NCBI GenBank assembly: GCA_964367355.1
Contig: CAYIWY010000002.1
Span: forward strand, 7,296 to 71,295
Source: an uncultured Gammaproteobacteria bacterium
GTDB taxonomy: Bacteria; Patescibacteriota; Microgenomatia; Woykebacterales; RBG-16-39-9b
Length of the DNA stretch: 64,000 nucleotides
Direction: 5' to 3'
This document shows positions 1 through 64,000 of the stretch, in pieces; within the stretch, counting starts at the first letter, position 1; each line of letters begins with the position of its first letter. The translations under genes were made by a program, and so were the position numbers. The notes beneath the pieces are model-generated. The model was given only the letters and a program-made list of their open reading frames with translations. It was not told where the DNA came from and ran no database searches.

Positions 1-1
1 T

Positions 2-202
2 CCGCACGAGAAGTTCGTCTTCGGCACCGTCGTCAGTGAGCCGAAGCCGAAGGGAGAAGGTGGGACGATCACCAAGGACACGCAATGCGTCGTCTTCTGG
101 AAATCGCGCTACCCGACACCACGACCGCACCGCAAACCTGGCGAGAGTGAGCGCTCTCGGCTTTCCGTCGAGTACGCCCGCAGCTTGAGCACCCGGATCT
201 AA
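2..202 (+). CDS. C-terminal fragment of a GC-rich gene running off the left edge (…KFVFGTVVSEPKPKGEGG…CVVFWKSRY…)
   Basis: Frame 2 is open from position 2 to a TAA at 200-202. GC is about 60%, far above the window average. It is followed by a hairpin terminator. Coding status is not verified. Confidence 0.3.
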   Translation, partial: PHEKFVFGTVVSEPKPKGEGGTITKDTQCVVFWKSRYPTPRPHRKPGESERSRLSVEYARSLSTRI

Positions 203-224
203 TAACCCCAGGCGATCAAACTAC

Positions 225-267
225 AAACGGCGATGAGGTACAAACTTCACCGCCGTTTAACTTTTTT
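225..267 (+). terminator. Rho-independent terminator
   Basis: Hairpin AAACGGCG (225-232) … CGCCGTTT (251-258), followed by a TTTTTT run (262-267). Confidence 0.55.
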
Positions 268-394
268 AAGTTAACAAATTCCTGACCCTTTTCTTGTTTT
301 AATTACACAGTTAAGCTAAAATTTCCAGACAATGGCACTCAATGTTAACAAAAAATACAAATTAAAGAGTAAAACTACCCAGGAAAACTAGTCT

Positions 395-1534
395 ATGCAA
401 AATGTTGTTTGTCCCCATTGTGGTAAAGAAGTCGAACTCACCGAAGCTTTCCGCCACGAAGTTGAAGAAAGAATATCCAAGGAATTGAAGGCTTCCCAAA
501 AAGAGCAACTCGAAAAAGTTAAAAGAGAAACTGAGGATCTTCTGGCTAAACGCTTTGCTGAGGAAAATAGTTTTCGTGTAAAGAATTATGAAAATGAACT
601 GGAAGAACTACGCAAAAGCAAAAAAGAAACGGAAAATAAGTATCTCGAAATGATGAGAGAAATAAGGGAACTGCGTGAATCAAATGATAAAACTAGAATT
701 GAAAACGAAAGAAAACTTAACGAGCAGATTGAAAAAATCAAAAACGAAGAAGACCAAAAGGGTAAGCTCGAAAAAATGGAGCTACAGAAAAAACTCGACG
801 ACATGCAAAAGTCGCTCGAGGAAGCGCAACGAAAATCAGTCCAAGGTAGCCAACAACTCCAAGGCGAAGTCTTGGAACTGGATCTAGAAAAACAATTGCA
901 ACTTTCTTTTCCGGAAGATGAAATCCTTCCAGTTCCAAAAGGAATTAGTGGGGGAGACGTACTACAAAAAGTCCGCAATAAAATCGGTCGGGAAGCTGGA
1001 ACAATTATCTGGGAAGCAAAAAGAGCTAAATGGCAGCCGGTTTGGCTTAGCAAATTAAAAGAAGATATGCGCTCGGCTAATGCCTCCGAAGCAATTTTGG
1101 TGGTGGAGAATTTGCCGGAAAAACTTCAGAATTCAGGCTTGGTAAATGGAATCTGGGTTACTTCTTACCGAGACGCACTAACTGTAGCAACTACAATCCG
1201 TTTACTATTAATGAAAGTCGCCGCGGCCAAATCGGCCGCTGAAAATAAAGACGAAAAACTAGAAGACCTTTACCAATATATCACCAGCGACAATTTCCGC
1301 CACAAAATCGAATCCCAACTGGAAAGTTTTATTGAATTAAAAGCTGACCTTGACAGCGAAAAACGTTCAATGGAAAAAAACTGGGCCAAAAGAGAAACGC
1401 AACTTTTGCGCTTAGAAAGAAATACTTCAAAGATATTTGGGGAACTCCAAGGCATCGCCGGCCCGGCTTTACCTTCGATCAAACTTTTAGACGGTCCGGA
1501 AACCGAAAACGAACAAGAAGAACTACCTCTTTAG
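395..1534 (+). CDS. Zinc-ribbon plus long coiled-coil protein (DUF2130-like)
   Basis: 379-aa ORF with an N-terminal CPHCG…(CxxC) and E/K-rich heptad-like repeats. Family assignment is from memory. Confidence 0.55.
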   Translation: MQNVVCPHCGKEVELTEAFRHEVEERISKELKASQKEQLEKVKRETEDLLAKRFAEENSFRVKNYENELEELRKSKKETENKYLEMMREIRELRESNDKTRIENERKLNEQIEKIKNEEDQKGKLEKMELQKKLDDMQKSLEEAQRKSVQGSQQLQGEVLELDLEKQLQLSFPEDEILPVPKGISGGDVLQKVRNKIGREAGTIIWEAKRAKWQPVWLSKLKEDMRSANASEAILVVENLPEKLQNSGLVNGIWVTSYRDALTVATTIRLLLMKVAAAKSAAENKDEKLEDLYQYITSDNFRHKIESQLESFIELKADLDSEKRSMEKNWAKRETQLLRLERNTSKIFGELQGIAGPALPSIKLLDGPETENEQEELPL

Positions 1535-3387
1535 CGAGAAGCGCGCAGAGCATTGAAGATTACAATCACATCAATAACCTCCTGCAAAATTGCCCCTTGG
1601 ACCGGTTTGATAAAACCAGAGGCAGCCAAAATCATCGCCACAAAAGAAGCTCCCATACCAAACATGATTCCGCCGCGGGCGATCGAAAGAACCTCTTTGC
1701 CAATCTCAATCACTTCTCGAACTTTAGCTAAATCATCGACTAAAAGAACTATATCAGCTGATTCACTGGAAACACTACTGCCACCAGCTCCCAGGGCTAT
1801 ACCAACGCTTGAGGCTGCCAGTGCCGGAGCATCGTTGAAACCATCGCCAACCATCACAACATTGCTGTATTTCTTTTTCAAACTATTAACAAAACTTACT
1901 TTTTCATCAGGCAGGCTTTGGGCTTTAACAATATCTATTCCAGTAATCGTAGCTACTTGACCTGCAACTTTTTCGCTGTCTCCGGTTAACATTGCAACAA
2001 TCTCAATTCCGGAGTTTTTTAAGCTTTGAATAATTTGCTTAATATCCGGCCTAATTTCATCACCAAAAACTATTCCCCCAATGATTTTTTTATCCAAAGC
2101 AACGAAACTTACCATACGTCCTAGTTGGTTCTGCTCTTTTTTAAAGCTTAGCCAATATTGGTTGAATTTGACACCAAAAGTCTCCAAAAACGCTACGCTA
2201 GAAACTATTACTTCCTTATTTTTAACTTTGCCTTTAACCCCCTTACCAAAACTCTCTTTAAAGTTTTCCGGGAAAACTAGCTCAATTTTTTTGTCATGCG
2301 CTTCTTTAACGACGGCCTTTGCGAGAATATGGGCTGACAATCTTTCCACTGAGGCGGAGTAGAAAAGTAGTTCTTTCTCGGAAAGTTTATCCAATTTTTT
2401 TATTTCGACAATTTTCGGAACACCAAAAGTCAGTGTTCCGGTTTTATCAAAAACAACTGCCCGGGTCTGACCAACTTTCTCCAGCGAACCACCATTTTTC
2501 ACCACAATTCCGCGCTTGGCTGATTTATTAATCCCACCCATAATCGCAATCGGCGTGGCTAAAATTAAAGGGCAAGGAGTCGCAACCACCAAAACAGCCA
2601 GAACATTAGTGACATTTTGCGTCAAAAGATAAGTCAGAAAAGCAACTATCAAAGTAATTGGCGTAAAAATTGCACCATATTTGTCCGCCAACCGATGGAT
2701 TGGAGCCTTGGTAGTTTGAGCTTCGCGAACTAAAGCAACGATCTGTTCGTATTTACTTTCGGAAGAGGTGCGAATTGCTCTTATCTGGACTGGATTATCG
2801 AGGTTAACACTTCCCGAAAGTACTGCACTGTTGTAAGCTTTGTGGGTTGGGACGCTCTCACCGGTTAAAGCCGCCTCATTCAGTGATGTTTCGCCTTTGA
2901 TGATGACACCATCAACCGGAATCAACTCCCCGGGTTTAACTAACAAAATATCGCCTTCTCGAACTGTTTCTACTTTGACATCTGAGATTTCTTTGTCTTT
3001 AACCAAATGAGCAATTCTGGGAGCGTTTTCGGCCAGTTTCTTTAGGGCGTCTGAAGCGTTTTGCAAGGCAAAGTCCTCCAAAGCCCGTCCACCTGAAAGC
3101 ATAATGATAATGATTGCGCCAGCTAAATACTCACCCAAAAGTAGGGAAGTAATAATTGCCAAAACAGCAATAATATCAGCCCCCCAATTGCGTTTTAGGA
3201 TTTCCTTGAGAGTTTCGTAAGCTAAGGGAATACCACCAAAGATTATCACCAACAAAAATATCAGGTCGGAGAATGCTTTGTTGCCAAAAAACAATTCAAA
3301 AATACTAAAGGCAACTAGAATCAAAGAAAAGAAAAACACGGGGTAACGTAACAAAATCTTCGGGGAAGAGGGGAAAAAACGTTTCAT
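1531..3387 (-). CDS. Heavy-metal translocating P-type (P1B) ATPase lacking an N-terminal metal-binding domain
   Basis: DKTGTLT phosphorylation motif, TGES, TPCP (CPx-like) in TM6 and GDGFNDAPALAAS hinge. 618 aa with multiple TM segments. Confidence 0.9.
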   Translation of the reverse strand: MKRFFPSSPKILLRYPVFFFSLILVAFSIFELFFGNKAFSDLIFLLVIIFGGIPLAYETLKEILKRNWGADIIAVLAIITSLLLGEYLAGAIIIIMLSGGRALEDFALQNASDALKKLAENAPRIAHLVKDKEISDVKVETVREGDILLVKPGELIPVDGVIIKGETSLNEAALTGESVPTHKAYNSAVLSGSVNLDNPVQIRAIRTSSESKYEQIVALVREAQTTKAPIHRLADKYGAIFTPITLIVAFLTYLLTQNVTNVLAVLVVATPCPLILATPIAIMGGINKSAKRGIVVKNGGSLEKVGQTRAVVFDKTGTLTFGVPKIVEIKKLDKLSEKELLFYSASVERLSAHILAKAVVKEAHDKKIELVFPENFKESFGKGVKGKVKNKEVIVSSVAFLETFGVKFNQYWLSFKKEQNQLGRMVSFVALDKKIIGGIVFGDEIRPDIKQIIQSLKNSGIEIVAMLTGDSEKVAGQVATITGIDIVKAQSLPDEKVSFVNSLKKKYSNVVMVGDGFNDAPALAASSVGIALGAGGSSVSSESADIVLLVDDLAKVREVIEIGKEVLSIARGGIMFGMGASFVAMILAASGFIKPVQGAILQEVIDVIVIFNALRASR

Positions 3388-3442
3388 AGGTTTATTCTAA
3401 CGCAAAGTTGTTTAAAAAGGAAAAAATCGCTAGAATAAACTT

Positions 3443-3568
3443 ATGCCGCAGAAAACAAACGACCCGCTCAAACACCCGTTAATAATAGGGCTTTTTGTTT
3501 TTGGTTTAATTTTAATATTTCTCTTTGGAGCCGTCTTTTTTATTCTACAATCTTTGAAAATTAGTTAG
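3443..3568 (+). CDS. Possible 41-aa hydrophobic peptide (MPQKTNDPLKHPLIIGLFVFGLILIFLFGAVFFILQSLKIS)
   Basis: ATG-initiated small ORF in an otherwise empty 220-bp gap, with a single predicted TM helix. No SD. Confidence 0.2.
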   Translation: MPQKTNDPLKHPLIIGLFVFGLILIFLFGAVFFILQSLKIS

Positions 3569-3606
3569 TTTGCTTTTGCCTTCAGAGAATGTCAAACTAA
3601 ATATTA

Positions 3607-4197
3607 ATGACAACAATTTACTTCGTTAGACACGGAGCAACTGAAAATAGAGGTCGAATAATTTATGGGCGAATGCCGGGCTTTAACCTTAGTGAAATTG
3701 GTCGTAAGGAGGCAGAGAGAACGGGTCAGTTTTTTGCCCAAAAAAATATTAAACAGATTTATACGTCCCCTTTAGAACGAGCCTTCCAAACAGCTGATTT
3801 TATCTCCAACCAAATCCCAGGTTCAACTATTACCCATAATTTTGACCTAAACGAGGTCGAAAGTTCTAGCTGGCAAGGTTTGTCCCCGGATGAACTTTTT
3901 AAGAATAACTCTTATGAAATGTTTATCAACGATCCAAATGCTGATATTGGCAGTGAAAATTTAAACCAACTAGTCTACCGAATCAAAAAATTCACCGAAG
4001 AAGTTGTCCAAAAACACAAGGGGGAAGAAGTCATTTGTGTATCCCACGAAATTCCAATGCTGGCATTAAAACTGCATTTTGAAGACAAACCTTTAGTCAG
4101 TTTGAAAACCTATCACTTATCGACTTGCTCAATAATCGAATTCGGATTTGATGAAAACGGCAAGTTTGTTTCTGCAAAATTACTAACCTCAGCTTAA
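3607..4197 (+). CDS. Histidine phosphatase family protein (phosphoglycerate-mutase-like)
   Basis: N-terminal YFVRHGATE…R…G (RHG catalytic motif). 196 aa. Confidence 0.8.
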   Translation: MTTIYFVRHGATENRGRIIYGRMPGFNLSEIGRKEAERTGQFFAQKNIKQIYTSPLERAFQTADFISNQIPGSTITHNFDLNEVESSSWQGLSPDELFKNNSYEMFINDPNADIGSENLNQLVYRIKKFTEEVVQKHKGEEVICVSHEIPMLALKLHFEDKPLVSLKTYHLSTCSIIEFGFDENGKFVSAKLLTSA

Positions 4198-4589
4198 TTT
4201 CTACGAAACAAGCGTTTATTGATCGAGTGTAGCGCGTCTCCAAATCCCAATCTAGCAATTAAGTTTTTTCGGATGTGTTTATCATCTCCTTTTTGGTGTC
4301 TTTCTTTCTCCCGACGAAGCACTTCAATCATCCTCTGGACTGATCGATCAATAGCTTTGTACATATCTCGCTCTTGATCCGAGACTTTGAAGGTATGTCC
4401 TGGAACTTTAACCAGAATATCAGCGATAAAATCATCTTCTTTATTTTTTCGCCCAATTTCAGTGCGAAGTTCAACCTCAATTTTAACTATTTCCGGATAG
4501 TAATGATAAAATTTTTCAGATTTCTTTAGTGCAAAATTTTCTAAAGCTGCATTTTCTTTTACAGTTGTACCTTTAATAACTATATTCAT
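4194..4589 (-). CDS. hpf: Ribosome hibernation promoting factor (HPF/RaiA, short form)
   Basis: 131 aa. N-terminal MNIVIKGTTVKENAALENFALKK…HKVSDQE…YKAIDR…ERHQ matches the sigma-54-modulation/RaiA fold pattern. Confidence 0.8.
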   Translation of the reverse strand: MNIVIKGTTVKENAALENFALKKSEKFYHYYPEIVKIEVELRTEIGRKNKEDDFIADILVKVPGHTFKVSDQERDMYKAIDRSVQRMIEVLRREKERHQKGDDKHIRKNLIARLGFGDALHSINKRLFRRN

Positions 4590-4651
4590 ATGGAAAAGAT
4601 TATATCGCGCTCGAGATAAAAGTACCAGATGTCCGAAAATAAATTACCACA

Positions 4652-5434
4652 CTAAAAAACTTCGGGATTAACAACATCAGAGAGCACAATTTTACCCTCA
4701 AGTATTTTTAATGATTGAGCCGGAATTGTACTGCCGGAAATTGAGAGTCCAATCTTACTTAAACTACTGTCAATGATATTGCTAGCTAGAAAAGTAGGTA
4801 TTTCGAGTTTTCCAAATTTTGCTTGCTCGATATTAAGCTGGACTGTCAAACCTTCTACCTGCATTGTACCCACAATTTCGACCGGCGCATTAGTAGAAAT
4901 TAGATTTCCCGTAAAGATAAACTTACTATTTACTAATTTCAATTTCTGATTTCCGATCGGGAAGCCAATATTATTGCTGATCTGATTATTTAACAGTGCA
5001 TTGATCTCTGCTTCGCTAAGTTCTATATTTTTTAAGCTTTCACCCTCCTCCAAATTTCTTACTTTGTCAATCTTTGAGCTAACTTTTGCAAATTGGTCAA
5101 TCTCAACCGTTGTGAAAGACACTTGTTCAGACCCAAACAAATATCCTGTTAAAAATGGGACCTTTACTAAACCAGTCGAGCCGACTGCTCCCAGGGTAAC
5201 CACGGCAACTATCGATAAGATGATTAGGTTTCCAACAAACCAGCCAGCTAATAGCAAACCAAAAGTTGCAAAACCACCTCGCTTTGATAACCCTCCGGAA
5301 TTAGAAGGGATACCTGGATTCAAAACAATTGGCGGTTGCATCTGAAAATTGACCGACTCAATTTTTGGGGTTGGTGAAACTTCTGTTGGCGGTGGGAGTT
5401 GGATAGTATCTTCACTAAAAGCAGTATTTTCCAT
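4652..5434 (-). CDS. Hypothetical membrane-anchored protein
   Basis: ORF 4652..5482. One TM (FATFGLLLAGWFVGNLIILSIVAVVTLG) followed by an extracytoplasmic domain. The internal Met (MENTAF…) is the more likely start. Confidence 0.45.
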   Translation of the reverse strand: MENTAFSEDTIQLPPPTEVSPTPKIESVNFQMQPPIVLNPGIPSNSGGLSKRGGFATFGLLLAGWFVGNLIILSIVAVVTLGAVGSTGLVKVPFLTGYLFGSEQVSFTTVEIDQFAKVSSKIDKVRNLEEGESLKNIELSEAEINALLNNQISNNIGFPIGNQKLKLVNSKFIFTGNLISTNAPVEIVGTMQVEGLTVQLNIEQAKFGKLEIPTFLASNIIDSSLSKIGLSISGSTIPAQSLKILEGKIVLSDVVNPEVF

Positions 5435-5526
5435 ATGTCTTAATAATAGCCTAACCAATACGGTAATTTCTGTCAATCTCACTTGAAAAATTTGATAAAA
5501 AAAAGGCTATCCCTTAAACTTAAAGA

Positions 5527-5889
5527 ATGCATCCTGCCATTTCGTTTAGTGCCTATCTTTCTAGCCTACCTCTACAATTTCTTCTGTGGTGGTTTGTTGA
5601 GGCTACCTTTACCTTATTTAAAATAATGCGCTTTTCTCTAGCCGCCGCCTACCATTTACTGGGAACAGGTTCTCTTATCAAAACTTTCTTCAAACCCTGG
5701 AAAAACGAATACCGTGAAGGGTTGGTACGTTTTTCTATTCTTATGGGTATGTTTATGAAAACAATGCTGTTGATTTTCGATCTTTTCTTTTTTTCTTTTC
5801 TTATTTTGACAGAGTTTATTCTTTTGCTAGGCTGGATTTTACTACCACTGATAGTTTTGGGAGGAGTCTATGCTGCAATTTTCTCCTAA
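5527..5889 (+). CDS. Small polytopic membrane protein
   Basis: 120 aa with 3-4 hydrophobic helices. Overlaps the start of the Clp-like gene by 20 nt in a different frame. Confidence 0.4.
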   Translation: MHPAISFSAYLSSLPLQFLLWWFVEATFTLFKIMRFSLAAAYHLLGTGSLIKTFFKPWKNEYREGLVRFSILMGMFMKTMLLIFDLFFFSFLILTEFILLLGWILLPLIVLGGVYAAIFS

Positions 5890-8326
5890 AAACTCCACCC
5901 TCTGGCAAGTGGCTGCTTTTAGCCTAGTCTATTCATCAATTTTCGGTGTAATTATCCGGCTGGGAATTCTATTTGGCTTATTCTTAACTATAATTCTTCT
6001 GACAACCAACGGTTCACAAAAACTACCACTTTTTATTTTTTCCCTTTTCGGAACTTTTTTGATGTTTGAGGCCTTTTACCGCTTTAAAGTTTTGCGCACT
6101 AAACCAGCTTTAAAAGGCTCGGAGATTTCTGAAAAAACCAATTTAGCGGATTTGGTTTCGCTCGATCTTGCCAAGGCTCTGCTATTGCATACCAAGTGGT
6201 CGACAACTTCTGCCCTTGTTAAGGTGCTCTATACCAACCGAAAAGTAAAGTTTGTTTTTAATAAAGCCGGTATTAGTACAGCGGATCTCAAACAAACTTT
6301 AGAAATAAATGAAACAGTCAATATCGCCTCTCTACTGCAAGAAGCATTGGCTTTTGCGGAAAAAGACAACGTTTACCATATCGATAGTCTAAGTTTACTT
6401 GCCGCCATTTTTGCGAACTCAAAAGCTTTAGAAAAGCTACTTTTTGATCAGGAATTAAAATTTGCAGATTTAGTCAATATTATCCACTGGGGAAGAATCT
6501 TTTATCACGAGAGAGAAGGGTCAATCCCGTTTTGGGAAAAGCCGACAACTTCTTTGGGGATAGGCATGGCATCGGTTTGGTCCGGAGGCTGGACGATCGA
6601 AACCGAGAAATTTACCAAAGATATTTCTAGCGAGATATTAGGAAAGGAGGAGCACTATTTAGTTGGTCGAAAAAAAGAAATTTCTGAAGTCGAAAATGTC
6701 TTATCCAGATCTGAAAGGCGAAATGTAATCCTACTGGGACAACCAGGCCTAGGCAAAAACACTATAGTCTACTCACTGGCAGCAAAGTCAGTCCGCGGTG
6801 AACTTCCTGACTCACTTCGCTTCAAACGATTCTTGGAGCTTGATGTCACCTCTGTTATTGCAAGTGCCAACCCGAACGAGATTGAGCAAAGAGTAAAAAA
6901 TATACTGGTAGAAATAAGTCATGCCGGAAATGTTGTTCTGTTTATTCCTGAAATTGAGAACCTTGCTGGAGCCTTGGAGAACGGCAAATTGGATATTTCC
7001 GGATTACTGGTTAATTCGCTACAGGATATAGATCTACAGATAATCGGGACGTCCAATCGCGCTGCCTTTCACCAATTTATCGAATCAAAAGCCGCCTTTG
7101 CCAATGACTTTGAGGCTATCGACGTTTCGCAGCCATCAGTTGAAGAAGCAATACAAATTCTGGAAGAGGTTGCAATAAAAATAGAGCAAAAAAACAATTG
7201 CATTGTCACATACTCTGCTATCAAAGCGTCAGTTGAACTGTCGGAAAGATACCTAGTCGATCGGGTTCTTCCTGGAAAAGCGATTGATATTTTAGATGAG
7301 GCTTCTTCCGCAAAAGCTTTAAATGGGGGAGGTTTGTTAACTAAAGACGATATCGAAAAAGTTATTTCTGACAAGACCAATATTCCGTCTGGCATTGCGA
7401 AAGGAGAAGAAAAAGACAAACTTCTTAAACTTTCCAAAACTCTGCACCAGAGAATAGTCGGTCAGGACGAGGCCATCGATTCGATTTCCCTAGCAATCCA
7501 GCGTTCCCGAACTTTGAAAAAAGAGTCAACACGCCCCAACGGTGTATTTCTTTTTCTTGGCCCAACTGGAGTAGGAAAAACTGAAACCGCTAAAGCATTG
7601 GCGGAGGTTTATTACGGATCGGAAGAGCGAATTATTCGTTTTGATATGAGCGAGTTCAACCAGGAGACCGCGGTTTTTCGTCTGATTGGTTCACCTCCCG
7701 GTTCATCTGAATACAAAGAAGGTGGGCAACTAACTGAAGCAGTACGCGTCAATCCATTTAGTTTAATACTCTTGGACGAGCTGGAAAAATCCCATCACAA
7801 AGTACTCGAACTTTTTCTGGCAATTTTTGACGAGGGGAGAATTACCGATTCTTCGGGAAGACTAATTAGTTTTACAAATACGATAATTATTGGAACCTCG
7901 AACGCTGGAGCTGAATTTATCCGTGAGAACATTCAGAAGAACACGCCGGCTGAAACCTTGAAAAAAACCTTAACTGAAAAACTTCTTCACGACGGTATTT
8001 TTAAACCAGAATTTCTCAATCGTTTTGACAGTGTTGTTGTCTATAAACCACTCAACCAGGCAGAAGTGGAAAAAGTCGTTAGTTTAATGATTGTAAAACT
8101 TATCAAAAGACTACAAAAACAGGATTTGGAAATCAGTGTCGCACCAGAAGTGGTCACATACTTAGCCCAAAAAGGCTATGATCCAGAGTTTGGAGCCCGA
8201 CCCTTGCAACGAGCAATTCAAGATCAACTGGAAGGCTTAATTTCAAAAGCTCTTCTCGAAGGAAAACTCAACCGCGGTTCAAAAGCCAATGTGATTCTAG
8301 TTGGAAACGGTCTGCAACTTTCTTAA
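5870..8326 (+). CDS. ClpC/ClpB-family AAA+ ATPase with N-terminal transmembrane helices; D1 module degenerate
   Basis: GGGAGGAG SD 8 nt upstream of the ATG. Two N-terminal TM helices, then Clp_N-like repeats. D1 Walker A is GQPGLGKNT (GKN, not GKT) and D1 Walker B is LFIPEIENL (D to P). D2 is intact: GPTGVGKTETAKALA, LLDELEK. Confidence 0.85.
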   Translation: MLQFSPKNSTLWQVAAFSLVYSSIFGVIIRLGILFGLFLTIILLTTNGSQKLPLFIFSLFGTFLMFEAFYRFKVLRTKPALKGSEISEKTNLADLVSLDLAKALLLHTKWSTTSALVKVLYTNRKVKFVFNKAGISTADLKQTLEINETVNIASLLQEALAFAEKDNVYHIDSLSLLAAIFANSKALEKLLFDQELKFADLVNIIHWGRIFYHEREGSIPFWEKPTTSLGIGMASVWSGGWTIETEKFTKDISSEILGKEEHYLVGRKKEISEVENVLSRSERRNVILLGQPGLGKNTIVYSLAAKSVRGELPDSLRFKRFLELDVTSVIASANPNEIEQRVKNILVEISHAGNVVLFIPEIENLAGALENGKLDISGLLVNSLQDIDLQIIGTSNRAAFHQFIESKAAFANDFEAIDVSQPSVEEAIQILEEVAIKIEQKNNCIVTYSAIKASVELSERYLVDRVLPGKAIDILDEASSAKALNGGGLLTKDDIEKVISDKTNIPSGIAKGEEKDKLLKLSKTLHQRIVGQDEAIDSISLAIQRSRTLKKESTRPNGVFLFLGPTGVGKTETAKALAEVYYGSEERIIRFDMSEFNQETAVFRLIGSPPGSSEYKEGGQLTEAVRVNPFSLILLDELEKSHHKVLELFLAIFDEGRITDSSGRLISFTNTIIIGTSNAGAEFIRENIQKNTPAETLKKTLTEKLLHDGIFKPEFLNRFDSVVVYKPLNQAEVEKVVSLMIVKLIKRLQKQDLEISVAPEVVTYLAQKGYDPEFGARPLQRAIQDQLEGLISKALLEGKLNRGSKANVILVGNGLQLS

Positions 8327-8393
8327 ATTCAAATCTTTGGCCATGTGCGGTATAATAAGGCTCTTCAATAAAGAAAGCAGGGAGGTTTGAAAA

Positions 8394-8705
8394 GTGTTCA
8401 AGCGATTTTGGCTTTGGTTGACTGAAAATTTCGGCTTCTTGACCACAAAAGGATTCGTTTGCTCGTACTTCTTCGGATTATTTGGAGCAGCCTGCTTCTA
8501 TCGCCTATTGATAGAAGGTGAGGGTCTAACTGCAATAATAATTACCGAGCTGGTCGTGATCGGATTAATCTTCTTCTCGGTTGCATTAGTCGCTGGACTC
8601 TTTATTTTTGGTGAATATTGGCCAGGTCTCCACTTCGGAAACGTTCTCGCTGATCTTGACGCAGGGAAAGGACTTGCTTCTAAACCAAGACGAAAACGTC
8701 TCTGA
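8394..8705 (+). CDS. Small membrane protein
   Basis: GTG start after AGGGAGG. 103 aa with two TM helices and a basic tail. Confidence 0.4.
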   Translation: MFKRFWLWLTENFGFLTTKGFVCSYFFGLFGAACFYRLLIEGEGLTAIIITELVVIGLIFFSVALVAGLFIFGEYWPGLHFGNVLADLDAGKGLASKPRRKRL

Positions 8706-8738
8706 AGACTCAAGAAAGAACGGTGGGTAACAGCTGAA

Positions 8739-8769
8739 GGTCTGGTTAAAATTATAACCAGACCTTTTT
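8739..8769 (+). terminator. Rho-independent terminator
   Basis: GGTCTGGTT (8739-8747) … AACCAGACC (8755-8763), then TTTTT. Confidence 0.6.
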
Positions 8770-8771
8770 CA

Positions 8772-8835
8772 TTGACAAGGACGGGCCTTGTCAATGTTTT
8801 CGTTAATTTTAGCCTGCAAGGCCCGGTCTTGTCAC
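8772..8835. repeat. Two copies of the palindromic motif CAAGG-CCCGG-CTTGTCA (TTGACAAGGACGGGCCTTGTCAA at 8772-8794; CAAGGCCCGGTCTTGTCAC at 8817-8835)
   Basis: The first copy is a perfect 9-bp inverted repeat with a 5-nt centre. The second is a one-mismatch variant. A third copy lies at 9650-9668. Confidence 0.6.
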
Positions 8836-8931
8836 AACATTTTAAAACCCAAAATCTGCGAAGCAGAGCGCAGGATCCTAACGGGGTTAATCCTAAGTCG
8901 TCTTCGACGCAAGACGCAAAGCGGCTTATAG

Positions 8932-8961
8932 TTTGACTTCTCCTGGGTTTTGTGGTAAAGT
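8932..8961 (+). promoter_or_regulatory. Sigma-70-like promoter TTGACT-17-TAAAGT
   Basis: Hexamers at 8933-8938 and 8956-8961, preceded by CTTATAG. They sit upstream of an AGGAGG SD and the ATG at 8992. Confidence 0.45.
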
Positions 8962-8991
8962 AATTTCAAACTGACACAGGAGGTGCTTTCG

Positions 8992-9462
8992 ATGTTTCTC
9001 GGGAGAGAGTGGAAGTGCCAAAAGTGCGGCACTTTAAACAAAGCGCGGTACGCTTCTTACGATACGTGTCGTGCCTGCGGCCACATGGCGCGATCGTATA
9101 CCAATTGGCTCCGCAGTCTTTTTCGCCCCTACCAAAACACTTACATGGTGTTTGAAGTCAAGGAGTGTTACAGAAAAGGACGACGGAAGCTGCCGAACAA
9201 AAAGGTCGAAGGCCTCTTTGGTAATATCTGCCATCGACCCGAAACCGGGTTTACGATTGAGTTCGAAGTTCGCAAGTATAACGGTCGCAGATTGAGGATG
9301 AGAATGTCGTTTCCTTTGATCGACATTCTTCCCTGGGGCAAGGACCTCTACAATCTGATCTACAACCCAGACATTTTGCTTGCCAAACTCGCTGCCAGAG
9401 AAGCGCTACCAGCAGTTTTCAATCAAATCACGAGTCCTGAGGCACAGCTTGTGATTGGCTAA
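8992..9462 (+). CDS. Zinc-ribbon protein (WKCQKCG…CRACGH), function unknown
   Basis: AGGAGG 8 nt upstream of the ATG at 8992 (the track ORF starts at a GTG at 8983). GC is about 50%. Confidence 0.5.
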   Translation: MFLGREWKCQKCGTLNKARYASYDTCRACGHMARSYTNWLRSLFRPYQNTYMVFEVKECYRKGRRKLPNKKVEGLFGNICHRPETGFTIEFEVRKYNGRRLRMRMSFPLIDILPWGKDLYNLIYNPDILLAKLAAREALPAVFNQITSPEAQLVIG

Positions 9463-9580
9463 TCTTGGCCAGGCCTCTGAAAGGGATCGTTGGAAAGTAA
9501 TTTGTGATTGATCGGTGGGCCAATCGCACATCCAACCCCTTAATAAGTTGCCGTTTTGAACAGACCCGTCCACCAAGTAA

Positions 9581-9635
9581 GCCCCGTTGTGGTAATTAAA
9601 AACTACCAGCATCACCAACGGGGCTCTTTCTTTTT
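9581..9635 (+). terminator. Rho-independent terminator
   Basis: GCCCCGTTG … CAACGGGGC stem followed by TCTTTCTTTTT. Confidence 0.6.
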
Positions 9636-9649
9636 CATAAGTCTTACTC

Positions 9650-9668
9650 CAAGGCCCGGCCTTGTCAT
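9650..9668. repeat. Third copy of the palindrome CAAGGCCCGGCCTTGTCA
   Basis: Perfect 7-bp arms. Located about 22 nt upstream of the -35 of the next promoter. Confidence 0.6.
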
Positions 9669-9689
9669 AGTCGTATTTTTTCAAGTTTC

Positions 9690-9718
9690 TTGCAGTACCA
9701 AAGTAAATTTGCTACAAT
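9690..9718 (+). promoter_or_regulatory. Sigma-70 promoter TTGCAG-17-TACAAT
   Basis: Near-consensus hexamers with 17-nt spacing. An AAGGAG SD lies at 9731-9736 and the ATG at 9745. Confidence 0.6.
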
Positions 9719-9744
9719 CCCAGACAAAGAAAGGAGTAGTCGAA

Positions 9745-10049
9745 TGGCAACTGGTATTCGACAAGTTGTTTTCGAAAACGGTGAAGACATGAACACCGTT
9801 AACGAAAATCTTAGTGCCGTCGGGTTAAAACTAGTCACTGTTGTCGACATGTACGGTAAGGAAACTTACCCTGTCGACAAAACACACGAACGGGACAACG
9901 GGGAAGAACCAGAGAAACTCGGTCCTGGCGGATTTACCATGGAGGCAGTTAAGCTAGATTTTGACATGATCATTATCATGTACCTGCACCCAGCTTCACC
10001 GGAAATCGACTGTGTTTACTACGCAAAAACAGAGCCCAATCGAAAGTAG
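9745..10049 (+). CDS. Hypothetical 101-aa protein (MATGIRQVVFENGEDM…)
   Basis: Start refined from track ORF 9690..10049 to the ATG after the AAGGAG SD. A terminator hairpin (10069-10098) follows. Confidence 0.5.
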
Positions 10050-10068
10050 AGAGTTTAGACTGTTGAAG

Positions 10069-10098
10069 AGGACGAACCAAACGGCTCGTCCTTTTTTC
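10069..10098 (+). terminator. Rho-independent terminator
   Basis: GAGGACGAA … TCGTCCT, then TTTTTT. Confidence 0.6.
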
Positions 10099-10119
10099 AT
10101 TTGTGTTAAACTTTTCCCA

Positions 10120-10452
10120 ATGATTTCATACGAAGATTTTTCAAAAGTTGATATCCGGGTTGGAAAAATCGTTAAAGTTGAGGATTTTCCAGAGGCACGG
10201 AAGAGAGCTTACAAACTGGAAATTGATTTTGGAGTGGAAATTGGAATTAAAAAGAGTAGCGCACAGATCGTCGATCTTTACAAAAAAGAAGATTTAATCG
10301 ACAGTTTGGTTCTTGGCGTCGTCAATTTTCCACCCAAGCAAATCGGCCCGTTTGTATCTGAGTGTCTGACACTGGGTGTGCCAGATGAGCAGGGTAGAGT
10401 CGTACTGGTTCGTCCGGATAAAAACGCCACAATCGGCGGCAGACTTTTCTAA
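10120..10452 (+). CDS. tRNA-binding domain protein (CsaA/Trbp111-like)
   Basis: MISYEDFSKVDIRVGKIVKVEDFPEARKRAYKLEIDFG…VVNFPPKQIGPFVSE matches the OB-fold tRNA-binding domain pattern. About 110 aa. Confidence 0.65.
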   Translation: MISYEDFSKVDIRVGKIVKVEDFPEARKRAYKLEIDFGVEIGIKKSSAQIVDLYKKEDLIDSLVLGVVNFPPKQIGPFVSECLTLGVPDEQGRVVLVRPDKNATIGGRLF

Positions 10453-10460
10453 CCCATAGC

Positions 10461-10488
10461 TTTACATTCTCCCAAATTCTGCTAAAAT
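10461..10488 (+). promoter_or_regulatory. Promoter TTTACA-16-TAAAAT
   Basis: Hexamers at 10461-10466 and 10483-10488, preceded by CCCATAGC. An SD at 10508 and a TTG start at 10522 follow. Confidence 0.5.
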
Positions 10489-10521
10489 ACACTTGTTCAG
10501 TAAGTCAAAGGAGAAGAAAAG

Positions 10522-11028
10522 TTGAGTGTGTTTGTTAATCTTCCAATCGAACCAGGGGAGGAAGGCAGAAAGACTACGGCTGCAATTCTAGACACTGTCG
10601 CTACTTTTTGCGAAAAAGCAAAGTTTGAAGAAGATGACGTTGTAAAAATAACCGTCTTCGATGGTGACTATGGTTCCTCCAAACTTTGTTACGATATCAG
10701 CTACCAAATTCGAGGTGAGGGGGACGAGGAACCCGACTACGAGATTGTTCGGGTGAAATTCTACCAAGCTGGTGGTTGGAAAATTGAACCAATCAGCTTT
10801 AACCCGCCGAAAGATCCTTTCGGAGGGTGCCTAGAACCGAAGCACGACATGCGCATTGATTGGGAAAATCAAGTTGGTTTTCTTCTAGGAGCTCTGCAGT
10901 TTCTTTACGCTTCAATGGCAGAATTTCTGCTAGAAGATGCTAACTTAACCAAAACGCAAGCAGCCAATATGCGCCGGAGAGCCAAGGCGTTAAAGTCAAA
11001 AGTTGCAAAAACCTGCGAGATCCAATAA
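10522..11028 (+). CDS. Hypothetical 168-aa protein
   Basis: AAGGAG SD plus a TTG start. No recognisable motifs. GC elevated. Confidence 0.45.
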   Translation: MSVFVNLPIEPGEEGRKTTAAILDTVATFCEKAKFEEDDVVKITVFDGDYGSSKLCYDISYQIRGEGDEEPDYEIVRVKFYQAGGWKIEPISFNPPKDPFGGCLEPKHDMRIDWENQVGFLLGALQFLYASMAEFLLEDANLTKTQAANMRRRAKALKSKVAKTCEIQ

Positions 11029-11117
11029 ACAAAAACTCCCAGCGGTGCAAACCAATGGGAGTCTCTCTTTTTCCGAATATTGACCAAAAAATCCCGAAGG
11101 TCTAAGATAGTTAGGCT

Positions 11118-12389
11118 ATGACTTCACAACCACTTGCTGATCAAATGCGGCCCACAAATCTAGAAGGTTTTGTTGGTCAAAGTCATATCGTCGGCAAAGG
11201 TAAAATTATTTCCACGCTCTTGAAACAAGATAAGATCCCATCTCTAATATTCTGGGGGCCACCGGGATCGGGGAAAACTACTTTAGCAAAAATAATTGCC
11301 AATAAAACCAAAAGTTTTTTTGAATTCCACTCTGCTGTTGAGGTTGGGGTTAATGATATTAAAAAAGTAATTTATGAATCCAAAAATAGATTGGAAAAAG
11401 GGGAACCTACTATTCTCTGCATCGATGAAATTCACCGCTAGAACAAATCTCAACAAGCCTACCTACTGCCGTTTGTTGAAGATGGAACAATCATTTTGAT
11501 TGGTGCTACTACCGAAAATCCCTCTTTTGAGGTTATTGGCCCATTACTTTCAAGATCAAGAGTTATAATTCTCGAGCGCCTGGACCAAGAAAACATTAAA
11601 CAACTTGTTGAAAGCGCTTTGAAAGATAAAGAAAAAGGTCTGGGAAATGCCCGGATAAAACTCGAACCAGAAGCACTAAAATTACTTTTGGAAAACTCAA
11701 ACGGCGACGCTCGTACAACTCTCAACGCACTGGAAATTGCTGCCAATCTGACACAACTGCGGCTCGGCGAAAGAAAAGTAACTGTCAAAAAAATTGAACA
11801 AGCCTTAGGCAGCAAAAAACTGCTTTATGATAAAACCGGTGAGGAACACTACAATGTTATCTCTGCATTTATCAAAAGTTTGCGCGGGAGCGACCCTAAT
11901 GCCGCAGTTTACTATTTAGCAAGAATGCTCGAAGCAGGGGAGGATCCAGAATTCATCGCTCGCCGAATGATAATTTTAGCCAGCGAAGATGTTGGCAATG
12001 CCGACCCAAAAGCACTGCAGATTGCCGTTGCGGCAGCACACGCTTTACAATACGTCGGCCTACCCGAAGCTTCTCTAAATTTAGCACAAGCGGCAACTTA
12101 TCTAGCTACTACACCAAAATCCAATGCTAGTTATATGGCTCTGAAAAAAGCCCAAGCAGATGTCAAATATACTCTCAACGAACCTGTACCTCTGCATCTT
12201 CGTAATGCAGTAACCGATCTTATGGGAGATATCGGTTATGGTCAGGGCTACAAATACGCCCACGATTTTGACGGTGGAGTAGTTAAGCAACAGTTTCTTC
12301 CGGATAAATTAAAAGATAAACATTATTACGAACCCAAAGAAATTGGTTACGAAAAATACATTAAAGAACATCTGGAAAAACTCAAATAA
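11118..12389 (+). pseudogene. rarA: Replication-associated recombination protein A (RarA/MgsA) interrupted by an in-frame TAG at 11442-11444
   Basis: Walker A GPPGSGKTTLAK and …CIDEIHR-[TAG]-NKSQQAYLLPFVEDGTIILIGATTENPSFE. The stop replaces the conserved Phe of the HRFNKSQQ motif. Both halves (11118..11441 and 11445/11496..12389) are in the same frame. Confidence 0.85.
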
Positions 12390-12447
12390 TTTTTCCGTTT
12401 CTTTAAGAATCTTGCAACTAAACTTCTGAATTGATAAAGTTATTCTT

Positions 12448-12918
12448 GTGAAATTCAATCAAGTTACTTGGTATTCAAAAATTTTAGCTCTTGCCTTTTT
12501 TGTAGCTCTGCCTTTCCTTGGTTTTTGGCTTGGTGTGAAGTATCAAGAAGCGATTAACCCAAATCTTGAAGTTGTACCCTCAAATCTTACAACCGAAAAC
12601 CAGTCAGGCAGTGGCGCCAAACCAACTCCCGGAAAAATTGTAAAACAAACTACTAATCCATCGATAACAGTTACTTACGATAACGGTATTTATTATTACA
12701 TCGGAACAATACAATTTTCAGAGACTTGTGGAAGTATTACAGCCAAAGCCAGCGTGACACGAACAGATCCAGCAGTTGTAAATATATTTTTGACAACTCA
12801 TCGACCAGAAGGTGTTATGTGTGGTCAAGCATTTACAAATAAACCTTTTTCCGGACAAATTGCTGCCTCTGAGGGCGCAACCATCAATGTTTACCTCAAT
12901 GATCAATTAGTAAAGTAG
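12448..12918 (+). CDS. Hypothetical exported/membrane-anchored protein
   Basis: N-terminal signal-anchor (ILALAFFVALPFLGFWLG). A TTGCAA-17-TAAAGT promoter lies upstream (12405-12433). Confidence 0.45.
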   Translation: MKFNQVTWYSKILALAFFVALPFLGFWLGVKYQEAINPNLEVVPSNLTTENQSGSGAKPTPGKIVKQTTNPSITVTYDNGIYYYIGTIQFSETCGSITAKASVTRTDPAVVNIFLTTHRPEGVMCGQAFTNKPFSGQIAASEGATINVYLNDQLVK

Positions 12919-12928
12919 AGAAACCCAT

Positions 12929-13390
12929 TTGCCCGTTTCTTTTCCTAATGTTAAACTCCTGTTAATGAAAACTCGTTTAATCGTTGTTGCCATAATTGAA
13001 AATAAAGAAGGCCAGATTCTTTTAGGCTTGAAAAAACAAAAACGTGGTGTTTTTCCCGGAACGTGGCACAATCTGGGCGGGGGAGTTGAAAAAGGAGAAA
13101 CCCTGGAACAAGCCCTACGCCGCGAAGTTAAAGAAGAGTCATGTTTGGAAATTGAGAGTTTCACAAGAATGAGTTTTTCAGATGGCGTAGCAACAAAACT
13201 TAAAGACGGCAAGAGCGAAGAAATTTACCACGTTTTTCTCGGATTTTTCTGTAAAACAAAGAATGGAAAACTTATTCCCGGCGATGAGTTTGAAAAGTTA
13301 AGTTGGTTTGCAAAAAAGGATTTAGCCAAAACCAATATCAACCCCTTCGCCCATGAAGGTTTTGTAAGAAGCGGTTGGATAAAGAAATGA
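12929..13390 (+). CDS. NUDIX hydrolase
   Basis: Nudix box GGGVEKGETLEQALRREVKEESCLEI. Confidence 0.8.
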   Translation: MPVSFPNVKLLLMKTRLIVVAIIENKEGQILLGLKKQKRGVFPGTWHNLGGGVEKGETLEQALRREVKEESCLEIESFTRMSFSDGVATKLKDGKSEEIYHVFLGFFCKTKNGKLIPGDEFEKLSWFAKKDLAKTNINPFAHEGFVRSGWIKK

Positions 13391-13713
13391 AAACTCTCAA
13401 ATTCAATCCTAATCTAATTCCGTTAGTTTTGTCCGAAGAAAAAACTTCGACTTGGAGACTTTGGGATGATAAAGATTTGCAAGTCGGGGACAAAGTTAGT
13501 TTTTTAAATAGCGAAACCAAGGAAGAGTTTACGACCGCTGAATTAATTGAAGTAATTGAAAAACAATTTAAAGATTTAACTGATACGGATTGGACAGGTC
13601 ATGAAAAATTTAGTAGTGAGAAAGAAATGTACGAATCTTATTCAAAATATTACAGTAGGGAAGTAACCCCAGAGACTTTAGTAAAAATAATCCACTTCAA
13701 ACTCATCAAATAA
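13387..13713 (+). CDS. ASCH/PUA-like domain protein (tentative)
   Basis: ATGA start/stop overlap with the NUDIX gene. MKTLKFNPNLIPLVLSEEKTSTWR resembles the start of ASCH-domain proteins. Confidence 0.4.
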   Translation: MKTLKFNPNLIPLVLSEEKTSTWRLWDDKDLQVGDKVSFLNSETKEEFTTAELIEVIEKQFKDLTDTDWTGHEKFSSEKEMYESYSKYYSREVTPETLVKIIHFKLIK

Positions 13714-13829
13714 GAAGTATTATTCCCAAGATTTGTTTTTTCAAATTTATTTTGCTAGAATCCTTCTGTTCGGAAGAGATAGTCGAATCCGAGCTAGTTT
13801 TGAGGATATTCCTCAGAAGGAGAACAGGA

Positions 13830-14378
13830 ATGACAGAGGAGGAGAAGATCCCACGTATTTCCATCCCTTTGGACGAAAAAATTCCGGTGGAAATTGTGAC
13901 TGGCGCTTATACGACCGCCTTGTCCGTCTGCAGCGTTTGTGGTCCAGGAGTTGAGATAACTCGGGTCAATGTTGGTTGTGATTTTGATCGACAAAGTCTT
14001 GGAGAAAGAAGTGCTTATGTTGAGTACATGATTTACTTCCTTCTCAAAGGTGAACAACACTGGGTTAAGATGCACTTCGCCAACGCTGGTGTGAGTTCTT
14101 CAGATTGCTTTCGCGCAATCAAATTGCCCTCACCTTCTGCGGGCTGGCATGAAACGCAAGGTATCCCAGGGAGAACTGAGTTGTTTGGGAATTTTAATTT
14201 CCATACTATCGAACTGATAACCAGGATCAGGGTTGTACTAAACCAGCTTTTGGCTGCCAAACAAGAAGCAGCAAGCGCAGTTACAGCCGAAGCTGATGCT
14301 AAACTTGAGATCTTGGATCTAGATATTAAGTTTTTGGAAGAGCAGCTTAGCCAAACTCGCACTGTTTTAATTCCATAA
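13830..14378 (+). CDS. Hypothetical protein with C-terminal coiled coil
   Basis: AAGGAG SD (13817-13822), then the ATG at 13830. GC elevated. The track ORF 13752.. starts further upstream. Confidence 0.45.
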   Translation: MTEEEKIPRISIPLDEKIPVEIVTGAYTTALSVCSVCGPGVEITRVNVGCDFDRQSLGERSAYVEYMIYFLLKGEQHWVKMHFANAGVSSSDCFRAIKLPSPSAGWHETQGIPGRTELFGNFNFHTIELITRIRVVLNQLLAAKQEAASAVTAEADAKLEILDLDIKFLEEQLSQTRTVLIP

Positions 14379-14391
14379 GGAACAAGGTTTT

Positions 14392-14426
14392 AACTCCTCC
14401 AACTAAACTGGGGGAGTTTCTTTTTT
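14392..14426. terminator. Hairpin terminator between convergent genes
   Basis: AACTCCTCC…GGGGGAGTT followed by TTTTTT. Confidence 0.5.
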
Positions 14427-14454
14427 ATATTTATTGCCCGCTTCTTTCTCAAAT

Positions 14455-15087
14455 TTACTCAACTGGCTTATGTAAAACCTTAACCACAGTACCACTAATT
14501 AAGCTATCACTATGATCTTCAGGATGAATAAATATTGGAAGGAAGTCTTGTGATGAATCTGACAACAAAACAACCTGATTCTCATCTTTAAAGAATCTCT
14601 TTATATTTGCTAGATTATCAACAACAGCCACCACAACATCACCTTTTTCAGGACTTCGCTTAGAGCTGTCAACAACCACATAATCACCGTCTTTAATAGT
14701 AACACCCTCAACATTAGCCTTATCCATAGAAGAACCTGTTGCTCTTAAAGCGAAGAGTTTCAAATAATCAGTACCTGGTCGAAGAAGTTTTGAAGAAATT
14801 TTTAAGTAACCTTCAACTTCGTCATTAGCTAAATGAGTAGCTGGCCCGCAGTTTGCAGCGCCTAATATTGGAATTGTTATCAAGTCAGACTTACCAAGAA
14901 ATCTTTTTTCAACTCTGTTTACGCTCCTATTAAGTTTAAGTAAACCCTGTTTTTTGAGCTTAGCAATGTAATACTTGACTGTTTGAGGATTTTTGGTATC
15001 AACAAATCGAGCTATTTCTCGTAGCCTCATAGAAGACAGATTTTGCGATTTTGACAGATCAAGCAATTTTTGTTCAGTTTCGTTCAT
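14455..15087 (-). CDS. lexA: LexA-like S24 peptidase repressor
   Basis: N-terminal wHTH. ATGSSMDKAN (GSSM nucleophile Ser) and …NIKRF (Lys of the Ser-Lys dyad). 210 aa. Confidence 0.8.
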   Translation of the reverse strand: MNETEQKLLDLSKSQNLSSMRLREIARFVDTKNPQTVKYYIAKLKKQGLLKLNRSVNRVEKRFLGKSDLITIPILGAANCGPATHLANDEVEGYLKISSKLLRPGTDYLKLFALRATGSSMDKANVEGVTIKDGDYVVVDSSKRSPEKGDVVVAVVDNLANIKRFFKDENQVVLLSDSSQDFLPIFIHPEDHSDSLISGTVVKVLHKPVE

Positions 15088-15231
15088 TTACAAATGATAC
15101 CATAGAGTTGCGAAAACAACAAGTTTACATCAACTTACACATTTCTTAAATTAGCTATTGACAACTCTCAGAATAATCAAATATTATTAATTTATTATCA
15201 TTAGTTTATTAGATTGGAGGTGAACTTAAAA

Positions 15232-15540
15232 ATGGCAAGAAACTTTAACACTGATCGTTCAGGAAACTCGTTTTCTGTAGCAACTAAAATACTAGTTTGG
15301 ATCAAGGGTGAGACAAACTCTGAATATGACCCTAAGTACTTTAGGAGAGATGCTTGCGGAGCTTTAATTGAATGGGTACAGTACGGATCAACCACCATAC
15401 ACGGCTGGGAGATTGACCACATTAGAACAGTAGCGAACCACGGTGGAGATGAATTATCAAATCTCCAACCCCTACAGTGGGAGAATAATCGAACTAAAGG
15501 TGATTCAACAAGTTTGAATTACTGCAAAGTACGAGAATAA
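15232..15540 (+). CDS. HNH endonuclease (small, about 102 aa)
   Basis: GGAGG SD, then the ATG at 15232. EIDHIRTVANHGGDELSNLQPLQWENNRTKGD is an HNH motif. Divergent from lexA. Confidence 0.8.
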   Translation: MARNFNTDRSGNSFSVATKILVWIKGETNSEYDPKYFRRDACGALIEWVQYGSTTIHGWEIDHIRTVANHGGDELSNLQPLQWENNRTKGDSTSLNYCKVRE

Positions 15541-15569
15541 CCCACAAACAAGTGGCGCTGCCCACCACT

Positions 15570-16175
15570 TTAAATTTCCAAAACCCTCACCGAATTATCT
15601 TCAACCCAAACAGCTTGGTCGTCAGTGAGAGTTTTTAATTTAAACTTGTCCTTGTAATCGTCAATGATTTTTTGATACCGAGACAGATACTTTTCCTTAC
15701 CGTAGTGGGGGAGGATGACAAAATCGACTAGTCCTAGACCTTTGGTATTTTCTAGCTTTGCTTTTGATGGATCGTCCAGATCGTTGACTGGCGCGATATC
15801 CGGACCAGCTAATGTTGCTCCGGCACTTGCACCCACGTAAATCACACCGCTATCGAGCAAATTGCCGATAATTTTATCAAACCCAGATTCTCGGACTTTT
15901 TCTAGTAAATAAAATGTATTGCCGCCAGAGACAAAAATAATATCAAAAGACTTTAGAGCTTCGAAAAGCTTTTCTTCAGTTTGGTTTTTCAGATCAACCT
16001 CAGTAAATTTGAACCCCAGTTCTTTCAAATTTTTTCGATCAGCCTCAATGAACCATTTATCTTCGTAGGGATCCGCCGCTGTCGGAATATAGGCAAGTTT
16101 TAGTTCTTCTGGTTTTGCAGGAAGTTGACCAACCAATTTATCAATCCGCACCGAGGTAAGGTAAAGTTTTCTCAT
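15570..16175 (-). CDS. Peptidase S51 (dipeptidase E-like)
   Basis: FVSGGNTFYLL and YVGASAGATLAG (catalytic Ser motif). Confidence 0.75.
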   Translation of the reverse strand: MRKLYLTSVRIDKLVGQLPAKPEELKLAYIPTAADPYEDKWFIEADRKNLKELGFKFTEVDLKNQTEEKLFEALKSFDIIFVSGGNTFYLLEKVRESGFDKIIGNLLDSGVIYVGASAGATLAGPDIAPVNDLDDPSKAKLENTKGLGLVDFVILPHYGKEKYLSRYQKIIDDYKDKFKLKTLTDDQAVWVEDNSVRVLEI

Positions 16176-16268
16176 TGTTATATTCTAATCCTTTTGACAA
16201 ATCCTTGATCTAGCATTAAAATTCCCACAAACGTAGGGAAACCAAATTAAACGAGAAGGAGATTGGTC

Positions 16269-16757
16269 ATGAGCAAGGTTTCGATTGAAGGAGTAGATCA
16301 CCCGACTTTCTCCACAAGAGACAAACGGGAGATCAGTCGCCTGGCCACAAGGTTGGTCAGATATTGTCCAGGCGTGGTGTCGGTTGAAGTTACCACATCT
16401 CAAACAAGTGGAACCAGGAACTCTGTCTGCCTCGATTACAAAGTCATTTTCGATCTGGGTAAGGTTTTTGCACTGCCGGACAATTTGCCATTTTCTCGCA
16501 CAATCCGTTTCAGCAGTTCCGGGGAGTGGTCGATTATTCCGGACCGGTTCAGAGGCAAGAAAATGCCTAGTGTTCGACCGGATCAAGTGAAAGAAATCGA
16601 CCGTGTGAAAGGTTTGCTCAAAAGCTGGAAAGTTCAACGCGAATTACTCAGTTGGTACTTCGCCGACATCGGCTACTACTGTTTCAGTAGCGGGGGCATA
16701 AGTCTCTGCGGTTGGGAGAGACAACTAGAGCAACGCAAGAAAATAAAGGCTGCATAG
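16269..16757 (+). CDS. Hypothetical 162-aa protein
   Basis: AAGGAG at 16256-16261, then the ATG at 16269. GC about 50%. No motifs. The antisense ORF 16185..16637 was rejected. Confidence 0.45.
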   Translation: MSKVSIEGVDHPTFSTRDKREISRLATRLVRYCPGVVSVEVTTSQTSGTRNSVCLDYKVIFDLGKVFALPDNLPFSRTIRFSSSGEWSIIPDRFRGKKMPSVRPDQVKEIDRVKGLLKSWKVQRELLSWYFADIGYYCFSSGGISLCGWERQLEQRKKIKAA

Positions 16758-16829
16758 CAAACTAAAGTAAGGGGTGGGGCAGTGTTCTACTGGATCGACT
16801 ACTAAAGTAGAAACACTGGACCAAAAGCG

Positions 16830-17033
16830 GTGACAAACCGCCTTCTTGACAAATACGGACTCAGAGTTCTCAAGATCGTTCCCGCCTATTTCGACGAAAG
16901 TAGCGAACTGGTTGAAATTGACGGGGATCTTACAACCTACAAGTTCCCTGCCAATTGTGTTGTGGAAGTTTTTCTTGGAACAGCCGAACCAGAACCATTT
17001 GCTACCTACGTTGCCCAAGTAATAAAGGCCTGA
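16830..17033 (+). CDS. Small hypothetical protein (67 aa)
   Basis: GTG start. Followed by the terminator at 17040-17085. Weak. Confidence 0.3.
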   Translation: MTNRLLDKYGLRVLKIVPAYFDESSELVEIDGDLTTYKFPANCVVEVFLGTAEPEPFATYVAQVIKA

Positions 17034-17039
17034 CCCACA

Positions 17040-17086
17040 CGGCGAGGAAGTTTCGATAAAATCGAATCCTCGCCGCTTCTTTTTAC
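17040..17086 (+). terminator. Rho-independent terminator
   Basis: GGCGAGGA…TCCTCGCC, then GCTTCTTTTT. Followed by CATAGTGTATAAT (-10). Confidence 0.6.
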
Positions 17087-17137
17087 CACAAATTTCATCT
17101 CATAGTGTATAATATATTCCAGGAAAAGGAGTGACTA

Positions 17138-17626
17138 ATGTTAAGTCAGGGGCAGATTTTTCAGCTAGTGGTAAGTGGAAGAATGTTTTGTTGGGCTGGT
17201 CAAGGTGATCGCCACAGCATTGAACCAACGATTCCCGGAGCAAAGCGTTTTAGACTTGAAACAAACTACAACGGAATTCCAGCAAGTTACGAAGACCAGT
17301 ACCTGGGAGAAAACGCTTTTTTTGGATCCGAACTAGTTCGGGTTGGGGATGAAAACGAAGCCGTCTGGGGAATGAATTACAACGGCTACTTGATGGATGA
17401 AGTCGAGAAAGTTGAACAATTCCTCAAGTCCATCCTTCGTACCGAAGCAAACCGTATCCGGTTTGGCGAAGACGTCCATATAACCCAAAAAGACTTGACT
17501 TATTCAAGTCGCACTGTCCGTCGGGTAAATAATCTGCATTTTACCCAAATTGAAACCATAAAGAGGGCTGGGGTAGAGTTTTACTCTGCAACACTCTCAG
17601 CCGGATCGATCATGACTCTTCCATGA
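17138..17626 (+). CDS. Hypothetical 162-aa protein
   Basis: AAAGGAG SD plus ATG. GC elevated. Confidence 0.5.
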   Translation: MLSQGQIFQLVVSGRMFCWAGQGDRHSIEPTIPGAKRFRLETNYNGIPASYEDQYLGENAFFGSELVRVGDENEAVWGMNYNGYLMDEVEKVEQFLKSILRTEANRIRFGEDVHITQKDLTYSSRTVRRVNNLHFTQIETIKRAGVEFYSATLSAGSIMTLP

Positions 17627-17646
17627 TAGATTTAGTCCGAATTTTC

Positions 17647-17687
17647 GGCGGGATCTGTGAAACTTCACACTCCCGCCGTTTCTTTTT
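17647..17687 (+). terminator. Terminator element GGCGGGATCTGTGAAACTTCACACTCCCGCC-GTTTCTTTTT (copy 1)
   Basis: Long hairpin with an internal TGTGAA-N2-TTCACA palindrome, then a T-run. Near-identical to 18258-18301. Confidence 0.65.
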
Positions 17688-17763
17688 GATAACTATCCCA
17701 TAGTGACAATTTGTGCTATAATACATGCAATTAACTTGTTCAATCCTGAAAAGGAGAAGAAAC

Positions 17764-18246
17764 GTGAGAGCGATACGAACCCTTCGAGATATGTTCGAAG
17801 ACCAATCGGAAATTTTCGAAAAGGTAAAGAAACTTTTCCCAATGGTCGATTGGAAAACAGTCGAACTAAATGGGGATGACATTCAGGATCTGTTGGCTAA
17901 ACTTCGCTGCGGTGCTTACGGAGATGAGGATCTTCTGAACGCATCAATCGAAGATTATGGTGGCATAGATCAAATAGTCGATGAGTTGTTTGAGATTCAT
18001 AAGCGCGATGGTCTTGGAACCGATAATCCTTTGCTCGCATTGAGTCGAGCTGTTGATTTCACGAAAGCAGTGATCCTTGCTGTGGCGGATATAACTCTCG
18101 AAATTGCAGAAAGCGAACCACCAGAAGAAGTAAAACTTCTGCTTGACCAGATTAGGGCTAAAGCCGCCGGTCAGCCAGTAACCCGCCCAACAATTGACCG
18201 TTTTCGTGGTGTCCCAAGGACACAAGATGGCCAGATAATCAACTAG
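17764..18246 (+). CDS. Hypothetical 160-aa acidic protein
   Basis: Extended -10 TGCTATAAT (17724-17732). AAGGAG SD, then a GTG start at 17764. Confidence 0.5.
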   Translation: MRAIRTLRDMFEDQSEIFEKVKKLFPMVDWKTVELNGDDIQDLLAKLRCGAYGDEDLLNASIEDYGGIDQIVDELFEIHKRDGLGTDNPLLALSRAVDFTKAVILAVADITLEIAESEPPEEVKLLLDQIRAKAAGQPVTRPTIDRFRGVPRTQDGQIIN

Positions 18247-18257
18247 AGTGGCACAAA

Positions 18258-18301
18258 CGCGGTGGGATTTGTGAAATTTCACACTCCCGCCGTTTCTTTT
18301 T
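18258..18301 (+). terminator. Terminator element GCGGTGGGATTTGTGAAATTTCACACTCCCGCCG-TTTCTTTTT (copy 2)
   Basis: Same architecture and almost the same sequence as 17647-17687. Confidence 0.65.
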
Positions 18302-18390
18302 GACAACTCCTCAAACCAATCTAAATCTCCTATATCTTATAGTCTCTGTGGTATAATATTTTCCAACAAACGAGCTACTTTAGCCAACTG

Positions 18391-18428
18391 GGAGTTGTTC
18401 CATCTCGATGGCAACTCCCGATTTTTTT
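18391..18428 (+). promoter_or_regulatory. Intrinsic-terminator-like hairpin inside a 5' leader (candidate attenuator)
   Basis: GGGAGTTG…CAACTCCC plus GATTTTTTT. It lies between the TGGTATAAT -10 (about 18347) and the SD/start at 18468/18481. Confidence 0.4.
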
Positions 18429-18480
18429 GGTCATAAAACTTGTTTTGTGTGGTAAAATCATTTCTAAAAGGAGGGGACCA

Positions 18481-18900
18481 GTGACCCATGCAGTGAACCA
18501 CCTGCAGGATCAGGAAAGAGTCGAGTTCGACGACCAAACCGTTCGGCGTGTCTTTGACTGTTTCCGGGATTATTCACTTTCCAGTTTGCTACTGTTGCTT
18601 CAAAAACGCCGTGGGGGACTGGGAATAGTAAGCCTTCAAGAAAAGATCAACCCGATTTATCAAAAGAGAGGCCTGTGGCCAGTTGATGAGAAATTCCTAA
18701 CCGATAAGCTTAGGGTTCTTGTCGAACTTGGATTGGTTGGCGTAAATCCAGCCCAAAACACCTATCGACTCAGTCCGATTGGAAAGCTGTTAGTCGAGCA
18801 CTTACTAATAACCGGTCGGAAAATGGAGCAGAAGCGCCGAGAGTTTGACGAGATATGTAATGCACATGGACAAATTCAGCTAGGGTCGTACGGGGACTGA
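18481..18900 (+). CDS. Hypothetical protein, possible winged-helix DNA-binding fold
   Basis: AAGGAGG SD, then GTG at 18481 (or ATG at 18487). …KLRVLVELGLVGVNPAQNTYRLSPIGKLLVEHL resembles a wHTH recognition helix and wing. Tentative. Confidence 0.4.
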   Translation: MTHAVNHLQDQERVEFDDQTVRRVFDCFRDYSLSSLLLLLQKRRGGLGIVSLQEKINPIYQKRGLWPVDEKFLTDKLRVLVELGLVGVNPAQNTYRLSPIGKLLVEHLLITGRKMEQKRREFDEICNAHGQIQLGSYGD

Positions 18901-19069
18901 TCACACCTAATACCGCTTCAACGAAGTTTACTGCAAAGATCTTCCACTAACCTGGAAGGTCTTTCTTTTTGACAAACAAGCCCTATAACAAGTAATGTAG
19001 CAACTAAACCAAACTTGTTGTATAATCACGAATAACTAAAAGTGGATAGATCTAGGTAAGGAGATTGAA

Positions 19070-19546
19070 ATGACCGACAAAACCCTCGATGTCCAGCTGG
19101 AGGATGCCACTCAGAAAATTCTATATTCGGAAATTAAAGAGTTGGCCGCCAACTCAACCATCGACCCGCTGCGTAAGTACCAATTCGCCCAAACGTACTC
19201 AAGGAGTGAGAATCAGGAGAATTGGTTACTAATGGGCATTGTTGCCGCTTTTGTTTTCCTAGTAATAGCGCTTGGTATCGGAATTACCTGGGCCGGATTC
19301 AATGACCTGCACAACCAATTTGGAGTTACCCCTGGCAACTCCCGAGCCGGCACTGAACTATTAGTTGGCATGCTCTTTATCTTTTTCGGTTCAGGGGTTT
19401 GTTGGTGGTTTCTGGCTTTTGCTGCAAACGCGTCGGCTCGAAAAATGGTTATCAGGGCACGTTTTGAGGAAACTCAAAAACCCAAAAGCTCTGAACAAAC
19501 CGAGATGCCAAACCAGACACCTGCAGCAGAACCCGGTAAGGAGTGA
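19070..19546 (+). CDS. Membrane protein (2 TM)
   Basis: AAGGAG SD plus ATG. TM helices LLMGIVAAFVFLVIALGIGI and LLVGMLFIFFGSGVCWWFLAF. Confidence 0.5.
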   Translation: MTDKTLDVQLEDATQKILYSEIKELAANSTIDPLRKYQFAQTYSRSENQENWLLMGIVAAFVFLVIALGIGITWAGFNDLHNQFGVTPGNSRAGTELLVGMLFIFFGSGVCWWFLAFAANASARKMVIRARFEETQKPKSSEQTEMPNQTPAAEPGKE

Positions 19547-19547
19547 G

Positions 19548-19887
19548 CATGGAAGATCTGGACCAGGAAAAGGGAACCCTGGATTACATGTGGGAACTGC
19601 TCGCCATGCCACTAGAAGGAATGCATGATTTAGTCGGCAAAGCTTGGGCAATATTTTACCTAATGGTTGCCTTTGTTTTGATTGGCGGATTGGTAAACAA
19701 AATACCGAGTGTCGAAATAAGCCGAGTGATCAATTTCGTTGCTCTTGTCGTCCTGGTTGGTTGTTTGGGAGTGGCAATCAAGACAAGCCCCAACCTAAGT
19801 AAGTGGTGGACATTTCCGGGACGAGCAGAATTGCTTGGAATTATGTCTGGTATTGGTCTGTCTGGATTCCTTTTGACCACAATCTAA
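19548..19887 (+). CDS. Membrane protein (3 TM)
   Basis: The ATG at 19548 overlaps the preceding TGA. An AAGGAG SD lies in the upstream gene. Confidence 0.5.
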
Positions 19888-19949
19888 GGCCACTGGAACA
19901 AACTGTGCGATCTTTCTTATCTAAAGAATGGGAGTTGGACAAAAATAAA

Positions 19950-19986
19950 AGAGCAAATCATCAGATTTGCTCTTTCATCTTTTTTC
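19950..19986. terminator. Bidirectional terminator
   Basis: AGAGCAAATC…GATTTGCTCT with an A-run 5' and a T-run 3'. Lies between convergent genes. Confidence 0.6.
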
Positions 19987-20066
19987 AGTTCCCATTTTTT
20001 TTAGTCTTCCTAGACGCAGAGCGCGAAGCGATCTTAGATTTCCTAATCGCAGGACGCTTTAGGGGA

Positions 20067-20552
20067 CTATTTAACTGTAAATTTGTAAGAACCGGTAGTA
20101 GTTCCGCCAACAACCCAATTCAAGCTGTAACTAACCGTGTAGGTTCCGACAACCGATATTGAAACTGGGACAGACAGGGTTTTAAAGTCGGTCGAGAGTT
20201 TGTTACCGGTGGTGACAACGTCAACATTCTTATCTGAAACAACTTTTATTTCTGAGAGCGCGGCCAATGCTTTATCAACTTTTACAGAAACTGAAGTTGG
20301 TTTGGTTGTGAGACTTGCATTCGACGTTGGGTCGGTCGAAACAACGCTTTTAGAAGTAACTGCTGGAGATTCGCTTGTTTTATTTTCTTCAGTAGTTTTT
20401 GCGCCTTCCTCATCCAGCTTGACCTGGTCTTCTTGCTTGGTCGTACTTTTTTCTTCAGTTTTTTTGTTGCTGTTGGTCACATAGTAACCGCCAACTAATA
20501 ATATTAAAACTATGGCAATGATTATAAGGTTTCGATCTTTTATAAATTTCAT
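20067..20552 (-). CDS. Membrane-anchored Ser/Thr-rich exported protein
   Basis: N-terminal TM (LIIIAIVLILLVGGYYV), then a low-complexity T/S/K-rich region and a small C-terminal domain. Confidence 0.5.
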   Translation of the reverse strand: MKFIKDRNLIIIAIVLILLVGGYYVTNSNKKTEEKSTTKQEDQVKLDEEGAKTTEENKTSESPAVTSKSVVSTDPTSNASLTTKPTSVSVKVDKALAALSEIKVVSDKNVDVVTTGNKLSTDFKTLSVPVSISVVGTYTVSYSLNWVVGGTTTGSYKFTVK

Positions 20553-20734
20553 AAGGTCCTCCTGTAATTTCCAGTCTAACGACTAGTAAATAACTTGTCA
20601 AATAATATTTAATATAAGTTACTATATCAAAATATCCTGAATTCGAAGTCAAAAAGTAGTTTTGAACATAAGAAAGTTATATAAACACTCGATAACATCT
20701 CGCGCTTGTATCGCCAGAGCGATATAGTCGCAAA

Positions 20735-21391
20735 TTGCTTCCTGTTTCGCTAACGCGATATAATAACTTTGTGTACATTATTCCTGTCGTAATTGCAGTT
20801 GTTATCGGATATTTCGTTTACCAGTATTGGAAATATAAAGCCTCAGATGATGGCGCACCGTATGTTGCCATGGACCAAGAGTTAGTTGCAACAATACTGC
20901 AAACAGCTGCTGTTAATGAAACTGATATTGTCTACGATCTTGGCAGTGGCGACGGTAGAATTCCCATCACCACCGCGCTTTTATTTCATGCAAGAGCCGT
21001 CGGGATTGAAATTGATAAACTGCGTTATCTCTATAGTCAATATAAAAGATTTATTTTGAGACTTGGAGACAAAGTAACTTTTCTCAATAAGAATATTTTC
21101 GAAGTCAATCTCTCTGAAGCAACAGTTGTCGTTATGTATTTATTGCAAGAAACCAACGAAGCTCTGACAGAAAAACTGCTTACTGAGTTAAAACCAGGAA
21201 CAATAATAATCTCCGGAGCTTTTAATTTTCCAGATTGGCAACCAATTTTTGTTGACCGGGATCATAAAACTCCCTTTGGTCCAATTTATTATTATCAAAT
21301 TCCTGGTACCGAACAAATCATACAAACACCGCAAACCACTTCCCCAACTCAACAAACCCCAGTTCAACCAGCACCCACCCCGACAAAATAG
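20735..21391 (+). CDS. Class I SAM-dependent methyltransferase with N-terminal TM helix
   Basis: Motif I VYDLGSGDGRI. C-terminal Pro/Thr/Gln-rich tail. Start uncertain (TTG at 20735 or GTG at 20772). A TTGCTT-18-TATAAT promoter lies at 20735-20762. Confidence 0.65.
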   Translation: MLPVSLTRYNNFVYIIPVVIAVVIGYFVYQYWKYKASDDGAPYVAMDQELVATILQTAAVNETDIVYDLGSGDGRIPITTALLFHARAVGIEIDKLRYLYSQYKRFILRLGDKVTFLNKNIFEVNLSEATVVVMYLLQETNEALTEKLLTELKPGTIIISGAFNFPDWQPIFVDRDHKTPFGPIYYYQIPGTEQIIQTPQTTSPTQQTPVQPAPTPTK

Positions 21392-21453
21392 TTTTGGTTT
21401 GATTTACAAGCAAATTAAGAGTAAGATCAGCCTTGAAGTAAGGAGACTTTCAG

Positions 21454-21717
21454 TTGAAACAAACTTGGTTCTGCCCAAGATGTGAACACAACGGCATGAT
21501 GGAATTATCGCAAGAACCCACCACAATCGCAGCGATTATTGCCTTGCTCGAAAAAGAGCACCGAGAAAAATCACCGGATTGTCCGACTAAAACAACAGAT
21601 CTTTTAGTTGCAGTCCATGACCCAATCATCAGAGATTCTCCGTCGGGAACGAGAGGAATGGTTCGATTGGTACATGTAGAAAGGCACAAAGCAAACTTGG
21701 ACCGGTCTAGTGAATAA
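21454..21717 (+). CDS. Small Cys-containing hypothetical protein (87 aa)
   Basis: AAGGAG SD, then a TTG start. WFCPRCEHNG… may bind metal. Confidence 0.35.
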   Translation: MKQTWFCPRCEHNGMMELSQEPTTIAAIIALLEKEHREKSPDCPTKTTDLLVAVHDPIIRDSPSGTRGMVRLVHVERHKANLDRSSE

Positions 21718-21776
21718 AAACTTGAAGGGCGTCTACAAAATTGTAGCCGTCCTTATGTTTGAAAGGGGAGTTAACA

Positions 21777-22016
21777 ATGATGTTTTTCTCGATGCGCTTC
21801 TGGACAGAAGAAGCAATCATTTTAGTGATTTCCTTAGTAGTGGCGCTGGGACTGCACTTTGTTGGTCTTGAAGGTTTCTTTAAAAGCTGGCCTTTGTTTC
21901 TTGGCAGTTTGTTGATCGTCTTGAGGATGATCGTAGTCGAAACGAGAGATAAAACAGTCGGTCTTGTCTGTGTCTTCTTGTTGATGATTCTAGGCTTGGG
22001 CGGAACCATCAACTAG
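21777..22016 (+). CDS. Small membrane protein (about 79 aa)
   Basis: AAGGGGAG SD, then ATG. Two hydrophobic helices. The terminator at 22030-22066 follows. Confidence 0.35.
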   Translation: MMFFSMRFWTEEAIILVISLVVALGLHFVGLEGFFKSWPLFLGSLLIVLRMIVVETRDKTVGLVCVFLLMILGLGGTIN

Positions 22017-22029
22017 GAAAGCAACCCAA

Positions 22030-22066
22030 AAAAGCGTCCCCCTTGCAAGGAGACGCTTCTTTTTTA
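22030..22066. terminator. Terminator hairpin (A-run/T-run flanked)
   Basis: AGCGTCCCC…GGAGACGCT followed by TCTTTTTT. Confidence 0.55.
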
Positions 22067-22235
22067 CCTAATCCAAACAACATTTTAACGATCCTGGAAT
22101 CGAAAAACGAATTTTAAACCTGAGTATTAAGTTGTTCAATAGTTGTAAATTTGAATTGTAGAGAAATTAATTCTTTTTCGTAGTTTATAGAGGATTAGCT
22201 AAATAATTTTACCAATCTTCTGTTAAGTAAAATAA

Positions 22236-22270
22236 AGGCTGTGGTTTACAAAGACTACAGCCTTTTTTTT
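22236..22270 (+). terminator. Rho-independent terminator inside the gene-free tract
   Basis: GGCTGT…ACAGCC followed by TTTTTTTT. No annotated gene precedes it. Confidence 0.5.
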
Positions 22271-23943
22271 CGGACTCTACTGAGAAAGTGCCTCTTCAAG
22301 AGTCGTTGACATCATTTAGATGGTCAAGCGAATCAATCTTGTCCAAAGTTAGAATTGGAACACTCCGACACTTTTACCTCCATCCTCACTTGTAACTAAG
22401 CCGATAATATCAAAATAAGTACTTAAAGCCCATCGATCAAAGCTAAAAGGTGGTTTTTATATCTGAAAGATAGCTTTTATATTGATATATCAGCCTATTT
22501 TGGTAATTATAGGTTCAATTTTAGGAAAAGCAGAGAAGTGGCTAAATTGGCTAAATTTCTTGTTTTGCTTGATATATCAACCATTTTGGTCAATTTAAGC
22601 GCAAACAAATTTTTAAAGAAAAATCGACATGGTAAAAGTAGAGAATTTTGTAAAATCCTTTTGGGTAAAGTTTGAGAACAATACAGCAGAGAAGAGACCC
22701 GAAAAAAATTTAATAATAATCTACCGGAGAAGAGCGTGGTCTGACGTCGTATAAGATACATTGTGCGACGTAATAACAATTGAGGCTGGGCCTAGGAAGA
22801 GACCTCTGAGGAGGGGTCTGAGTAGCTCCAACAATAGAACAATTAACCAATCGGTCTCCGTGCTCCGAAAGTTACAGCACTAAACTTATTACTTACACCT
22901 ATAAAACAGTTTGTAGAGCCTTGCAGCGGCTCGTATTTACCAGGCATAAGGAGGTTCTAACCTGTAGGTCTGGTTTACGAGCAGTAAAGTCGTGGCGGTG
23001 GGTGTCAAAATTGCTTGTTTAATCAATCTATTTTTAATATTTTTAGCCTGAAAATTGATTGATTTAGCCTCGAAATTAGCACTCCCTTTTGGGTTTTGCA
23101 ATAGTTATCCACAATTTAGACCTAGGACTAAGTGAAAAGAGTGCGACAAAAAAAATTAAAGTCTAGGTTTTGCCAAAAGAGAAGAGTGGAGTCACAAACT
23201 TTTTCTGACTTCTTAACAGCACCGAAGAGTCTTTCGGTTTTCTTTCGCTCTCTCCCACCAATTAATGTCGGCCCTATAGTTATCTTTCCACACGTGGAAA
23301 CAACTATATCATACTACATCACTTATACCTTATAGTAAGTTAGTCTTTGCGTTATAAGACTACAACCTCTCCTCTACTTCCCTAACTACCTAAAAAAAAT
23401 CTCCGTTTGTCTTCGTTTAATATTTTTTTATTCGGAATATACTTTGCTCGAAGAAAAGGTTTGTAAAATACTTTCTTTCTGAAAACTTGAACTTGTTCCC
23501 ACTACCTTTCGAAAAAAAGTGCCCAAGTTACCCGAAAGTATCTTGGACACTTCAATTGAAAACTACCGCCTGAACACTACCCCAGCAAGAGCAGGATTCA
23601 GCTTCCTTGGCAAACTCTGCGTTGATGTCGACGTCTTCTGCTTCTCCTTTTCCGCCGAACACCAAATACAAAGATGCCCGTTTGTTGTCATCTTTGCGTT
23701 ACCCGTATCGACCACATGCGGTTTCTTGTCGCTTCCGGGAAACCCGTAACAGTTGACTTTGCCCATGAGGTTTGAGATCCTTCTACTCCAATTCGCAAGC
23801 CTTGCGAGACCTTCCTTGATCGAGTGTTTTAGGTGACTTCAAAAAAAAATCGCTTCTCTACTTCACACACACCTCCCTTTAGTAAACTCTTCCTCTAGGA
23901 AAGATTATATATTTGAAAACACTACCAGTCAACTTTTCGGCAG

Positions 23944-24720
23944 TTAGATACCCCAATTTGTGGTTACAAAAAGTAAAAAGAAGACGCTAAAACCAACAAA
24001 AATGTATTCAATTGCCGCTCTTTTGGTTAGGTCTTTTTTGATCATGTGCTGCATAATTCCAAGTAATACATAAACCAAAGCTGTCATCGCAAGTCCAATT
24101 TTTGGCGGATCAAGTGGCCAAAACGAAAGTCCGGCTGCTAACTGCCCTACCAAAAACCCAGCAGCCAATGAATTAATTACCAGTTCCCGACTAAAAGTCT
24201 CCTCTAGCTCGATCTGCCAAAGTGCTTGGGAAAAAAGCAAACTACCGACAATAAAAGCGATAATACTCAAAAACCACCACGGAAACCCTAAACCAAACAG
24301 GAGTGAGAAAAATGAAAAAGCAACGAATAAAGTCACTAAATAGCCGACCGTTCTTGCAGCTCTAAGTAATGGTATATTCCGCTCAGCGGAGACATTGAAA
24401 ATATTTTCTGCTAAAAGGTTTGTGTAAAGTACAGTTCCATAAACGATCGATAAAAGTAAACGAACCTCAGTAATCGGCTTGTATTGGTTGATAAATAAAC
24501 CAAAACTTAAAGTCAAAAGGGTCGGTAAAACGAATAAAGTGATAAACTCAAAACCCTCTAAATCCTGATAAATTGACCACACGGAGAGCAAGTAGCTTCC
24601 CAGTACAAGAGCGGAAAGAAAATAAATTTTGAGTCGATCATCTACAAATGGGAAGGTAAAAAGAGAAATTGTCAATAGAGTCGTAGTAATCGAGATCTTT
24701 ACACGTTTAGTTAAAAACAT
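23944..24720 (-). CDS. Polytopic integral membrane protein (7-8 TM), unknown function
   Basis: Hydrophobic throughout. Probable start at MFLTKR (24720), 8 nt downstream of the ruvC stop. Confidence 0.55.
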   Translation of the reverse strand: MFLTKRVKISITTTLLTISLFTFPFVDDRLKIYFLSALVLGSYLLSVWSIYQDLEGFEFITLFVLPTLLTLSFGLFINQYKPITEVRLLLSIVYGTVLYTNLLAENIFNVSAERNIPLLRAARTVGYLVTLFVAFSFFSLLFGLGFPWWFLSIIAFIVGSLLFSQALWQIELEETFSRELVINSLAAGFLVGQLAAGLSFWPLDPPKIGLAMTALVYVLLGIMQHMIKKDLTKRAAIEYIFVGFSVFFLLFVTTNWGI

Positions 24721-24728
24721 ATCTGGTT

Positions 24729-25253
24729 TTAAGTCTGTTGGGATTTTAGCACATGGCACATAGCTAAAGCTATGGCGTCGTAGGCATCATCACGAAATCG
24801 AAAAATTTCTTTACCAGCTTGGCTTTTAGGTATTGGTAACTCTTTAAGTTTCAACAGTTTCAAAACTCCTTCTTGAACTTGTTGTTTATCGGCTCGTCCA
24901 TGACCTCCAACCATGAGTTTCATTGTCAAACCAGTATAACCAACGATCGGTACATGTTTTTCGGCAGCTGCCAAATAAATTGCTCCAATCGCCTGCCCGA
25001 CTGCAATCGCAGTTCGAGAATTTACGCCGAAAAATATCTGCTCAACTGACATTATCTCTGGTTTATAGTCAACAAGAAGTTTGGTGATACCCTCTTTTAT
25101 AGACAACAAACGGTACTGAATCTCCCGTTCTTTGTCAGTCAAAATACAACCAAATTGTCGAATAGCAAATTTTGTTTTCCCGTTGGTGCCCTCTGCATTG
25201 AGAACTCCCCAACCGGTTGTAGCAGTTCCTGGATCAATTCCAAGGATTAACAT
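24729..25253 (-). CDS. ruvC: Crossover junction endodeoxyribonuclease RuvC
   Basis: MLILGIDPGTATTGWGV… (catalytic Asp7). 174 aa, a typical RuvC profile. Confidence 0.9.
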   Translation of the reverse strand: MLILGIDPGTATTGWGVLNAEGTNGKTKFAIRQFGCILTDKEREIQYRLLSIKEGITKLLVDYKPEIMSVEQIFFGVNSRTAIAVGQAIGAIYLAAAEKHVPIVGYTGLTMKLMVGGHGRADKQQVQEGVLKLLKLKELPIPKSQAGKEIFRFRDDAYDAIALAMCHVLKSQQT

Positions 25254-25265
25254 AAATTAGATTAA

Positions 25266-25577
25266 TTAAATGTGGTCAAAGTCGCCTTTTTGGCGCCGTG
25301 TGTCGATGTGTTCTAAAACTTTTGGGTATTCTTTATCTAAGTCTATACCATAGATTGCCGCAATACAAAAAAGTGAGTAAAGGCTGTCACAAACAGAATC
25401 GATTAACTCTGATTTTGACCGCTTCTGCGATTTCCAACCTTCTTCGACTTGAATCGCGTTCGCGAGTTCTCCGACTTCTTCAACAAGATCGGTTAACCGC
25501 TGGTAAATTTCCCATTTTTTGCCAGGCATTTGGTCGGAAACTTCTTTTGTTTTCTTAACTGCTTCGTTTAAATTCAT
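25266..25577 (-). CDS. MazG-like nucleotide pyrophosphohydrolase (small all-alpha NTP-PPase)
   Basis: LVEEVGELANAI…SELIDSVCDSLYSL fits the EExxE/D metal-binding helix pattern of the MazG/HisE superfamily. Confidence 0.65.
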   Translation of the reverse strand: MNLNEAVKKTKEVSDQMPGKKWEIYQRLTDLVEEVGELANAIQVEEGWKSQKRSKSELIDSVCDSLYSLFCIAAIYGIDLDKEYPKVLEHIDTRRQKGDFDHI

Positions 25578-26323
25578 AAGGCCACTTTCTCCAGCATCTC
25601 GCTCGGAATGTCAAAATTAGCGTAAACTTTTTGGACGTCGTCGGAATCTTCGAGTTTTTCAAGCAAACTTAATACACTTTTGGCCTTCGACTCGTCAGTA
25701 ATTTTTATAGTGTTTGTAGCTTCCTTAATAACCTGCGCACTAGTTATTTCGTAACCAGCAGTAGAAATTGCTTCTTTAACTTTTACTAAATCATCGCTCC
25801 TGCAGAAAACAGTTGACTCTCCTTCATGTGATTCAATATCCTCTGCCCCACTATCAGCTGCTAGCAGGAAAAGTTCGTCTGGGTCTTTCCCGGAAATGTT
25901 AACTGAAATTGCCCCAATAGATTTAAAGTTATAAGCAACACTTCCAAGACCGGCGAGGTGTCCACCACTTTTATCGAGTAAACTACGAATGTCCGCGGCT
26001 GTCCGCATTTTGTTATCCGTGACCACTTCAATTAATAACGCTACACCAGAGGGTCCATAACCCTCGTAAACAGCTTCTTCGAGCGGTTTTGAACCTTCCC
26101 CTCCGATTGCTCTGGCAATCGCGCGCTCGATGTTGTCTTTTGGCATGTTAATCGACCGCGCGGCTTCAACAGCTAAACGTAGTTTGAAATTGGTATCAGG
26201 GCTCGCCCCATCACGAGCGGCAATAGTGATTAACTTGGACGCTTTAGTAAACGCTTGGCCACGTTTAGCATCGTTAGCCCCTTTTGCTCGTTTAATTGTC
26301 GACCACTTGCTATGACCGGACAT
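25574..26323 (-). CDS. yebC: YebC/PmpR family DNA-binding transcriptional regulator
   Basis: MSGHSKWSTIKRAKGANDAKRGQAFTK… is a canonical N-terminus. Classic yebC-ruvC linkage. Confidence 0.9.
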   Translation of the reverse strand: MSGHSKWSTIKRAKGANDAKRGQAFTKASKLITIAARDGASPDTNFKLRLAVEAARSINMPKDNIERAIARAIGGEGSKPLEEAVYEGYGPSGVALLIEVVTDNKMRTAADIRSLLDKSGGHLAGLGSVAYNFKSIGAISVNISGKDPDELFLLAADSGAEDIESHEGESTVFCRSDDLVKVKEAISTAGYEITSAQVIKEATNTIKITDESKAKSVLSLLEKLEDSDDVQKVYANFDIPSEMLEKVAL

Positions 26324-26342
26324 AAAATAACCTTTCTTGTGG

Positions 26343-26480
26343 TCGACTACGGAGCGCGAAGCGATCCATAGTACTCCACTTAGAATGTCCTGACATTTTT
26401 ATTTACTTTCCCTTGACCATTTTAGCCCACGCAGTGGTCGCAAAGCGCGAAGCGATTTACTATGACCTGACATATCTTAA
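26343..26480. repeat. Two tandem copies of a roughly 45-nt repeat (…GAGCGCGAAGCGATCCATAGTACTCC…ATGTCCTGACAT… and …AAGCGCGAAGCGATTTACTATGACCTGACAT…)
   Basis: Direct comparison of 26343-26400 with 26430-26477. A partial third copy, ATGTCCTGAC, lies at 26489-26498. The core GAGCGCGAAGCGATC is also found at 20019-20033. Confidence 0.6.
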
Positions 26481-26665
26481 TTATCCTTTCAGTTGTAATG
26501 TCCTGACTTTTGCGTCAGCAAATGCAGCGTTTCTTAACGCACCATAATTGGCAATATTTTAACACATGCTAAACTCCAACAGTATTCGCCAAAATGCGAA
26601 GGCCGAAGACGAAGTCAAGGACTTGACAGGTAGTTTATAAATACTCTGTAATAAACTAGTTACTT

Positions 26666-27517
26666 ATGTCACAATCAGAACTCGATCCACGAAATCAAGA
26701 ATCAATTCAAGCTGCTTTGGAAGGAGCTTGGGAAAAAGCTGTCGAACTAAATATTCTCTTGTCTGAAGAATTCCCCGAAGACCTTGAAATCTTAAATCGC
26801 CTTGGCAAGGCCTACAGCGAACTCGGGCAAGTAAATAAAGCCAAAGCTACTTTTGAAAAAGTTTTGGAAAGCGATCCCTACAACCCAATCGCCACAAAGA
26901 ACCTTGAAAGACTTTCGACCTTACGCGGCTCGACGATCAAGCTTAAAGAACAAGCTACAAAACCACTTAATCCGGACATATTTATTGAAGAGCCAGGAAA
27001 AACAAAAACGATCTCTGTTACAGATTTGGCAATGCCAAAAGTATTGATCCACCTGCGGGTTGGAGACAGTGTGAAACTAAATACAACAAAAGATGCAACT
27101 GCCGTGATTTCAGAGGACAATCATCGCCTGGGAAAATTGGAACCGATTATTGGCCAGGATGTTTCACAAGCCTTTGCACTTGGAAGTGAGTTCTCAGCTA
27201 TAGTAAAAGCCATCAAAGTCGGAAAGGATGAAAAAAACTCTAGCTTGACAGTTTTCGTCCGTGAAACTAAACATAGTACTAAACTCGCCCACCCTGTTTT
27301 CACGTTTGAAAGTAATTTTACCCCTTTTGTTAGCGAAGAAACCATTTCTTATCTAAAGGATGAAGAACCTCTAAAAAGTGATGCTTCTGATGAAACCAGC
27401 GAAATTGAGGGCGAAGACATACCTTTAGATGATCATGGGGAACAAAATCACGAAGAAGAGACCAATCATCCGAAGATGGATCCAATTGAAGACGAAGAAG
27501 ATTTTTCCCCAAAATGA
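26666..27517 (+). CDS. TPR-repeat protein with acidic C-terminal tail
   Basis: N-terminal TPR-like helices (LGKAYSELGQVNKAKATFEKVLESDPYNPIA). The C-terminus is very D/E-rich. Confidence 0.55.
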   Translation: MSQSELDPRNQESIQAALEGAWEKAVELNILLSEEFPEDLEILNRLGKAYSELGQVNKAKATFEKVLESDPYNPIATKNLERLSTLRGSTIKLKEQATKPLNPDIFIEEPGKTKTISVTDLAMPKVLIHLRVGDSVKLNTTKDATAVISEDNHRLGKLEPIIGQDVSQAFALGSEFSAIVKAIKVGKDEKNSSLTVFVRETKHSTKLAHPVFTFESNFTPFVSEETISYLKDEEPLKSDASDETSEIEGEDIPLDDHGEQNHEEETNHPKMDPIEDEEDFSPK

Positions 27518-27563
27518 AACTCTTTGAGCTTCGTTTTACTTCGTAAAATAAATTCCCAAAAAT

Positions 27564-28520
27564 TTAAGTTAGTTCGTCCTCTTCCGGACTAATCTCAATC
27601 GGAGCGGGTTTTGCTACAGATGCAGGTTGAACCACAGGTTTGGCAACCTCTTCTACTTTCGGTTCTGGTTCAATCGTAATTGCTTTCAGAGGCTCTGGTT
27701 TTATAACAACGGTTTCTTTTGCGGGTGGTTTAACTTCTGGTTGTTTTTCTACTTTCGCAACGCGAATGGAGTCATCTACATTTGCGGAGCGAATGGGTTC
27801 TGATATTTTCGGTGCCGGTTTTGGCGCCTCAACTTTTGGAGCTACTTTTGGAGCTTCCATCTTTTTTTCCTCCACTTTTTTCTCTTCAACTTTTTTTGGC
27901 TCCTCTTTCTTTTCTGTTGGTGCTTCTGTAACTTTAGCTTCTTTGACAACTGCTTTTTCTACTTTCTTCTCAGCCTCTTCTAATACTGGCTGTGGTTTTT
28001 CACTATCGGCTTCAAAACTTTTTTCTACCTTACCCTTAACCGACTCGATTGCCCCATAGGGAACAGTTAAGTTGTTTGCCGGTAGATGCAAAGTCACCTC
28101 ATTTCCAACATCAGCGCCAAAATGAGCTACAGCTGATGGTAAAACTTTATAAGAACCCTCTGGAGTGACCACCTTCCATTTACCATCCTTCTTAGTTAAG
28201 ATTCCCGTTGTCTTATGACGCTTTACATGTTCGATTTGCTTAAAACGTTTTTCCTTGCCTTCGTCAACAAGTTTTAGGCTGTCGCCAACAACCAACATAC
28301 TTTTACTAGCATAGTTTGCTGGCACCGGAAAGGTCTGGCCGTTCTCAGAGGCCATATTTTCACCATCAAAAATTCCGGCAATACCAGGAAGCTCAACCGC
28401 TTTTGGTTTAGCGATTACCCCAGAATCCACAAGATCGTTTAATAATTGTTTGGCCAGCTTTATACTACTCTCGGCTGCCCCTAGTGCTTGTCTGATTAAC
28501 TCAAGATTACTTTGATTCAT
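27564..28520 (-). CDS. Hypothetical protein with K/P/E/V-rich repetitive C-terminal half
   Basis: AGGAGG SD. The N-terminal ~190 aa is globular, followed by (EKKVEE/APKV/KPEP)n low complexity. Downstream of the T4CP-like gene. Confidence 0.5.
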   Translation of the reverse strand: MNQSNLELIRQALGAAESSIKLAKQLLNDLVDSGVIAKPKAVELPGIAGIFDGENMASENGQTFPVPANYASKSMLVVGDSLKLVDEGKEKRFKQIEHVKRHKTTGILTKKDGKWKVVTPEGSYKVLPSAVAHFGADVGNEVTLHLPANNLTVPYGAIESVKGKVEKSFEADSEKPQPVLEEAEKKVEKAVVKEAKVTEAPTEKKEEPKKVEEKKVEEKKMEAPKVAPKVEAPKPAPKISEPIRSANVDDSIRVAKVEKQPEVKPPAKETVVIKPEPLKAITIEPEPKVEEVAKPVVQPASVAKPAPIEISPEEDELT

Positions 28521-28538
28521 TTGTTTTTTCCTCCTTTA

Positions 28539-28625
28539 ATTATATCGTTAAGAAACTCTAAATTGCTCCATTATATCGTTAGGAAACTCATAATTTCATA
28601 ATTAGACTCAGGTATAATTGCTCCA
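28539..28625. repeat. Direct repeats in the promoter region (TTATATCGTTARGAAACTC x2; ATTGCTCCATTATA x2)
   Basis: Copies at 28539-28557 and 28571-28589, and at 28561-28575 and 28611-28625. Confidence 0.5.
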
Positions 28626-28631
28626 TTATAA

Positions 28632-31604
28632 TTACTTAAGATCATTTTGGGTTGGTGGAAAGCGAAATATTTCCACTTCTCCGGATGACTGCCCATCTTG
28701 CTCGACTTTAGGACTTTGATTTTGCGCTGTTGACTGGGAATTCTGATCCCCTACTTCGTTTACTCTCGGTTGATTTTGCAGCTGTGGCAAATCTTGATTT
28801 ATTTGTGTCATATTTGATTCCAAATCCTTCAAAAATTGGTTTGAATCAACTTCCTCTGAAAAAACTGGTTTTTCTGGTAAACCTTCTACTGTCTCTGGTT
28901 TTGAAATAACTTGTTGCGGTGATACCTGTTGTACAGGGTTAACTGGTTGCTCAATATTTTGCTTTTGCAGTCCCTGAGACAGCGGTAAAGTGGTTTCTTC
29001 AGGCTGACTTACCACTTCTGCAAGTAGATCAGCTAATGGTGAGTCCTCGGGGCTAATAGGGGTTGATTGAACAACAATCGCTGGTTGAGATCCTTCAATT
29101 GGTTGTTGGGCATCTATTACAGCCGCTGAAACAGCTGCTTGTGCAGCAGCTTTGGCCTCATCGATTGCCCATTGTGGCGGCAACGGTGGTTGACCAAGAC
29201 GGAATTTTGTTTCGGTCCATTTTTTTATTAATTTTTCGATTTTTTCCAGCTCTCGAGAGTATTTTTGACGAGAAAGTGAAATTGCTCGTTGAGAAAGATT
29301 TGTCGGATCCTTATAAGGTGCTAAGGAAATGGCTGAAAATGGTTGTGAAGACATATCGTCGATTTGTAGTTTTATATACATTTCAAACCTACCTAAATTA
29401 ATAAAATCATTTTCCAAAAATGTTGGTGAGTATTCTCTCTCCAAAAAGTGGGCATCCTGATTGCCAACCGCAAAACTTATCATCGTCCCAACGTTACCGA
29501 AAATTGCATCCCTGACAGCTTCCGGCATTTGTTCAATATATTGGTGCGTAACAATTAAATCGAGTCGGTATTTCCTCGCTTCAGAAAGAATCACCGCAAA
29601 AGAATCGGTGGCAAAGTTTTGAAACTCGTCAGCGTAAAGGAAAAAGTCGCTGCGTTGCTCTTCAGGAATATCAACCCGCCGCATAGCGGCAAATTGAAGT
29701 TGAGAAACAATCATCGCTCCAAGCAAAGAGGTGTTGTTGGCGCCGATACGACCGGAAGCAAGGTTAACAAAGAAAATCTTTTTCTGATTAATAATCTCAT
29801 CAATTTTAATACTTGATTTCGGCTGACCAACAATATTTCTGATTAATTCACTATTCAAAAATTGACCGACTTTATTTTGAATTGGGGCAATTGCTTCGGT
29901 AATCAAACGATCATTAGTTTCCATCTTGGCAAACTCTTCATTCCAATATTTTTTCATTTGCGGATCGGAAATTAAATTAACAATGTATTTTCGATAGTCA
30001 CGATCAACTAGCATACGAATAACTGAAAGTAAGGAGGTGTTGGGAACTTCAAGCAGTGTCAGAATACAATTTTTTAAAATATACTCAAGTCTTGGTCCCC
30101 AGCTCTCGGCGAAATATTTTTTGAAAACATCGACCAGAGTATCACCGATCAAAGTCCGTTGTCTTGGATCGACTAGCTCTAACATATTTAAAGCAACTGG
30201 GTATTGTGCGTCGGCCGGGTTGAAGATAACAACATCATCAAGTCGGTTTTCCGGCACAAACTCCAAAAGTTCATCGATCAACTGACCGTGCGGGTCAAGA
30301 ACAGCAACACCCTCACCGTTGCGCATATCCTGAATTATCATATTACTTATCAAAGTTGATTTCCCGACTCCAGTTTTACCGATCATATACATATGCTTGC
30401 GTCGATCCGGTCTCTTAATACCAAATTTAATTTCTTGATCACGGAAATAAGTTTTACCCATATAAGTGACGTTTTCTGTTGGTAAGTTAAGTGGTGGTTC
30501 GCTCTTTTTGGAGCGAGTCCAGGCAATGGTTGGGGTTTCGACTGACATATTCGGCAAATGGAAAATTGAGGCAAGCTCTTCGATATCCAATATGTAGTCC
30601 CCTGCTTCACCCTCAGGAAAGAGTCGGCTCTGGTAACTTTTTAACAAAGTAGCTGTTGTCGGACTATCAGGATCTTCCTCAAAACTGTTTAAAGAAGCAG
30701 TTGAGAATTGTTTGAAAGAAGCAACGGCGCTAGCCAAGCGCTGTTGTGCAGCTTCAGCAGAGTTACCAATAGAAATTACTCTTATTTTTGTCTCAAAACC
30801 TATCTTCGAAAGTTTATTCTCGATCATTTTCAAATCGAGTTCTTTTCCGGCAGAAAGTTTTGGCAGCTGTGGGGGTCCTACTCTGGGTGCTACAACCTCA
30901 GCAGGTCCGCGGGCAATATAAGGAAAAATATTTCCACCCACCGACATGATGTGTTTTCCAACATCAATCATAATTTGTGAGGCATTCAATGTAACCGGCT
31001 CTTGACCCTCACGGACCATCTGAACATACTCGTGACCACGTTCTTGCCAAAAATCATCTACCGGGCGCACCAAAATCTGAGCCCAAAGCTGCTCGCCATT
31101 ACGGACGCTACTTAAGGCACTAGTAACCGCTGCCAGTGGATCGACCTCAAAATCCCGAAAAGTTTTGATCGGAAGAATAAAATCTTTTGACAAAACTATT
31201 TCCGTACCGCTAACAACTGCTGAGGCACCAACACTTTTTGAATAATCGACTGCTTCACGAATTTCCGCAGTCGGATACTGCGCATAAATTTGACTTTCAA
31301 CGAAACTTTTGAATTGTCTAGGGGTAAAAACGTAAAAGCCGAGCCCTTCAGCTGAGCTGGCCATTTCCAGTGAGACATGCTCTTGAATTCCGGGGGTAAA
31401 CTTCAGTAAACCATGAAGCGAGGCAAACATTTGCTCGGCCGCGATCGGAAGTTTTTCGTTTTCACGCGGCAAACGAATGGAAAGTAGAACTCCCTCTTTG
31501 ATATCTGATTTTTTCGACTTGCCGGCTTCCTGCTGCAATGCGCTTCTATAAGCAAAAAAGAAGGCTACAAGAACGATTATTCCTAAAATTATGATTAAAG
31601 GCAT
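28632..31604 (-). CDS. Type IV coupling-protein-like ATPase (VirD4/TraG/TraD family), 990 aa, with N-terminal TM and Q/P-rich C-terminal tail
   Basis: N-terminal TM helix. Walker A MIGKTGVGKST. DPHGQ. Walker B FFLYADEFQNF (the DEF pattern typical of TraG/VirD4). The C-terminal ~200 aa is Q/P/S-rich low complexity. Confidence 0.7.
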   Translation of the reverse strand: MPLIIILGIIVLVAFFFAYRSALQQEAGKSKKSDIKEGVLLSIRLPRENEKLPIAAEQMFASLHGLLKFTPGIQEHVSLEMASSAEGLGFYVFTPRQFKSFVESQIYAQYPTAEIREAVDYSKSVGASAVVSGTEIVLSKDFILPIKTFRDFEVDPLAAVTSALSSVRNGEQLWAQILVRPVDDFWQERGHEYVQMVREGQEPVTLNASQIMIDVGKHIMSVGGNIFPYIARGPAEVVAPRVGPPQLPKLSAGKELDLKMIENKLSKIGFETKIRVISIGNSAEAAQQRLASAVASFKQFSTASLNSFEEDPDSPTTATLLKSYQSRLFPEGEAGDYILDIEELASIFHLPNMSVETPTIAWTRSKKSEPPLNLPTENVTYMGKTYFRDQEIKFGIKRPDRRKHMYMIGKTGVGKSTLISNMIIQDMRNGEGVAVLDPHGQLIDELLEFVPENRLDDVVIFNPADAQYPVALNMLELVDPRQRTLIGDTLVDVFKKYFAESWGPRLEYILKNCILTLLEVPNTSLLSVIRMLVDRDYRKYIVNLISDPQMKKYWNEEFAKMETNDRLITEAIAPIQNKVGQFLNSELIRNIVGQPKSSIKIDEIINQKKIFFVNLASGRIGANNTSLLGAMIVSQLQFAAMRRVDIPEEQRSDFFLYADEFQNFATDSFAVILSEARKYRLDLIVTHQYIEQMPEAVRDAIFGNVGTMISFAVGNQDAHFLEREYSPTFLENDFINLGRFEMYIKLQIDDMSSQPFSAISLAPYKDPTNLSQRAISLSRQKYSRELEKIEKLIKKWTETKFRLGQPPLPPQWAIDEAKAAAQAAVSAAVIDAQQPIEGSQPAIVVQSTPISPEDSPLADLLAEVVSQPEETTLPLSQGLQKQNIEQPVNPVQQVSPQQVISKPETVEGLPEKPVFSEEVDSNQFLKDLESNMTQINQDLPQLQNQPRVNEVGDQNSQSTAQNQSPKVEQDGQSSGEVEIFRFPPTQNDLK

Positions 31605-31800
31605 TTTTCCTCTCTTTTCTCCTCTCTAACTTAACTGGAGTTTACTCTTTTTTAGCTTTAAAGTCAATAAAAACGACAAAACTCCCCCGTAGGAGAGCTT
31701 TGTCTGAAGAAAGGACTAATTTTGGCCCTTTCTTCGGAAGAAAGGAGAGAGATCGTGAAAATAATAGCACCTTTTCTGCTAAAAGTCAAGATCATACTCT

Positions 31801-32892
31801 TTAAAAATCGAAAACCGAGGCAAAATCATTACCAATTTTTACTTTTATATCGCCTTCAATCGAATCCTTGTTACTTATTTTTTCCATTCTTACTCCAAGT
31901 ATTGTTTCTAAACGCTTAGCCAACAAATTATTTTTATCTTTAACTAGTATTCTACTTTTTTCTAATTCTTCAGCTTTAGAGACATTAAGCACGTTTCCTC
32001 CGAGGTTTGTGACAACAGCTTTCAGAATACTCCCTACACCTGGCACACTACTAGAATTCTCAATCTGAACGGCAGCTTCTTCCTTAGAAATACTGTTATC
32101 GCTCAAAAACAACCCAAGCTTATTTGCAGAGGATTGAGAATCAAAAATACCTTGACTATCAATACTCCTTGTCAAATCAATCAGACTAACCCTCTCGGGA
32201 GTCAAATTCTTACTAAACCAAATTAAACTATTGGCTTTATCCAATGTAATATTAGTTTTCATTTTTCTATCAAGATAATCTTTACTGTTACCCAATTTCC
32301 AGAAAAATCCCGGTGAATAAAAACTGTCAATTAATTCTTCCAAAACAGCCTTATTGATCCAATTTATTTTGTCATTAACTACAATGTAACCATCAAAAAA
32401 ATATCCGAGCGTTAGCATCAAAGACGCCTCTAGTCTATCAATATTTAAATTCCCATTCGTGAACGCCCGCTCAGAAAAAGATTTTGACAGCGTTAAAGTG
32501 TCAATTTTTGCTTGGGGGTTAATCTTAACTAATTTCACTTTTCTATCCCCTTTCTCCAAACTCAGAAAACCTAGTTCTGTCACTTTTTTATCGACCTGCG
32601 TAACAAGTAGTATATTTGTTCTTTGTTCTATATTTATCTCTCCTCGACTTGCAAATTTACTTTGTATAAAATGGAAGGGTTTTTGAATCTTACCAATAAG
32701 ACTTGGGACTTGAACAATAAGAGTCAGTGAAACTACTACAAGAAAAAATAATACCAAAACTCGAAAAAATTGACCAGATTTTTTCTTGGATCTTTCTTCG
32801 GCTAACTTTTTGCTTTGACTAGAAACTTGTTGATCGTAAAATCGATTTTTTGTCTGGTTCTTTAACATAGAATTAAATATTAGCACAAACAC
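31801..32892 (-). CDS. Membrane-anchored extracytoplasmic protein, weak LytR-CpsA-Psr (LCP)-like features
   Basis: A single N-terminal TM (FFRVLVLFFLVVVSLTLIV), then a soluble domain. The RTNILLVTQVD segment resembles the LCP core motif. Tentative. Confidence 0.4.
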   Translation of the reverse strand: MFVLIFNSMLKNQTKNRFYDQQVSSQSKKLAEERSKKKSGQFFRVLVLFFLVVVSLTLIVQVPSLIGKIQKPFHFIQSKFASRGEINIEQRTNILLVTQVDKKVTELGFLSLEKGDRKVKLVKINPQAKIDTLTLSKSFSERAFTNGNLNIDRLEASLMLTLGYFFDGYIVVNDKINWINKAVLEELIDSFYSPGFFWKLGNSKDYLDRKMKTNITLDKANSLIWFSKNLTPERVSLIDLTRSIDSQGIFDSQSSANKLGLFLSDNSISKEEAAVQIENSSSVPGVGSILKAVVTNLGGNVLNVSKAEELEKSRILVKDKNNLLAKRLETILGVRMEKISNKDSIEGDIKVKIGNDFASVFDF

Positions 32893-32941
32893 TTACGCTT
32901 GTTTTCTTGACACTTTAGCACTAATTGAATAACATTTAGTT

Positions 32942-33652
32942 ATGGATTCCCAACCAATTCAAAATACCGCGTCCTCCCCTTCAGGAGAACTTAAGCGATC
33001 AAACTTAAAGTCACCAAAAGCTTCGTTAATCGACCAAATTCAAAAATTAAGCCTGCTTACAAAAATAATTTCGGCTGCAGCAGTTTTTTTACTTTTGACA
33101 TTTCTGGTTTTGTTAGTACTGTTCTTAACAAACAATCAAAGGGAGCAATCTAAATCTGTTTCAACTACCAAAGTAGATGCTGTTGAAAAAGAACGGAATA
33201 GACAAAACGTAGCCAGTCAAACTGCCCTAGAGCAGCTGGAGCCGATAAATCAGCTGGAAAAGGCCTATGACGATTCTGTGGGCTCAGACAGCTCAAAAAG
33301 GAGCTTGGGTATCGATGCTGATGGAAACGCAATTATCGAATATGAGATTTCCTCAAAAGATGGGCAACTTATTTTGAAAACTTCTTATGAAAATTTTGCT
33401 GACCTGGCAAAGCGAGTCTTTAATATTCCGACAATAAAAAGACTAAATGTAACAACTTACGCCAATAAATTCACTGACCTCTTCGGTAAACCAAATGTTT
33501 TTGCGCTTAAACTCCAACTAACCAAAGAAACCAATTCCAAAATCAACTGGTCAATCAAGAAATATTCCTATGCTAATTACGCGACTATTCTCGATCTTCA
33601 CGAAATAAATCCTGATTTAACTAAAGACTATAAAGCCTTAACAAAAAAGTAA
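32942..33652 (+). CDS. Membrane-anchored hypothetical protein
   Basis: N-terminal TM (AAAVFLLLTFLVLLVLFL), then a 170-aa extracytoplasmic domain. Confidence 0.45.
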   Translation: MDSQPIQNTASSPSGELKRSNLKSPKASLIDQIQKLSLLTKIISAAAVFLLLTFLVLLVLFLTNNQREQSKSVSTTKVDAVEKERNRQNVASQTALEQLEPINQLEKAYDDSVGSDSSKRSLGIDADGNAIIEYEISSKDGQLILKTSYENFADLAKRVFNIPTIKRLNVTTYANKFTDLFGKPNVFALKLQLTKETNSKINWSIKKYSYANYATILDLHEINPDLTKDYKALTKK

Positions 33653-35335
33653 CTAAGCAATTTTTGTTCGTAATTCTTCCAAATGTTCTTGCTTAACCTC
33701 CCCGGCTTTGATCTCAGCTAGTTTCTGCGGACCAAGAAGATGGGCTACCTGGTGACCAGATAGTATCCTGGGCACTACGACATAATCAGCTCCCATTTTA
33801 TAGAAAGCGACAGCCCACTCTCGTTCAGCCGCGGTAACGAAAACAATCGGTTTTGAACTTAATTCTTTCACACAAGACAGAAGTTCTTCAGTGTCATCGA
33901 AATCAAAAACCGTTGAAATAACTAAACTAGCCTTATCAATTTTAGCTTCTTCCCAAATATCAGGATCGGTAATGTCCCCAAAAAGGTAACTAACATTAGC
34001 CTCCTTCAAAAAATTGACAATTGTCGGATTGAAATCAACCACTAAGATTTGTTTTCCTTGCTTGCGTAGTTGTTTTAAAATTTCGCCTCCGAGACGACCA
34101 CAACCAATCAAAACTACATGATCATCCAACTCCAAACCAGTATTTAACTCAATACTGGAGTCTTTAAGCTCAAAAACTTTTAAGTGTTTCTCTAATTTTC
34201 GATAGACCTTGGTCGCAAAAACCAAAATATAAGACGAAACAGCAATTGTGATAATCGCCGATAGAGTCACAACTGCAACCACAGAATTAGTTACAACTTT
34301 CCCCTCAAGGGCTAGCAAAATTAAGACAAAAGAAAATTCAGAGACCTGAGCTAAGGAAACACCAGTCATAAAACCAGTCCGACGTTTGAATCCCAATCTG
34401 CCTAATGTAATAATAACGATAAGTGGTTTGATCAATAAAACAAACAAGCTTAGTAATATAGCTTGCCAAAGAATTACAAAACTAAAATCGACAACAATCC
34501 GACTTCCCAGAAAAATGAAAAAGAGTACTAGAAAAAAATCCCGCAGTGGCTTTATTCGCGCCGCAATCTGATGTTCTTGTTTCAAAGAAGCTAGGCCAAG
34601 TCCAGCAATAAAAGCACCAATTTCCAGTGAAAAATGAAAAAATCCAAAAGCCGAAATAACAATAAATAGCCAAGCTAAACCAGACAGAAAAAGCAACTCC
34701 ATATTACGAGCGAGCCTTTCAAAAAGATACGGTAGGACTTTCTGATTTAGAAAATATATCACCCCGAGCAGAACTGTCCCGCTAACGATGGTTAGTAAAA
34801 TCGTTGAAATACTTAAACTACTAGTGTCTGTGCTAAGACTGGAAAATAAGATAAGAAAGAATATTGCCACTAAATCTTGAAGCAGGAGGATCGCGATTGA
34901 AAGTTTCCCATATAGGGAGTCGTAGTCCCGCTTTTCATTTAAAATTTTGACAACTATGACTGTGCTGGAAAAAGTTAAAGCTAACCCAATATAAATCGAC
35001 GCAATTGGGGTAAAACCTAGAAGCAAAGAGAAGAGAAATGCGAGAATGCTCGTGGCAGCAATCTGTATAACTCCGGTTGTCAGTGCCTGACGACCAAATT
35101 GCCGCAGTTCAGAAGTACTAATTTCTAACCCAACCAGAAACAAAAGAAAACTCAAGCCCAAATCCCGAAATAATTCAAGTTGATTACTAGTATCACTATT
35201 GAGAAGAAATGGTCCGACAATAATTCCCGCTAAGATATACGCGAGTATTAACGGAAGACGAAAAAACGACGACCAGGCACCTAAAAAGGCAGCCAAAGCA
35301 ATTATCAACCCAATCGCCAAAAAGGCAGTAGACAT
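33653..35335 (-). CDS. Monovalent cation:proton antiporter (Kef-type, CPA2) with C-terminal RCK/TrkA-N domain
   Basis: About 12 TM helices. C-terminal VVLIGCGRLGGEILKQL… (Rossmann GxGxxG of the RCK domain). Confidence 0.85.
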   Translation of the reverse strand: MSTAFLAIGLIIALAAFLGAWSSFFRLPLILAYILAGIIVGPFLLNSDTSNQLELFRDLGLSFLLFLVGLEISTSELRQFGRQALTTGVIQIAATSILAFLFSLLLGFTPIASIYIGLALTFSSTVIVVKILNEKRDYDSLYGKLSIAILLLQDLVAIFFLILFSSLSTDTSSLSISTILLTIVSGTVLLGVIYFLNQKVLPYLFERLARNMELLFLSGLAWLFIVISAFGFFHFSLEIGAFIAGLGLASLKQEHQIAARIKPLRDFFLVLFFIFLGSRIVVDFSFVILWQAILLSLFVLLIKPLIVIITLGRLGFKRRTGFMTGVSLAQVSEFSFVLILLALEGKVVTNSVVAVVTLSAIITIAVSSYILVFATKVYRKLEKHLKVFELKDSSIELNTGLELDDHVVLIGCGRLGGEILKQLRKQGKQILVVDFNPTIVNFLKEANVSYLFGDITDPDIWEEAKIDKASLVISTVFDFDDTEELLSCVKELSSKPIVFVTAAEREWAVAFYKMGADYVVVPRILSGHQVAHLLGPQKLAEIKAGEVKQEHLEELRTKIA

Positions 35336-35373
35336 ATAGATTAATTATATAGTTAGAAAGCGAAAAATCAAAA

Positions 35374-36261
35374 TTAAATTCTTAATTTTTTTAAGCAACT
35401 TTCCAAATCAGAAGGCAGTGTGGATTCAAACTTCATTCTTTTTCCACTTGTCGGATGTGTTAATTCCAGTTTTGCAGCGTGTAAAAACTGCCGACCGAGG
35501 AGCATCTTACCACCATATAATTTATCCCCAACCACCGGATGACCAATGTGCGAGAGATGGACTCGTATTTGATGGGTACGACCAGTGAGAGGTTTTAACT
35601 CAAGAAGAGTAAATTTGTCAAAACGCTCTAGTACCTTATACTTGGTTGTCGCTTCTCGTCCGCCCTTCGAAACAGTAAATTTTGACCGAAATTTTGGATG
35701 ACGGTCAATTTTTTCCTTAATTACCCCAACTTCCTTCTCTACTCTACCCGTAACTAAAGAAATATAGGTTTTTGAAACCTCTCGATCCTTAAATTGCTTT
35801 TTCAAATTCTCCAAAGCAGTTTGCGTTTTCGCCACAACCACAACCCCTGATGTATTTTTATCAAGTCGATGAACTATCCCTGGCCTTAAATCGTCGGATT
35901 TAAGATCTTTAAGATGATTTAAGATTGCATTCACCAAGGTTCCGGACGGATGGTCTAAAGTCGGATGTGTAACTAAATTCGGTGGTTTATCAACCACAAG
36001 CAACTCCTGATCCTCGTAAATAATTGTTAAAGGTATTTTTTCTGGTTTTAAGGAAACTTCTTTGGCAGCAGGAATTTCAACTTTTATCGTATCCCCCTTT
36101 CGAACTTTGTAAGCTGGATCGGAAACTTGGCCATCGACAAGAATGTAACCTTCTTTTATCAATTTTTTTGCCGCGGAACGTGAAAGATTCTTGACCAGGT
36201 CAGCAACGAATTGATCGAGACGATCTTTTTGAGGTTTAACAGTTACTTTTAGAACCTGCAT
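35374..36261 (-). CDS. rluD: RluA-family 23S rRNA pseudouridine synthase (RluD-like) with N-terminal S4 domain
   Basis: The catalytic motif HRLDKNTSGVVVVAKT. N-terminal S4-like region (LDQFVADLV…SRSAAKKLIKEG). Confidence 0.85.
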   Translation of the reverse strand: MQVLKVTVKPQKDRLDQFVADLVKNLSRSAAKKLIKEGYILVDGQVSDPAYKVRKGDTIKVEIPAAKEVSLKPEKIPLTIIYEDQELLVVDKPPNLVTHPTLDHPSGTLVNAILNHLKDLKSDDLRPGIVHRLDKNTSGVVVVAKTQTALENLKKQFKDREVSKTYISLVTGRVEKEVGVIKEKIDRHPKFRSKFTVSKGGREATTKYKVLERFDKFTLLELKPLTGRTHQIRVHLSHIGHPVVGDKLYGGKMLLGRQFLHAAKLELTHPTSGKRMKFESTLPSDLESCLKKLRI

Positions 36262-36653
36262 TAAGTTGGGGTGGACAGGGAACTTTTGTTCAAAAAAACT
36301 TTAACTTCGGACAAAACTTGGTCTGGGTTCATTGCGGATTTTATTAAATAACCCGAAGCCCCCAAGGCAAAACCTTCTTTGATTATCGAATCTTGTCCCA
36401 AATTGGTTAATAAAACTGTTGGTCCATTCTTTAGTTTTGGTGATTTGTCTTTGACATGACGCAAAATTTCCAAGCCATCCATTTTTGGTAACATTATATC
36501 AAGTAATACCAGATCAAACCCGCCTTCAGAGATATGATTCAAACCCTCCTCTCCATCAACTGCCAAAGTTACATCGTAACCTTCTCCCTTAAGAAGTTCA
36601 TCATAAAGCTCTCTGAGAAATTCATCATCTTCGACTACAATTATTTTAGACAT
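36261..36653 (-). CDS. Stand-alone response-regulator receiver domain (CheY-like)
   Basis: IIVVEDDE…, DLVLLDIMLP (phospho-acceptor Asp) and …K… . 130 aa. TAATG overlap with rluD. Confidence 0.8.
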   Translation of the reverse strand: MSKIIVVEDDEFLRELYDELLKGEGYDVTLAVDGEEGLNHISEGGFDLVLLDIMLPKMDGLEILRHVKDKSPKLKNGPTVLLTNLGQDSIIKEGFALGASGYLIKSAMNPDQVLSEVKVFLNKSSLSTPT

Positions 36654-36727
36654 TTTAACAAAACCCTCTTTTTTTAATTCCTAATTCCATTATGCTCTTT
36701 TTTTTGCATAACGAATTCCTAATTCCA

Positions 36728-37069
36728 TTATGCCCCTTTTTTCTTAGCTTGGCAACTTGTACAAAATGAAGCAGTCGGCATCGCATTAAGTCGCTCTTCA
36801 CTGATCTTTTGAGTACAATTTAAACAAACTCCAAAAGTATTGTTTTCAATTCTTTTTAAGGCCGCTTGCGTGTCTTTCAAGGATATTTCCAGTTCAAACC
36901 TTGTCGCAGCAATACGATCGTGCCCCTCTATTTCGGTTATAGAATCATCAAATGTTTGAGACGAACGATTTTTATCCAGATAAGGATCTTCTTGCTTGTA
37001 AAAGCTAATTTCTTTGACCAACTTTTCTAATTCCTCTTCAAGTAATTTTTTGTAAAAAGTCAAATCCAT
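36728..37069 (-). CDS. DksA/TraR-family C4 zinc-finger protein
   Basis: C-terminal CLNCTQKI…CTSCQ with an upstream coiled-coil region. Confidence 0.75.
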   Translation of the reverse strand: MDLTFYKKLLEEELEKLVKEISFYKQEDPYLDKNRSSQTFDDSITEIEGHDRIAATRFELEISLKDTQAALKRIENNTFGVCLNCTQKISEERLNAMPTASFCTSCQAKKKGA

Positions 37070-37088
37070 ACTTCCCTTCTCTCTAAAT

Positions 37089-37913
37089 CTAGCCTCTAAA
37101 CGGACGCTTAAATCTTAAATTCAAGCCAAAAATATGTTTAGAGATTACTTTGAAATCTGCTCTGAAATTGCGAAACTGATAGTAGTATAATCCGAGCATT
37201 GAAAAAATAGCAACTCCTAAGGCTAGTAAACTCGCCAACCGAAATGGTCCCAAATATGTCGAATCTCCACGAAGCTGTTCAAACACCAGTCTTCCCAAAG
37301 ACCAAAAAAGTAAGTAATAGAAAAAAACAGCACCAGAGCGAAATTGCGACAACATTTTTAATCGATCTTGATAAAAACGATACAAAAAAATAAAAAGCAC
37401 TAAGCTAAATATAGCTTCATAAATTTGCACTGGGTGGCGAGGGCCTTCCAAAAAAGTGTAAACTACGCCAAGTGGGAATTTTGTAATTGCTCCATAATCA
37501 TTTCCTGCCAAAAAACTACCAATTTTGCCAAAAAAAGTCGCTAATAAAACAGCTTGTACAGCGATATCAGCAACTTGAAAAAAATCCCATTTCCACTTTC
37601 TGATTAAATAAGCACCTGCCAAAAAAACTAAAATAAAACTTCCGTAGTAAGCAAAACCACCTTCCCAAAAATAAAAAATACGCCAAAAATTGGTTGAAAA
37701 TAAATTGAAGTTAATCAAAGAGTACAGTATTCTTCCACCAATAATAGCGCTCAGCAGTATCACCACGCTGAAATCAATAAGTTTTTCTTCCTTATATCCC
37801 CTTTTTCTACCTTCCCTCCAAAAAAAGAAAGTTCCAGCCAAATAAGCAATCGCCAAGAAAAAACCATACGAATAAATTGTCAGCGGGCCAAAGTGAAAAA
37901 GTATTGGATACAT
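37089..37913 (-). CDS. lgt: Prolipoprotein diacylglyceryl transferase
   Basis: GPLTIYSYGFFLAIAYLAG…R…GGRILY…, …FGKIGSFLAGNDYG and HPVQIYEAI align with conserved Lgt blocks. Confidence 0.85.
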   Translation of the reverse strand: MYPILFHFGPLTIYSYGFFLAIAYLAGTFFFWREGRKRGYKEEKLIDFSVVILLSAIIGGRILYSLINFNLFSTNFWRIFYFWEGGFAYYGSFILVFLAGAYLIRKWKWDFFQVADIAVQAVLLATFFGKIGSFLAGNDYGAITKFPLGVVYTFLEGPRHPVQIYEAIFSLVLFIFLYRFYQDRLKMLSQFRSGAVFFYYLLFWSLGRLVFEQLRGDSTYLGPFRLASLLALGVAIFSMLGLYYYQFRNFRADFKVISKHIFGLNLRFKRPFRG

Positions 37914-37931
37914 GTCTTCTTTAGATTATAC

Positions 37932-39113
37932 CTATTTTGCTCGAAGTCGGTAAAGACCGAAACACAAAACAACAATACCAAGAACCGTAAGAACAGTCCT
38001 AACACCAAATATATCGCCAATTGCTCCAGATAAAATTACCGGCAACGCTGCTACTCCGCTGATAAAAGTTCCAAGAAGTCCATATGCCCGACCACGCATT
38101 TTTTCCGGCGTGTTTTTTTGGAAAGCAGTCGTCACCGGAATTGTTATAAAGGCATTTTCTATTCCTAGTAATAAAATGCAGAAGAGCGAAAATATTTGGA
38201 AAAAAATCCCAAATTGGTAATTCCCAAAGGAAGCTAAGACTAGAAAAGTTATCCCAAGTCCGAGTAACCCAATGTTTACCAACACCCGTTCCGTCAACCG
38301 ATTTGCGATATGGCTGATTATCACTGACCCAATCGCCATACCAACTACTGCTGGCGCGATAACTAAAGTTGAGGCAAATTTGATGTTTAATTTCAGTATT
38401 TTATCGACATAACCTGGACCGATTGTGGCCAAAATGAAAAAAATAGTTGTTGTTAAAGTTAAAAAGAAAATCGAATCCCTTACAACCTTAGTTGTGATAA
38501 TGAATTTGATCCCGTCCCAAAAACTACTCAACAAACCTACCTTATGCAATTTCACTTCTGATTTAATATTTTTTGGTAAAAAGAAACTAAGCAAAACTGA
38601 AATAATAAAACAAGTAAAAATTGCGGCTAACGTAAAGGATTCACCCAAAAGATTCAAAGAAAAACCACCGGCCAAAAAGCCAACTATGAGTCCAGTCTGC
38701 AATGAAAGCGAAAACAAACTATTTGCGGCTATCAAATCCGTTTCTGGGACTAAAGCTGGTATCGCCGAACCTTCCGCTGGAATAAAGAAAAGTGTCGCCA
38801 CGGCCAAAATAAAAACCAGTAAAAAAACTAATGGTTGAAATTGAATAAAAAATATTAAAAAAAGAACTGAAAATGCTCGGATCGTATTTGTTATTAAAAG
38901 AACTTTTCTTAGGTTGACTTGATCAACATAAACTCCGGCCAAGTAACCCAAGAAAATTGAGGGGGCTGTGAAAGTTAATATTAAAATACTAACAACAGTG
39001 TTTGAAGACGTCAGCTCGTACATCTTTATTATCAAAACAAAATAAAGCGCGTTTAGAGCAATTTGTGAGGTAATCTGTGAACCCCAAAGAACTAGGAAAT
39101 TTGGGTTGAACAT
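37932..39113 (-). CDS. MFS transporter
   Basis: 12 TM segments and an MFS-type loop 2-3 pattern. 393 aa. Confidence 0.8.
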   Translation of the reverse strand: MFNPNFLVLWGSQITSQIALNALYFVLIIKMYELTSSNTVVSILILTFTAPSIFLGYLAGVYVDQVNLRKVLLITNTIRAFSVLFLIFFIQFQPLVFLLVFILAVATLFFIPAEGSAIPALVPETDLIAANSLFSLSLQTGLIVGFLAGGFSLNLLGESFTLAAIFTCFIISVLLSFFLPKNIKSEVKLHKVGLLSSFWDGIKFIITTKVVRDSIFFLTLTTTIFFILATIGPGYVDKILKLNIKFASTLVIAPAVVGMAIGSVIISHIANRLTERVLVNIGLLGLGITFLVLASFGNYQFGIFFQIFSLFCILLLGIENAFITIPVTTAFQKNTPEKMRGRAYGLLGTFISGVAALPVILSGAIGDIFGVRTVLTVLGIVVLCFGLYRLRAK

Positions 39114-39157
39114 GACTCTTGGGAAAAATCTTTTAATTTCTACCTCCTTTTTTCTAC

Positions 39158-40588
39158 TTAGATTTGCTCGATTAGTTTTAGTAGAGTTCTGACTCCGACA
39201 CCAGTAGCTCCTTTTGACATATATGGTTTTTCACTATCAAGCCAAGCCGTACCGGCAATATCAAGGTGAACCCAAGAATTTTTCGGATCAATAAATTCTT
39301 GCAAAAAAACTGCGCCCGCGATAACACCAGCTCCCCGACTCGGAGCAACATTCGCTAGGTCAGCAACATCAGACTTAAGCATTTCTTTATGTTCAGGATA
39401 AATTGGTAGTTGCCACATTCTCTCCCCGCTTTCCGCTCCTGATTTGATCACTAGATCAGCAAAATCTTGCTTATTACCAAGTAGTGCTGTGGCTTCACTA
39501 CCCAAAGCGACAATCACTGCCCCAGTTAAAGTCGCCAGATCGACAATCTTGGTTGCTCCAAGTTTTTGCACTAGAGTCAGGGCGTCACACAAAACCACCC
39601 GACCTTCAGCGTCAGTATTGATAACTTCGATTGTTTTTCCAGCAAGTGAACGAACGACATCTCCTGGTTTCAACGCCCCACCACCGGGTAAATTTTCTGT
39701 CAAAGGAGCCACCACAATAATATTTTCTTTTAATTTCAGCTGAGCGCAAAGTTTTATGAAGGCAATGGCCGTTGCTGCCCCAGCCATATCAAGTTTCATT
39801 TCATGCATTTTTTCAGATGGTTTGATTGAAATTCCGCCAGAATCAAAGGTAATTCCTTTACCGACAACCCCAAAGATTGGCTTTTTCTTATCGACAATAT
39901 ATTTAAGCACAAGCATAAACGAAGGTTGGTGACTGCCTTGGGAGATCCCAGCAAAAGCATTCATCCCGCGACGTTTTGCTTCCTTCTCATCAATTACTTC
40001 GATCTCAAGTTTAAATTCCCGTGCAATTCTTCTGGCATTTTCAACCATGATTTTTGGAGTGAGGTGGTTAGCCGGCTCGGTGACTAGACTACGAATCCAA
40101 TTGGTACTCTCTAAAACAGCTTGGGATTTTTTAATTTCTTCTAAAGAAAGTTTGCCACAGATTATCAACTCTTCTATTTTCGAAGGTTTATCTTTACCTG
40201 TTTTGTATATACCCTGATCGAATTCACCAATTCCAGCTCCTTCAATGATCACTTCGGGTTGTGAGTAAATTCGACTATCAAAGGCGACTGACTTTATTTT
40301 GCTTTTCTCTAAACGCCGAATTGCTGCTCCAGCAACATTACGCGCCAAACGATTGTCAAAATCTTCTTTTTTACCTGTCCCAATTAGTAAAACTCTGGGG
40401 TTTGATGAAATTAAAAATGTTTCGTAAAGCTTGCCGGAAAATTCGGCTGGGTTAATTGTGAAGTTACACTTTGCTAAAAAGCTTTTCACTGTTTCGGGAA
40501 CAGTTTTTACCTCTTCTTCAAACAAGGGAATAACCAAAGCTTCACATTCAATTTTCTCAAGCGGCAATGATGTGGTAGTAACTTTCAT
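39158..40588 (-). CDS. pepA: Leucyl aminopeptidase (M17)
   Basis: NTDAEGRVVLCDAL signature plus a C-terminal catalytic domain. Confidence 0.9.
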   Translation of the reverse strand: MKVTTTSLPLEKIECEALVIPLFEEEVKTVPETVKSFLAKCNFTINPAEFSGKLYETFLISSNPRVLLIGTGKKEDFDNRLARNVAGAAIRRLEKSKIKSVAFDSRIYSQPEVIIEGAGIGEFDQGIYKTGKDKPSKIEELIICGKLSLEEIKKSQAVLESTNWIRSLVTEPANHLTPKIMVENARRIAREFKLEIEVIDEKEAKRRGMNAFAGISQGSHQPSFMLVLKYIVDKKKPIFGVVGKGITFDSGGISIKPSEKMHEMKLDMAGAATAIAFIKLCAQLKLKENIIVVAPLTENLPGGGALKPGDVVRSLAGKTIEVINTDAEGRVVLCDALTLVQKLGATKIVDLATLTGAVIVALGSEATALLGNKQDFADLVIKSGAESGERMWQLPIYPEHKEMLKSDVADLANVAPSRGAGVIAGAVFLQEFIDPKNSWVHLDIAGTAWLDSEKPYMSKGATGVGVRTLLKLIEQI

Positions 40589-40663
40589 TTCGAGAGGAAT
40601 TTTAACACAAAAGATGTTTCAAAGAAACTGTGCTTAAAATTACCAAAGCTGAAGTTAAGAAAG

Positions 40664-41830
40664 TTACTTTGCTGTCCCCTCTTTAACTAACTGCCCAGAT
40701 AAATTGTACTGGGAGCCTTCGGAAAGAACAGTATAATTAAGATCGACATGTAAACAATTATCTTTTGGTGTGCATTTGCGTAATGTATTTACGGATAATA
40801 TATTTGAGTCAACCCATTTTGGCCCAGTTGCGTCTTTAACTAGAATTGTTTCCGTCTTTGAATCCAAATAATATATTAGAACGTCTGATCTTACCTGACC
40901 TCCTTCGCCACTTTCATCACGTGCAAAGGCAATTTTTGTTTTATCTGGTGAAAGAACAGGTCGTGTCCAATTATTTAGAATCTTAGTACTTGCTTTTGTA
41001 GAAATATCTACTCTGTAAACTGGGTATTGGGCACTTAGCTCCATGTAATAAAAAGTGTTGTCTGAATACCAAAAAGCTTGCGCTCCTCCTAGTGAATAAA
41101 GTTTCTTACCATTTGTATCAGTAATTACCAAAGTTGTAGGGTTGGCGACTGTTTCCCCATCTGTTACCTCTGAAACTGTATTTACCATCATCACAAAGCT
41201 TACATTTGGGGAAATCTGGATGGAACTTTGATCCCACCATATACCACCCCGCCCACCTTGATTTATTGACTGAAGAATAGTTTCTTTTCCAGTTTTTATA
41301 TCAAGCAACGTGTAATCAAGTTCCTTATCTTCAAATCTTGAGTCGGTTTGATATGCAACAAGACCTGCTTCTTTATTGTAGTCAAAATTAATATGATTCC
41401 AATATTTATAGTTATTTTGCCCATTTTTCAAACCAAAATATTCAACATTGTAAATATACTTAGTATGAATAATTAAACTGTTATTTCTATAGATTTCACA
41501 ATAATTTTCAGGCCCAGAAACAATAGAAACAAAATTAGTATAAGGGTTAACAATAACTAGTTGCTGACATTTAAAAGTTAGATCGTCAACCTTAGCTTCT
41601 ATTGGCTTAACTTTTGGCTCAGTTTTTGTCTCGGAAGAAGAAAATGTGGCTTGCTTTTGTGCTGAAGAAGTTGAAGTTTTGATGTCACTAGCAGTTTTTG
41701 TTTTGTTATTTATTATCAAAAACAACAGAATAATTACAAAAATGATTCCAAACACTGATATTAAGATAAGTTTTTTATTGGATTTATACTTGCCTAGCAA
41801 TACTTCTATAAAACCTTGTATTTCAGACAT
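40664..41830 (-). CDS. Membrane-anchored beta-propeller (PD40/TolB-like) protein
   Basis: N-terminal TM. Repeated …SPDKTKIAF…-type PD40 motifs. Confidence 0.45.
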   Translation of the reverse strand: MSEIQGFIEVLLGKYKSNKKLILISVFGIIFVIILLFLIINNKTKTASDIKTSTSSAQKQATFSSSETKTEPKVKPIEAKVDDLTFKCQQLVIVNPYTNFVSIVSGPENYCEIYRNNSLIIHTKYIYNVEYFGLKNGQNNYKYWNHINFDYNKEAGLVAYQTDSRFEDKELDYTLLDIKTGKETILQSINQGGRGGIWWDQSSIQISPNVSFVMMVNTVSEVTDGETVANPTTLVITDTNGKKLYSLGGAQAFWYSDNTFYYMELSAQYPVYRVDISTKASTKILNNWTRPVLSPDKTKIAFARDESGEGGQVRSDVLIYYLDSKTETILVKDATGPKWVDSNILSVNTLRKCTPKDNCLHVDLNYTVLSEGSQYNLSGQLVKEGTAK

Positions 41831-41860
41831 TAATTAAATTATACTCACCAACAATTTGCT

Positions 41861-42985
41861 TTACAACTTAAGCGTAACCTCTTCGATTTTCTTTGGGGCT
41901 TTTGTCAAAACTTCATAACCTTTTTCTGTAACCAAAATCATATCTTCAATCCGCACTCCTCCCCAACCTGGTTCATAAATTCCAGGTTCAACTGTTACTA
42001 CATTACCTGCTTCAAATTTTTCTTTGGCTTTTGGGTTAAGTCGCGGCAGTTCGTGAACCTCAATCCCCACTCCGTGACCAACGCCATGACCAAAAACAAA
42101 TTCAGATTTCTCTTGAAGAAACTCTCGGGCTGCTAGGTCAACATTTTTCGTTTGGTTGCCAACTTTAACTTCTAAAATTCCTCTCTTTTGTGCTTCTAAA
42201 ACTAGATTATAGACTTCCGCTTGTTTTGTATTTGGTGTTCCCAGAAACACCACCCGAGAGGTATCAGACGCATAACCCTGATAAACACAACCCCAATCGA
42301 TCAAAACTTGATCACCTTTCTTAAGTTTGGTATCTCCGGCTGCGTAATGGACTTTTGAAGAATTTACACCTGCTCCAACAATAAACGGATGCCAGGCGTT
42401 ACCCTCTGCCCCATGCTCTCGCATAAACTGCTCAAGTTTCCAAGCAATTTCCTTTTCTGTCTGACCAACCCTTATGTTCTTTAAGATATACTCAAAAGAT
42501 TTGTCGGAAATTGCGAGGGACTTTTTAAACAAACTAATTTCAACCGTATCTTTTTTGGCTCTTAATTCTTCGACAAAGTCTTTTGTTTGGACAAATGTTA
42601 AGTTCTTGGTTAACTTTTGAAAATTATTTAGTGCAAAAACTGACAAATCTTTTACTTCAAAGCCAACTTTACTAACCTTTATTTCACTAAATAATTTTTC
42701 CCAGAACTTCTCATCCCAACCACTCTCTTTCAACTCATAATTAGCAACCACACTTGCCTCTTCGGTATAACGGCTATCAGTGACAACAAAAGATTTTTTG
42801 GGGGTAATCAATAAATAACCAGACTCGATATCTCCGTGCCAACCGGTCAAATAAAAACGATTGGCCATCGATGAAATTAAAATAGCATCTAGCTTTTGGA
42901 AAATTAATTTTTCCCGTAGTTTCTCTAAGCGAGAATACAGATTAGGACTGGAATCTTTGGGTTTCATCTTTTCTTGGTCGGCCAC
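41861..42985 (-). CDS. pepP: Xaa-Pro aminopeptidase (M24B)
   Basis: HGVGHGVGIEVHE (pita-bread metal site), …D…D… . The N-terminal creatinase-like domain is present. Confidence 0.85.
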   Translation of the reverse strand: MADQEKMKPKDSSPNLYSRLEKLREKLIFQKLDAILISSMANRFYLTGWHGDIESGYLLITPKKSFVVTDSRYTEEASVVANYELKESGWDEKFWEKLFSEIKVSKVGFEVKDLSVFALNNFQKLTKNLTFVQTKDFVEELRAKKDTVEISLFKKSLAISDKSFEYILKNIRVGQTEKEIAWKLEQFMREHGAEGNAWHPFIVGAGVNSSKVHYAAGDTKLKKGDQVLIDWGCVYQGYASDTSRVVFLGTPNTKQAEVYNLVLEAQKRGILEVKVGNQTKNVDLAAREFLQEKSEFVFGHGVGHGVGIEVHELPRLNPKAKEKFEAGNVVTVEPGIYEPGWGGVRIEDMILVTEKGYEVLTKAPKKIEEVTLKL

Positions 42986-43586
42986 GGTGTCGTTTTACAA
43001 CCGGATTTTCTGGTTCTGGTTTTCTGGGACGGCCACGACCGCGTTTTATTTCAACTGGTTCACTGGGAGCTGAAAATATTTTTTTAAACAAACCGAAAAA
43101 CGATCCATTTGGCTTTGTAGAAAGAAGTTTTACTTCGACTGCACCTGCTAAAACTGGCGTGCCAACACTAACTCCACAAAAGGGGCATTGCTGCCAGACA
43201 ATTTCCAGTGGGTGTTTGCAGGAAGGACATTCTTTTCTAACAATTAAACCACAATGGCTACAAAACAAAAAATCATCACGAACTAATTCATTACAGCGTG
43301 GGCAAGTAAAGGTTTTTGTTTGACTCTCAAGGATTTTTTCCTCAAGATCGTGAATTTTATGATCCTCGATTGTTGAGGGAGGTCGAACTATCAAATAAAG
43401 GATGAAACCAAAGAAAAACCCAAATCCGACTAAAAGTACTGCCCCGATTCGAACAAACCAGTTCTTAGAGCGGCTGAAAATATCCATTGCGCCCCAAACA
43501 GTGAGCGCCAGCCAAAGCACAAAAATATAACCAAGCAAAATTGCTAAGACTAAACTATTGGTTAAAAAATAAATAACTTCAGCCAT
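42942..43586 (-). CDS. Membrane-tethered double zinc-ribbon protein with C-terminal AT-hooks
   Basis: Two TM helices. Four CxxC pairs (CPRC, CSHC, CPSC, CPFC). C-terminal KRGRGRPRK … RGRPRK (AT-hook GRP cores). Confidence 0.5.
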   Translation of the reverse strand: MAEVIYFLTNSLVLAILLGYIFVLWLALTVWGAMDIFSRSKNWFVRIGAVLLVGFGFFFGFILYLIVRPPSTIEDHKIHDLEEKILESQTKTFTCPRCNELVRDDFLFCSHCGLIVRKECPSCKHPLEIVWQQCPFCGVSVGTPVLAGAVEVKLLSTKPNGSFFGLFKKIFSAPSEPVEIKRGRGRPRKPEPENPVVKRHRGRPRKDETQRFQS

Positions 43587-43663
43587 ATTTCTTTGACAAT
43601 AAAATCTCTACATGTATATAATGAAGCTGCTTCTTCAGTCAATAGGTAGATTTTTTAACTAAA

Positions 43664-44110
43664 ATGCTTTCTACACCCCACCTATTAGTCGGTGCAGCAA
43701 TTGTCAAAACAATACCAAATCCGGCGATCTCTTTGCCGCTGGCTCTACTTAGCCATTTTGCTCTTGATTCTTTCCCCCATTGGGATGGGTCTCCAAAAGC
43801 TCCTTTTGGCCTGAAAACAACCGGTTGGATAATTGTAGATTATTTGATCGGCTCAAGTATAGTCCTGTTGTTGACCGCCGGGCTTGAGAATCAAGTTCTG
43901 ATTTGTTTGGGGGCTTTTTTGGGAACGTTACCAGATTTTATTTTAGGCACTTATCGCCATTTGGAATCAACTTTTTCAAAATACAGACTTTTACGAGTCC
44001 CAAATCAATTTCACATGGGTATCCAGAGAAATATACCGTTCCGACCAGGGCTAATTGTTACCTCAATAACCTCATTAATTTCAATCCTGATTCTTTTAAG
44101 TGGTAAGTAA
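43664..44110 (+). CDS. Membrane-bound metal-dependent hydrolase-like protein (DUF457/YdjM-like)
   Basis: All-TM, 148 aa. LSHFALDSFPHWD His/Asp cluster. Tentative. Confidence 0.4.
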   Translation: MLSTPHLLVGAAIVKTIPNPAISLPLALLSHFALDSFPHWDGSPKAPFGLKTTGWIIVDYLIGSSIVLLLTAGLENQVLICLGAFLGTLPDFILGTYRHLESTFSKYRLLRVPNQFHMGIQRNIPFRPGLIVTSITSLISILILLSGK

Positions 44111-44298
44111 ACAACTTTTAACCCGACCTTAGAGCCGACGCGTTAAGAAAATTGAAGTTTGCCGACTGTTCCACAGGAAATTTTCAATTTGTCTAAACGA
44201 AGTGTTTTTGAAAATTAAGGAGGTAAACAATATTTTTAGCCAAAGGCTCTCGGTCGGCAGTTTGGTGCAACCTTTGCTGCCAAAGGTTGCTTGAAAAA

Positions 44299-44859
44299 TT
44301 ACCTTTTAACTCTCTCAATATATTCCCCACTCCTGGTATCAACTTTAACAATGTCGCCTTCGTTAATAAACAACGGAACTTTGACTTCAAGGCCGTTTTC
44401 CACTTTGGCTGATTTGTAAACATTAGAAACTGTATCGCCGCGTACACCCGGAGGGCTATCAACAACTTGCAGTTCAACTGTTCGGGGTAAATCAACTTTG
44501 AGAATTTGGTCCTTGAAAACTAAAAGCGAATAAGTAGAGCCTTCCTGCAGATATTTTTCTCCACCAGAGAGTATCTTGTTTTCAACTGCAAATTGGTCAA
44601 AAGTTTTCGGATCCATGAAGGTCGAATCGTTCTCATTTTTGTAAAGAAATTGGCCCTCTCTTTTGTCTAGATCAGCTTCCTCTACTCTTGCTCCAGAAAT
44701 AAAGGTTTTTTCAGTAGTTGAACCTGATTTTAAATTTTTTACCTTGACCCGAATGGTCGCTGTCCCCCGTCCCATTTTGGTATGGGAATATTCCAATACT
44801 TCAAAAAGACTACCGTCTTCCTGAAAAGTTGCACCAGATCGTAAATCATTAACATTTAA
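44299..44859 (-). CDS. efp: Elongation factor P
   Basis: …HTKMGRGTATIRVKVKNLKSGSTTEKTF… matches the KPGKG-loop region and three-domain length. The internal Met (MLNVNDL…) is the likely start; the track ORF extends to 44901. Confidence 0.85.
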   Translation of the reverse strand, partial: LNVNDLRSGATFQEDGSLFEVLEYSHTKMGRGTATIRVKVKNLKSGSTTEKTFISGARVEEADLDKREGQFLYKNENDSTFMDPKTFDQFAVENKILSGGEKYLQEGSTYSLLVFKDQILKVDLPRTVELQVVDSPPGVRGDTVSNVYKSAKVENGLEVKVPLFINEGDIVKVDTRSGEYIERVKR

Positions 44860-44979
44860 CATAAGTTGTCCATTTTTACCAAAAAACTGACTATATTGCA
44901 ATTATTTAGTTTAAAAGCTTGCTTGCTAGGAATATAATAAGGCTAACAAAGGTAACAGTAGTAGGAAAGGAGTCTGATA

Positions 44980-45342
44980 GTGGCTGCTACTTATCCACCC
45001 AGAGGCAAGAGACCAACAAAGGACCTGTTGGAAACGGTCAGGAATATTGCTCACGCAACACCAGAGCAGCTGCGGGATGGTTACCTCAACCGCCTGCGTC
45101 GACTGCTGCGGTTGCGTCGCGACAACTTCGAAGATCTGAACGAGCAAGGTTTGCGGCTTTTGGACCAATCGATCTTTGCATCCTACTGCGATTGTCTCGA
45201 CATTGGCCAGGGAGATGAGGCAAAGTCGATTCTCAAAAACGTCCGATTGACCCTTAGTCTCACAAGAACAAGTCAGCGCAACCAACCTGCCACGGTAAGG
45301 TCGACAACGGAAGGAAAGCAAGATCCTGGTTACACATACTAA
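44980..45342 (+). CDS. Hypothetical 120-aa protein, GC about 53%
   Basis: AAGGAG SD, then a GTG start. The R/L-rich helix is unrelated to anything I can name. The antisense ORF was rejected. Confidence 0.4.
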   Translation: MAATYPPRGKRPTKDLLETVRNIAHATPEQLRDGYLNRLRRLLRLRRDNFEDLNEQGLRLLDQSIFASYCDCLDIGQGDEAKSILKNVRLTLSLTRTSQRNQPATVRSTTEGKQDPGYTY

Positions 45343-45440
45343 CCAACCTAGACCTCTGGAACTCACAAGTTTCCGAGGTCTTTTTCTTGGATTTGAATTC
45401 AAAGATAATAAATTGTATAATTACTCTCGCTTTTTCCCTT

Positions 45441-45527
45441 GCCGGGGTGGCGGAATTGGTAGACGCGCGGGACTCAAAATCCCGTGATCGCAAGGTCGTG
45501 GGAGTTCGATTCTCCCCCTCGGCACCA
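45441..45527 (+). tRNA. tRNA-Leu (anticodon CAA), CCA encoded
   Basis: Acceptor GCCGGGG/CCTCGGC. Anticodon loop CTCAAAA. Long variable arm TGATCGCAAGGTCGT. T-arm GGGAGTTCGATTCTCCC. Confidence 0.85.
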
Positions 45528-45601
45528 TAAACTTTCACTTAATTTTCACTTTTGTGCTAAAATAGCAATTTCAGAATTCAAATAAGTAAGGAGAGTGTCT
45601 T

Positions 45602-45883
45602 TTGAATCAAGAACCTAAGGTCGAGATCCATTTGCTCATCACTGACTACAGCCCACAAATCGGTGATCATGTCAGGACTAGTTGCGGACAAACCTTGCCT
45701 TTCATGAAGGGAGTTGATTTCGATAAACCTCACACTGACCCAAGGTTTTGCCGTTCTTGCCTCAACCAGTTGGGAGAAACAAACGACAAGTTCATCTTTG
45801 CTTTCTGGGGAACACCAATTATTGCAGTGACAATTTCCCCAACTGCACGTATCGGAGGTAGAAGAAGCAGTCCATTTCAGTAA
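45602..45883 (+). CDS. Hypothetical 93-aa protein
   Basis: AAGGAGAG SD, then a TTG start. Cys-containing. Confidence 0.35.
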   Translation: MNQEPKVEIHLLITDYSPQIGDHVRTSCGQTLPFMKGVDFDKPHTDPRFCRSCLNQLGETNDKFIFAFWGTPIIAVTISPTARIGGRRSSPFQ

Positions 45884-45896
45884 GGAGAGGAAAATC

Positions 45897-46130
45897 GTGG
45901 TAAAAGCTTATATCATGGTTGTCACAGATCCCGGTAAGACAAAATCAGTCTATGAAGAGCTAGGGAGAATCGAACAACTGCAGGAAGTTCATGAGGTAAT
46001 GGGTCCTTACGACATTATTGCCACCATTGAGGTTACGTCATTAGGAGAAGTTCCTTCAATCGTTACTTCTGTTCGCAAAGTTGAAGGCATTCAATCCACC
46101 CTGACTCTAACCACCTTCCCGGATGTCTAG
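45897..46130 (+). CDS. Stand-alone Lrp/AsnC ligand-binding (RAM) domain protein
   Basis: MVKAYIMVVTDPGKTKSVYEELGRIEQLQEVHEVMGPYDIIATIEV… is the typical pattern of small AsnC_trans_reg-domain proteins. Confidence 0.55.
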   Translation: MVKAYIMVVTDPGKTKSVYEELGRIEQLQEVHEVMGPYDIIATIEVTSLGEVPSIVTSVRKVEGIQSTLTLTTFPDV

Positions 46131-46214
46131 AGGTCGGCAACCAACCTAAAACGTGTTTCTTTTCCAAGAAGCACGTTTTTTATTTCAAAAAGAAAGCCGC
46201 CTAGTGAGATTTCA

Positions 46215-46778
46215 CTAAACGGCTATGCGCGAATAAACTACTTCCCCATCACGAGTTCTGACTTCGACAACATCATCGAGGAAAAGCTCTTCAAAAACAG
46301 CTTGGATATCCCTAACCGGACCCCAATCTGCACTTCTGTCCAAACCTTCCAGATCAAAGATGTTTTCCCAGGTTTCTTCCTTCAATCGGTGACGATCTGC
46401 CCTGTGCAAGACGCATTCAAAGTCATTGAGCACAGCGTGCCAAGATGAAAAATCGGACAAAAGAACCCGGCTCTGGGAAATCCGAATCTTAAAAACATAG
46501 TCGCCTTTGGGAACCCACTTCTTCAAGGGATAACGGCGAAAAGCCCAAATCGGAAAACCGCCTCGGTAAGCGACCAAACGCTTTTGCATTTGCGCTTTCA
46601 TCCATTGGTAAGGTTTGCGAAAGGTCCAATGGTAAACTCTTCTTCCATCGGCCCGAAACTTCCCTCTTTTCAAAAGTTGAAGAACTTTGGGGTTTTGGGC
46701 AGTCCAAAGCGTGATCGGATCTCGACCTGATCGGCACACTACAACTGAAGCTTTCCTCACTTTCACCAAAGCTGCCAC
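46215..46778 (-). CDS. Hypothetical 187-aa basic protein, GC about 50%
   Basis: No recognisable catalytic motifs. AAGGAGAG lies upstream. CCCATAGTATATAG sits in its promoter region. Confidence 0.4.
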   Translation of the reverse strand: MAALVKVRKASVVVCRSGRDPITLWTAQNPKVLQLLKRGKFRADGRRVYHWTFRKPYQWMKAQMQKRLVAYRGGFPIWAFRRYPLKKWVPKGDYVFKIRISQSRVLLSDFSSWHAVLNDFECVLHRADRHRLKEETWENIFDLEGLDRSADWGPVRDIQAVFEELFLDDVVEVRTRDGEVVYSRIAV

Positions 46779-46836
46779 TCTCCTTATCTATATACTATGG
46801 GGTTGGATTATAGGTTTTGTTTGAATTAAAGTCAAG

Positions 46837-48189
46837 CTAAACTCGGGCTTTTTCGATGGCGAAGAATCTGCGGCGTTCGCCTTTGAATTTGAGGTCTACT
46901 TCACCGAGTGGACCGGAGCGGTGTTTTGCAATAGAAAGTTTTACATTTTCAAAGTCTTCCGCGTCTTCACGGTAAAGAAACATCACCACATCAGCATCTT
47001 GTTCAATCCCACCAGACTCGCGCAAATCAGAAAGCTGGGGAATCTTGGCTGTCCGACTTTCGACCGCTCGCGAAAGCTGTGAACACGCTAGCACTGGAAT
47101 TTTCAGTTCCCGAGCCAGGTTCTTCAAGGCTTGAGAAATTTCGGAAACTTCCTGAACTCGATTTTCTAAGTTGCGTCCGTGAACCAATTGTAAGTAATCG
47201 ACGATTAAAAGTTTCAGACCGTGTTCCATCTGCAAACGACGGGCTTTGGTGCGCATTTCCATAATCGAAATGCCGGGCGTATCATCAATATAAATTGGCG
47301 CTTCGGCTAATTCACCCATCGCTTCCGAAAGTTTTTCAAAATCTTCTTCCTTGAGGTTTCCAGTCGTGATTTTCCAGGCATCAACATCGGATTGCGAAGC
47401 AAGCATTAAGTCGACCAGTTGTTCTTTGCTCATCTCGAGTGAAAAAACTCCAACCGGGATTTTTTCCTTGACTCCCATATATTGGGCAACGTTCATACAA
47501 AAGGTTGATTTACCCATCGAAGGACGAGCTGCTAAAATAATCAAAGTTGAATCCTGCAGGCCGGAAAGTTTTTTATCGATATCGTTGAAACCTGTTGGCA
47601 CACCCCGCATTCCACTACCCTTTTTGTGAAGTTCATCCAGTCGATCAAAACTTTCAGCCAGAGCATCTTTCAGGGGAATAAAATTCTGTTTGAGATGTTG
47701 CTGGGAAATTCCGAAAAGCGATTGCTCTGAAGCATCAAGCAAATCTTTAACTTCCACACCGGTTTCAAAAGCTTTTTCAGTAATCTTCGCTGCAGCTGTA
47801 ATGAGGGCTCGTTTAGTGGCTGCCTCTTTGACAATTTCAGCGTAATTTTGAATATGCGCGCTGGTCGGAACAGAATTGACCAAACTTGTTAAGTAACTTG
47901 TACCGCCAGCTAACTCTAGATTTCCGGCTTTTTTTAAAATATCACTAACGGTAACTAAATCAGCTGGTTGGCGTTTTTCGTAAAGAGTCAAAATCGCTCG
48001 GTAAATTTCACCGTGTTGTTCACGGTAAAAGTGTTCCGGGGAAAGAACCTCGGCGATTTTTACAATCGCGTCTTTATCAAGCAGTAAACTACCCAAGACC
48101 GACTGCTCGGCCTCAATATTCTGAGGTGGGATTTTGCCTTCGATGTTGAGTTTTGTCTCCACTCTTGGAATGTTTGTCCGAGTCGCCAT
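46837..48189 (-). CDS. dnaB: Replicative DNA helicase
   Basis: N-terminal PQNIEAEQSVLGSLLLD. Walker A ARPSMGKST. RecA-like C-terminal domain. 450 aa (no intein). Confidence 0.9.
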   Translation of the reverse strand: MATRTNIPRVETKLNIEGKIPPQNIEAEQSVLGSLLLDKDAIVKIAEVLSPEHFYREQHGEIYRAILTLYEKRQPADLVTVSDILKKAGNLELAGGTSYLTSLVNSVPTSAHIQNYAEIVKEAATKRALITAAAKITEKAFETGVEVKDLLDASEQSLFGISQQHLKQNFIPLKDALAESFDRLDELHKKGSGMRGVPTGFNDIDKKLSGLQDSTLIILAARPSMGKSTFCMNVAQYMGVKEKIPVGVFSLEMSKEQLVDLMLASQSDVDAWKITTGNLKEEDFEKLSEAMGELAEAPIYIDDTPGISIMEMRTKARRLQMEHGLKLLIVDYLQLVHGRNLENRVQEVSEISQALKNLARELKIPVLACSQLSRAVESRTAKIPQLSDLRESGGIEQDADVVMFLYREDAEDFENVKLSIAKHRSGPLGEVDLKFKGERRRFFAIEKARV

Positions 48190-48195
48190 TGGAAT

Positions 48196-48837
48196 TTAAC
48201 TTTTTGACATTACAACAATCTGAGTTTCTTCGGGAAGTTTATCAGCAGCTATTGTGAGTTTTTGTACGCTCTCGATGCCTTCTTTTCCCATCTCCTTGAG
48301 AAAACTATCAACGCTGGAGAGTTCTTTAATTGTTGAGTCTGGATCAAGGTAATGCATCGGAATAATAATTTTTGGCTCGAGTTGAGAAACAATTTTACTA
48401 GCAACCGAAGCGTCAATTGTGAAGTAGCCACCAACTGGAATCAAAAGGATATCGACATTACCGATTTCTTCAACTTGCTCAGTCGTTAAACTATCTTGTC
48501 CCAAGTCACCAAGATGAGCGATATTCATTTTGTCGATTTTGAAATTGAAGATTGTATTGTTGCCCCGCTCCTCACCCTTTTTATTATCATGAAATGAAGC
48601 AACACCGATTATCTCTACTCCTTTTACTTCATACTCTCCTGGTCCGCTGACAATAAAAGGCTCTCCTTGAACTAAGTCTGTAGCAGAGTGGTCAAAGTGA
48701 CTGTGAGTTACCGAAACGATATCAGCTTCGACTTTAGGAAATTTCAGGCCGGTTTTGGAATCAAACGGATCTGTAACTAAACAAGCGTTTTTGCCTTTGA
48801 TTTTAAAACTAGCGTGACCTAAGTAAGAAATATCCAT
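48196..48837 (-). CDS. Metallo-beta-lactamase-fold metal-dependent hydrolase (UPF0173-like)
   Basis: HSHFDH motif. 213 aa. Confidence 0.8.
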   Translation of the reverse strand: MDISYLGHASFKIKGKNACLVTDPFDSKTGLKFPKVEADIVSVTHSHFDHSATDLVQGEPFIVSGPGEYEVKGVEIIGVASFHDNKKGEERGNNTIFNFKIDKMNIAHLGDLGQDSLTTEQVEEIGNVDILLIPVGGYFTIDASVASKIVSQLEPKIIIPMHYLDPDSTIKELSSVDSFLKEMGKEGIESVQKLTIAADKLPEETQIVVMSKS

Positions 48838-49017
48838 CGAATTAAAAATTAATAACTATCTGAATCATTCGCTAACGCGAAAGTAAGAATTAAGAGCAGA
48901 AAAATACTACCACAGGAAAACTAGCAATTCAACCTTTGCCCAAAAAGAGTTGACACTTCTCAGCAATTTTTTTAAGATTAGCAAGACTTAAAATTTAAGA
49001 AATCAATAAACTGCCAG

Positions 49018-49446
49018 ATGGATACAACAACACAAGAGTCTCTAAAAAATAGATTTTCAAAAATTTTACTTGGGTTTGTTGGTGGGGTAATTCTTTCTCT
49101 AGTAGCTTTTCTTTTATTTAATATTTTTTCTGCTTCAAACAAACCAAAAGTAATTACTGCAAGAAAAACCCTCACTCTGAGCGTCGCTTCCCCCGAAACA
49201 AACCTAGCAACTGCAAACAAAACAATTACTATTTCTGGAAGTACTAAAGTCAAAAGTATTGTCACTCTCAGTACCAGTAAGCAGTCAAAAATAGTTGAAA
49301 CTTCAGGAAGCTACTTCTCAGGTTCACTTGAATTAATCGAAGGGAAAAATATCATTACCATCGTCGCCTTTGACAGCTCAACCGGAGAATCACAAACAAC
49401 GACAAAAGAAGTACTTTATTTGAATCAAGATTTAACTGCTTTATGA
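49018..49446 (+). CDS. Membrane-anchored exported protein
   Basis: TM (ILLGFVGGVILSLVAFLLF). A TTGACA-17-TAAGAT promoter lies at 48950-48978. Confidence 0.45.
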   Translation: MDTTTQESLKNRFSKILLGFVGGVILSLVAFLLFNIFSASNKPKVITARKTLTLSVASPETNLATANKTITISGSTKVKSIVTLSTSKQSKIVETSGSYFSGSLELIEGKNIITIVAFDSSTGESQTTTKEVLYLNQDLTAL

Positions 49447-50144
49447 AAAAGAAGTTATTAACTATTATTTTTTTCTTAAGTCCTTTGATACTTGGCAGCG
49501 CATTGGTAAATTCCCAAACGAGTCAAAGTCAGGAATACAGGCTTGAGCAAGTCGAAAAACTCAGCGCGACAGCAAGCTCTAAGGTGGCAACAAGCTCTGC
49601 AAAAACAAAATCCCACTCGATTAGCTTTACGGGCGGAACCGTGATTTCAATCGCAAGCAATGTGGTTTATTTAGCTACAAAAGAAGGCACAAAAACAATC
49701 TTCACCTCTGAAAATACTTTTTACTACAATATTGACTCCGCTGGTAAAAAACTAATTGGAATTGGAGATTTAAAAACTGGAGACAATATTGATGTCGTTG
49801 GTATCTCAGCACAAACAAGTTCGGGAAGTGCAAAAATAATTGTTCGTGACCAAACCAAAGTAACAAAGAATTTTTCGTTGATCGGTAAAGTGCTAGAAAT
49901 TAACGCAACTAGTTTAAAGGTTGGTAGTTTAACCAGAGTTGACTTACCTACGATAACCACAACCTTAAATAACGAAACTACTTTCGCAAACAGTCGCTCG
50001 TCTTCTCTTAAAATTTCCGACATCTTAGTTAACGATAAAATTGCCCTTGCTGGATATTTTGATGACAAGGGCAGTTTGATAACAAAGCAGATTTTTAAAA
50101 TTTCTCCACTTGTTAATAAAACCGCAACTTCTTCAGCAAACTAA
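49443..50144 (+). CDS. Secreted protein (signal peptide), S/T-rich
   Basis: ATGA-overlapped start. Signal peptide MKKKLLTIIFFLSPLILGSALV. Confidence 0.45.
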   Translation: MKKKLLTIIFFLSPLILGSALVNSQTSQSQEYRLEQVEKLSATASSKVATSSAKTKSHSISFTGGTVISIASNVVYLATKEGTKTIFTSENTFYYNIDSAGKKLIGIGDLKTGDNIDVVGISAQTSSGSAKIIVRDQTKVTKNFSLIGKVLEINATSLKVGSLTRVDLPTITTTLNNETTFANSRSSSLKISDILVNDKIALAGYFDDKGSLITKQIFKISPLVNKTATSSAN

Positions 50145-50216
50145 TTTTCCCAAAAAGAAAGCGCTGCCCTCAGGGTTGGACCTAAGAACAGCGCCTTTAT
50201 AATTAAACCGCGAACT

Positions 50217-50897
50217 CTACTTCTTCTTGGAACTCACACCACCGTTGCTGGTAGCACGAACCCCATGGATAATCCGCCCGTTGACATTGCGGAAACCGAA
50301 TTCCTTGGCAAGGACCTTCTTGACTTCGTCAGTCTCGGTAATCCCACGTGAGAGAACCTTTCGGATAGACTCAAGAAGTTTCTGCTTCCGCTCCGCGCTC
50401 ATCCGCCTGGTCTTCTTCTTGGCCACATTCTTCTTCTTGGAACCCTTGCCCTTAGGCTGCTTCTTGGCAGAGGCCTTAGCAGCCGCTGCTCCTGAGGAAG
50501 GGGCTCTCTGAGCTTTCTTCTGATTCTTCTCCAAGGTGTAACGAGATTTGATCGCTCTGATTGAGTGTTTGCCAACGACGCCACCGATTTTCTCAAAAAG
50601 CTTATCGGTGTCAGTAATCCCCTGGTCAATCAATCCACGTACTTTCAGAGAAACCTCTGTGATGTTTGTCGGCTCACCCGTCGTCTTTGCAGAAGCTACC
50701 GAAGCCTCCATATAGCTGTCAAGATCGTTCAGTTTGCCAAGGAATCTGGCAGAGACATCTTGAAAGCCTGTCATCATCTCAGCGACTATACTGACCTGTG
50801 TAAAATCGCCAGCTTTGACCAGACTTTCCAGATACCTGGCAACCTTGGCACCGACTTTATCGACAAGCCCTTTGATTGCTTCAATCTCTTCTTGCAT
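50217..50897 (-). CDS. Hypothetical protein with poly-Lys/Ala C-terminal tail
   Basis: GGAGGTGAG SD, then ATG (MQEEIEAIK…); the track ORF starts 20 codons upstream. GC about 50%. Confidence 0.45.
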   Translation of the reverse strand: MQEEIEAIKGLVDKVGAKVARYLESLVKAGDFTQVSIVAEMMTGFQDVSARFLGKLNDLDSYMEASVASAKTTGEPTNITEVSLKVRGLIDQGITDTDKLFEKIGGVVGKHSIRAIKSRYTLEKNQKKAQRAPSSGAAAAKASAKKQPKGKGSKKKNVAKKKTRRMSAERKQKLLESIRKVLSRGITETDEVKKVLAKEFGFRNVNGRIIHGVRATSNGGVSSKKK

Positions 50898-51050
50898 TAC
50901 ACTCACCTCCAAAATACTTAAACCTCCTCCTGCTTTTTCTTGGGTTTTATATACCACATATCAAACGTTTTGTCAATTACTACAGGTTGACTTTATATTG
51001 AAGTTATAATAAAATCCGTTTAATTGAGATCTAGTAGTGAAAGGTGAGAA

Positions 51051-51779
51051 ATGCCGTTATTTACCCGAACCTGGGTCAAAAAGAATATCGGGTCGTTTGC
51101 AACGTTGGTTCATCGGGATTTTCCTAATGTGCCCGAGCATTACGATTATTCTGAAAAGAATCGGGTTCGCCGCTACATGGTTAAGCAAACCAGCGCGAGC
51201 TTGGATCCGAAATCCAAAAGAATTCGGATGCTTTTCATGCCTTCAGTTTGGGCGATCGATCTTTATGAGTTTTCCCAAAAATTTAGGATTGATTCCGCCC
51301 ACAGCTTAGCAGTCGAACACAACCACTTCTACGCTGAGCACTTACGTTCCTGGGTCGAAGCCGCCGATCAACTTGTCGGTGGTGTACCTTTCAAGGGCAT
51401 GCAAATTTACGAAGGCAAAATGTCGGAAGCAACTCGGGAAGTTTCTGGACCGTTTGAGGTTGCCAATCTGGACTTCATCAGCCCCTGGAACCGAGAAGTT
51501 CGAGAATCGGTCAAAAACCTCCTGCAACGTGATTTGCTGACCATTCCGGCGGTTCTCTTTATCACTCTGAACGCAACTGATTGGATTCGGTCAATCCACG
51601 AGAAAAAGACCGACAAGAGTTTGGCTCAGTTAATGCCTGCTCGTATTTACCGGCTTAGTCATAAGACAAAGTATACCTGTCACTACCGTTGGCATATGGA
51701 CTGGATCGGCGAAGGCGGCAGTAAAATGTTGACCATCGCTTTTACAGTTCACGCCAAAGAAAAAAGGGTTGAGTCCTAA
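51051..51779 (+). CDS. Hypothetical 242-aa protein
   Basis: AAAGGTGAG SD, then ATG. No motif recognised. GC elevated. Confidence 0.45.
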   Translation: MPLFTRTWVKKNIGSFATLVHRDFPNVPEHYDYSEKNRVRRYMVKQTSASLDPKSKRIRMLFMPSVWAIDLYEFSQKFRIDSAHSLAVEHNHFYAEHLRSWVEAADQLVGGVPFKGMQIYEGKMSEATREVSGPFEVANLDFISPWNREVRESVKNLLQRDLLTIPAVLFITLNATDWIRSIHEKKTDKSLAQLMPARIYRLSHKTKYTCHYRWHMDWIGEGGSKMLTIAFTVHAKEKRVES

Positions 51780-51808
51780 TGGATTCAACCCTTTACTATT
51801 TCTCCCAC

Positions 51809-53494
51809 CTATTTCTTCAGAACCAAGTTACCTCTGACGTAAGTCAAATAGCGCAAGCTATCGACCTCGCGTAACATTTCCTCCGGCGAGTAAACTCCAC
51901 CAAAGAAAAATGAAAATAGACAGCTGATCAACTGATCAATCTTGTATCTCCGAGAATCAACACCATTTGGGCTGGGCTCAACGAAAGTCTTGTAATCAGA
52001 ATGCTCCGAATTAAGCAGTACTGCCACAAGCCGATTTTCTTCGTTCGTGCGTACCTGAGCACGCGGCTCTTCCGGTTTCATTGGCATCGGAAAAACTTCG
52101 AACTTCGGCCGACTGCTGGCTGTTTTCTTAGGCTTGCTTGGATCAAGAGTGTCAGTAGGCTTCCCACCAGGAAGTATGTCAACCGATTTCGCACCCCCAC
52201 CAGCTGGACCAGGACAACCACCAGATTTACTCCCACCTAACTTTTTGATCGGAACATTTATCTCTTCCCGCCCACCAACTTGCGGACGTTTCTTAACCGG
52301 AAAACCATCCAGCAGGTAACCTTGGTCAACAAAAACGTCAACGACAAGGTTGCGCAACTGTTTGGTTACATTATCCCGAACCTCGGGACGCTGGGCATCA
52401 ATCTCGCTAAGGAACTCCAGCAAAGCCTTTTCAAGTTCCTTAAGACCCTTCTTGAAGGCCTCAAAGTTTCCCTCCGGGTCAGAGATTAGGACTTTCTTAG
52501 CCGAATCTGTCTTGCAGAAATCCGCTGAAAAATCCATGTCAAGTCGACCACTATTCCAAGGAGCACAATCAAAACCTTCAATTTCGGTAATATCATTAAA
52601 AACCCGACGGTGTCCCCACCAAACCCGACAGCGACCATCGTGCCGGTGCGGCAGAACCCCACCAGACCAAGTCACCCACTCTTGGTGTGACTTACCATAA
52701 CTAGTCCACACCAAACACTTTTCTTGCTTTCCGTTTGAAAGCTGGAACTCGTTGACATGGGCAATTACTGGTGAAACGTAGACGCTTGGCTTCTTCTGAC
52801 CCTTTTTGTCGATTTCGACGATCTCAATCACGATTTTTGGGTCAGAGTTGGGAAGGTCCTTACGGTATTCCTGGGCGAAAAAGCTCTCGAGCTTTCTGAT
52901 ATTTATCTGGCTCATCTTTGCCGGATCAATGTCAGAAATTTCAACATCCGTCCCGATAGTCGGCCGGTTTTTGCTTTCCGGAGCAAGTTTCGGACGAATC
53001 TTACGACCGTCCTCACCTAACCCAAACATCAAAGTCCAGGTTTGCTCCGAAGTTGCCTCCGAACGACTGGTAACCAAGCAAATCCGACCAACAATTTCCC
53101 AAGCATGAACTCCCACTTGGTTGATACCGCGCATGCGGGCAATCTGACCCTTCCGCGAAGTATCGTTGTTAATCATGACTGCCCAGTTACGCTTACTCTC
53201 CAAACCCCCGCCAATTTCTGACGGCACTTGGATCATCCGGTTACGGGTCATTCCATGAGAATTGTCAGAGACGATAATCCGGTTGCGGAGGCGGTCAATA
53301 GTTACAGTTATGATGTACTCTTTCCGCTTCTTATCCGCCATCCACAGAGAGTCAAGACTGTTATCAACCAGCTCTCGCAAGTACTCCGGAGTTGATGAAA
53401 CCAACCTCGCTACAAGCGAGATAACCGAATCAGTATCCCCGAAGTTATAATCAACATACTCAAAGTCCACATCGTCCGCTGCTACCATCATCAC
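51809..53494 (-). CDS. GHKL (Bergerat-fold) ATPase, MORC/HSP90/MutL-like N-terminal domain, 561 aa
   Basis: N-box ELVDNSLDS (aa 41-49) and G1 box IIVSDNSHGM (aa 73-82). GGGAGGTG SD. The start is 4 nt after the TAG stop of the upstream gene. The C-terminal two-thirds are unassigned. Confidence 0.6.
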   Translation of the reverse strand: MMMVAADDVDFEYVDYNFGDTDSVISLVARLVSSTPEYLRELVDNSLDSLWMADKKRKEYIITVTIDRLRNRIIVSDNSHGMTRNRMIQVPSEIGGGLESKRNWAVMINNDTSRKGQIARMRGINQVGVHAWEIVGRICLVTSRSEATSEQTWTLMFGLGEDGRKIRPKLAPESKNRPTIGTDVEISDIDPAKMSQINIRKLESFFAQEYRKDLPNSDPKIVIEIVEIDKKGQKKPSVYVSPVIAHVNEFQLSNGKQEKCLVWTSYGKSHQEWVTWSGGVLPHRHDGRCRVWWGHRRVFNDITEIEGFDCAPWNSGRLDMDFSADFCKTDSAKKVLISDPEGNFEAFKKGLKELEKALLEFLSEIDAQRPEVRDNVTKQLRNLVVDVFVDQGYLLDGFPVKKRPQVGGREEINVPIKKLGGSKSGGCPGPAGGGAKSVDILPGGKPTDTLDPSKPKKTASSRPKFEVFPMPMKPEEPRAQVRTNEENRLVAVLLNSEHSDYKTFVEPSPNGVDSRRYKIDQLISCLFSFFFGGVYSPEEMLREVDSLRYLTYVRGNLVLKK

Positions 53495-53498
53495 CTCC

Positions 53499-54341
53499 CT
53501 ACAACTCCACTCGAGAGTTCAGCCACACTTGAAAATCAGCTTCTTTAATCAAAGAAGCCAAACCAGTTGCAAGTCGCAGTACAAAAGCTGGATCAAAATT
53601 GCCCTTGAGATCTTTACGAGGCCCCTCATTCTGAGCGAAGAAGTTGAGTGCGCTATTAAGTGCACCCAAAGTTTCTTCAAAAGTATCTCCTGGATTTCTG
53701 GCATCAAATCTATTTGGATAGTCAAGGTCAAAACCGACTGAGTCTTTTTCAATACCTGTCGCACGTCTGGCGACTTCAGCCATACCTTCGAAAAACCTCG
53801 CCACTAATTCCGTGTTTGTTGGGTCCTCAACTTGACCGAGTCGCGCCTCAACCCGAGCAAGTCTTAAATCAAATTCGTTTCCGGTTTCGACCTGCTTGAA
53901 AATCCTCTTTGCTTTGGCGACACTAGTCTTCTCAACTTCACCCGTAGCAAGTTTCAAGCCGATCGTCGCAAAAACTTTTTGAGCGACCATTTCTGAAGCA
54001 ATGTTCTGGTAAAGTGCCGAGTTAAGGGTTCCGGCTGTCAAACCGATTTTTTCGGAGAGCTGGTTCGGAGTCATTTCATTTTCGAACATATACTCCATTA
54101 AGTGTGTCAGAACTTTCGGCCTCAAACTACTAACCTTACGGTCAGTCGCCAACCAAACTCGCCATAAGGTCCGAGGTTGAAGAGCCTCCTTTTTTCGAAA
54201 CCGACGTAGAATTGGACCATCGATCTTGAATTTCTTACCGACATTTAGTCGACGGGCAATTTCTTCGTTATCGAATTCATCAAGTTTTTGCTCACGCAGA
54301 AACTCTTCAAAATCTGCTACCTGCTTTTTCACTGAAGCCAA
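53499..54341 (-). CDS. Hypothetical 280-aa protein with HTH-like segment, co-transcribed with the GHKL ATPase
   Basis: GGAGGTG SD, then a TTG start. MTPNQLSEKIGLTAGTLNSALYQ resembles an HTH. Translationally coupled to the downstream gene. Confidence 0.45.
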   Translation of the reverse strand: MASVKKQVADFEEFLREQKLDEFDNEEIARRLNVGKKFKIDGPILRRFRKKEALQPRTLWRVWLATDRKVSSLRPKVLTHLMEYMFENEMTPNQLSEKIGLTAGTLNSALYQNIASEMVAQKVFATIGLKLATGEVEKTSVAKAKRIFKQVETGNEFDLRLARVEARLGQVEDPTNTELVARFFEGMAEVARRATGIEKDSVGFDLDYPNRFDARNPGDTFEETLGALNSALNFFAQNEGPRKDLKGNFDPAFVLRLATGLASLIKEADFQVWLNSRVEL

Positions 54342-54482
54342 GTTTTCACCTCCACACCTTTCCTAGGATGTTTGATTGTTAATGTACTCAAACTTGGGCC
54401 GACTATAGCATATTCAAGCGTGTTCGTCAATCTCATAGTAAAAGGTCTTTCTTTATCGTTAAGTTTTGATATAATGGTTGGG

Positions 54483-55700
54483 ATGAATAAAATTGAAGCT
54501 AAGACACCAAAAGGTTTTCGTGACTTTTTAGGGGTTAGCGCTAAAGTACGCCAAGAAGTAATAACTACCTTTTCTAAGGTTTTTGAGCGGTTCGGTTTTG
54601 AACCGTTAATTACGCCTGCTTTGGAATACGCTGAAGTTTTAAAGGGAAAATATGGCGAGGAAGAAAAATTGATCTATGAGTTTGAAGATCGTGGTGGTCG
54701 CCAAGTTGCCCTGCGTTATGATCAAACTGTACCACTAGCCCGTGTGGTTGCAAACTATCCTGACATTACTAAACCTTACAAGCGTTACCAAATTCAACCG
54801 GTCTGGAGAGCAGAAAATCCCCAAAAAGGACGCTTCCGCGAATTTATTCAAGTTGATATCGATACAATCGGTAGCTCTTCCCTACTTGTGGAAGCGGAAA
54901 CTATTAGTTGTATTGTTTCAGCCATGCAAAGTTTGGGTTTCAAGAATTTTAATCTCAAAGTTAATGACCGCGAGATTTTCGCCGGATTACCCAATAGTGT
55001 AATTTCAACCATCGACAAACTTGACAAAATCGGGAAAGAAGGTGTGATTGCTTTACTTAAAAACCAAAGCTACTCTGATTTTCAAGCTGCCGATATTTTG
55101 AAAAAAGTTACTGACAGCAAACCCACACCGACGATTGAAAAGCTGTTTAATCTATTGACTAAGTATAAAATTAGCCAAGATTTCTATTCCTTTGATCCTT
55201 CACTTGCTCGAGGTTTGGATTATTATACTGGGTTAATTTTTGAGCTTGAAATTGAGGGCTACAGTACTGGCAGTATTGGTGGTGGTGGTCGATATGACCG
55301 CTTGATTGGAACATTTACCGACAAAGAGCAACCAGCAATGGGTTTTTCCTTTGGTTTTGATCGCATAATTGAAGCGATGGAAAGCCTTGAGCTTCTCCCT
55401 AAAAAACTCTCTACTACGGAAATTTTGGTAACTGTTTTTAATAATGATCTCCTCGATGAATCGCTCGAGGTTGTTTCTGGTTTACGCGATCAAGGCATAA
55501 ATACAGAGATCTCCCTTGACCCTGAAGCCAAGCTTGATAAACAAATAAAATACGCCGATCAAAAAAATATCCCTTTTGTTATTGTCCTTGGTCCTGAAGA
55601 AGCTAAAAACAAGACTCTAACCTTAAAAAATTTACAAACTACTAAGCAAAGTGTCGTCAAACTCTCCCAAATTAAAACTTTGATTGACCAAGAGAAGTAA
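54483..55700 (+). CDS. hisS: Histidine--tRNA ligase
   Basis: MNKIEAKTPKGFRDFLG…, class II motifs (…RYDQT…, GGGRYD) and a C-terminal anticodon-binding domain. Start refined from track 54372. Confidence 0.9.
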   Translation: MNKIEAKTPKGFRDFLGVSAKVRQEVITTFSKVFERFGFEPLITPALEYAEVLKGKYGEEEKLIYEFEDRGGRQVALRYDQTVPLARVVANYPDITKPYKRYQIQPVWRAENPQKGRFREFIQVDIDTIGSSSLLVEAETISCIVSAMQSLGFKNFNLKVNDREIFAGLPNSVISTIDKLDKIGKEGVIALLKNQSYSDFQAADILKKVTDSKPTPTIEKLFNLLTKYKISQDFYSFDPSLARGLDYYTGLIFELEIEGYSTGSIGGGGRYDRLIGTFTDKEQPAMGFSFGFDRIIEAMESLELLPKKLSTTEILVTVFNNDLLDESLEVVSGLRDQGINTEISLDPEAKLDKQIKYADQKNIPFVIVLGPEEAKNKTLTLKNLQTTKQSVVKLSQIKTLIDQEK

Positions 55701-55722
55701 AAATAGGTATACTTAATTCATA

Positions 55723-57528
55723 ATGTCCGAACCTGCCGCACCACAAACCCAAACTAATCAAACTCCACTTAATTCAAACATTGTGTCCAACGGATCTAAA
55801 ACTGGTACTCAGGAAGAAATAAATAAGCTACTCGCCGCAGTCGAAAAGTTTCGCAAAACAGGATTGGTCGAAGATTCAGAAGTAACTTTTGCCAAAGAAA
55901 AAGTTTTACCCAAACTCGGGCTTTCATCAGAACAAATTAATGAGTTAGGACCAGTCGGAATAATGGTCAAACTTCAGGAGGAAGCTGATAAAAAACGCCT
56001 CAGCGCAAGTGGTATCAATTCTAACCTGGAACCTGCAATACCAGAAGTTGTTGAAACTAGCATTCCAAATTTAGTCAAACCAATACCTTCATCACCACCT
56101 CCCAAGATCAAAACCGAACTGGAAACAAATATTGATGAAAACAGTTTTAAGGAACTAACTAAACAGGTTTCGAAAATGACAGACAATCTGTCAGTCGATA
56201 TTGACAAGGAAATCAAAAGACAACTGGAGGAAAAGAAAGCTCTGGAACAAGCCCAAGACAAGGTTGATACGGTTTTGAAGGAACACGAGGAACTTTCCCT
56301 ACCCCAAATAAATAAAGAACCACAAACCCCAAAACCAACTATTGGACTTTTTCATACAAAAACTGTCGACAACACAGAAAATAAGCCACCAATTATTCAC
56401 GACCTTACCTACCCAATTCATCAACCAGAACCAACACAACCAGAGAACATTTCGACTGACCCACTCGAAGCGAGTATTGAAAATGCTATGAATTCATTGA
56501 AAGAAGGTGACTCTATTGGTAGTGAGTGGGTATTAAAGAAAATCCTAACAACGAGTTTCGGTAACAAAAAATCCCCTTTTTATGAACTTCTGAATAAATC
56601 CGGGGCAGCTTGGACACTTAGTCCTGAAGAAATGCGTGACGCGCTTCGCAGCAACATTTTGTCAAAAAACACCACCCCAGTGAAAGAAATTAACAGTGAA
56701 AAAGTCCAACCGCTTCACAATTTAAATGAACCGGATGATAAAATTGATGCTAAAACAAGTACTCAAATAACTGCAGGAGAGGTCGAGAGAATAAAAGAGC
56801 AACTCTCTGAAGAGAAAAAAGTTAATCATCCTTCCGATCAACCAAAGGAGCCCCACGAAGAAAGACATTCTGAGACAAAAGAGCATACTAAACCCTTTGA
56901 ACACCATGAGACGACAAGAACTAAACCTGAAATGGAAAAAAGCGAGCAAAAATTTGAAAAAGATCAAGTTGACTCAAAAGAACAAGGGCAAACAAAATTC
57001 AACCAAAAACAAATTGACTTTCTTAACAAAATCCACTCTGACCAAAGTCTCTGGAATTCCTTTACCTCGTTCAATCCAGAACTATGGCAGTATTTTCACG
57101 ACCTCTACGAAGAAGGTCGCTTAAGCAGCATCGGAATCGACGCTCATCCCCTATTTGATAAACTTGCTAGTAGTGACTTTGGCAGCTTAATTGACATTCA
57201 AAAAGGAGATTCGGCTAGTAAAATTCTGTCCGAGGCCGGTTACAACTTGTCCTGGACCCCGGAAGATGCGGAAATATTTGCAGTTCATCTTATCGCAAAT
57301 CATAAAATTCTAACAGATTCCGTCAGAAAATTGGAAATTAGCGGGCTAACTGCTCCTTCTCTACCCTCACCAAAGGATGTAATCGATTTAACTCTCGGTG
57401 CTAAAAACGGCAACCATGAGTCATTACACAAGCTTGAAGAGGCACTTAATTTCTTACCTGTGAACAGCAAGTTCAAGCTAATAAAACCTCCTCAACTAGA
57501 CTTATTGAAAAAATACTTTAAGCGTTAA
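55723..57528 (+). CDS. Hypothetical 601-aa acidic/low-complexity protein
   Basis: E/K/P-rich with no TM. The globular C-terminal ~150 aa is of unknown function. Confidence 0.5.
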   Translation: MSEPAAPQTQTNQTPLNSNIVSNGSKTGTQEEINKLLAAVEKFRKTGLVEDSEVTFAKEKVLPKLGLSSEQINELGPVGIMVKLQEEADKKRLSASGINSNLEPAIPEVVETSIPNLVKPIPSSPPPKIKTELETNIDENSFKELTKQVSKMTDNLSVDIDKEIKRQLEEKKALEQAQDKVDTVLKEHEELSLPQINKEPQTPKPTIGLFHTKTVDNTENKPPIIHDLTYPIHQPEPTQPENISTDPLEASIENAMNSLKEGDSIGSEWVLKKILTTSFGNKKSPFYELLNKSGAAWTLSPEEMRDALRSNILSKNTTPVKEINSEKVQPLHNLNEPDDKIDAKTSTQITAGEVERIKEQLSEEKKVNHPSDQPKEPHEERHSETKEHTKPFEHHETTRTKPEMEKSEQKFEKDQVDSKEQGQTKFNQKQIDFLNKIHSDQSLWNSFTSFNPELWQYFHDLYEEGRLSSIGIDAHPLFDKLASSDFGSLIDIQKGDSASKILSEAGYNLSWTPEDAEIFAVHLIANHKILTDSVRKLEISGLTAPSLPSPKDVIDLTLGAKNGNHESLHKLEEALNFLPVNSKFKLIKPPQLDLLKKYFKR

Positions 57529-57537
57529 TTTCCCGAA

Positions 57538-58461
57538 ATGAAAACCAAAAACCTTGCCGTTGTTGCCCTTTTAACTACAGCTATAATCTGGGGAATTACT
57601 CTGCCTTTAATGAAGGTTAACCTAGACACAATGCCTCCCTTGACAATTGCTTTCCTGCGTTTTTCCCTAGCAGCAACCATTGCACTATCTTTTGGCGGAT
57701 TCGACAAGCTCAAGTTTAAGGATTTTTTACATATTGGTTTTTATTCTTTTTTTGGAATCACACTTAGTATTGGTTTGCTGCTTATTGGTTTAAATATGAC
57801 AACCGCAATCAACGCTACAATTCTACTTACTTTAAGTCCAATTATTACCTCGATTTTAGCAGCTTTTACGCTTAAGGAAAAAATAAATTCAATGCACGCT
57901 CTCGGTATTTTTCTCGCTTTTCTTGGGGTTTTTATATATTTGGTGGTTCCCGAGATAATCTCACAAAAATTTTCAAGGATTAATGTGCTTGGAGATTTAT
58001 TGATTTTGTTAGCAGTTTTATCGGCAGCAATTTTTACAATCGGCTCAAAAAAACTCATTGCCAGCTACCATCCGGGATCAATTAGTAGCGTCTCTTTCCT
58101 AGTGGGTGCAATCTGCTTTCTACCGGCAGCCTTTTTTGAATATATCCAAAACCCATACTGGGTCAACCATATTTCCTGGTTCAATATTTTTTCTTTAATT
58201 TTCTTAGGTGTTTTTTCTTCTTTCATTGCCTACAGCGCTTTGGAATGGGCCTTGTCAAAAGTTGATGTCCATGTTGACGTCACTATCGGATACCTGTCCA
58301 CATTAATTGCAATCTTAATCGCAACAACTTTTCTTCATGAAAAAATTTACTTCACAACTTTCATTTTAAGCTCAATATTGGTTGGTAGCGGAATTTTACT
58401 AGTCTCCAAAAACAAACCTCCAGGTCTTCATTTCCACCGACGAATCCATCATAATACCTAG
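57538..58461 (+). CDS. EamA-family (DMT superfamily) transporter
   Basis: 10 TM helices in two duplicated 5-TM halves. Confidence 0.8.
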   Translation: MKTKNLAVVALLTTAIIWGITLPLMKVNLDTMPPLTIAFLRFSLAATIALSFGGFDKLKFKDFLHIGFYSFFGITLSIGLLLIGLNMTTAINATILLTLSPIITSILAAFTLKEKINSMHALGIFLAFLGVFIYLVVPEIISQKFSRINVLGDLLILLAVLSAAIFTIGSKKLIASYHPGSISSVSFLVGAICFLPAAFFEYIQNPYWVNHISWFNIFSLIFLGVFSSFIAYSALEWALSKVDVHVDVTIGYLSTLIAILIATTFLHEKIYFTTFILSSILVGSGILLVSKNKPPGLHFHRRIHHNT

Positions 58462-58491
58462 TCTAAGCTCAAGCAGCCTTGTCAACCAATT

Positions 58492-58935
58492 TTGAATATG
58501 TTAATATGCTTTTCGCTTATGCAAGATCCAATACAAGTCGAGACAAAAGAAGAAGTGACAACTGAAGTCGAGGATAACGAAACTCCAGTTGAGAAACCCA
58601 ATCCGCCAGCTGGCGGAGAAAAAAAGTCAGCCGCTAAATCAGTGGCGACTCAAATTGCGTACTTTGCGGAAGCTAGAGTAACCTGTGCTTGCGGTAATAA
58701 ATTTACCACTGGTTCAACTAAAGAAGAGATCCGAGTCGAGATTTGCAACAGCTGTCATCCTTTCTTTACCGGACAGGAAAAATTTGTTGATACTGAAGGT
58801 CGGGTTGAGCGCTTCAAACGTATGGAAGACGCTAAAAAGGAAACCAAAACCAAAAAAGACGTCGAAAGAAAAGAAGACCAACCAAAAACTCTCAAAGAAA
58901 TGCTAATGTCACTTAACGACAAGAAATCATCTTAA
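58492..58935 (+). CDS. rpmE: Ribosomal protein L31 with N- and C-terminal extensions
   Basis: …[14 protein letters not shown]…[29 protein letters not shown]. The core L31 is about 70 aa and this ORF is 138-147 aa. Start ambiguous (58492 or 58519). Confidence 0.7.
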
Positions 58936-58979
58936 CTATTCCCTTTCCCTTTTAAACTAACCTGCTGTAAAATTTACTT

Positions 58980-59915
58980 ATGGATTATCTCAAAACTCAA
59001 ATTGAGGAACTCGAGAAAAAAATCGAGGAAACTAGAAAACTTTTAACCGATCCGGATTTAGCTGACCTTGCTCAAGGCGAAATTGATAGTTTAAAAGAAC
59101 AGAAAGAATCTTTACTATCGCTAATTAACCAATCAAGTGAAAAACCTTCTGGTGACGGGAATGTTGACTCACACAATTGTATTGTCGAGATTCGCGCCGC
59201 AGCTGGTGGCGATGAAGCTGGTCTTTTTGCCGGCGTCCTCTACCGGATGTACACTCGCTTTGCCTCTAACAAAATTTGGAAGGTTGAGCAACTTTCGATA
59301 AATGAAGGTGGGATTGGTAATATTAAAGAAGTAATTTTCCGTGTAATTGGACGGGGGGCTTACGGACTTTTGAAGTTCGAAAGTGGCGTCCACCGCGTCC
59401 AGAGAGTTCCTGAGACCGAAAGCTCCGGTCGGGTTCATACCTCGACTACAACTGTCGCCGTACTACCTGAACTGGAAGATATTGATTTTCATATTAACGA
59501 AGTTGATATAAAAACCGATACCTTTCACGCCAGCGGTCATGGTGGACAAAGTGTTCAAAAAGTTGAGACCGCCGTTCGATTGACCCATATTCCAACCGGA
59601 ATTATTTCTACTTGTCAAACCGAGCGATCTCAATTTCAGAACAAAGAAAAGGCACTGGCGGTATTGCGGTCTAGAATTTATGAAGCGCAAGAATCCAAAG
59701 CTAATGCCGCTGTGGCCAAAGACCGTAAACTCCAAGTCGGAACTGGTGATCGCAGTGAAAAAATCCGCACTTACAACTACCCACAAGATCGAATTACTGA
59801 CCATCGGATCGGTAAAAATTGGCATAATATTGAAGTAATTTTAGAAGGAAATCTAGATACTCTACTTAACGATATTCAAAAAGCCGATACGCAAGATTCC
59901 TCTGAAAAAGATTAA
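58980..59915 (+). CDS. prfA: Peptide chain release factor 1
   Basis: GGQ motif (HASGHGGQSVQKVETAVRLTH). VPETESSGRVHTS (RF1-type PxT tripeptide region, not SPF). Confidence 0.85.
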   Translation: MDYLKTQIEELEKKIEETRKLLTDPDLADLAQGEIDSLKEQKESLLSLINQSSEKPSGDGNVDSHNCIVEIRAAAGGDEAGLFAGVLYRMYTRFASNKIWKVEQLSINEGGIGNIKEVIFRVIGRGAYGLLKFESGVHRVQRVPETESSGRVHTSTTTVAVLPELEDIDFHINEVDIKTDTFHASGHGGQSVQKVETAVRLTHIPTGIISTCQTERSQFQNKEKALAVLRSRIYEAQESKANAAVAKDRKLQVGTGDRSEKIRTYNYPQDRITDHRIGKNWHNIEVILEGNLDTLLNDIQKADTQDSSEKD

Positions 59916-59969
59916 GGGCCGCTCGGTGTTTCTCGCTTGACGCTCGAAATCCGTTTCAGCCCTATCCTT

Positions 59970-60395
59970 TCACTTCCCTTCTGAACACACCGTGTGTACA
60001 TCATCTGAAGTGAGTTCAAGGTCCCTGGGAGTGGGTGGAGCCCAACTGATCCGACGATTGATGAAGTCCTGGGTGAACATACTGCAAAGAACCTTATCAG
60101 CTTCAACCTTGAAGCGACGGTAGTCGGCCAAGTCGGAAGCCTTTAGGATTCCTGCAACGATCAACCCACTCGCGGTCCCGCAGTCAATGCTGAATCCAGC
60201 ACCGGCAGCGAGAACCTTGCTCCCTGTGACTTCTGTCCGTGGACAAGGGTCAGTAGTGGACGGAACGGCTGGAAATGATACACTCGGCATCACTTCAAAT
60301 GTCACGGCCGGCGCCGACTTCTTTGATTCCCCTCCGCAAGCCACTAAAGCCAACGAAACGAGAACCGCGACTGCGGTTAAAAGCAGCTTTTTCAC
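59970..60395 (-). CDS. Lipoprotein (lipobox LVAC), paralogue of 60579..61076
   Basis: Signal peptide ending ALVACGG. The C-terminal domain shares …LIVAGI…DY…WAPP…DV.T.CS.G with the next gene. Confidence 0.5.
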   Translation of the reverse strand: MKKLLLTAVAVLVSLALVACGGESKKSAPAVTFEVMPSVSFPAVPSTTDPCPRTEVTGSKVLAAGAGFSIDCGTASGLIVAGILKASDLADYRRFKVEADKVLCSMFTQDFINRRISWAPPTPRDLELTSDDVHTVCSEGK

Positions 60396-60463
60396 CTGAT
60401 TCCTCCTACTCTTTAACCAACTGGTGAATTAAACACATTATATCACTATAGGACTGTAAAGTC

Positions 60464-60563
60464 AAGTACTTCGTACTTGCATTTGAGGACAAAAGTTAAG
60501 TACTTCGTACTTGCATTTGAGGACAAAAGTTAAGTACTTCGTACTTGCATTTGAGGACAAAGT
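60464..60563. repeat. Tandem direct repeat, 3 x 34 bp (AAGTACTTCGTACTTGCATTTGAGGACAAAAGTT); each unit contains the palindrome AAGTAC-TTC-GTACTT
   Basis: Units at 60464-60497 and 60498-60531, with a third unit (2-nt deletion) at 60532-60563. Located upstream of the 59970..60395 gene. Confidence 0.8.
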
Positions 60564-60578
60564 AAAGCTGGGATTTAT

Positions 60579-61076
60579 TCAAAAGGAGCAGCCTGAGGTT
60601 CGTACGTCTTCGGGTTGAAGATCTTTCTTCAGCTCAAAGGGCGGCGCCCAAAGTAAAGCTAGATTACAGAGATTATCTGCTCCAAGAACGTGCAGCTGCT
60701 GTTCAAGTAAAAATTTCTTCTCGCGGTAATCATTAATATTTTTGGCTTGAGTAATTCCAGCCACAATCAAAGTAGTCTTTGGACCATAATCAATTGTAAT
60801 ATTGTGTTTTTTATCAATATACGGTAGCTTGTTTTTGATTTTATTGACCTCAGTATTTCTGAGTTTTGACTCTGCTAGCTTTTGTTTACTGTTGATATCT
60901 GGTAGAAATGGACTTATCTTTCCCGACTGTAATTTCTCTACAGCTGGTAATTTTTTTAAACTGCTTTCGAGACTTATGTCAACACCTCTTAGAATTAATA
61001 AATTAATTCCCAGTAAAGAGAGTCCAATAATTATTAGGGACACGGTTAGTATTTTTTGGTTGCTTAAATATTTCAT
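60579..61076 (-). CDS. Membrane-anchored paralogue of the upstream lipoprotein
   Basis: N-terminal TM/signal anchor. Conserved C-terminal domain (…LIVAGITQAKNINDYR…LLWAPPFEL…EDVRTSGCSF). Confidence 0.5.
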   Translation of the reverse strand: MKYLSNQKILTVSLIIIGLSLLGINLLILRGVDISLESSLKKLPAVEKLQSGKISPFLPDINSKQKLAESKLRNTEVNKIKNKLPYIDKKHNITIDYGPKTTLIVAGITQAKNINDYREKKFLLEQQLHVLGADNLCNLALLWAPPFELKKDLQPEDVRTSGCSF

Positions 61077-61082
61077 TTTAGT

Positions 61083-64000
61083 TTAGCAATACCCTGGATA
61101 GGCTATTTTGAAACCACCCCACTCACAGTGGTTACCTGCTTTAAATTTAACTACTGCAGCTTCTACCTGAGAATACGGATTCCAGGCTCCATTATCAATG
61201 TTGACACCGTTTGTAGTTTCATAATCATAATACTTGCCGTTATATGGACTGACTAAGGGATCCTCACTGTTTGTATCTCTGCCTGGTATTTTCCAACAGC
61301 CATTCCAACCATTAATACTACCTTTATTGAAATAAGTTGTGCTTCCTGAACCACCATCCAAGCCTGCCACTTTTTTGCCGGTGCTATTCCAAGTCGGTGC
61401 CATAAACTGGAACACGCCAATTTCACCGTTACCACCAGCCGCACAAAGACCTTTATTTCTTTGTTGAAGATCATTTCCTGAGCTAAAGAGAGTCCCATCT
61501 TCATTTGAAACTGTATCCCACATAACCTTGGTCAGCGAAACTCCTGGCACTTTAGGATCAGCAATTTCAGCAGTTTGATTTGCAATGTAATTAGCAAGGT
61601 CATCCCAGGATCCGTCACCAGTTACACCTTTTGGAATAGAGGTGGTGGGCGCAATCGGACAGTCTTTTGTCCTAAAAGATTGGGTGTCACTAAAGTATGG
61701 GTAACCGTCACGATTGGTGTTCACCCGCCAATTGAAGGTAGTACTAGCTGGCAAATTAATTGTTGTATAAAAAGCTGTGTTTGGACTGAAAACGCTTGGA
61801 GTTGGGACAGAATTTGCAAAAGTTCCTGCCAAAAAGTTGTTGTCATATATTGAGTAGTCTAAAATTTGTGTTGGCAGAGATTTTGCACTTGTAAATAGTG
61901 TGCCTGACTTCCAGGCAATGTTAATTGTTCTAGACCTTCCATCGGGGCTGCACTCGCTTTGCGTGATGAGCTGATTCGCAGTCGTAGCTACTACTCCATC
62001 TTGATAACTACTAATATTAAAGCTTGCGATTGGTGAGAATAGTATATGAAAGATGTCACAACTTGGATTTGTACACGCAATAACCATCCAGTTCCAGTTA
62101 CCCTTAAACAGAGGGGCAGGAATATAATTTGGATTTATTGTTCCGTTTTGATCAGACTCCCAGTTCCAAGTACCATCAGAAGCGTTAAGTGGCGATAGAC
62201 AAAGCTTTGGATCAGTTGTCCCAGTACAAATTTTGGTAGAGACATCCTTAATCCAGTAACCTCCCTCATTGAAAGTGTTTATTTTATTACCTTCAGACTG
62301 TTTCAACAAAACACGGTAATGATCGATTGTTCCCACAGCTGGTTTAGCCGCAAGCCAAGATAAATGACCAGGTACGCTCGAAAAAGATACTCGAAGATCG
62401 CTTGGTGGGGATTGAACTAAAGTCCCCGCTACTGTAAAACTTGACTCAACAAAACCAGTAAGTGGGCAAGTTACCGTCGTACAAGACCAGACAAAATAGT
62501 AATACGTTTTTCCGGCAGTTAACATTAAAGGCTTGGCTCCAATATTCCCAACAGAATACCAATTAAGATCAGTCCAGTTTCGTACACAACTCGTTGTACT
62601 ACAATCAAGAGCACCTAGATAAGATTTCCAGAGCCGCGTAGCCGAGATCAGATCAGCGTGATTATCCGAAACCGCAAGTCCGTAGTAAGCCGCTTGAGAG
62701 TTCGGCTTCCAGACAAAGGATGGCTGGGGACTCTGATCAGGCCCAATTGGGGATTGCAAAGTTACGGCTATACTTGTAGCGCATAATTCTTTATTAAAGT
62801 TTGCGGGTGTACCAGTCTCTGTCGCTCCATCAGTTTTTGCATAAGTTACATCAAATACTTCCCCTGCACTATTTTTGGCCCATACTCGCCAGAAATAGGT
62901 CTTGGCCGGAGAAAGGGCTAATACACGATTAACGGTCAGGGGTGTTGATGTGAAATTGTCCTTCCAATCCCCACCAACTCGATCACCTGTCAGGCTTAAC
63001 TGGGTTCCGGAAACAACTTTATTGGCAAAACCAGCAAAATTACTACTTTCCGACACGTCAACTGCATACGAAGCAGCATTAGTTCCCTTCCAACTAAAGC
63101 GCAGCCCACTTCCCCAAATTACTCCGTTGGTTCCGCAAATTAGTGCTTTTATGTTTGTATTTAAACTATAAGGCTGGGACGGTTTTGTTGCGGTAGTTGG
63201 AGTAGAAAGCGGTGGCTTATCCAATTGATCGATTACGCTATAAACTTCCCCAGCAGAATTTTTTGCCCAAACCCACCAATAATAGGTTGTAGTTTCCGCC
63301 AAATTTAGTTTACCAGCGTTGTTATAATCAACTGTCCCCTTGGTAACCCACCCACTATCACCATAAGTAAAGTAAAACCCAGTATCTCGTGTGAGGGCTA
63401 CTGGCATAGTTTTTTTAACATAATTGGTCGTAAAAGTCTTGTCGGAAGATATCAAAATATTAAACTCAGTTGTACTACTCCCGTTCCAGGAAAATTTATG
63501 AGTTGCTCCCCATCTACCTGATGGTACGGAAAGAAGTGCATCCGTATCAACCAAAGAAGTCGGGCTCGCCGGCTTAGCAGCGACCGGAATAAGTGGTGGT
63601 TTAGTTATTTTTAGATTTGGGATTGACGTACCTGTTTGGGGAATATTATATATTGCACCTCCAATATTTTTAGCATAGACTCGCCAATAGTAAGTTGTCC
63701 CTTCCTGCAAGGCTAGTTGCCCATTAGCTGAATAAGTCGCGGTTCCTTGGTTGATCCAACCACTATCCCCCAACACTGAGTAAGTCGCTAAAGCATCAGC
63801 TTTGGTAACATTGAGTATCCGATTAACGAAGTGTCCGCTGGCAAAGTTCTGATCCGAAGAAATATCAACTGCAAACTGATCAGCATTTGCTCCGGTCCAT
63901 TGGAACTTATGGGTTGTTCCCCAAACACCTGAAGGTACGCTAGTTTGTGAATCAGAATCTACAAGAGCCGCGACTGAGGGTAAGGAGGCTATAGGTGGTG
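61083..64000 (-). CDS. Giant repeat-containing surface protein with C-terminal lytic-transglycosylase-like domain (5' end beyond the window)
   Basis: Repeated roughly 100-aa modules carrying …TYYW(R/W)VWAKNSAGE… (FN3/PKD-like). The C-terminus GVFQFMAPTW resembles an SLT-domain motif. The frame stays open past the GTG at 63776, to the window edge. Confidence 0.6.
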   Translation of the reverse strand, partial: PPIASLPSVAALVDSDSQTSVPSGVWGTTHKFQWTGANADQFAVDISSDQNFASGHFVNRILNVTKADALATYSVLGDSGWINQGTATYSANGQLALQEGTTYYWRVYAKNIGGAIYNIPQTGTSIPNLKITKPPLIPVAAKPASPTSLVDTDALLSVPSGRWGATHKFSWNGSSTTEFNILISSDKTFTTNYVKKTMPVALTRDTGFYFTYGDSGWVTKGTVDYNNAGKLNLAETTTYYWWVWAKNSAGEVYSVIDQLDKPPLSTPTTATKPSQPYSLNTNIKALICGTNGVIWGSGLRFSWKGTNAASYAVDVSESSNFAGFANKVVSGTQLSLTGDRVGGDWKDNFTSTPLTVNRVLALSPAKTYFWRVWAKNSAGEVFDVTYAKTDGATETGTPANFNKELCATSIAVTLQSPIGPDQSPQPSFVWKPNSQAAYYGLAVSDNHADLISATRLWKSYLGALDCSTTSCVRNWTDLNWYSVGNIGAKPLMLTAGKTYYYFVWSCTTVTCPLTGFVESSFTVAGTLVQSPPSDLRVSFSSVPGHLSWLAAKPAVGTIDHYRVLLKQSEGNKINTFNEGGYWIKDVSTKICTGTTDPKLCLSPLNASDGTWNWESDQNGTINPNYIPAPLFKGNWNWMVIACTNPSCDIFHILFSPIASFNISSYQDGVVATTANQLITQSECSPDGRSRTINIAWKSGTLFTSAKSLPTQILDYSIYDNNFLAGTFANSVPTPSVFSPNTAFYTTINLPASTTFNWRVNTNRDGYPYFSDTQSFRTKDCPIAPTTSIPKGVTGDGSWDDLANYIANQTAEIADPKVPGVSLTKVMWDTVSNEDGTLFSSGNDLQQRNKGLCAAGGNGEIGVFQFMAPTWNSTGKKVAGLDGGSGSTTYFNKGSINGWNGCWKIPGRDTNSEDPLVSPYNGKYYDYETTNGVNIDNGAWNPYSQVEAAVVKFKAGNHCEWGGFKIAYPGYC

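Follow-up and report, generated by a model that had tools for sequence, protein, structure and literature searches.

A Patescibacteria-wide ATPase family joins a coupling-protein-like motor to a predicted VirB4-like front domain

The 990-aa ATPase encoded at 28632..31604 (minus strand) of the window, by which we mean the whole 64-kb stretch of DNA analysed here, is one copy of a catalogued, Patescibacteria-wide family that combines a DUF8128 domain with a domain of the type IV coupling proteins (T4CPs). The family had been catalogued without assignment of a function, and what is new is a front domain that is VirB4-like in its modelled fold, together with a conserved small partner gene. We tentatively regard the ATPase as a core, vertically inherited member of this family, in which a T4CP/VirB4-type ATPase may have been exapted for a chromosomal, non-conjugative role. 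The host, as a sequence-only reading of this DNA had already gathered, is a reduced-genome Patescibacterium; it comes from a groundwater sample, and among named relatives the Woykebacteria are the nearest.

Results

Architecture and motor of the ATPase

The product of the open reading frame matches the public protein P0001 at 100% identity, and the precomputed Pfam hits of P0001 (PF26449 for DUF8128, PF10412, PF01935 and PF02534) are the source of the PF26449 assignment used here for the window ATPase. It begins with an N-terminal transmembrane anchor found by hydropathy scan (residues 1–24, 31533..31604, minus strand as for all parts of this gene; modelled helix at residues 2–26), predicted to lie N-out/C-in, and from the K/R-rich stretch following this helix the rest of the protein would be cytoplasmic. 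There follow the DUF8128 domain (residues ~36–396, 30417..31499), a T4CP-type nucleotide-binding domain with an inserted all-alpha domain, recognized by profile, PDB and fold matches (residues ~397–800, 29205..30416), and a disordered tail (residues ~801–990, 28635..29204). An N-terminal transmembrane segment, PF26449 and a PF10412/PF01935 motor are thus found in one polypeptide, which places it in the DUF8128–T4CP family. The frame, its single transmembrane segment, the Walker A (GKTGVGKS, residues 409–416, 30357..30380) and Walker B motifs (FFLYADE, residues 654–660, 29625..29645), both located by motif scan, and the Q/P-rich tail were all as the sequence-only reading had described them.

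That reading had also called the motor T4CP-like, which the profile searches bore out. TrwB_AAD_bind (PF10412) scored 46.4 bits against a cut-off of 20.5, with the match spanning residues 401–717, and T4SS-DNA_transf (PF02534) and DUF87 likewise exceeded their cut-offs (24.7 against 20.1 and 29.7 against 23.2 bits, respectively). All 17 family members tested matched TrwB_AAD_bind and 13 of them gave a TraG-D_C signal, and when the family profile was compared with the PDB, TrwB was the best sequence match (6e-5), with DotL at 0.02. The NCBIfam TraD models stayed far under cut-off (38.9 versus 366). Fold searches with the motor or the full model returned HerA, VirB4, TrwB, Cag-beta and DotL, with HerA among the top matches for the motor and a TM-score of about 0.55 on TrwB. 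The model places eight helices of the all-alpha insertion between core strands (residues 480–606, pLDDT 76–94). Among 17 homologues, G409, K410, T411, G412, G414 and K415 of Walker A and D659, E660, F661 and Q662 of the Walker B region were invariant, and the latter region, with the downstream positions R677-K678 and H687-Q688, aligns with the corresponding segment of TrwB. Judged from these residues and profiles, the protein is predicted to contain a catalytically intact FtsK/HerA-superfamily motor that in sequence is closest to the type IV coupling proteins.

Two other members of that superfamily were considered and set aside. For FtsK/SpoIIIE, the window ATPase gave no PF01580 match at E<0.1, eight of 17 relatives matched weakly (best 4.6e-4), no gamma domain was detected and there is only the single transmembrane segment. 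For HerA, the N-terminal domain in fold search matches VirB4 and not the HAS barrel, no NurA gene lies nearby and no NCBIfam HerA model is among the matches listed for the whole protein at E<=0.1.

The tail (residues 800–990) contains 15% Q and 12% P, is modelled as disordered (pLDDT <50), and differs in both length and sequence among homologues. Its sole conserved columns in the homologue alignment form the block GEVEIFRFP close to the C-terminus (residues 975–983, 28656..28682), and the pattern GE[IVLF]x[IVLF] occurs inside the last 45 residues in 72 of 116 full-length homologues; this terminal peptide, a new observation, may be a docking motif.

A VirB4-like fold in the DUF8128 domain

The AF2 model of the DUF8128 domain had a pLDDT of 84 and a pTM of 0.75. 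In a Foldseek search of the PDB its top 14 matches were all TrwK/VirB4 chains (E 6e-7 to 3.5e-5), the next match being unrelated at 2e-3; this likeness to the VirB4 N-terminal domain comes from one method, fold search, with modest TM-scores of 0.35–0.39 and target ranges that were not returned. As modelled, the domain significantly matches only VirB4 (TrwK) chains in fold search, which is new. Sequence searches of the PDB and NCBIfam with the domain gave no match. The full-length ATPase model aligned to VirB4 chains over 885–949 columns, and the N-terminal domain used alone retrieved 2,379 representative clusters, with the domain either fused to an ATPase or standing alone.

The sequence-only reading had passed over this conserved stretch of ~360 aa between the transmembrane helix and the P-loop.

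Its proposal of a VirD4/TraD-like coupling protein accordingly holds for the motor and not for the canonical architecture. In common with the canonical T4CPs (TrwB of R388, VirD4, TraD, DotL and Cag-beta), the window ATPase has the nucleotide-binding domain with an all-alpha insert, a membrane anchor and a C-terminal extension. The canonical proteins, however, usually have two transmembrane helices, and their motor comes directly after the membrane domain, whereas here there is one helix and a folded, putatively VirB4-like domain comes first, with Walker A only at residue 409. The window ATPase also differs from them in having no linked relaxase or T4SS genes and in being chromosomal, vertically inherited and paralogous. 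With VirB4 (TrwK of R388) it shares the layout of an N-terminal domain and a motor, but it differs in its T4CP-type motor, in lacking VirB3, VirB6 and VirB8 neighbours, and in showing no match to VirB4 at the sequence level: AAA_10 reached 17.6 against a cut-off of 27.5, TIGR00929 reached 12.1 against 643, and CagE_TrbE_VirB did not match.

This fold raises the reading of a VirB4-like membrane dislocase or assembly ATPase, which would act on pilins or envelope proteins in cell-surface biogenesis. It would fit the whole-protein alignments spanning both domains, and the order of transmembrane helix, VirB4-like domain and motor recalls, as a likeness we infer, the VirB3–VirB4 fusions reported from some conjugative systems (PMC12102498); envelope and export genes (LCP, SecD/SecF) moreover recur nearby. 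The failure of the VirB4 sequence models, the T4CP signatures of the motor, the lack of any pilin, VirB3 or VirB6 gene nearby and the dedicated VirB4 already present in Patescibacteria nevertheless make it an improbable explanation.

Distribution of the family and chromosomal context

The family has more than 4,500 homologues, among which more than 100 listed at 48–87% identity have an architecture and precomputed Pfam hits identical to those of the window ATPase. PGAP names the family 'type IV secretion system DNA-binding domain-containing protein'. We compared 80 related loci, nearly all of which are named Patescibacteria, Saccharibacteria or other CPR; the titles of three point to other phyla. 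A genome has about two paralogues, and in a neighbour-joining tree of 82 family ATPases the loci group by neighbouring-gene pattern; read from record titles and not locus by locus, these groups suggest that the tree follows taxonomy. The family comprises two paralogue clades as well as split-gene forms, which is likewise new. The window ATPase belongs to clade B, or 'Group I', which has an LCP-like gene upstream, the gene here called down318 downstream, and no HARE-HTH neighbour.

A solitary gene of this kind is no oddity, contrary to how the sequence-only reading had presented it. A 2025 survey counted 5,713 T4CP homologues of this family in 2,918 of 3,035 genomes, VirB4 in 2,417 of the 3,035, and only 148 of the 5,713 near virB4 (PMC12102498). 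The same survey reported a T4SS in about 80% of Patescibacteria and T4CP genes often distant from virB4, and it found that in S. epibionticum the T4SS is essential and a T4CP-homologue copy is not (PMC12102498).

Among the genes of the window with Pfam hits, no T4SS, VirB4, VirB6, relaxase, integrase or pilin gene was found. The earlier statement that no VirB4, VirB6, relaxase or pilin gene is in view therefore holds for every Pfam-annotated gene, several window ORFs being without annotation, and the coupling-protein proposal ran into neither an FtsK_SpoIIIE match nor adjacent T4SS or ICE genes. No linkage to a relaxase/Dtr or T4SS channel gene was seen in the 64 kb or in the 80 related loci, none of which had a second VirB4-like ATPase within ±8 kb. 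The window is instead filled by housekeeping genes with no anomaly in GC content, and the gene order RR-RluD-LCP-ATPase-down318-TPR-YebC-RuvC-DUF5656 is kept across loci titled Woykebacteria, WWE3 and Dojkabacteria, in which the best tblastn segment of the ATPase is 46–74% identical to that of the window.

Three further explanations bear on these observations. That the gene is what decay has left of an integrated element, conjugative or mobilisable, is close to refuted: integrase, relaxase, tRNA junction and GC shift are all missing, the housekeeping order is shared across lineages and the catalytic residues are fully conserved. This view draws on motor-only homologues without DUF8128 (29–51% identity) found on IMG/VR elements, and on seven such elements of 42–47 kb with another T4CP-like ATPase nearby, once with a Replic_Relax domain. 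The ATPase gene is best read as chromosomal and vertically inherited, and not as a fragment of a conjugative element.

A housekeeping chromosome pump, standing in for FtsK by segregating chromosomes or resolving dimers at the membrane or septum, would account for a near-universal and vertically inherited motor of the FtsK/HerA superfamily that is anchored in the membrane, has a P/Q-rich region resembling a linker, and neighbours RuvC/YebC in the window lineage and, in other lineages, DprA-TopA and LigA. These DNA-metabolism neighbours are, however, ordinary conserved housekeeping pairs whose adjacency may be incidental, and a TM7x gene is annotated ftsK, by annotation only (PMC10768705); together with the missing FtsK signatures described above, this leaves the pump about as improbable as the dislocase.

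Less remote, though still on the unlikely side, is a true coupling protein, serving as the substrate receptor of a chromosomal Patescibacterial T4SS encoded elsewhere and passing effectors or DNA to a VirB4/VirB6 channel during epibiotic growth. Profile searches and sequence searches of the PDB both match T4CPs best, the TraG-D_C signal is frequent, and the prevalence of the T4SS and the distance of T4CP genes from virB4 would allow it. The tail of TraD binds TraM, and the terminal peptide of the window ATPase is reminiscent of that tail. Against such a receptor stand the wider spread of the family than of VirB4, its roughly paired paralogues, the dispensable copy beside an essential T4SS in S. 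epibionticum, the extra VirB4-like domain foreign to canonical T4CPs, and synteny in the 80 loci with housekeeping genes and never with T4SS genes.

Neighbouring genes

The flanking ORFs that the sequence-only reading had listed as membrane-anchored proteins, at 31801..32892 (minus strand) and 32942..33652 (plus strand), are both present, each with one transmembrane segment. Neither, however, behaves as a membrane partner of the ATPase. The upstream protein, up363 (363 aa, or 355 aa from the start at 32868 given by gene callers), has its transmembrane segment at residues 38–70. Its family profile matches LCP structures (Lmo1026 at 4e-7, TagU at 2e-5 and TagT/TagV; range 4e-7 to 1.8e-3), three of 15 family members match the Pfam LCP model PF03816, and LytR_C, at 20.3 bits under the cut-off of 22.2 in up363 itself, was found in 14 of the 15 (best 2.9e-11). 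With its single transmembrane segment and its putative extracytoplasmic LCP-like core and C-terminal LytR_C domain it resembles the LCP (LytR-CpsA-Psr) ligases, from which its family is very divergent, and it thus appears to be a divergent homologue of these cell-wall enzymes. It precedes the ATPase at no more than 14 of the 80 loci, all within one larger housekeeping synteny block, and is probably a syntenic neighbour and no functional partner. A strong terminator-like hairpin after up363 (13-bp stem and T-run, 31675..31704, minus strand) and a promoter-like site upstream of the ATPase (TTGACT-17-TAAACT, 31639..31667, minus strand; consensus match only) separate the two genes, and the hairpin would put them on separate transcripts. 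The divergent protein, div236 (236 aa, transmembrane segment at residues 33–67), is an ORFan that is merely adjacent and not conserved: tblastn and iterated HMM searches found no homologue in the 80 related loci, and its Pfam matches were sub-threshold only.

The conserved neighbour of the window ATPase is rather the predicted cytoplasmic protein down318 (318 aa, 27564..28520, minus strand), in place of the membrane proteins. A hydropathy scan showed no transmembrane segment in it. Its N-terminal domain (residues 1–165, 28026..28520, minus strand), comprising a coiled-coil helix and a beta-rich core with the motif NYASKSxLVxGDxLK, directly follows a family ATPase at 18 of the 80 loci, which belong to different lineages and contexts and to two ATPase clades. 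In one locus (L038) it is fused in frame to the ATPase, a sole fusion that may be an assembly error. The K/P/E/V tail noted earlier is real (27567..28025, minus strand; E 20%, K 18%, P 14%, V 13%), is a polyampholyte by composition, carries short tandem repeats of 12 and 15 nt, which are imperfect, and is not conserved among homologues. All 183 homologues of down318 are annotated 'hypothetical' and none has a Pfam domain; the family profile matched nothing in the PDB or Pfam. In 44 of 80 loci, with varied flanks, the gene directly upstream of the ATPase encodes Sigma70_r4 and HARE-HTH domains; this gene is absent from the window.

Repeats between the ATPase and down318

The paired direct repeats between the ATPase stop and the down318 start (28539..28630, minus strand; repeat and consensus scan) proved genuine, comprising a 31-nt tandem duplication at 28539–28600 (77% identical) and an exact 15-mer, TATAATGGAGCAATT, present at 28561–28575 and 28616–28630. 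The 15-mer has three matches at <=2 mismatches in the 64 kb, which was equalled in none of 100 shuffles. The suggestion that they are operator sites fares less well: both repeats carry a TATAAT box, with a sigma-70-like match at 28599–28570, and the pair resembles a -10 promoter element that has been duplicated.

Discussion

By architecture, the closest analogue of the window ATPase would be the CedB/CedD pair of the Sulfolobales Ced system. Archaeal Ced combines a transmembrane segment, a VirB4-like N-terminal domain and an ATPase, as two chromosomal paralogues serving DNA import (PMC11868833). On its modelled fold the window ATPase would share this layout with a HerA/VirB4-superfamily motor, and two co-occurring, chromosomal and non-conjugative paralogues are found in the DUF8128–T4CP family as well. 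The NCBIfam CedD model matched the window ATPase weakly and locally (E 4e-6, 25.8 bits versus a cut-off of 600). The window ATPase differs in its T4CP-like motor with the all-alpha domain, and no CedA-like channel gene lies nearby.

If the exapted, non-conjugative role that we tentatively favour is correct, the ATPase would assemble as a membrane-bound hexameric ring that spends ATP in threading a polymer, most probably DNA or nucleoprotein, on the cytoplasmic side of the membrane. The VirB4-like domain would serve in oligomerisation and in docking onto membrane components, and the terminal peptide of the tail would recruit a cytoplasmic adaptor, which in the window lineage may be down318 and in most other classes the Sigma70_r4 and HARE-HTH DNA-binding protein. 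DNA is suggested as the substrate by the T4CP homology and by that DNA-binding neighbour, itself absent from the window; our leading guess is DNA handling without reliance on an adjacent T4SS. The ComEC/T4P route of natural transformation that exists in Saccharibacteria (PMC12857230) counts against this explanation.

The LCP and SecDF neighbours could instead indicate an envelope or protein substrate.

A bolder and rather doubtful extension, drawn by analogy with CedB/CedD, would be a Patescibacteria-wide, T4SS-independent motor in which a VirB4-type N-terminal domain and a VirD4-type motor, with a down318-type or HARE-HTH adaptor held by the tail peptide, import, export or partition DNA, and which would represent an extant form intermediate between VirB4 and VirD4. 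If true, the family would provide for DNA import, export or partition in organisms that are unable to make their own nucleotides.

Domain architecture of the 990-aa ATPase

The four open reading frames proposed in the sequence-only reading were all present with exactly the boundaries proposed, i.e. the 990-aa ATPase (28632..31604, minus strand), an upstream gene encoding 363 aa (31801..32892, minus), a downstream gene encoding 318 aa (27564..28520, minus) and a divergent gene encoding 236 aa (32942..33652, plus). The features ascribed to the ATPase could likewise be located, with the single N-terminal TM helix corresponding to one hydrophobic segment at residues 1–24, the P-loop (GKTGVGKS) found at residue 409, Walker B (FFLYADE) at residue 654 and the Q/P-rich tail starting at about residue 800 (15% Q, 12% P) and being disordered in the structural model. 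Analysis with Pfam matched residues 401–717 to TrwB_AAD_bind (46.4 bits), with DUF87 (29.7 bits) and T4SS-DNA_transf (24.7 bits) also exceeding their cut-offs; TrwB_AAD_bind and DUF87 were matched by all 17 relatives and TraG-D_C by 13 of them. When the family profile was compared with PDB sequences, TrwB came first (6e-5), followed by DotL (0.02). It had to be considered whether the protein could instead be an FtsK-like segregation pump, but FtsK was matched only weakly, in eight of the 17 relatives, and Pfam gave no FtsK_SpoIIIE match in the 990-aa protein itself. We regard a segregation pump as quite unlikely.

The motor was the confident part of the full-length AF2 model, in which residues 480–606 formed eight helices between the core strands, as in the all-alpha domain of type IV coupling proteins (T4CPs), and a fold search with this model found HerA, VirB4, TrwB, Cag-beta and DotL. 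Because the Walker motifs, R677-K678 and H687-Q688 were invariant among the homologues, and because this region aligned to the corresponding segment of TrwB, the ATPase is probably an active enzyme. Of 116 full-length homologues, 72 retained a form of the terminal peptide GEVEIFRFP, with the rest of the tail being variable; such conservation is typical of a docking motif and suggests a candidate docking role.

Overlooked in the sequence-only reading were the approximately 360 highly conserved residues separating the TM helix from the P-loop, which precomputed public annotation assigns to PF26449 (DUF8128), a name found in no paper of the literature searched. A sequence profile of this N-domain found nothing in either PDB or NCBIfam. 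When the domain was modelled alone, using an alignment of 68 database homologues (pLDDT 84, pTM 0.75), Foldseek gave 14 significant matches in the PDB, all being TrwK/VirB4 chains of the R388 T4SS (E 6e-7 to 3.5e-5, probability 1.0, about 400–476 aligned columns, TM 0.35–0.39), with the first non-VirB4 match being an unrelated oxidase at 2e-3. The model thereby gives moderate support to a fold like the N-terminal domain (NTD) of VirB4 and, with the same moderate support as regards the fold, the protein would consist of a TM helix, a VirB4-NTD-like domain, a T4CP-like motor with an all-alpha domain and a disordered tail.

Genomic context and related loci

The 64-kb window was housekeeping chromosomal DNA, encoding ClpB, DnaB, EF-P, HisRS, RF-1, L31, RuvC, YebC, RluD, Lgt and tRNA-Leu, with a single ATPase of this family and no GC shift across its length. 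Neither Rfam nor tRNA scans found an RNA element at the ATPase locus. The earlier statement that no VirB4, VirB6, relaxase or pilin genes were in view held for the full 64 kb, where no integrase, relaxase, VirB or pilin families were found among the annotated families. The ATPase is chromosomal and vertically inherited, and the possibility that it is the remnant of an integrative and conjugative element appears highly improbable. A VirB4-like envelope or pilin dislocase, to which the predicted fold of DUF8128 could point, also seems unlikely.

Other genes in the window included a pair (51809-54341, minus) encoding 561 aa with a weak match to a GHKL-type ATPase (HATPase_c_3) and then 280 aa with a faint winged-helix match, both otherwise unannotated; the pair may be MORC-like or of a defence type. 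Three further open reading frames had no Pfam family (897 aa at 61083-63776, minus; 601 aa at 55723-57528, plus; 388 aa at 40664-41830, minus). An MgsA/RarA-like AAA+ gene on the plus strand was apparently split into 107 aa with RuvB_N/AAA (about 11118-11441) and 297 aa with AAA_assoc_2/MgsA_C (11496-12389), so that the gene could be frameshifted, a pseudogene or wrongly sequenced.

We compared 80 related genome loci by our own ORF clustering, and two arrangements dominated. Group I, comprising Woykebacteria, WWE3 and Dojkabacteria together with the window, had the order RR, RluD, LCP-like, ATPase, downstream-gene homologue, TPR (minus), YebC, RuvC and DUF5656. Group II, with 44 loci from Saccharibacteria and others, had a protein of about 350 aa with Sigma70_r4 and two HARE-HTH domains encoded immediately upstream of the ATPase, in flanks that varied by locus (DprA-TopA, SecDF, LigA or AlaRS). 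The latter gene, e.g. L061:6790-7845 (L025-L085, 44 loci), precedes ATPases of clade B, one of two paralogue clades, and is absent from the window; its product is a candidate DNA-binding partner of these ATPases. The upstream genes of about 350 aa in the two groups were not homologous, one cluster being LCP-like and extracytoplasmic and the other having Sigma70_r4 and HARE-HTH.

Tandem paralogues, in the order clade A, downstream-gene homologue, (HTH), clade B, were found in eight loci (L019, L022-L026, L030 and L034), and tandem ATPase paralogues were also seen in L018 and L039. Their identity to the window protein was 35–38% for clade A and 44–48% for clade B. A neighbour-joining tree parted the two clades and placed the window protein in clade B. 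In seven loci (L043, L047, L060, L062, L074, L076 and L081), DUF8128 (424–488 aa) and the motor (about 490–600 aa) were encoded by two adjacent genes, matching the many stand-alone DUF8128 proteins found in the representative search, where the N-domain alone gave 2,379 clusters (50% identity) that included ATPase-fused as well as stand-alone forms, the latter of about 420–450 aa.

Nine IMG/VR contigs (L086-L094) encoded motor-only homologues that lacked DUF8128, with 29–51% identity over residues ~373–813. Five of the seven elements of about 42–47 kb among them (L089, L090, L091, L093 and L094) had a second, more distant T4CP-like ATPase close by, that of L094 carrying a Replic_Relax domain. 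These motor-only homologues beside second ATPases would fit a motor that derives from coupling proteins of mobile elements and was fused to a VirB4-like N-domain afterwards. In L087, a serine recombinase and a DNA methylase were found beside the motor-only ATPase.

Partners of the ATPase

Neighbouring membrane proteins had been proposed as partners of the ATPase. The upstream gene, for which public gene calls place the start at 32868 (355 aa), indeed encoded one TM segment, and its description as weakly LCP-like was right, since its family profile matched the LCP crystal structures of Lmo1026 (4e-7), TagU (2.4e-5), TagT and TagV, and LytR_C was found in 14 of 15 family members. By homology, the protein is probably a divergent relative of cell-wall glycopolymer ligases. 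It is separated from the ATPase gene by a terminator-like hairpin with a 13-bp stem (31704-31675) and a promoter-like site (31667-31639), and their adjacency was confined to one large synteny block. The divergent 236-aa protein also had the one TM segment described, but no homologue in any of the 80 related loci. Neither was retained as a membrane partner.

The downstream 318-aa protein had the K/P/E/V tail described (20% E, 18% K, 14% P, 13% V), the coding sequence of which contained short, imperfect repeats of 12 and 15 nt, and no predicted TM segment. Its residues 1–165 formed a coiled-coil helix and a beta-rich core, with NYASKSxLVxGDxLK as an invariant motif, and in 18 loci, spread over both clades, this conserved N-domain was encoded directly 3′ of a family ATPase. 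In one locus (L038:8004-11297) it was fused in frame to the ATPase as a single 1,097-aa ORF, which could be a Rosetta-stone fusion or else result from a stop codon lost in assembly. All of its 183 database homologues were annotated as hypothetical, none with a Pfam domain, and profile searches gave coiled-coil noise alone in the PDB and sub-threshold SH3-like hints alone in Pfam. As this protein is cytoplasmic, the conserved partner of the ATPase is not a membrane protein.

The paired repeats noted between the two genes exist, as a 31-nt tandem duplication at 28539-28600 and as an exact 15-mer, TATAATGGAGCAATT, that is present twice, with a TATAAT box in each unit. The similar TAACTATATAAT lies just upstream of a Kef-like gene (35344-35355). 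The boxes suggest, as the simplest reading, duplicated −10 promoter elements of the downstream gene rather than the possible operator sites noted earlier. The pattern TAAC(G/T)ATATAAT was seen once just upstream of the Kef-like gene (35344-35355, minus) and twice upstream of the 318-aa gene (28539-28581, minus), and could represent the organism's consensus for extended −10 promoters.

Discussion

More than 4,500 homologues with the same domain set were found, and those with names belonged to Woykebacteria, CPR3, Saccharimonadia and comparable groups. Orphan coupling proteins in Patescibacteria (CPR) are already a known phenomenon through a 2025 survey, which reported 5,713 VirD4-type T4CP homologues in 2,918 of 3,035 genomes (PMC12102498). 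About 96% of these extremely reduced genomes have therefore retained such ATPases, at roughly two copies each, a number that our tandem paralogues match. The main texts of Wang 2023 and Meheust 2019 make no mention of T4CP or VirD4. The window protein is one ordinary member of this catalogued family, and its locus adds nothing unique. Of the earlier interpretation, T4CP-like and orphan stand, and the membrane partners do not; the family is also phylum-wide and non-canonical.

The ATPase could still be the true coupling protein of a distant Patescibacterial T4SS, a possible although doubtful explanation. VirB4 is present in 2,417 of the surveyed genomes, only 148 of the 5,713 homologues lie near virB4, relaxases are almost absent and, in Southlakia epibionticum, the T4SS is essential and the T4CP homologue is not (PMC12102498). 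In none of our 80 loci did the 8 kb on either side encode a further ATPase of the VirB4-like type. Exaptation was raised as a possibility by the survey authors (PMC12102498).

The family combines its domain architecture and intact catalytic motifs with adaptor-like conserved neighbours and no linked T4SS/Dtr genes. We propose that the ATPase would form a membrane-anchored hexameric ring, in which ATP would drive threading of a polymer. DNA or nucleoprotein is favoured in view of the descent from T4CPs, the all-alpha domain and, in most classes, a HARE-HTH/Sigma70_r4 protein encoded next to the ATPase. Oligomerisation or membrane docking would fall to the VirB4-like domain, and the tail peptide would recruit an adaptor. 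In architecture, CedB/CedD of archaea come closest, being chromosomal, with two paralogues, a TM segment, a VirB4-like NTD and an ATPase, and serving in DNA import (PMC11868833); in NCBIfam, CedD gave only a weak local match to the window protein.

If the family ATPases move DNA or effectors, this bears on how these epibionts acquire nucleotides or genes, or manipulate their hosts. The additions made here, comprising an N-domain that resembles VirB4, a division into two paralogue clades, split-gene forms, a conserved peptide in the tail and adaptor-like conserved neighbours, turn a 'DUF' into concrete hypotheses that are testable in the genetically tractable S. epibionticum.
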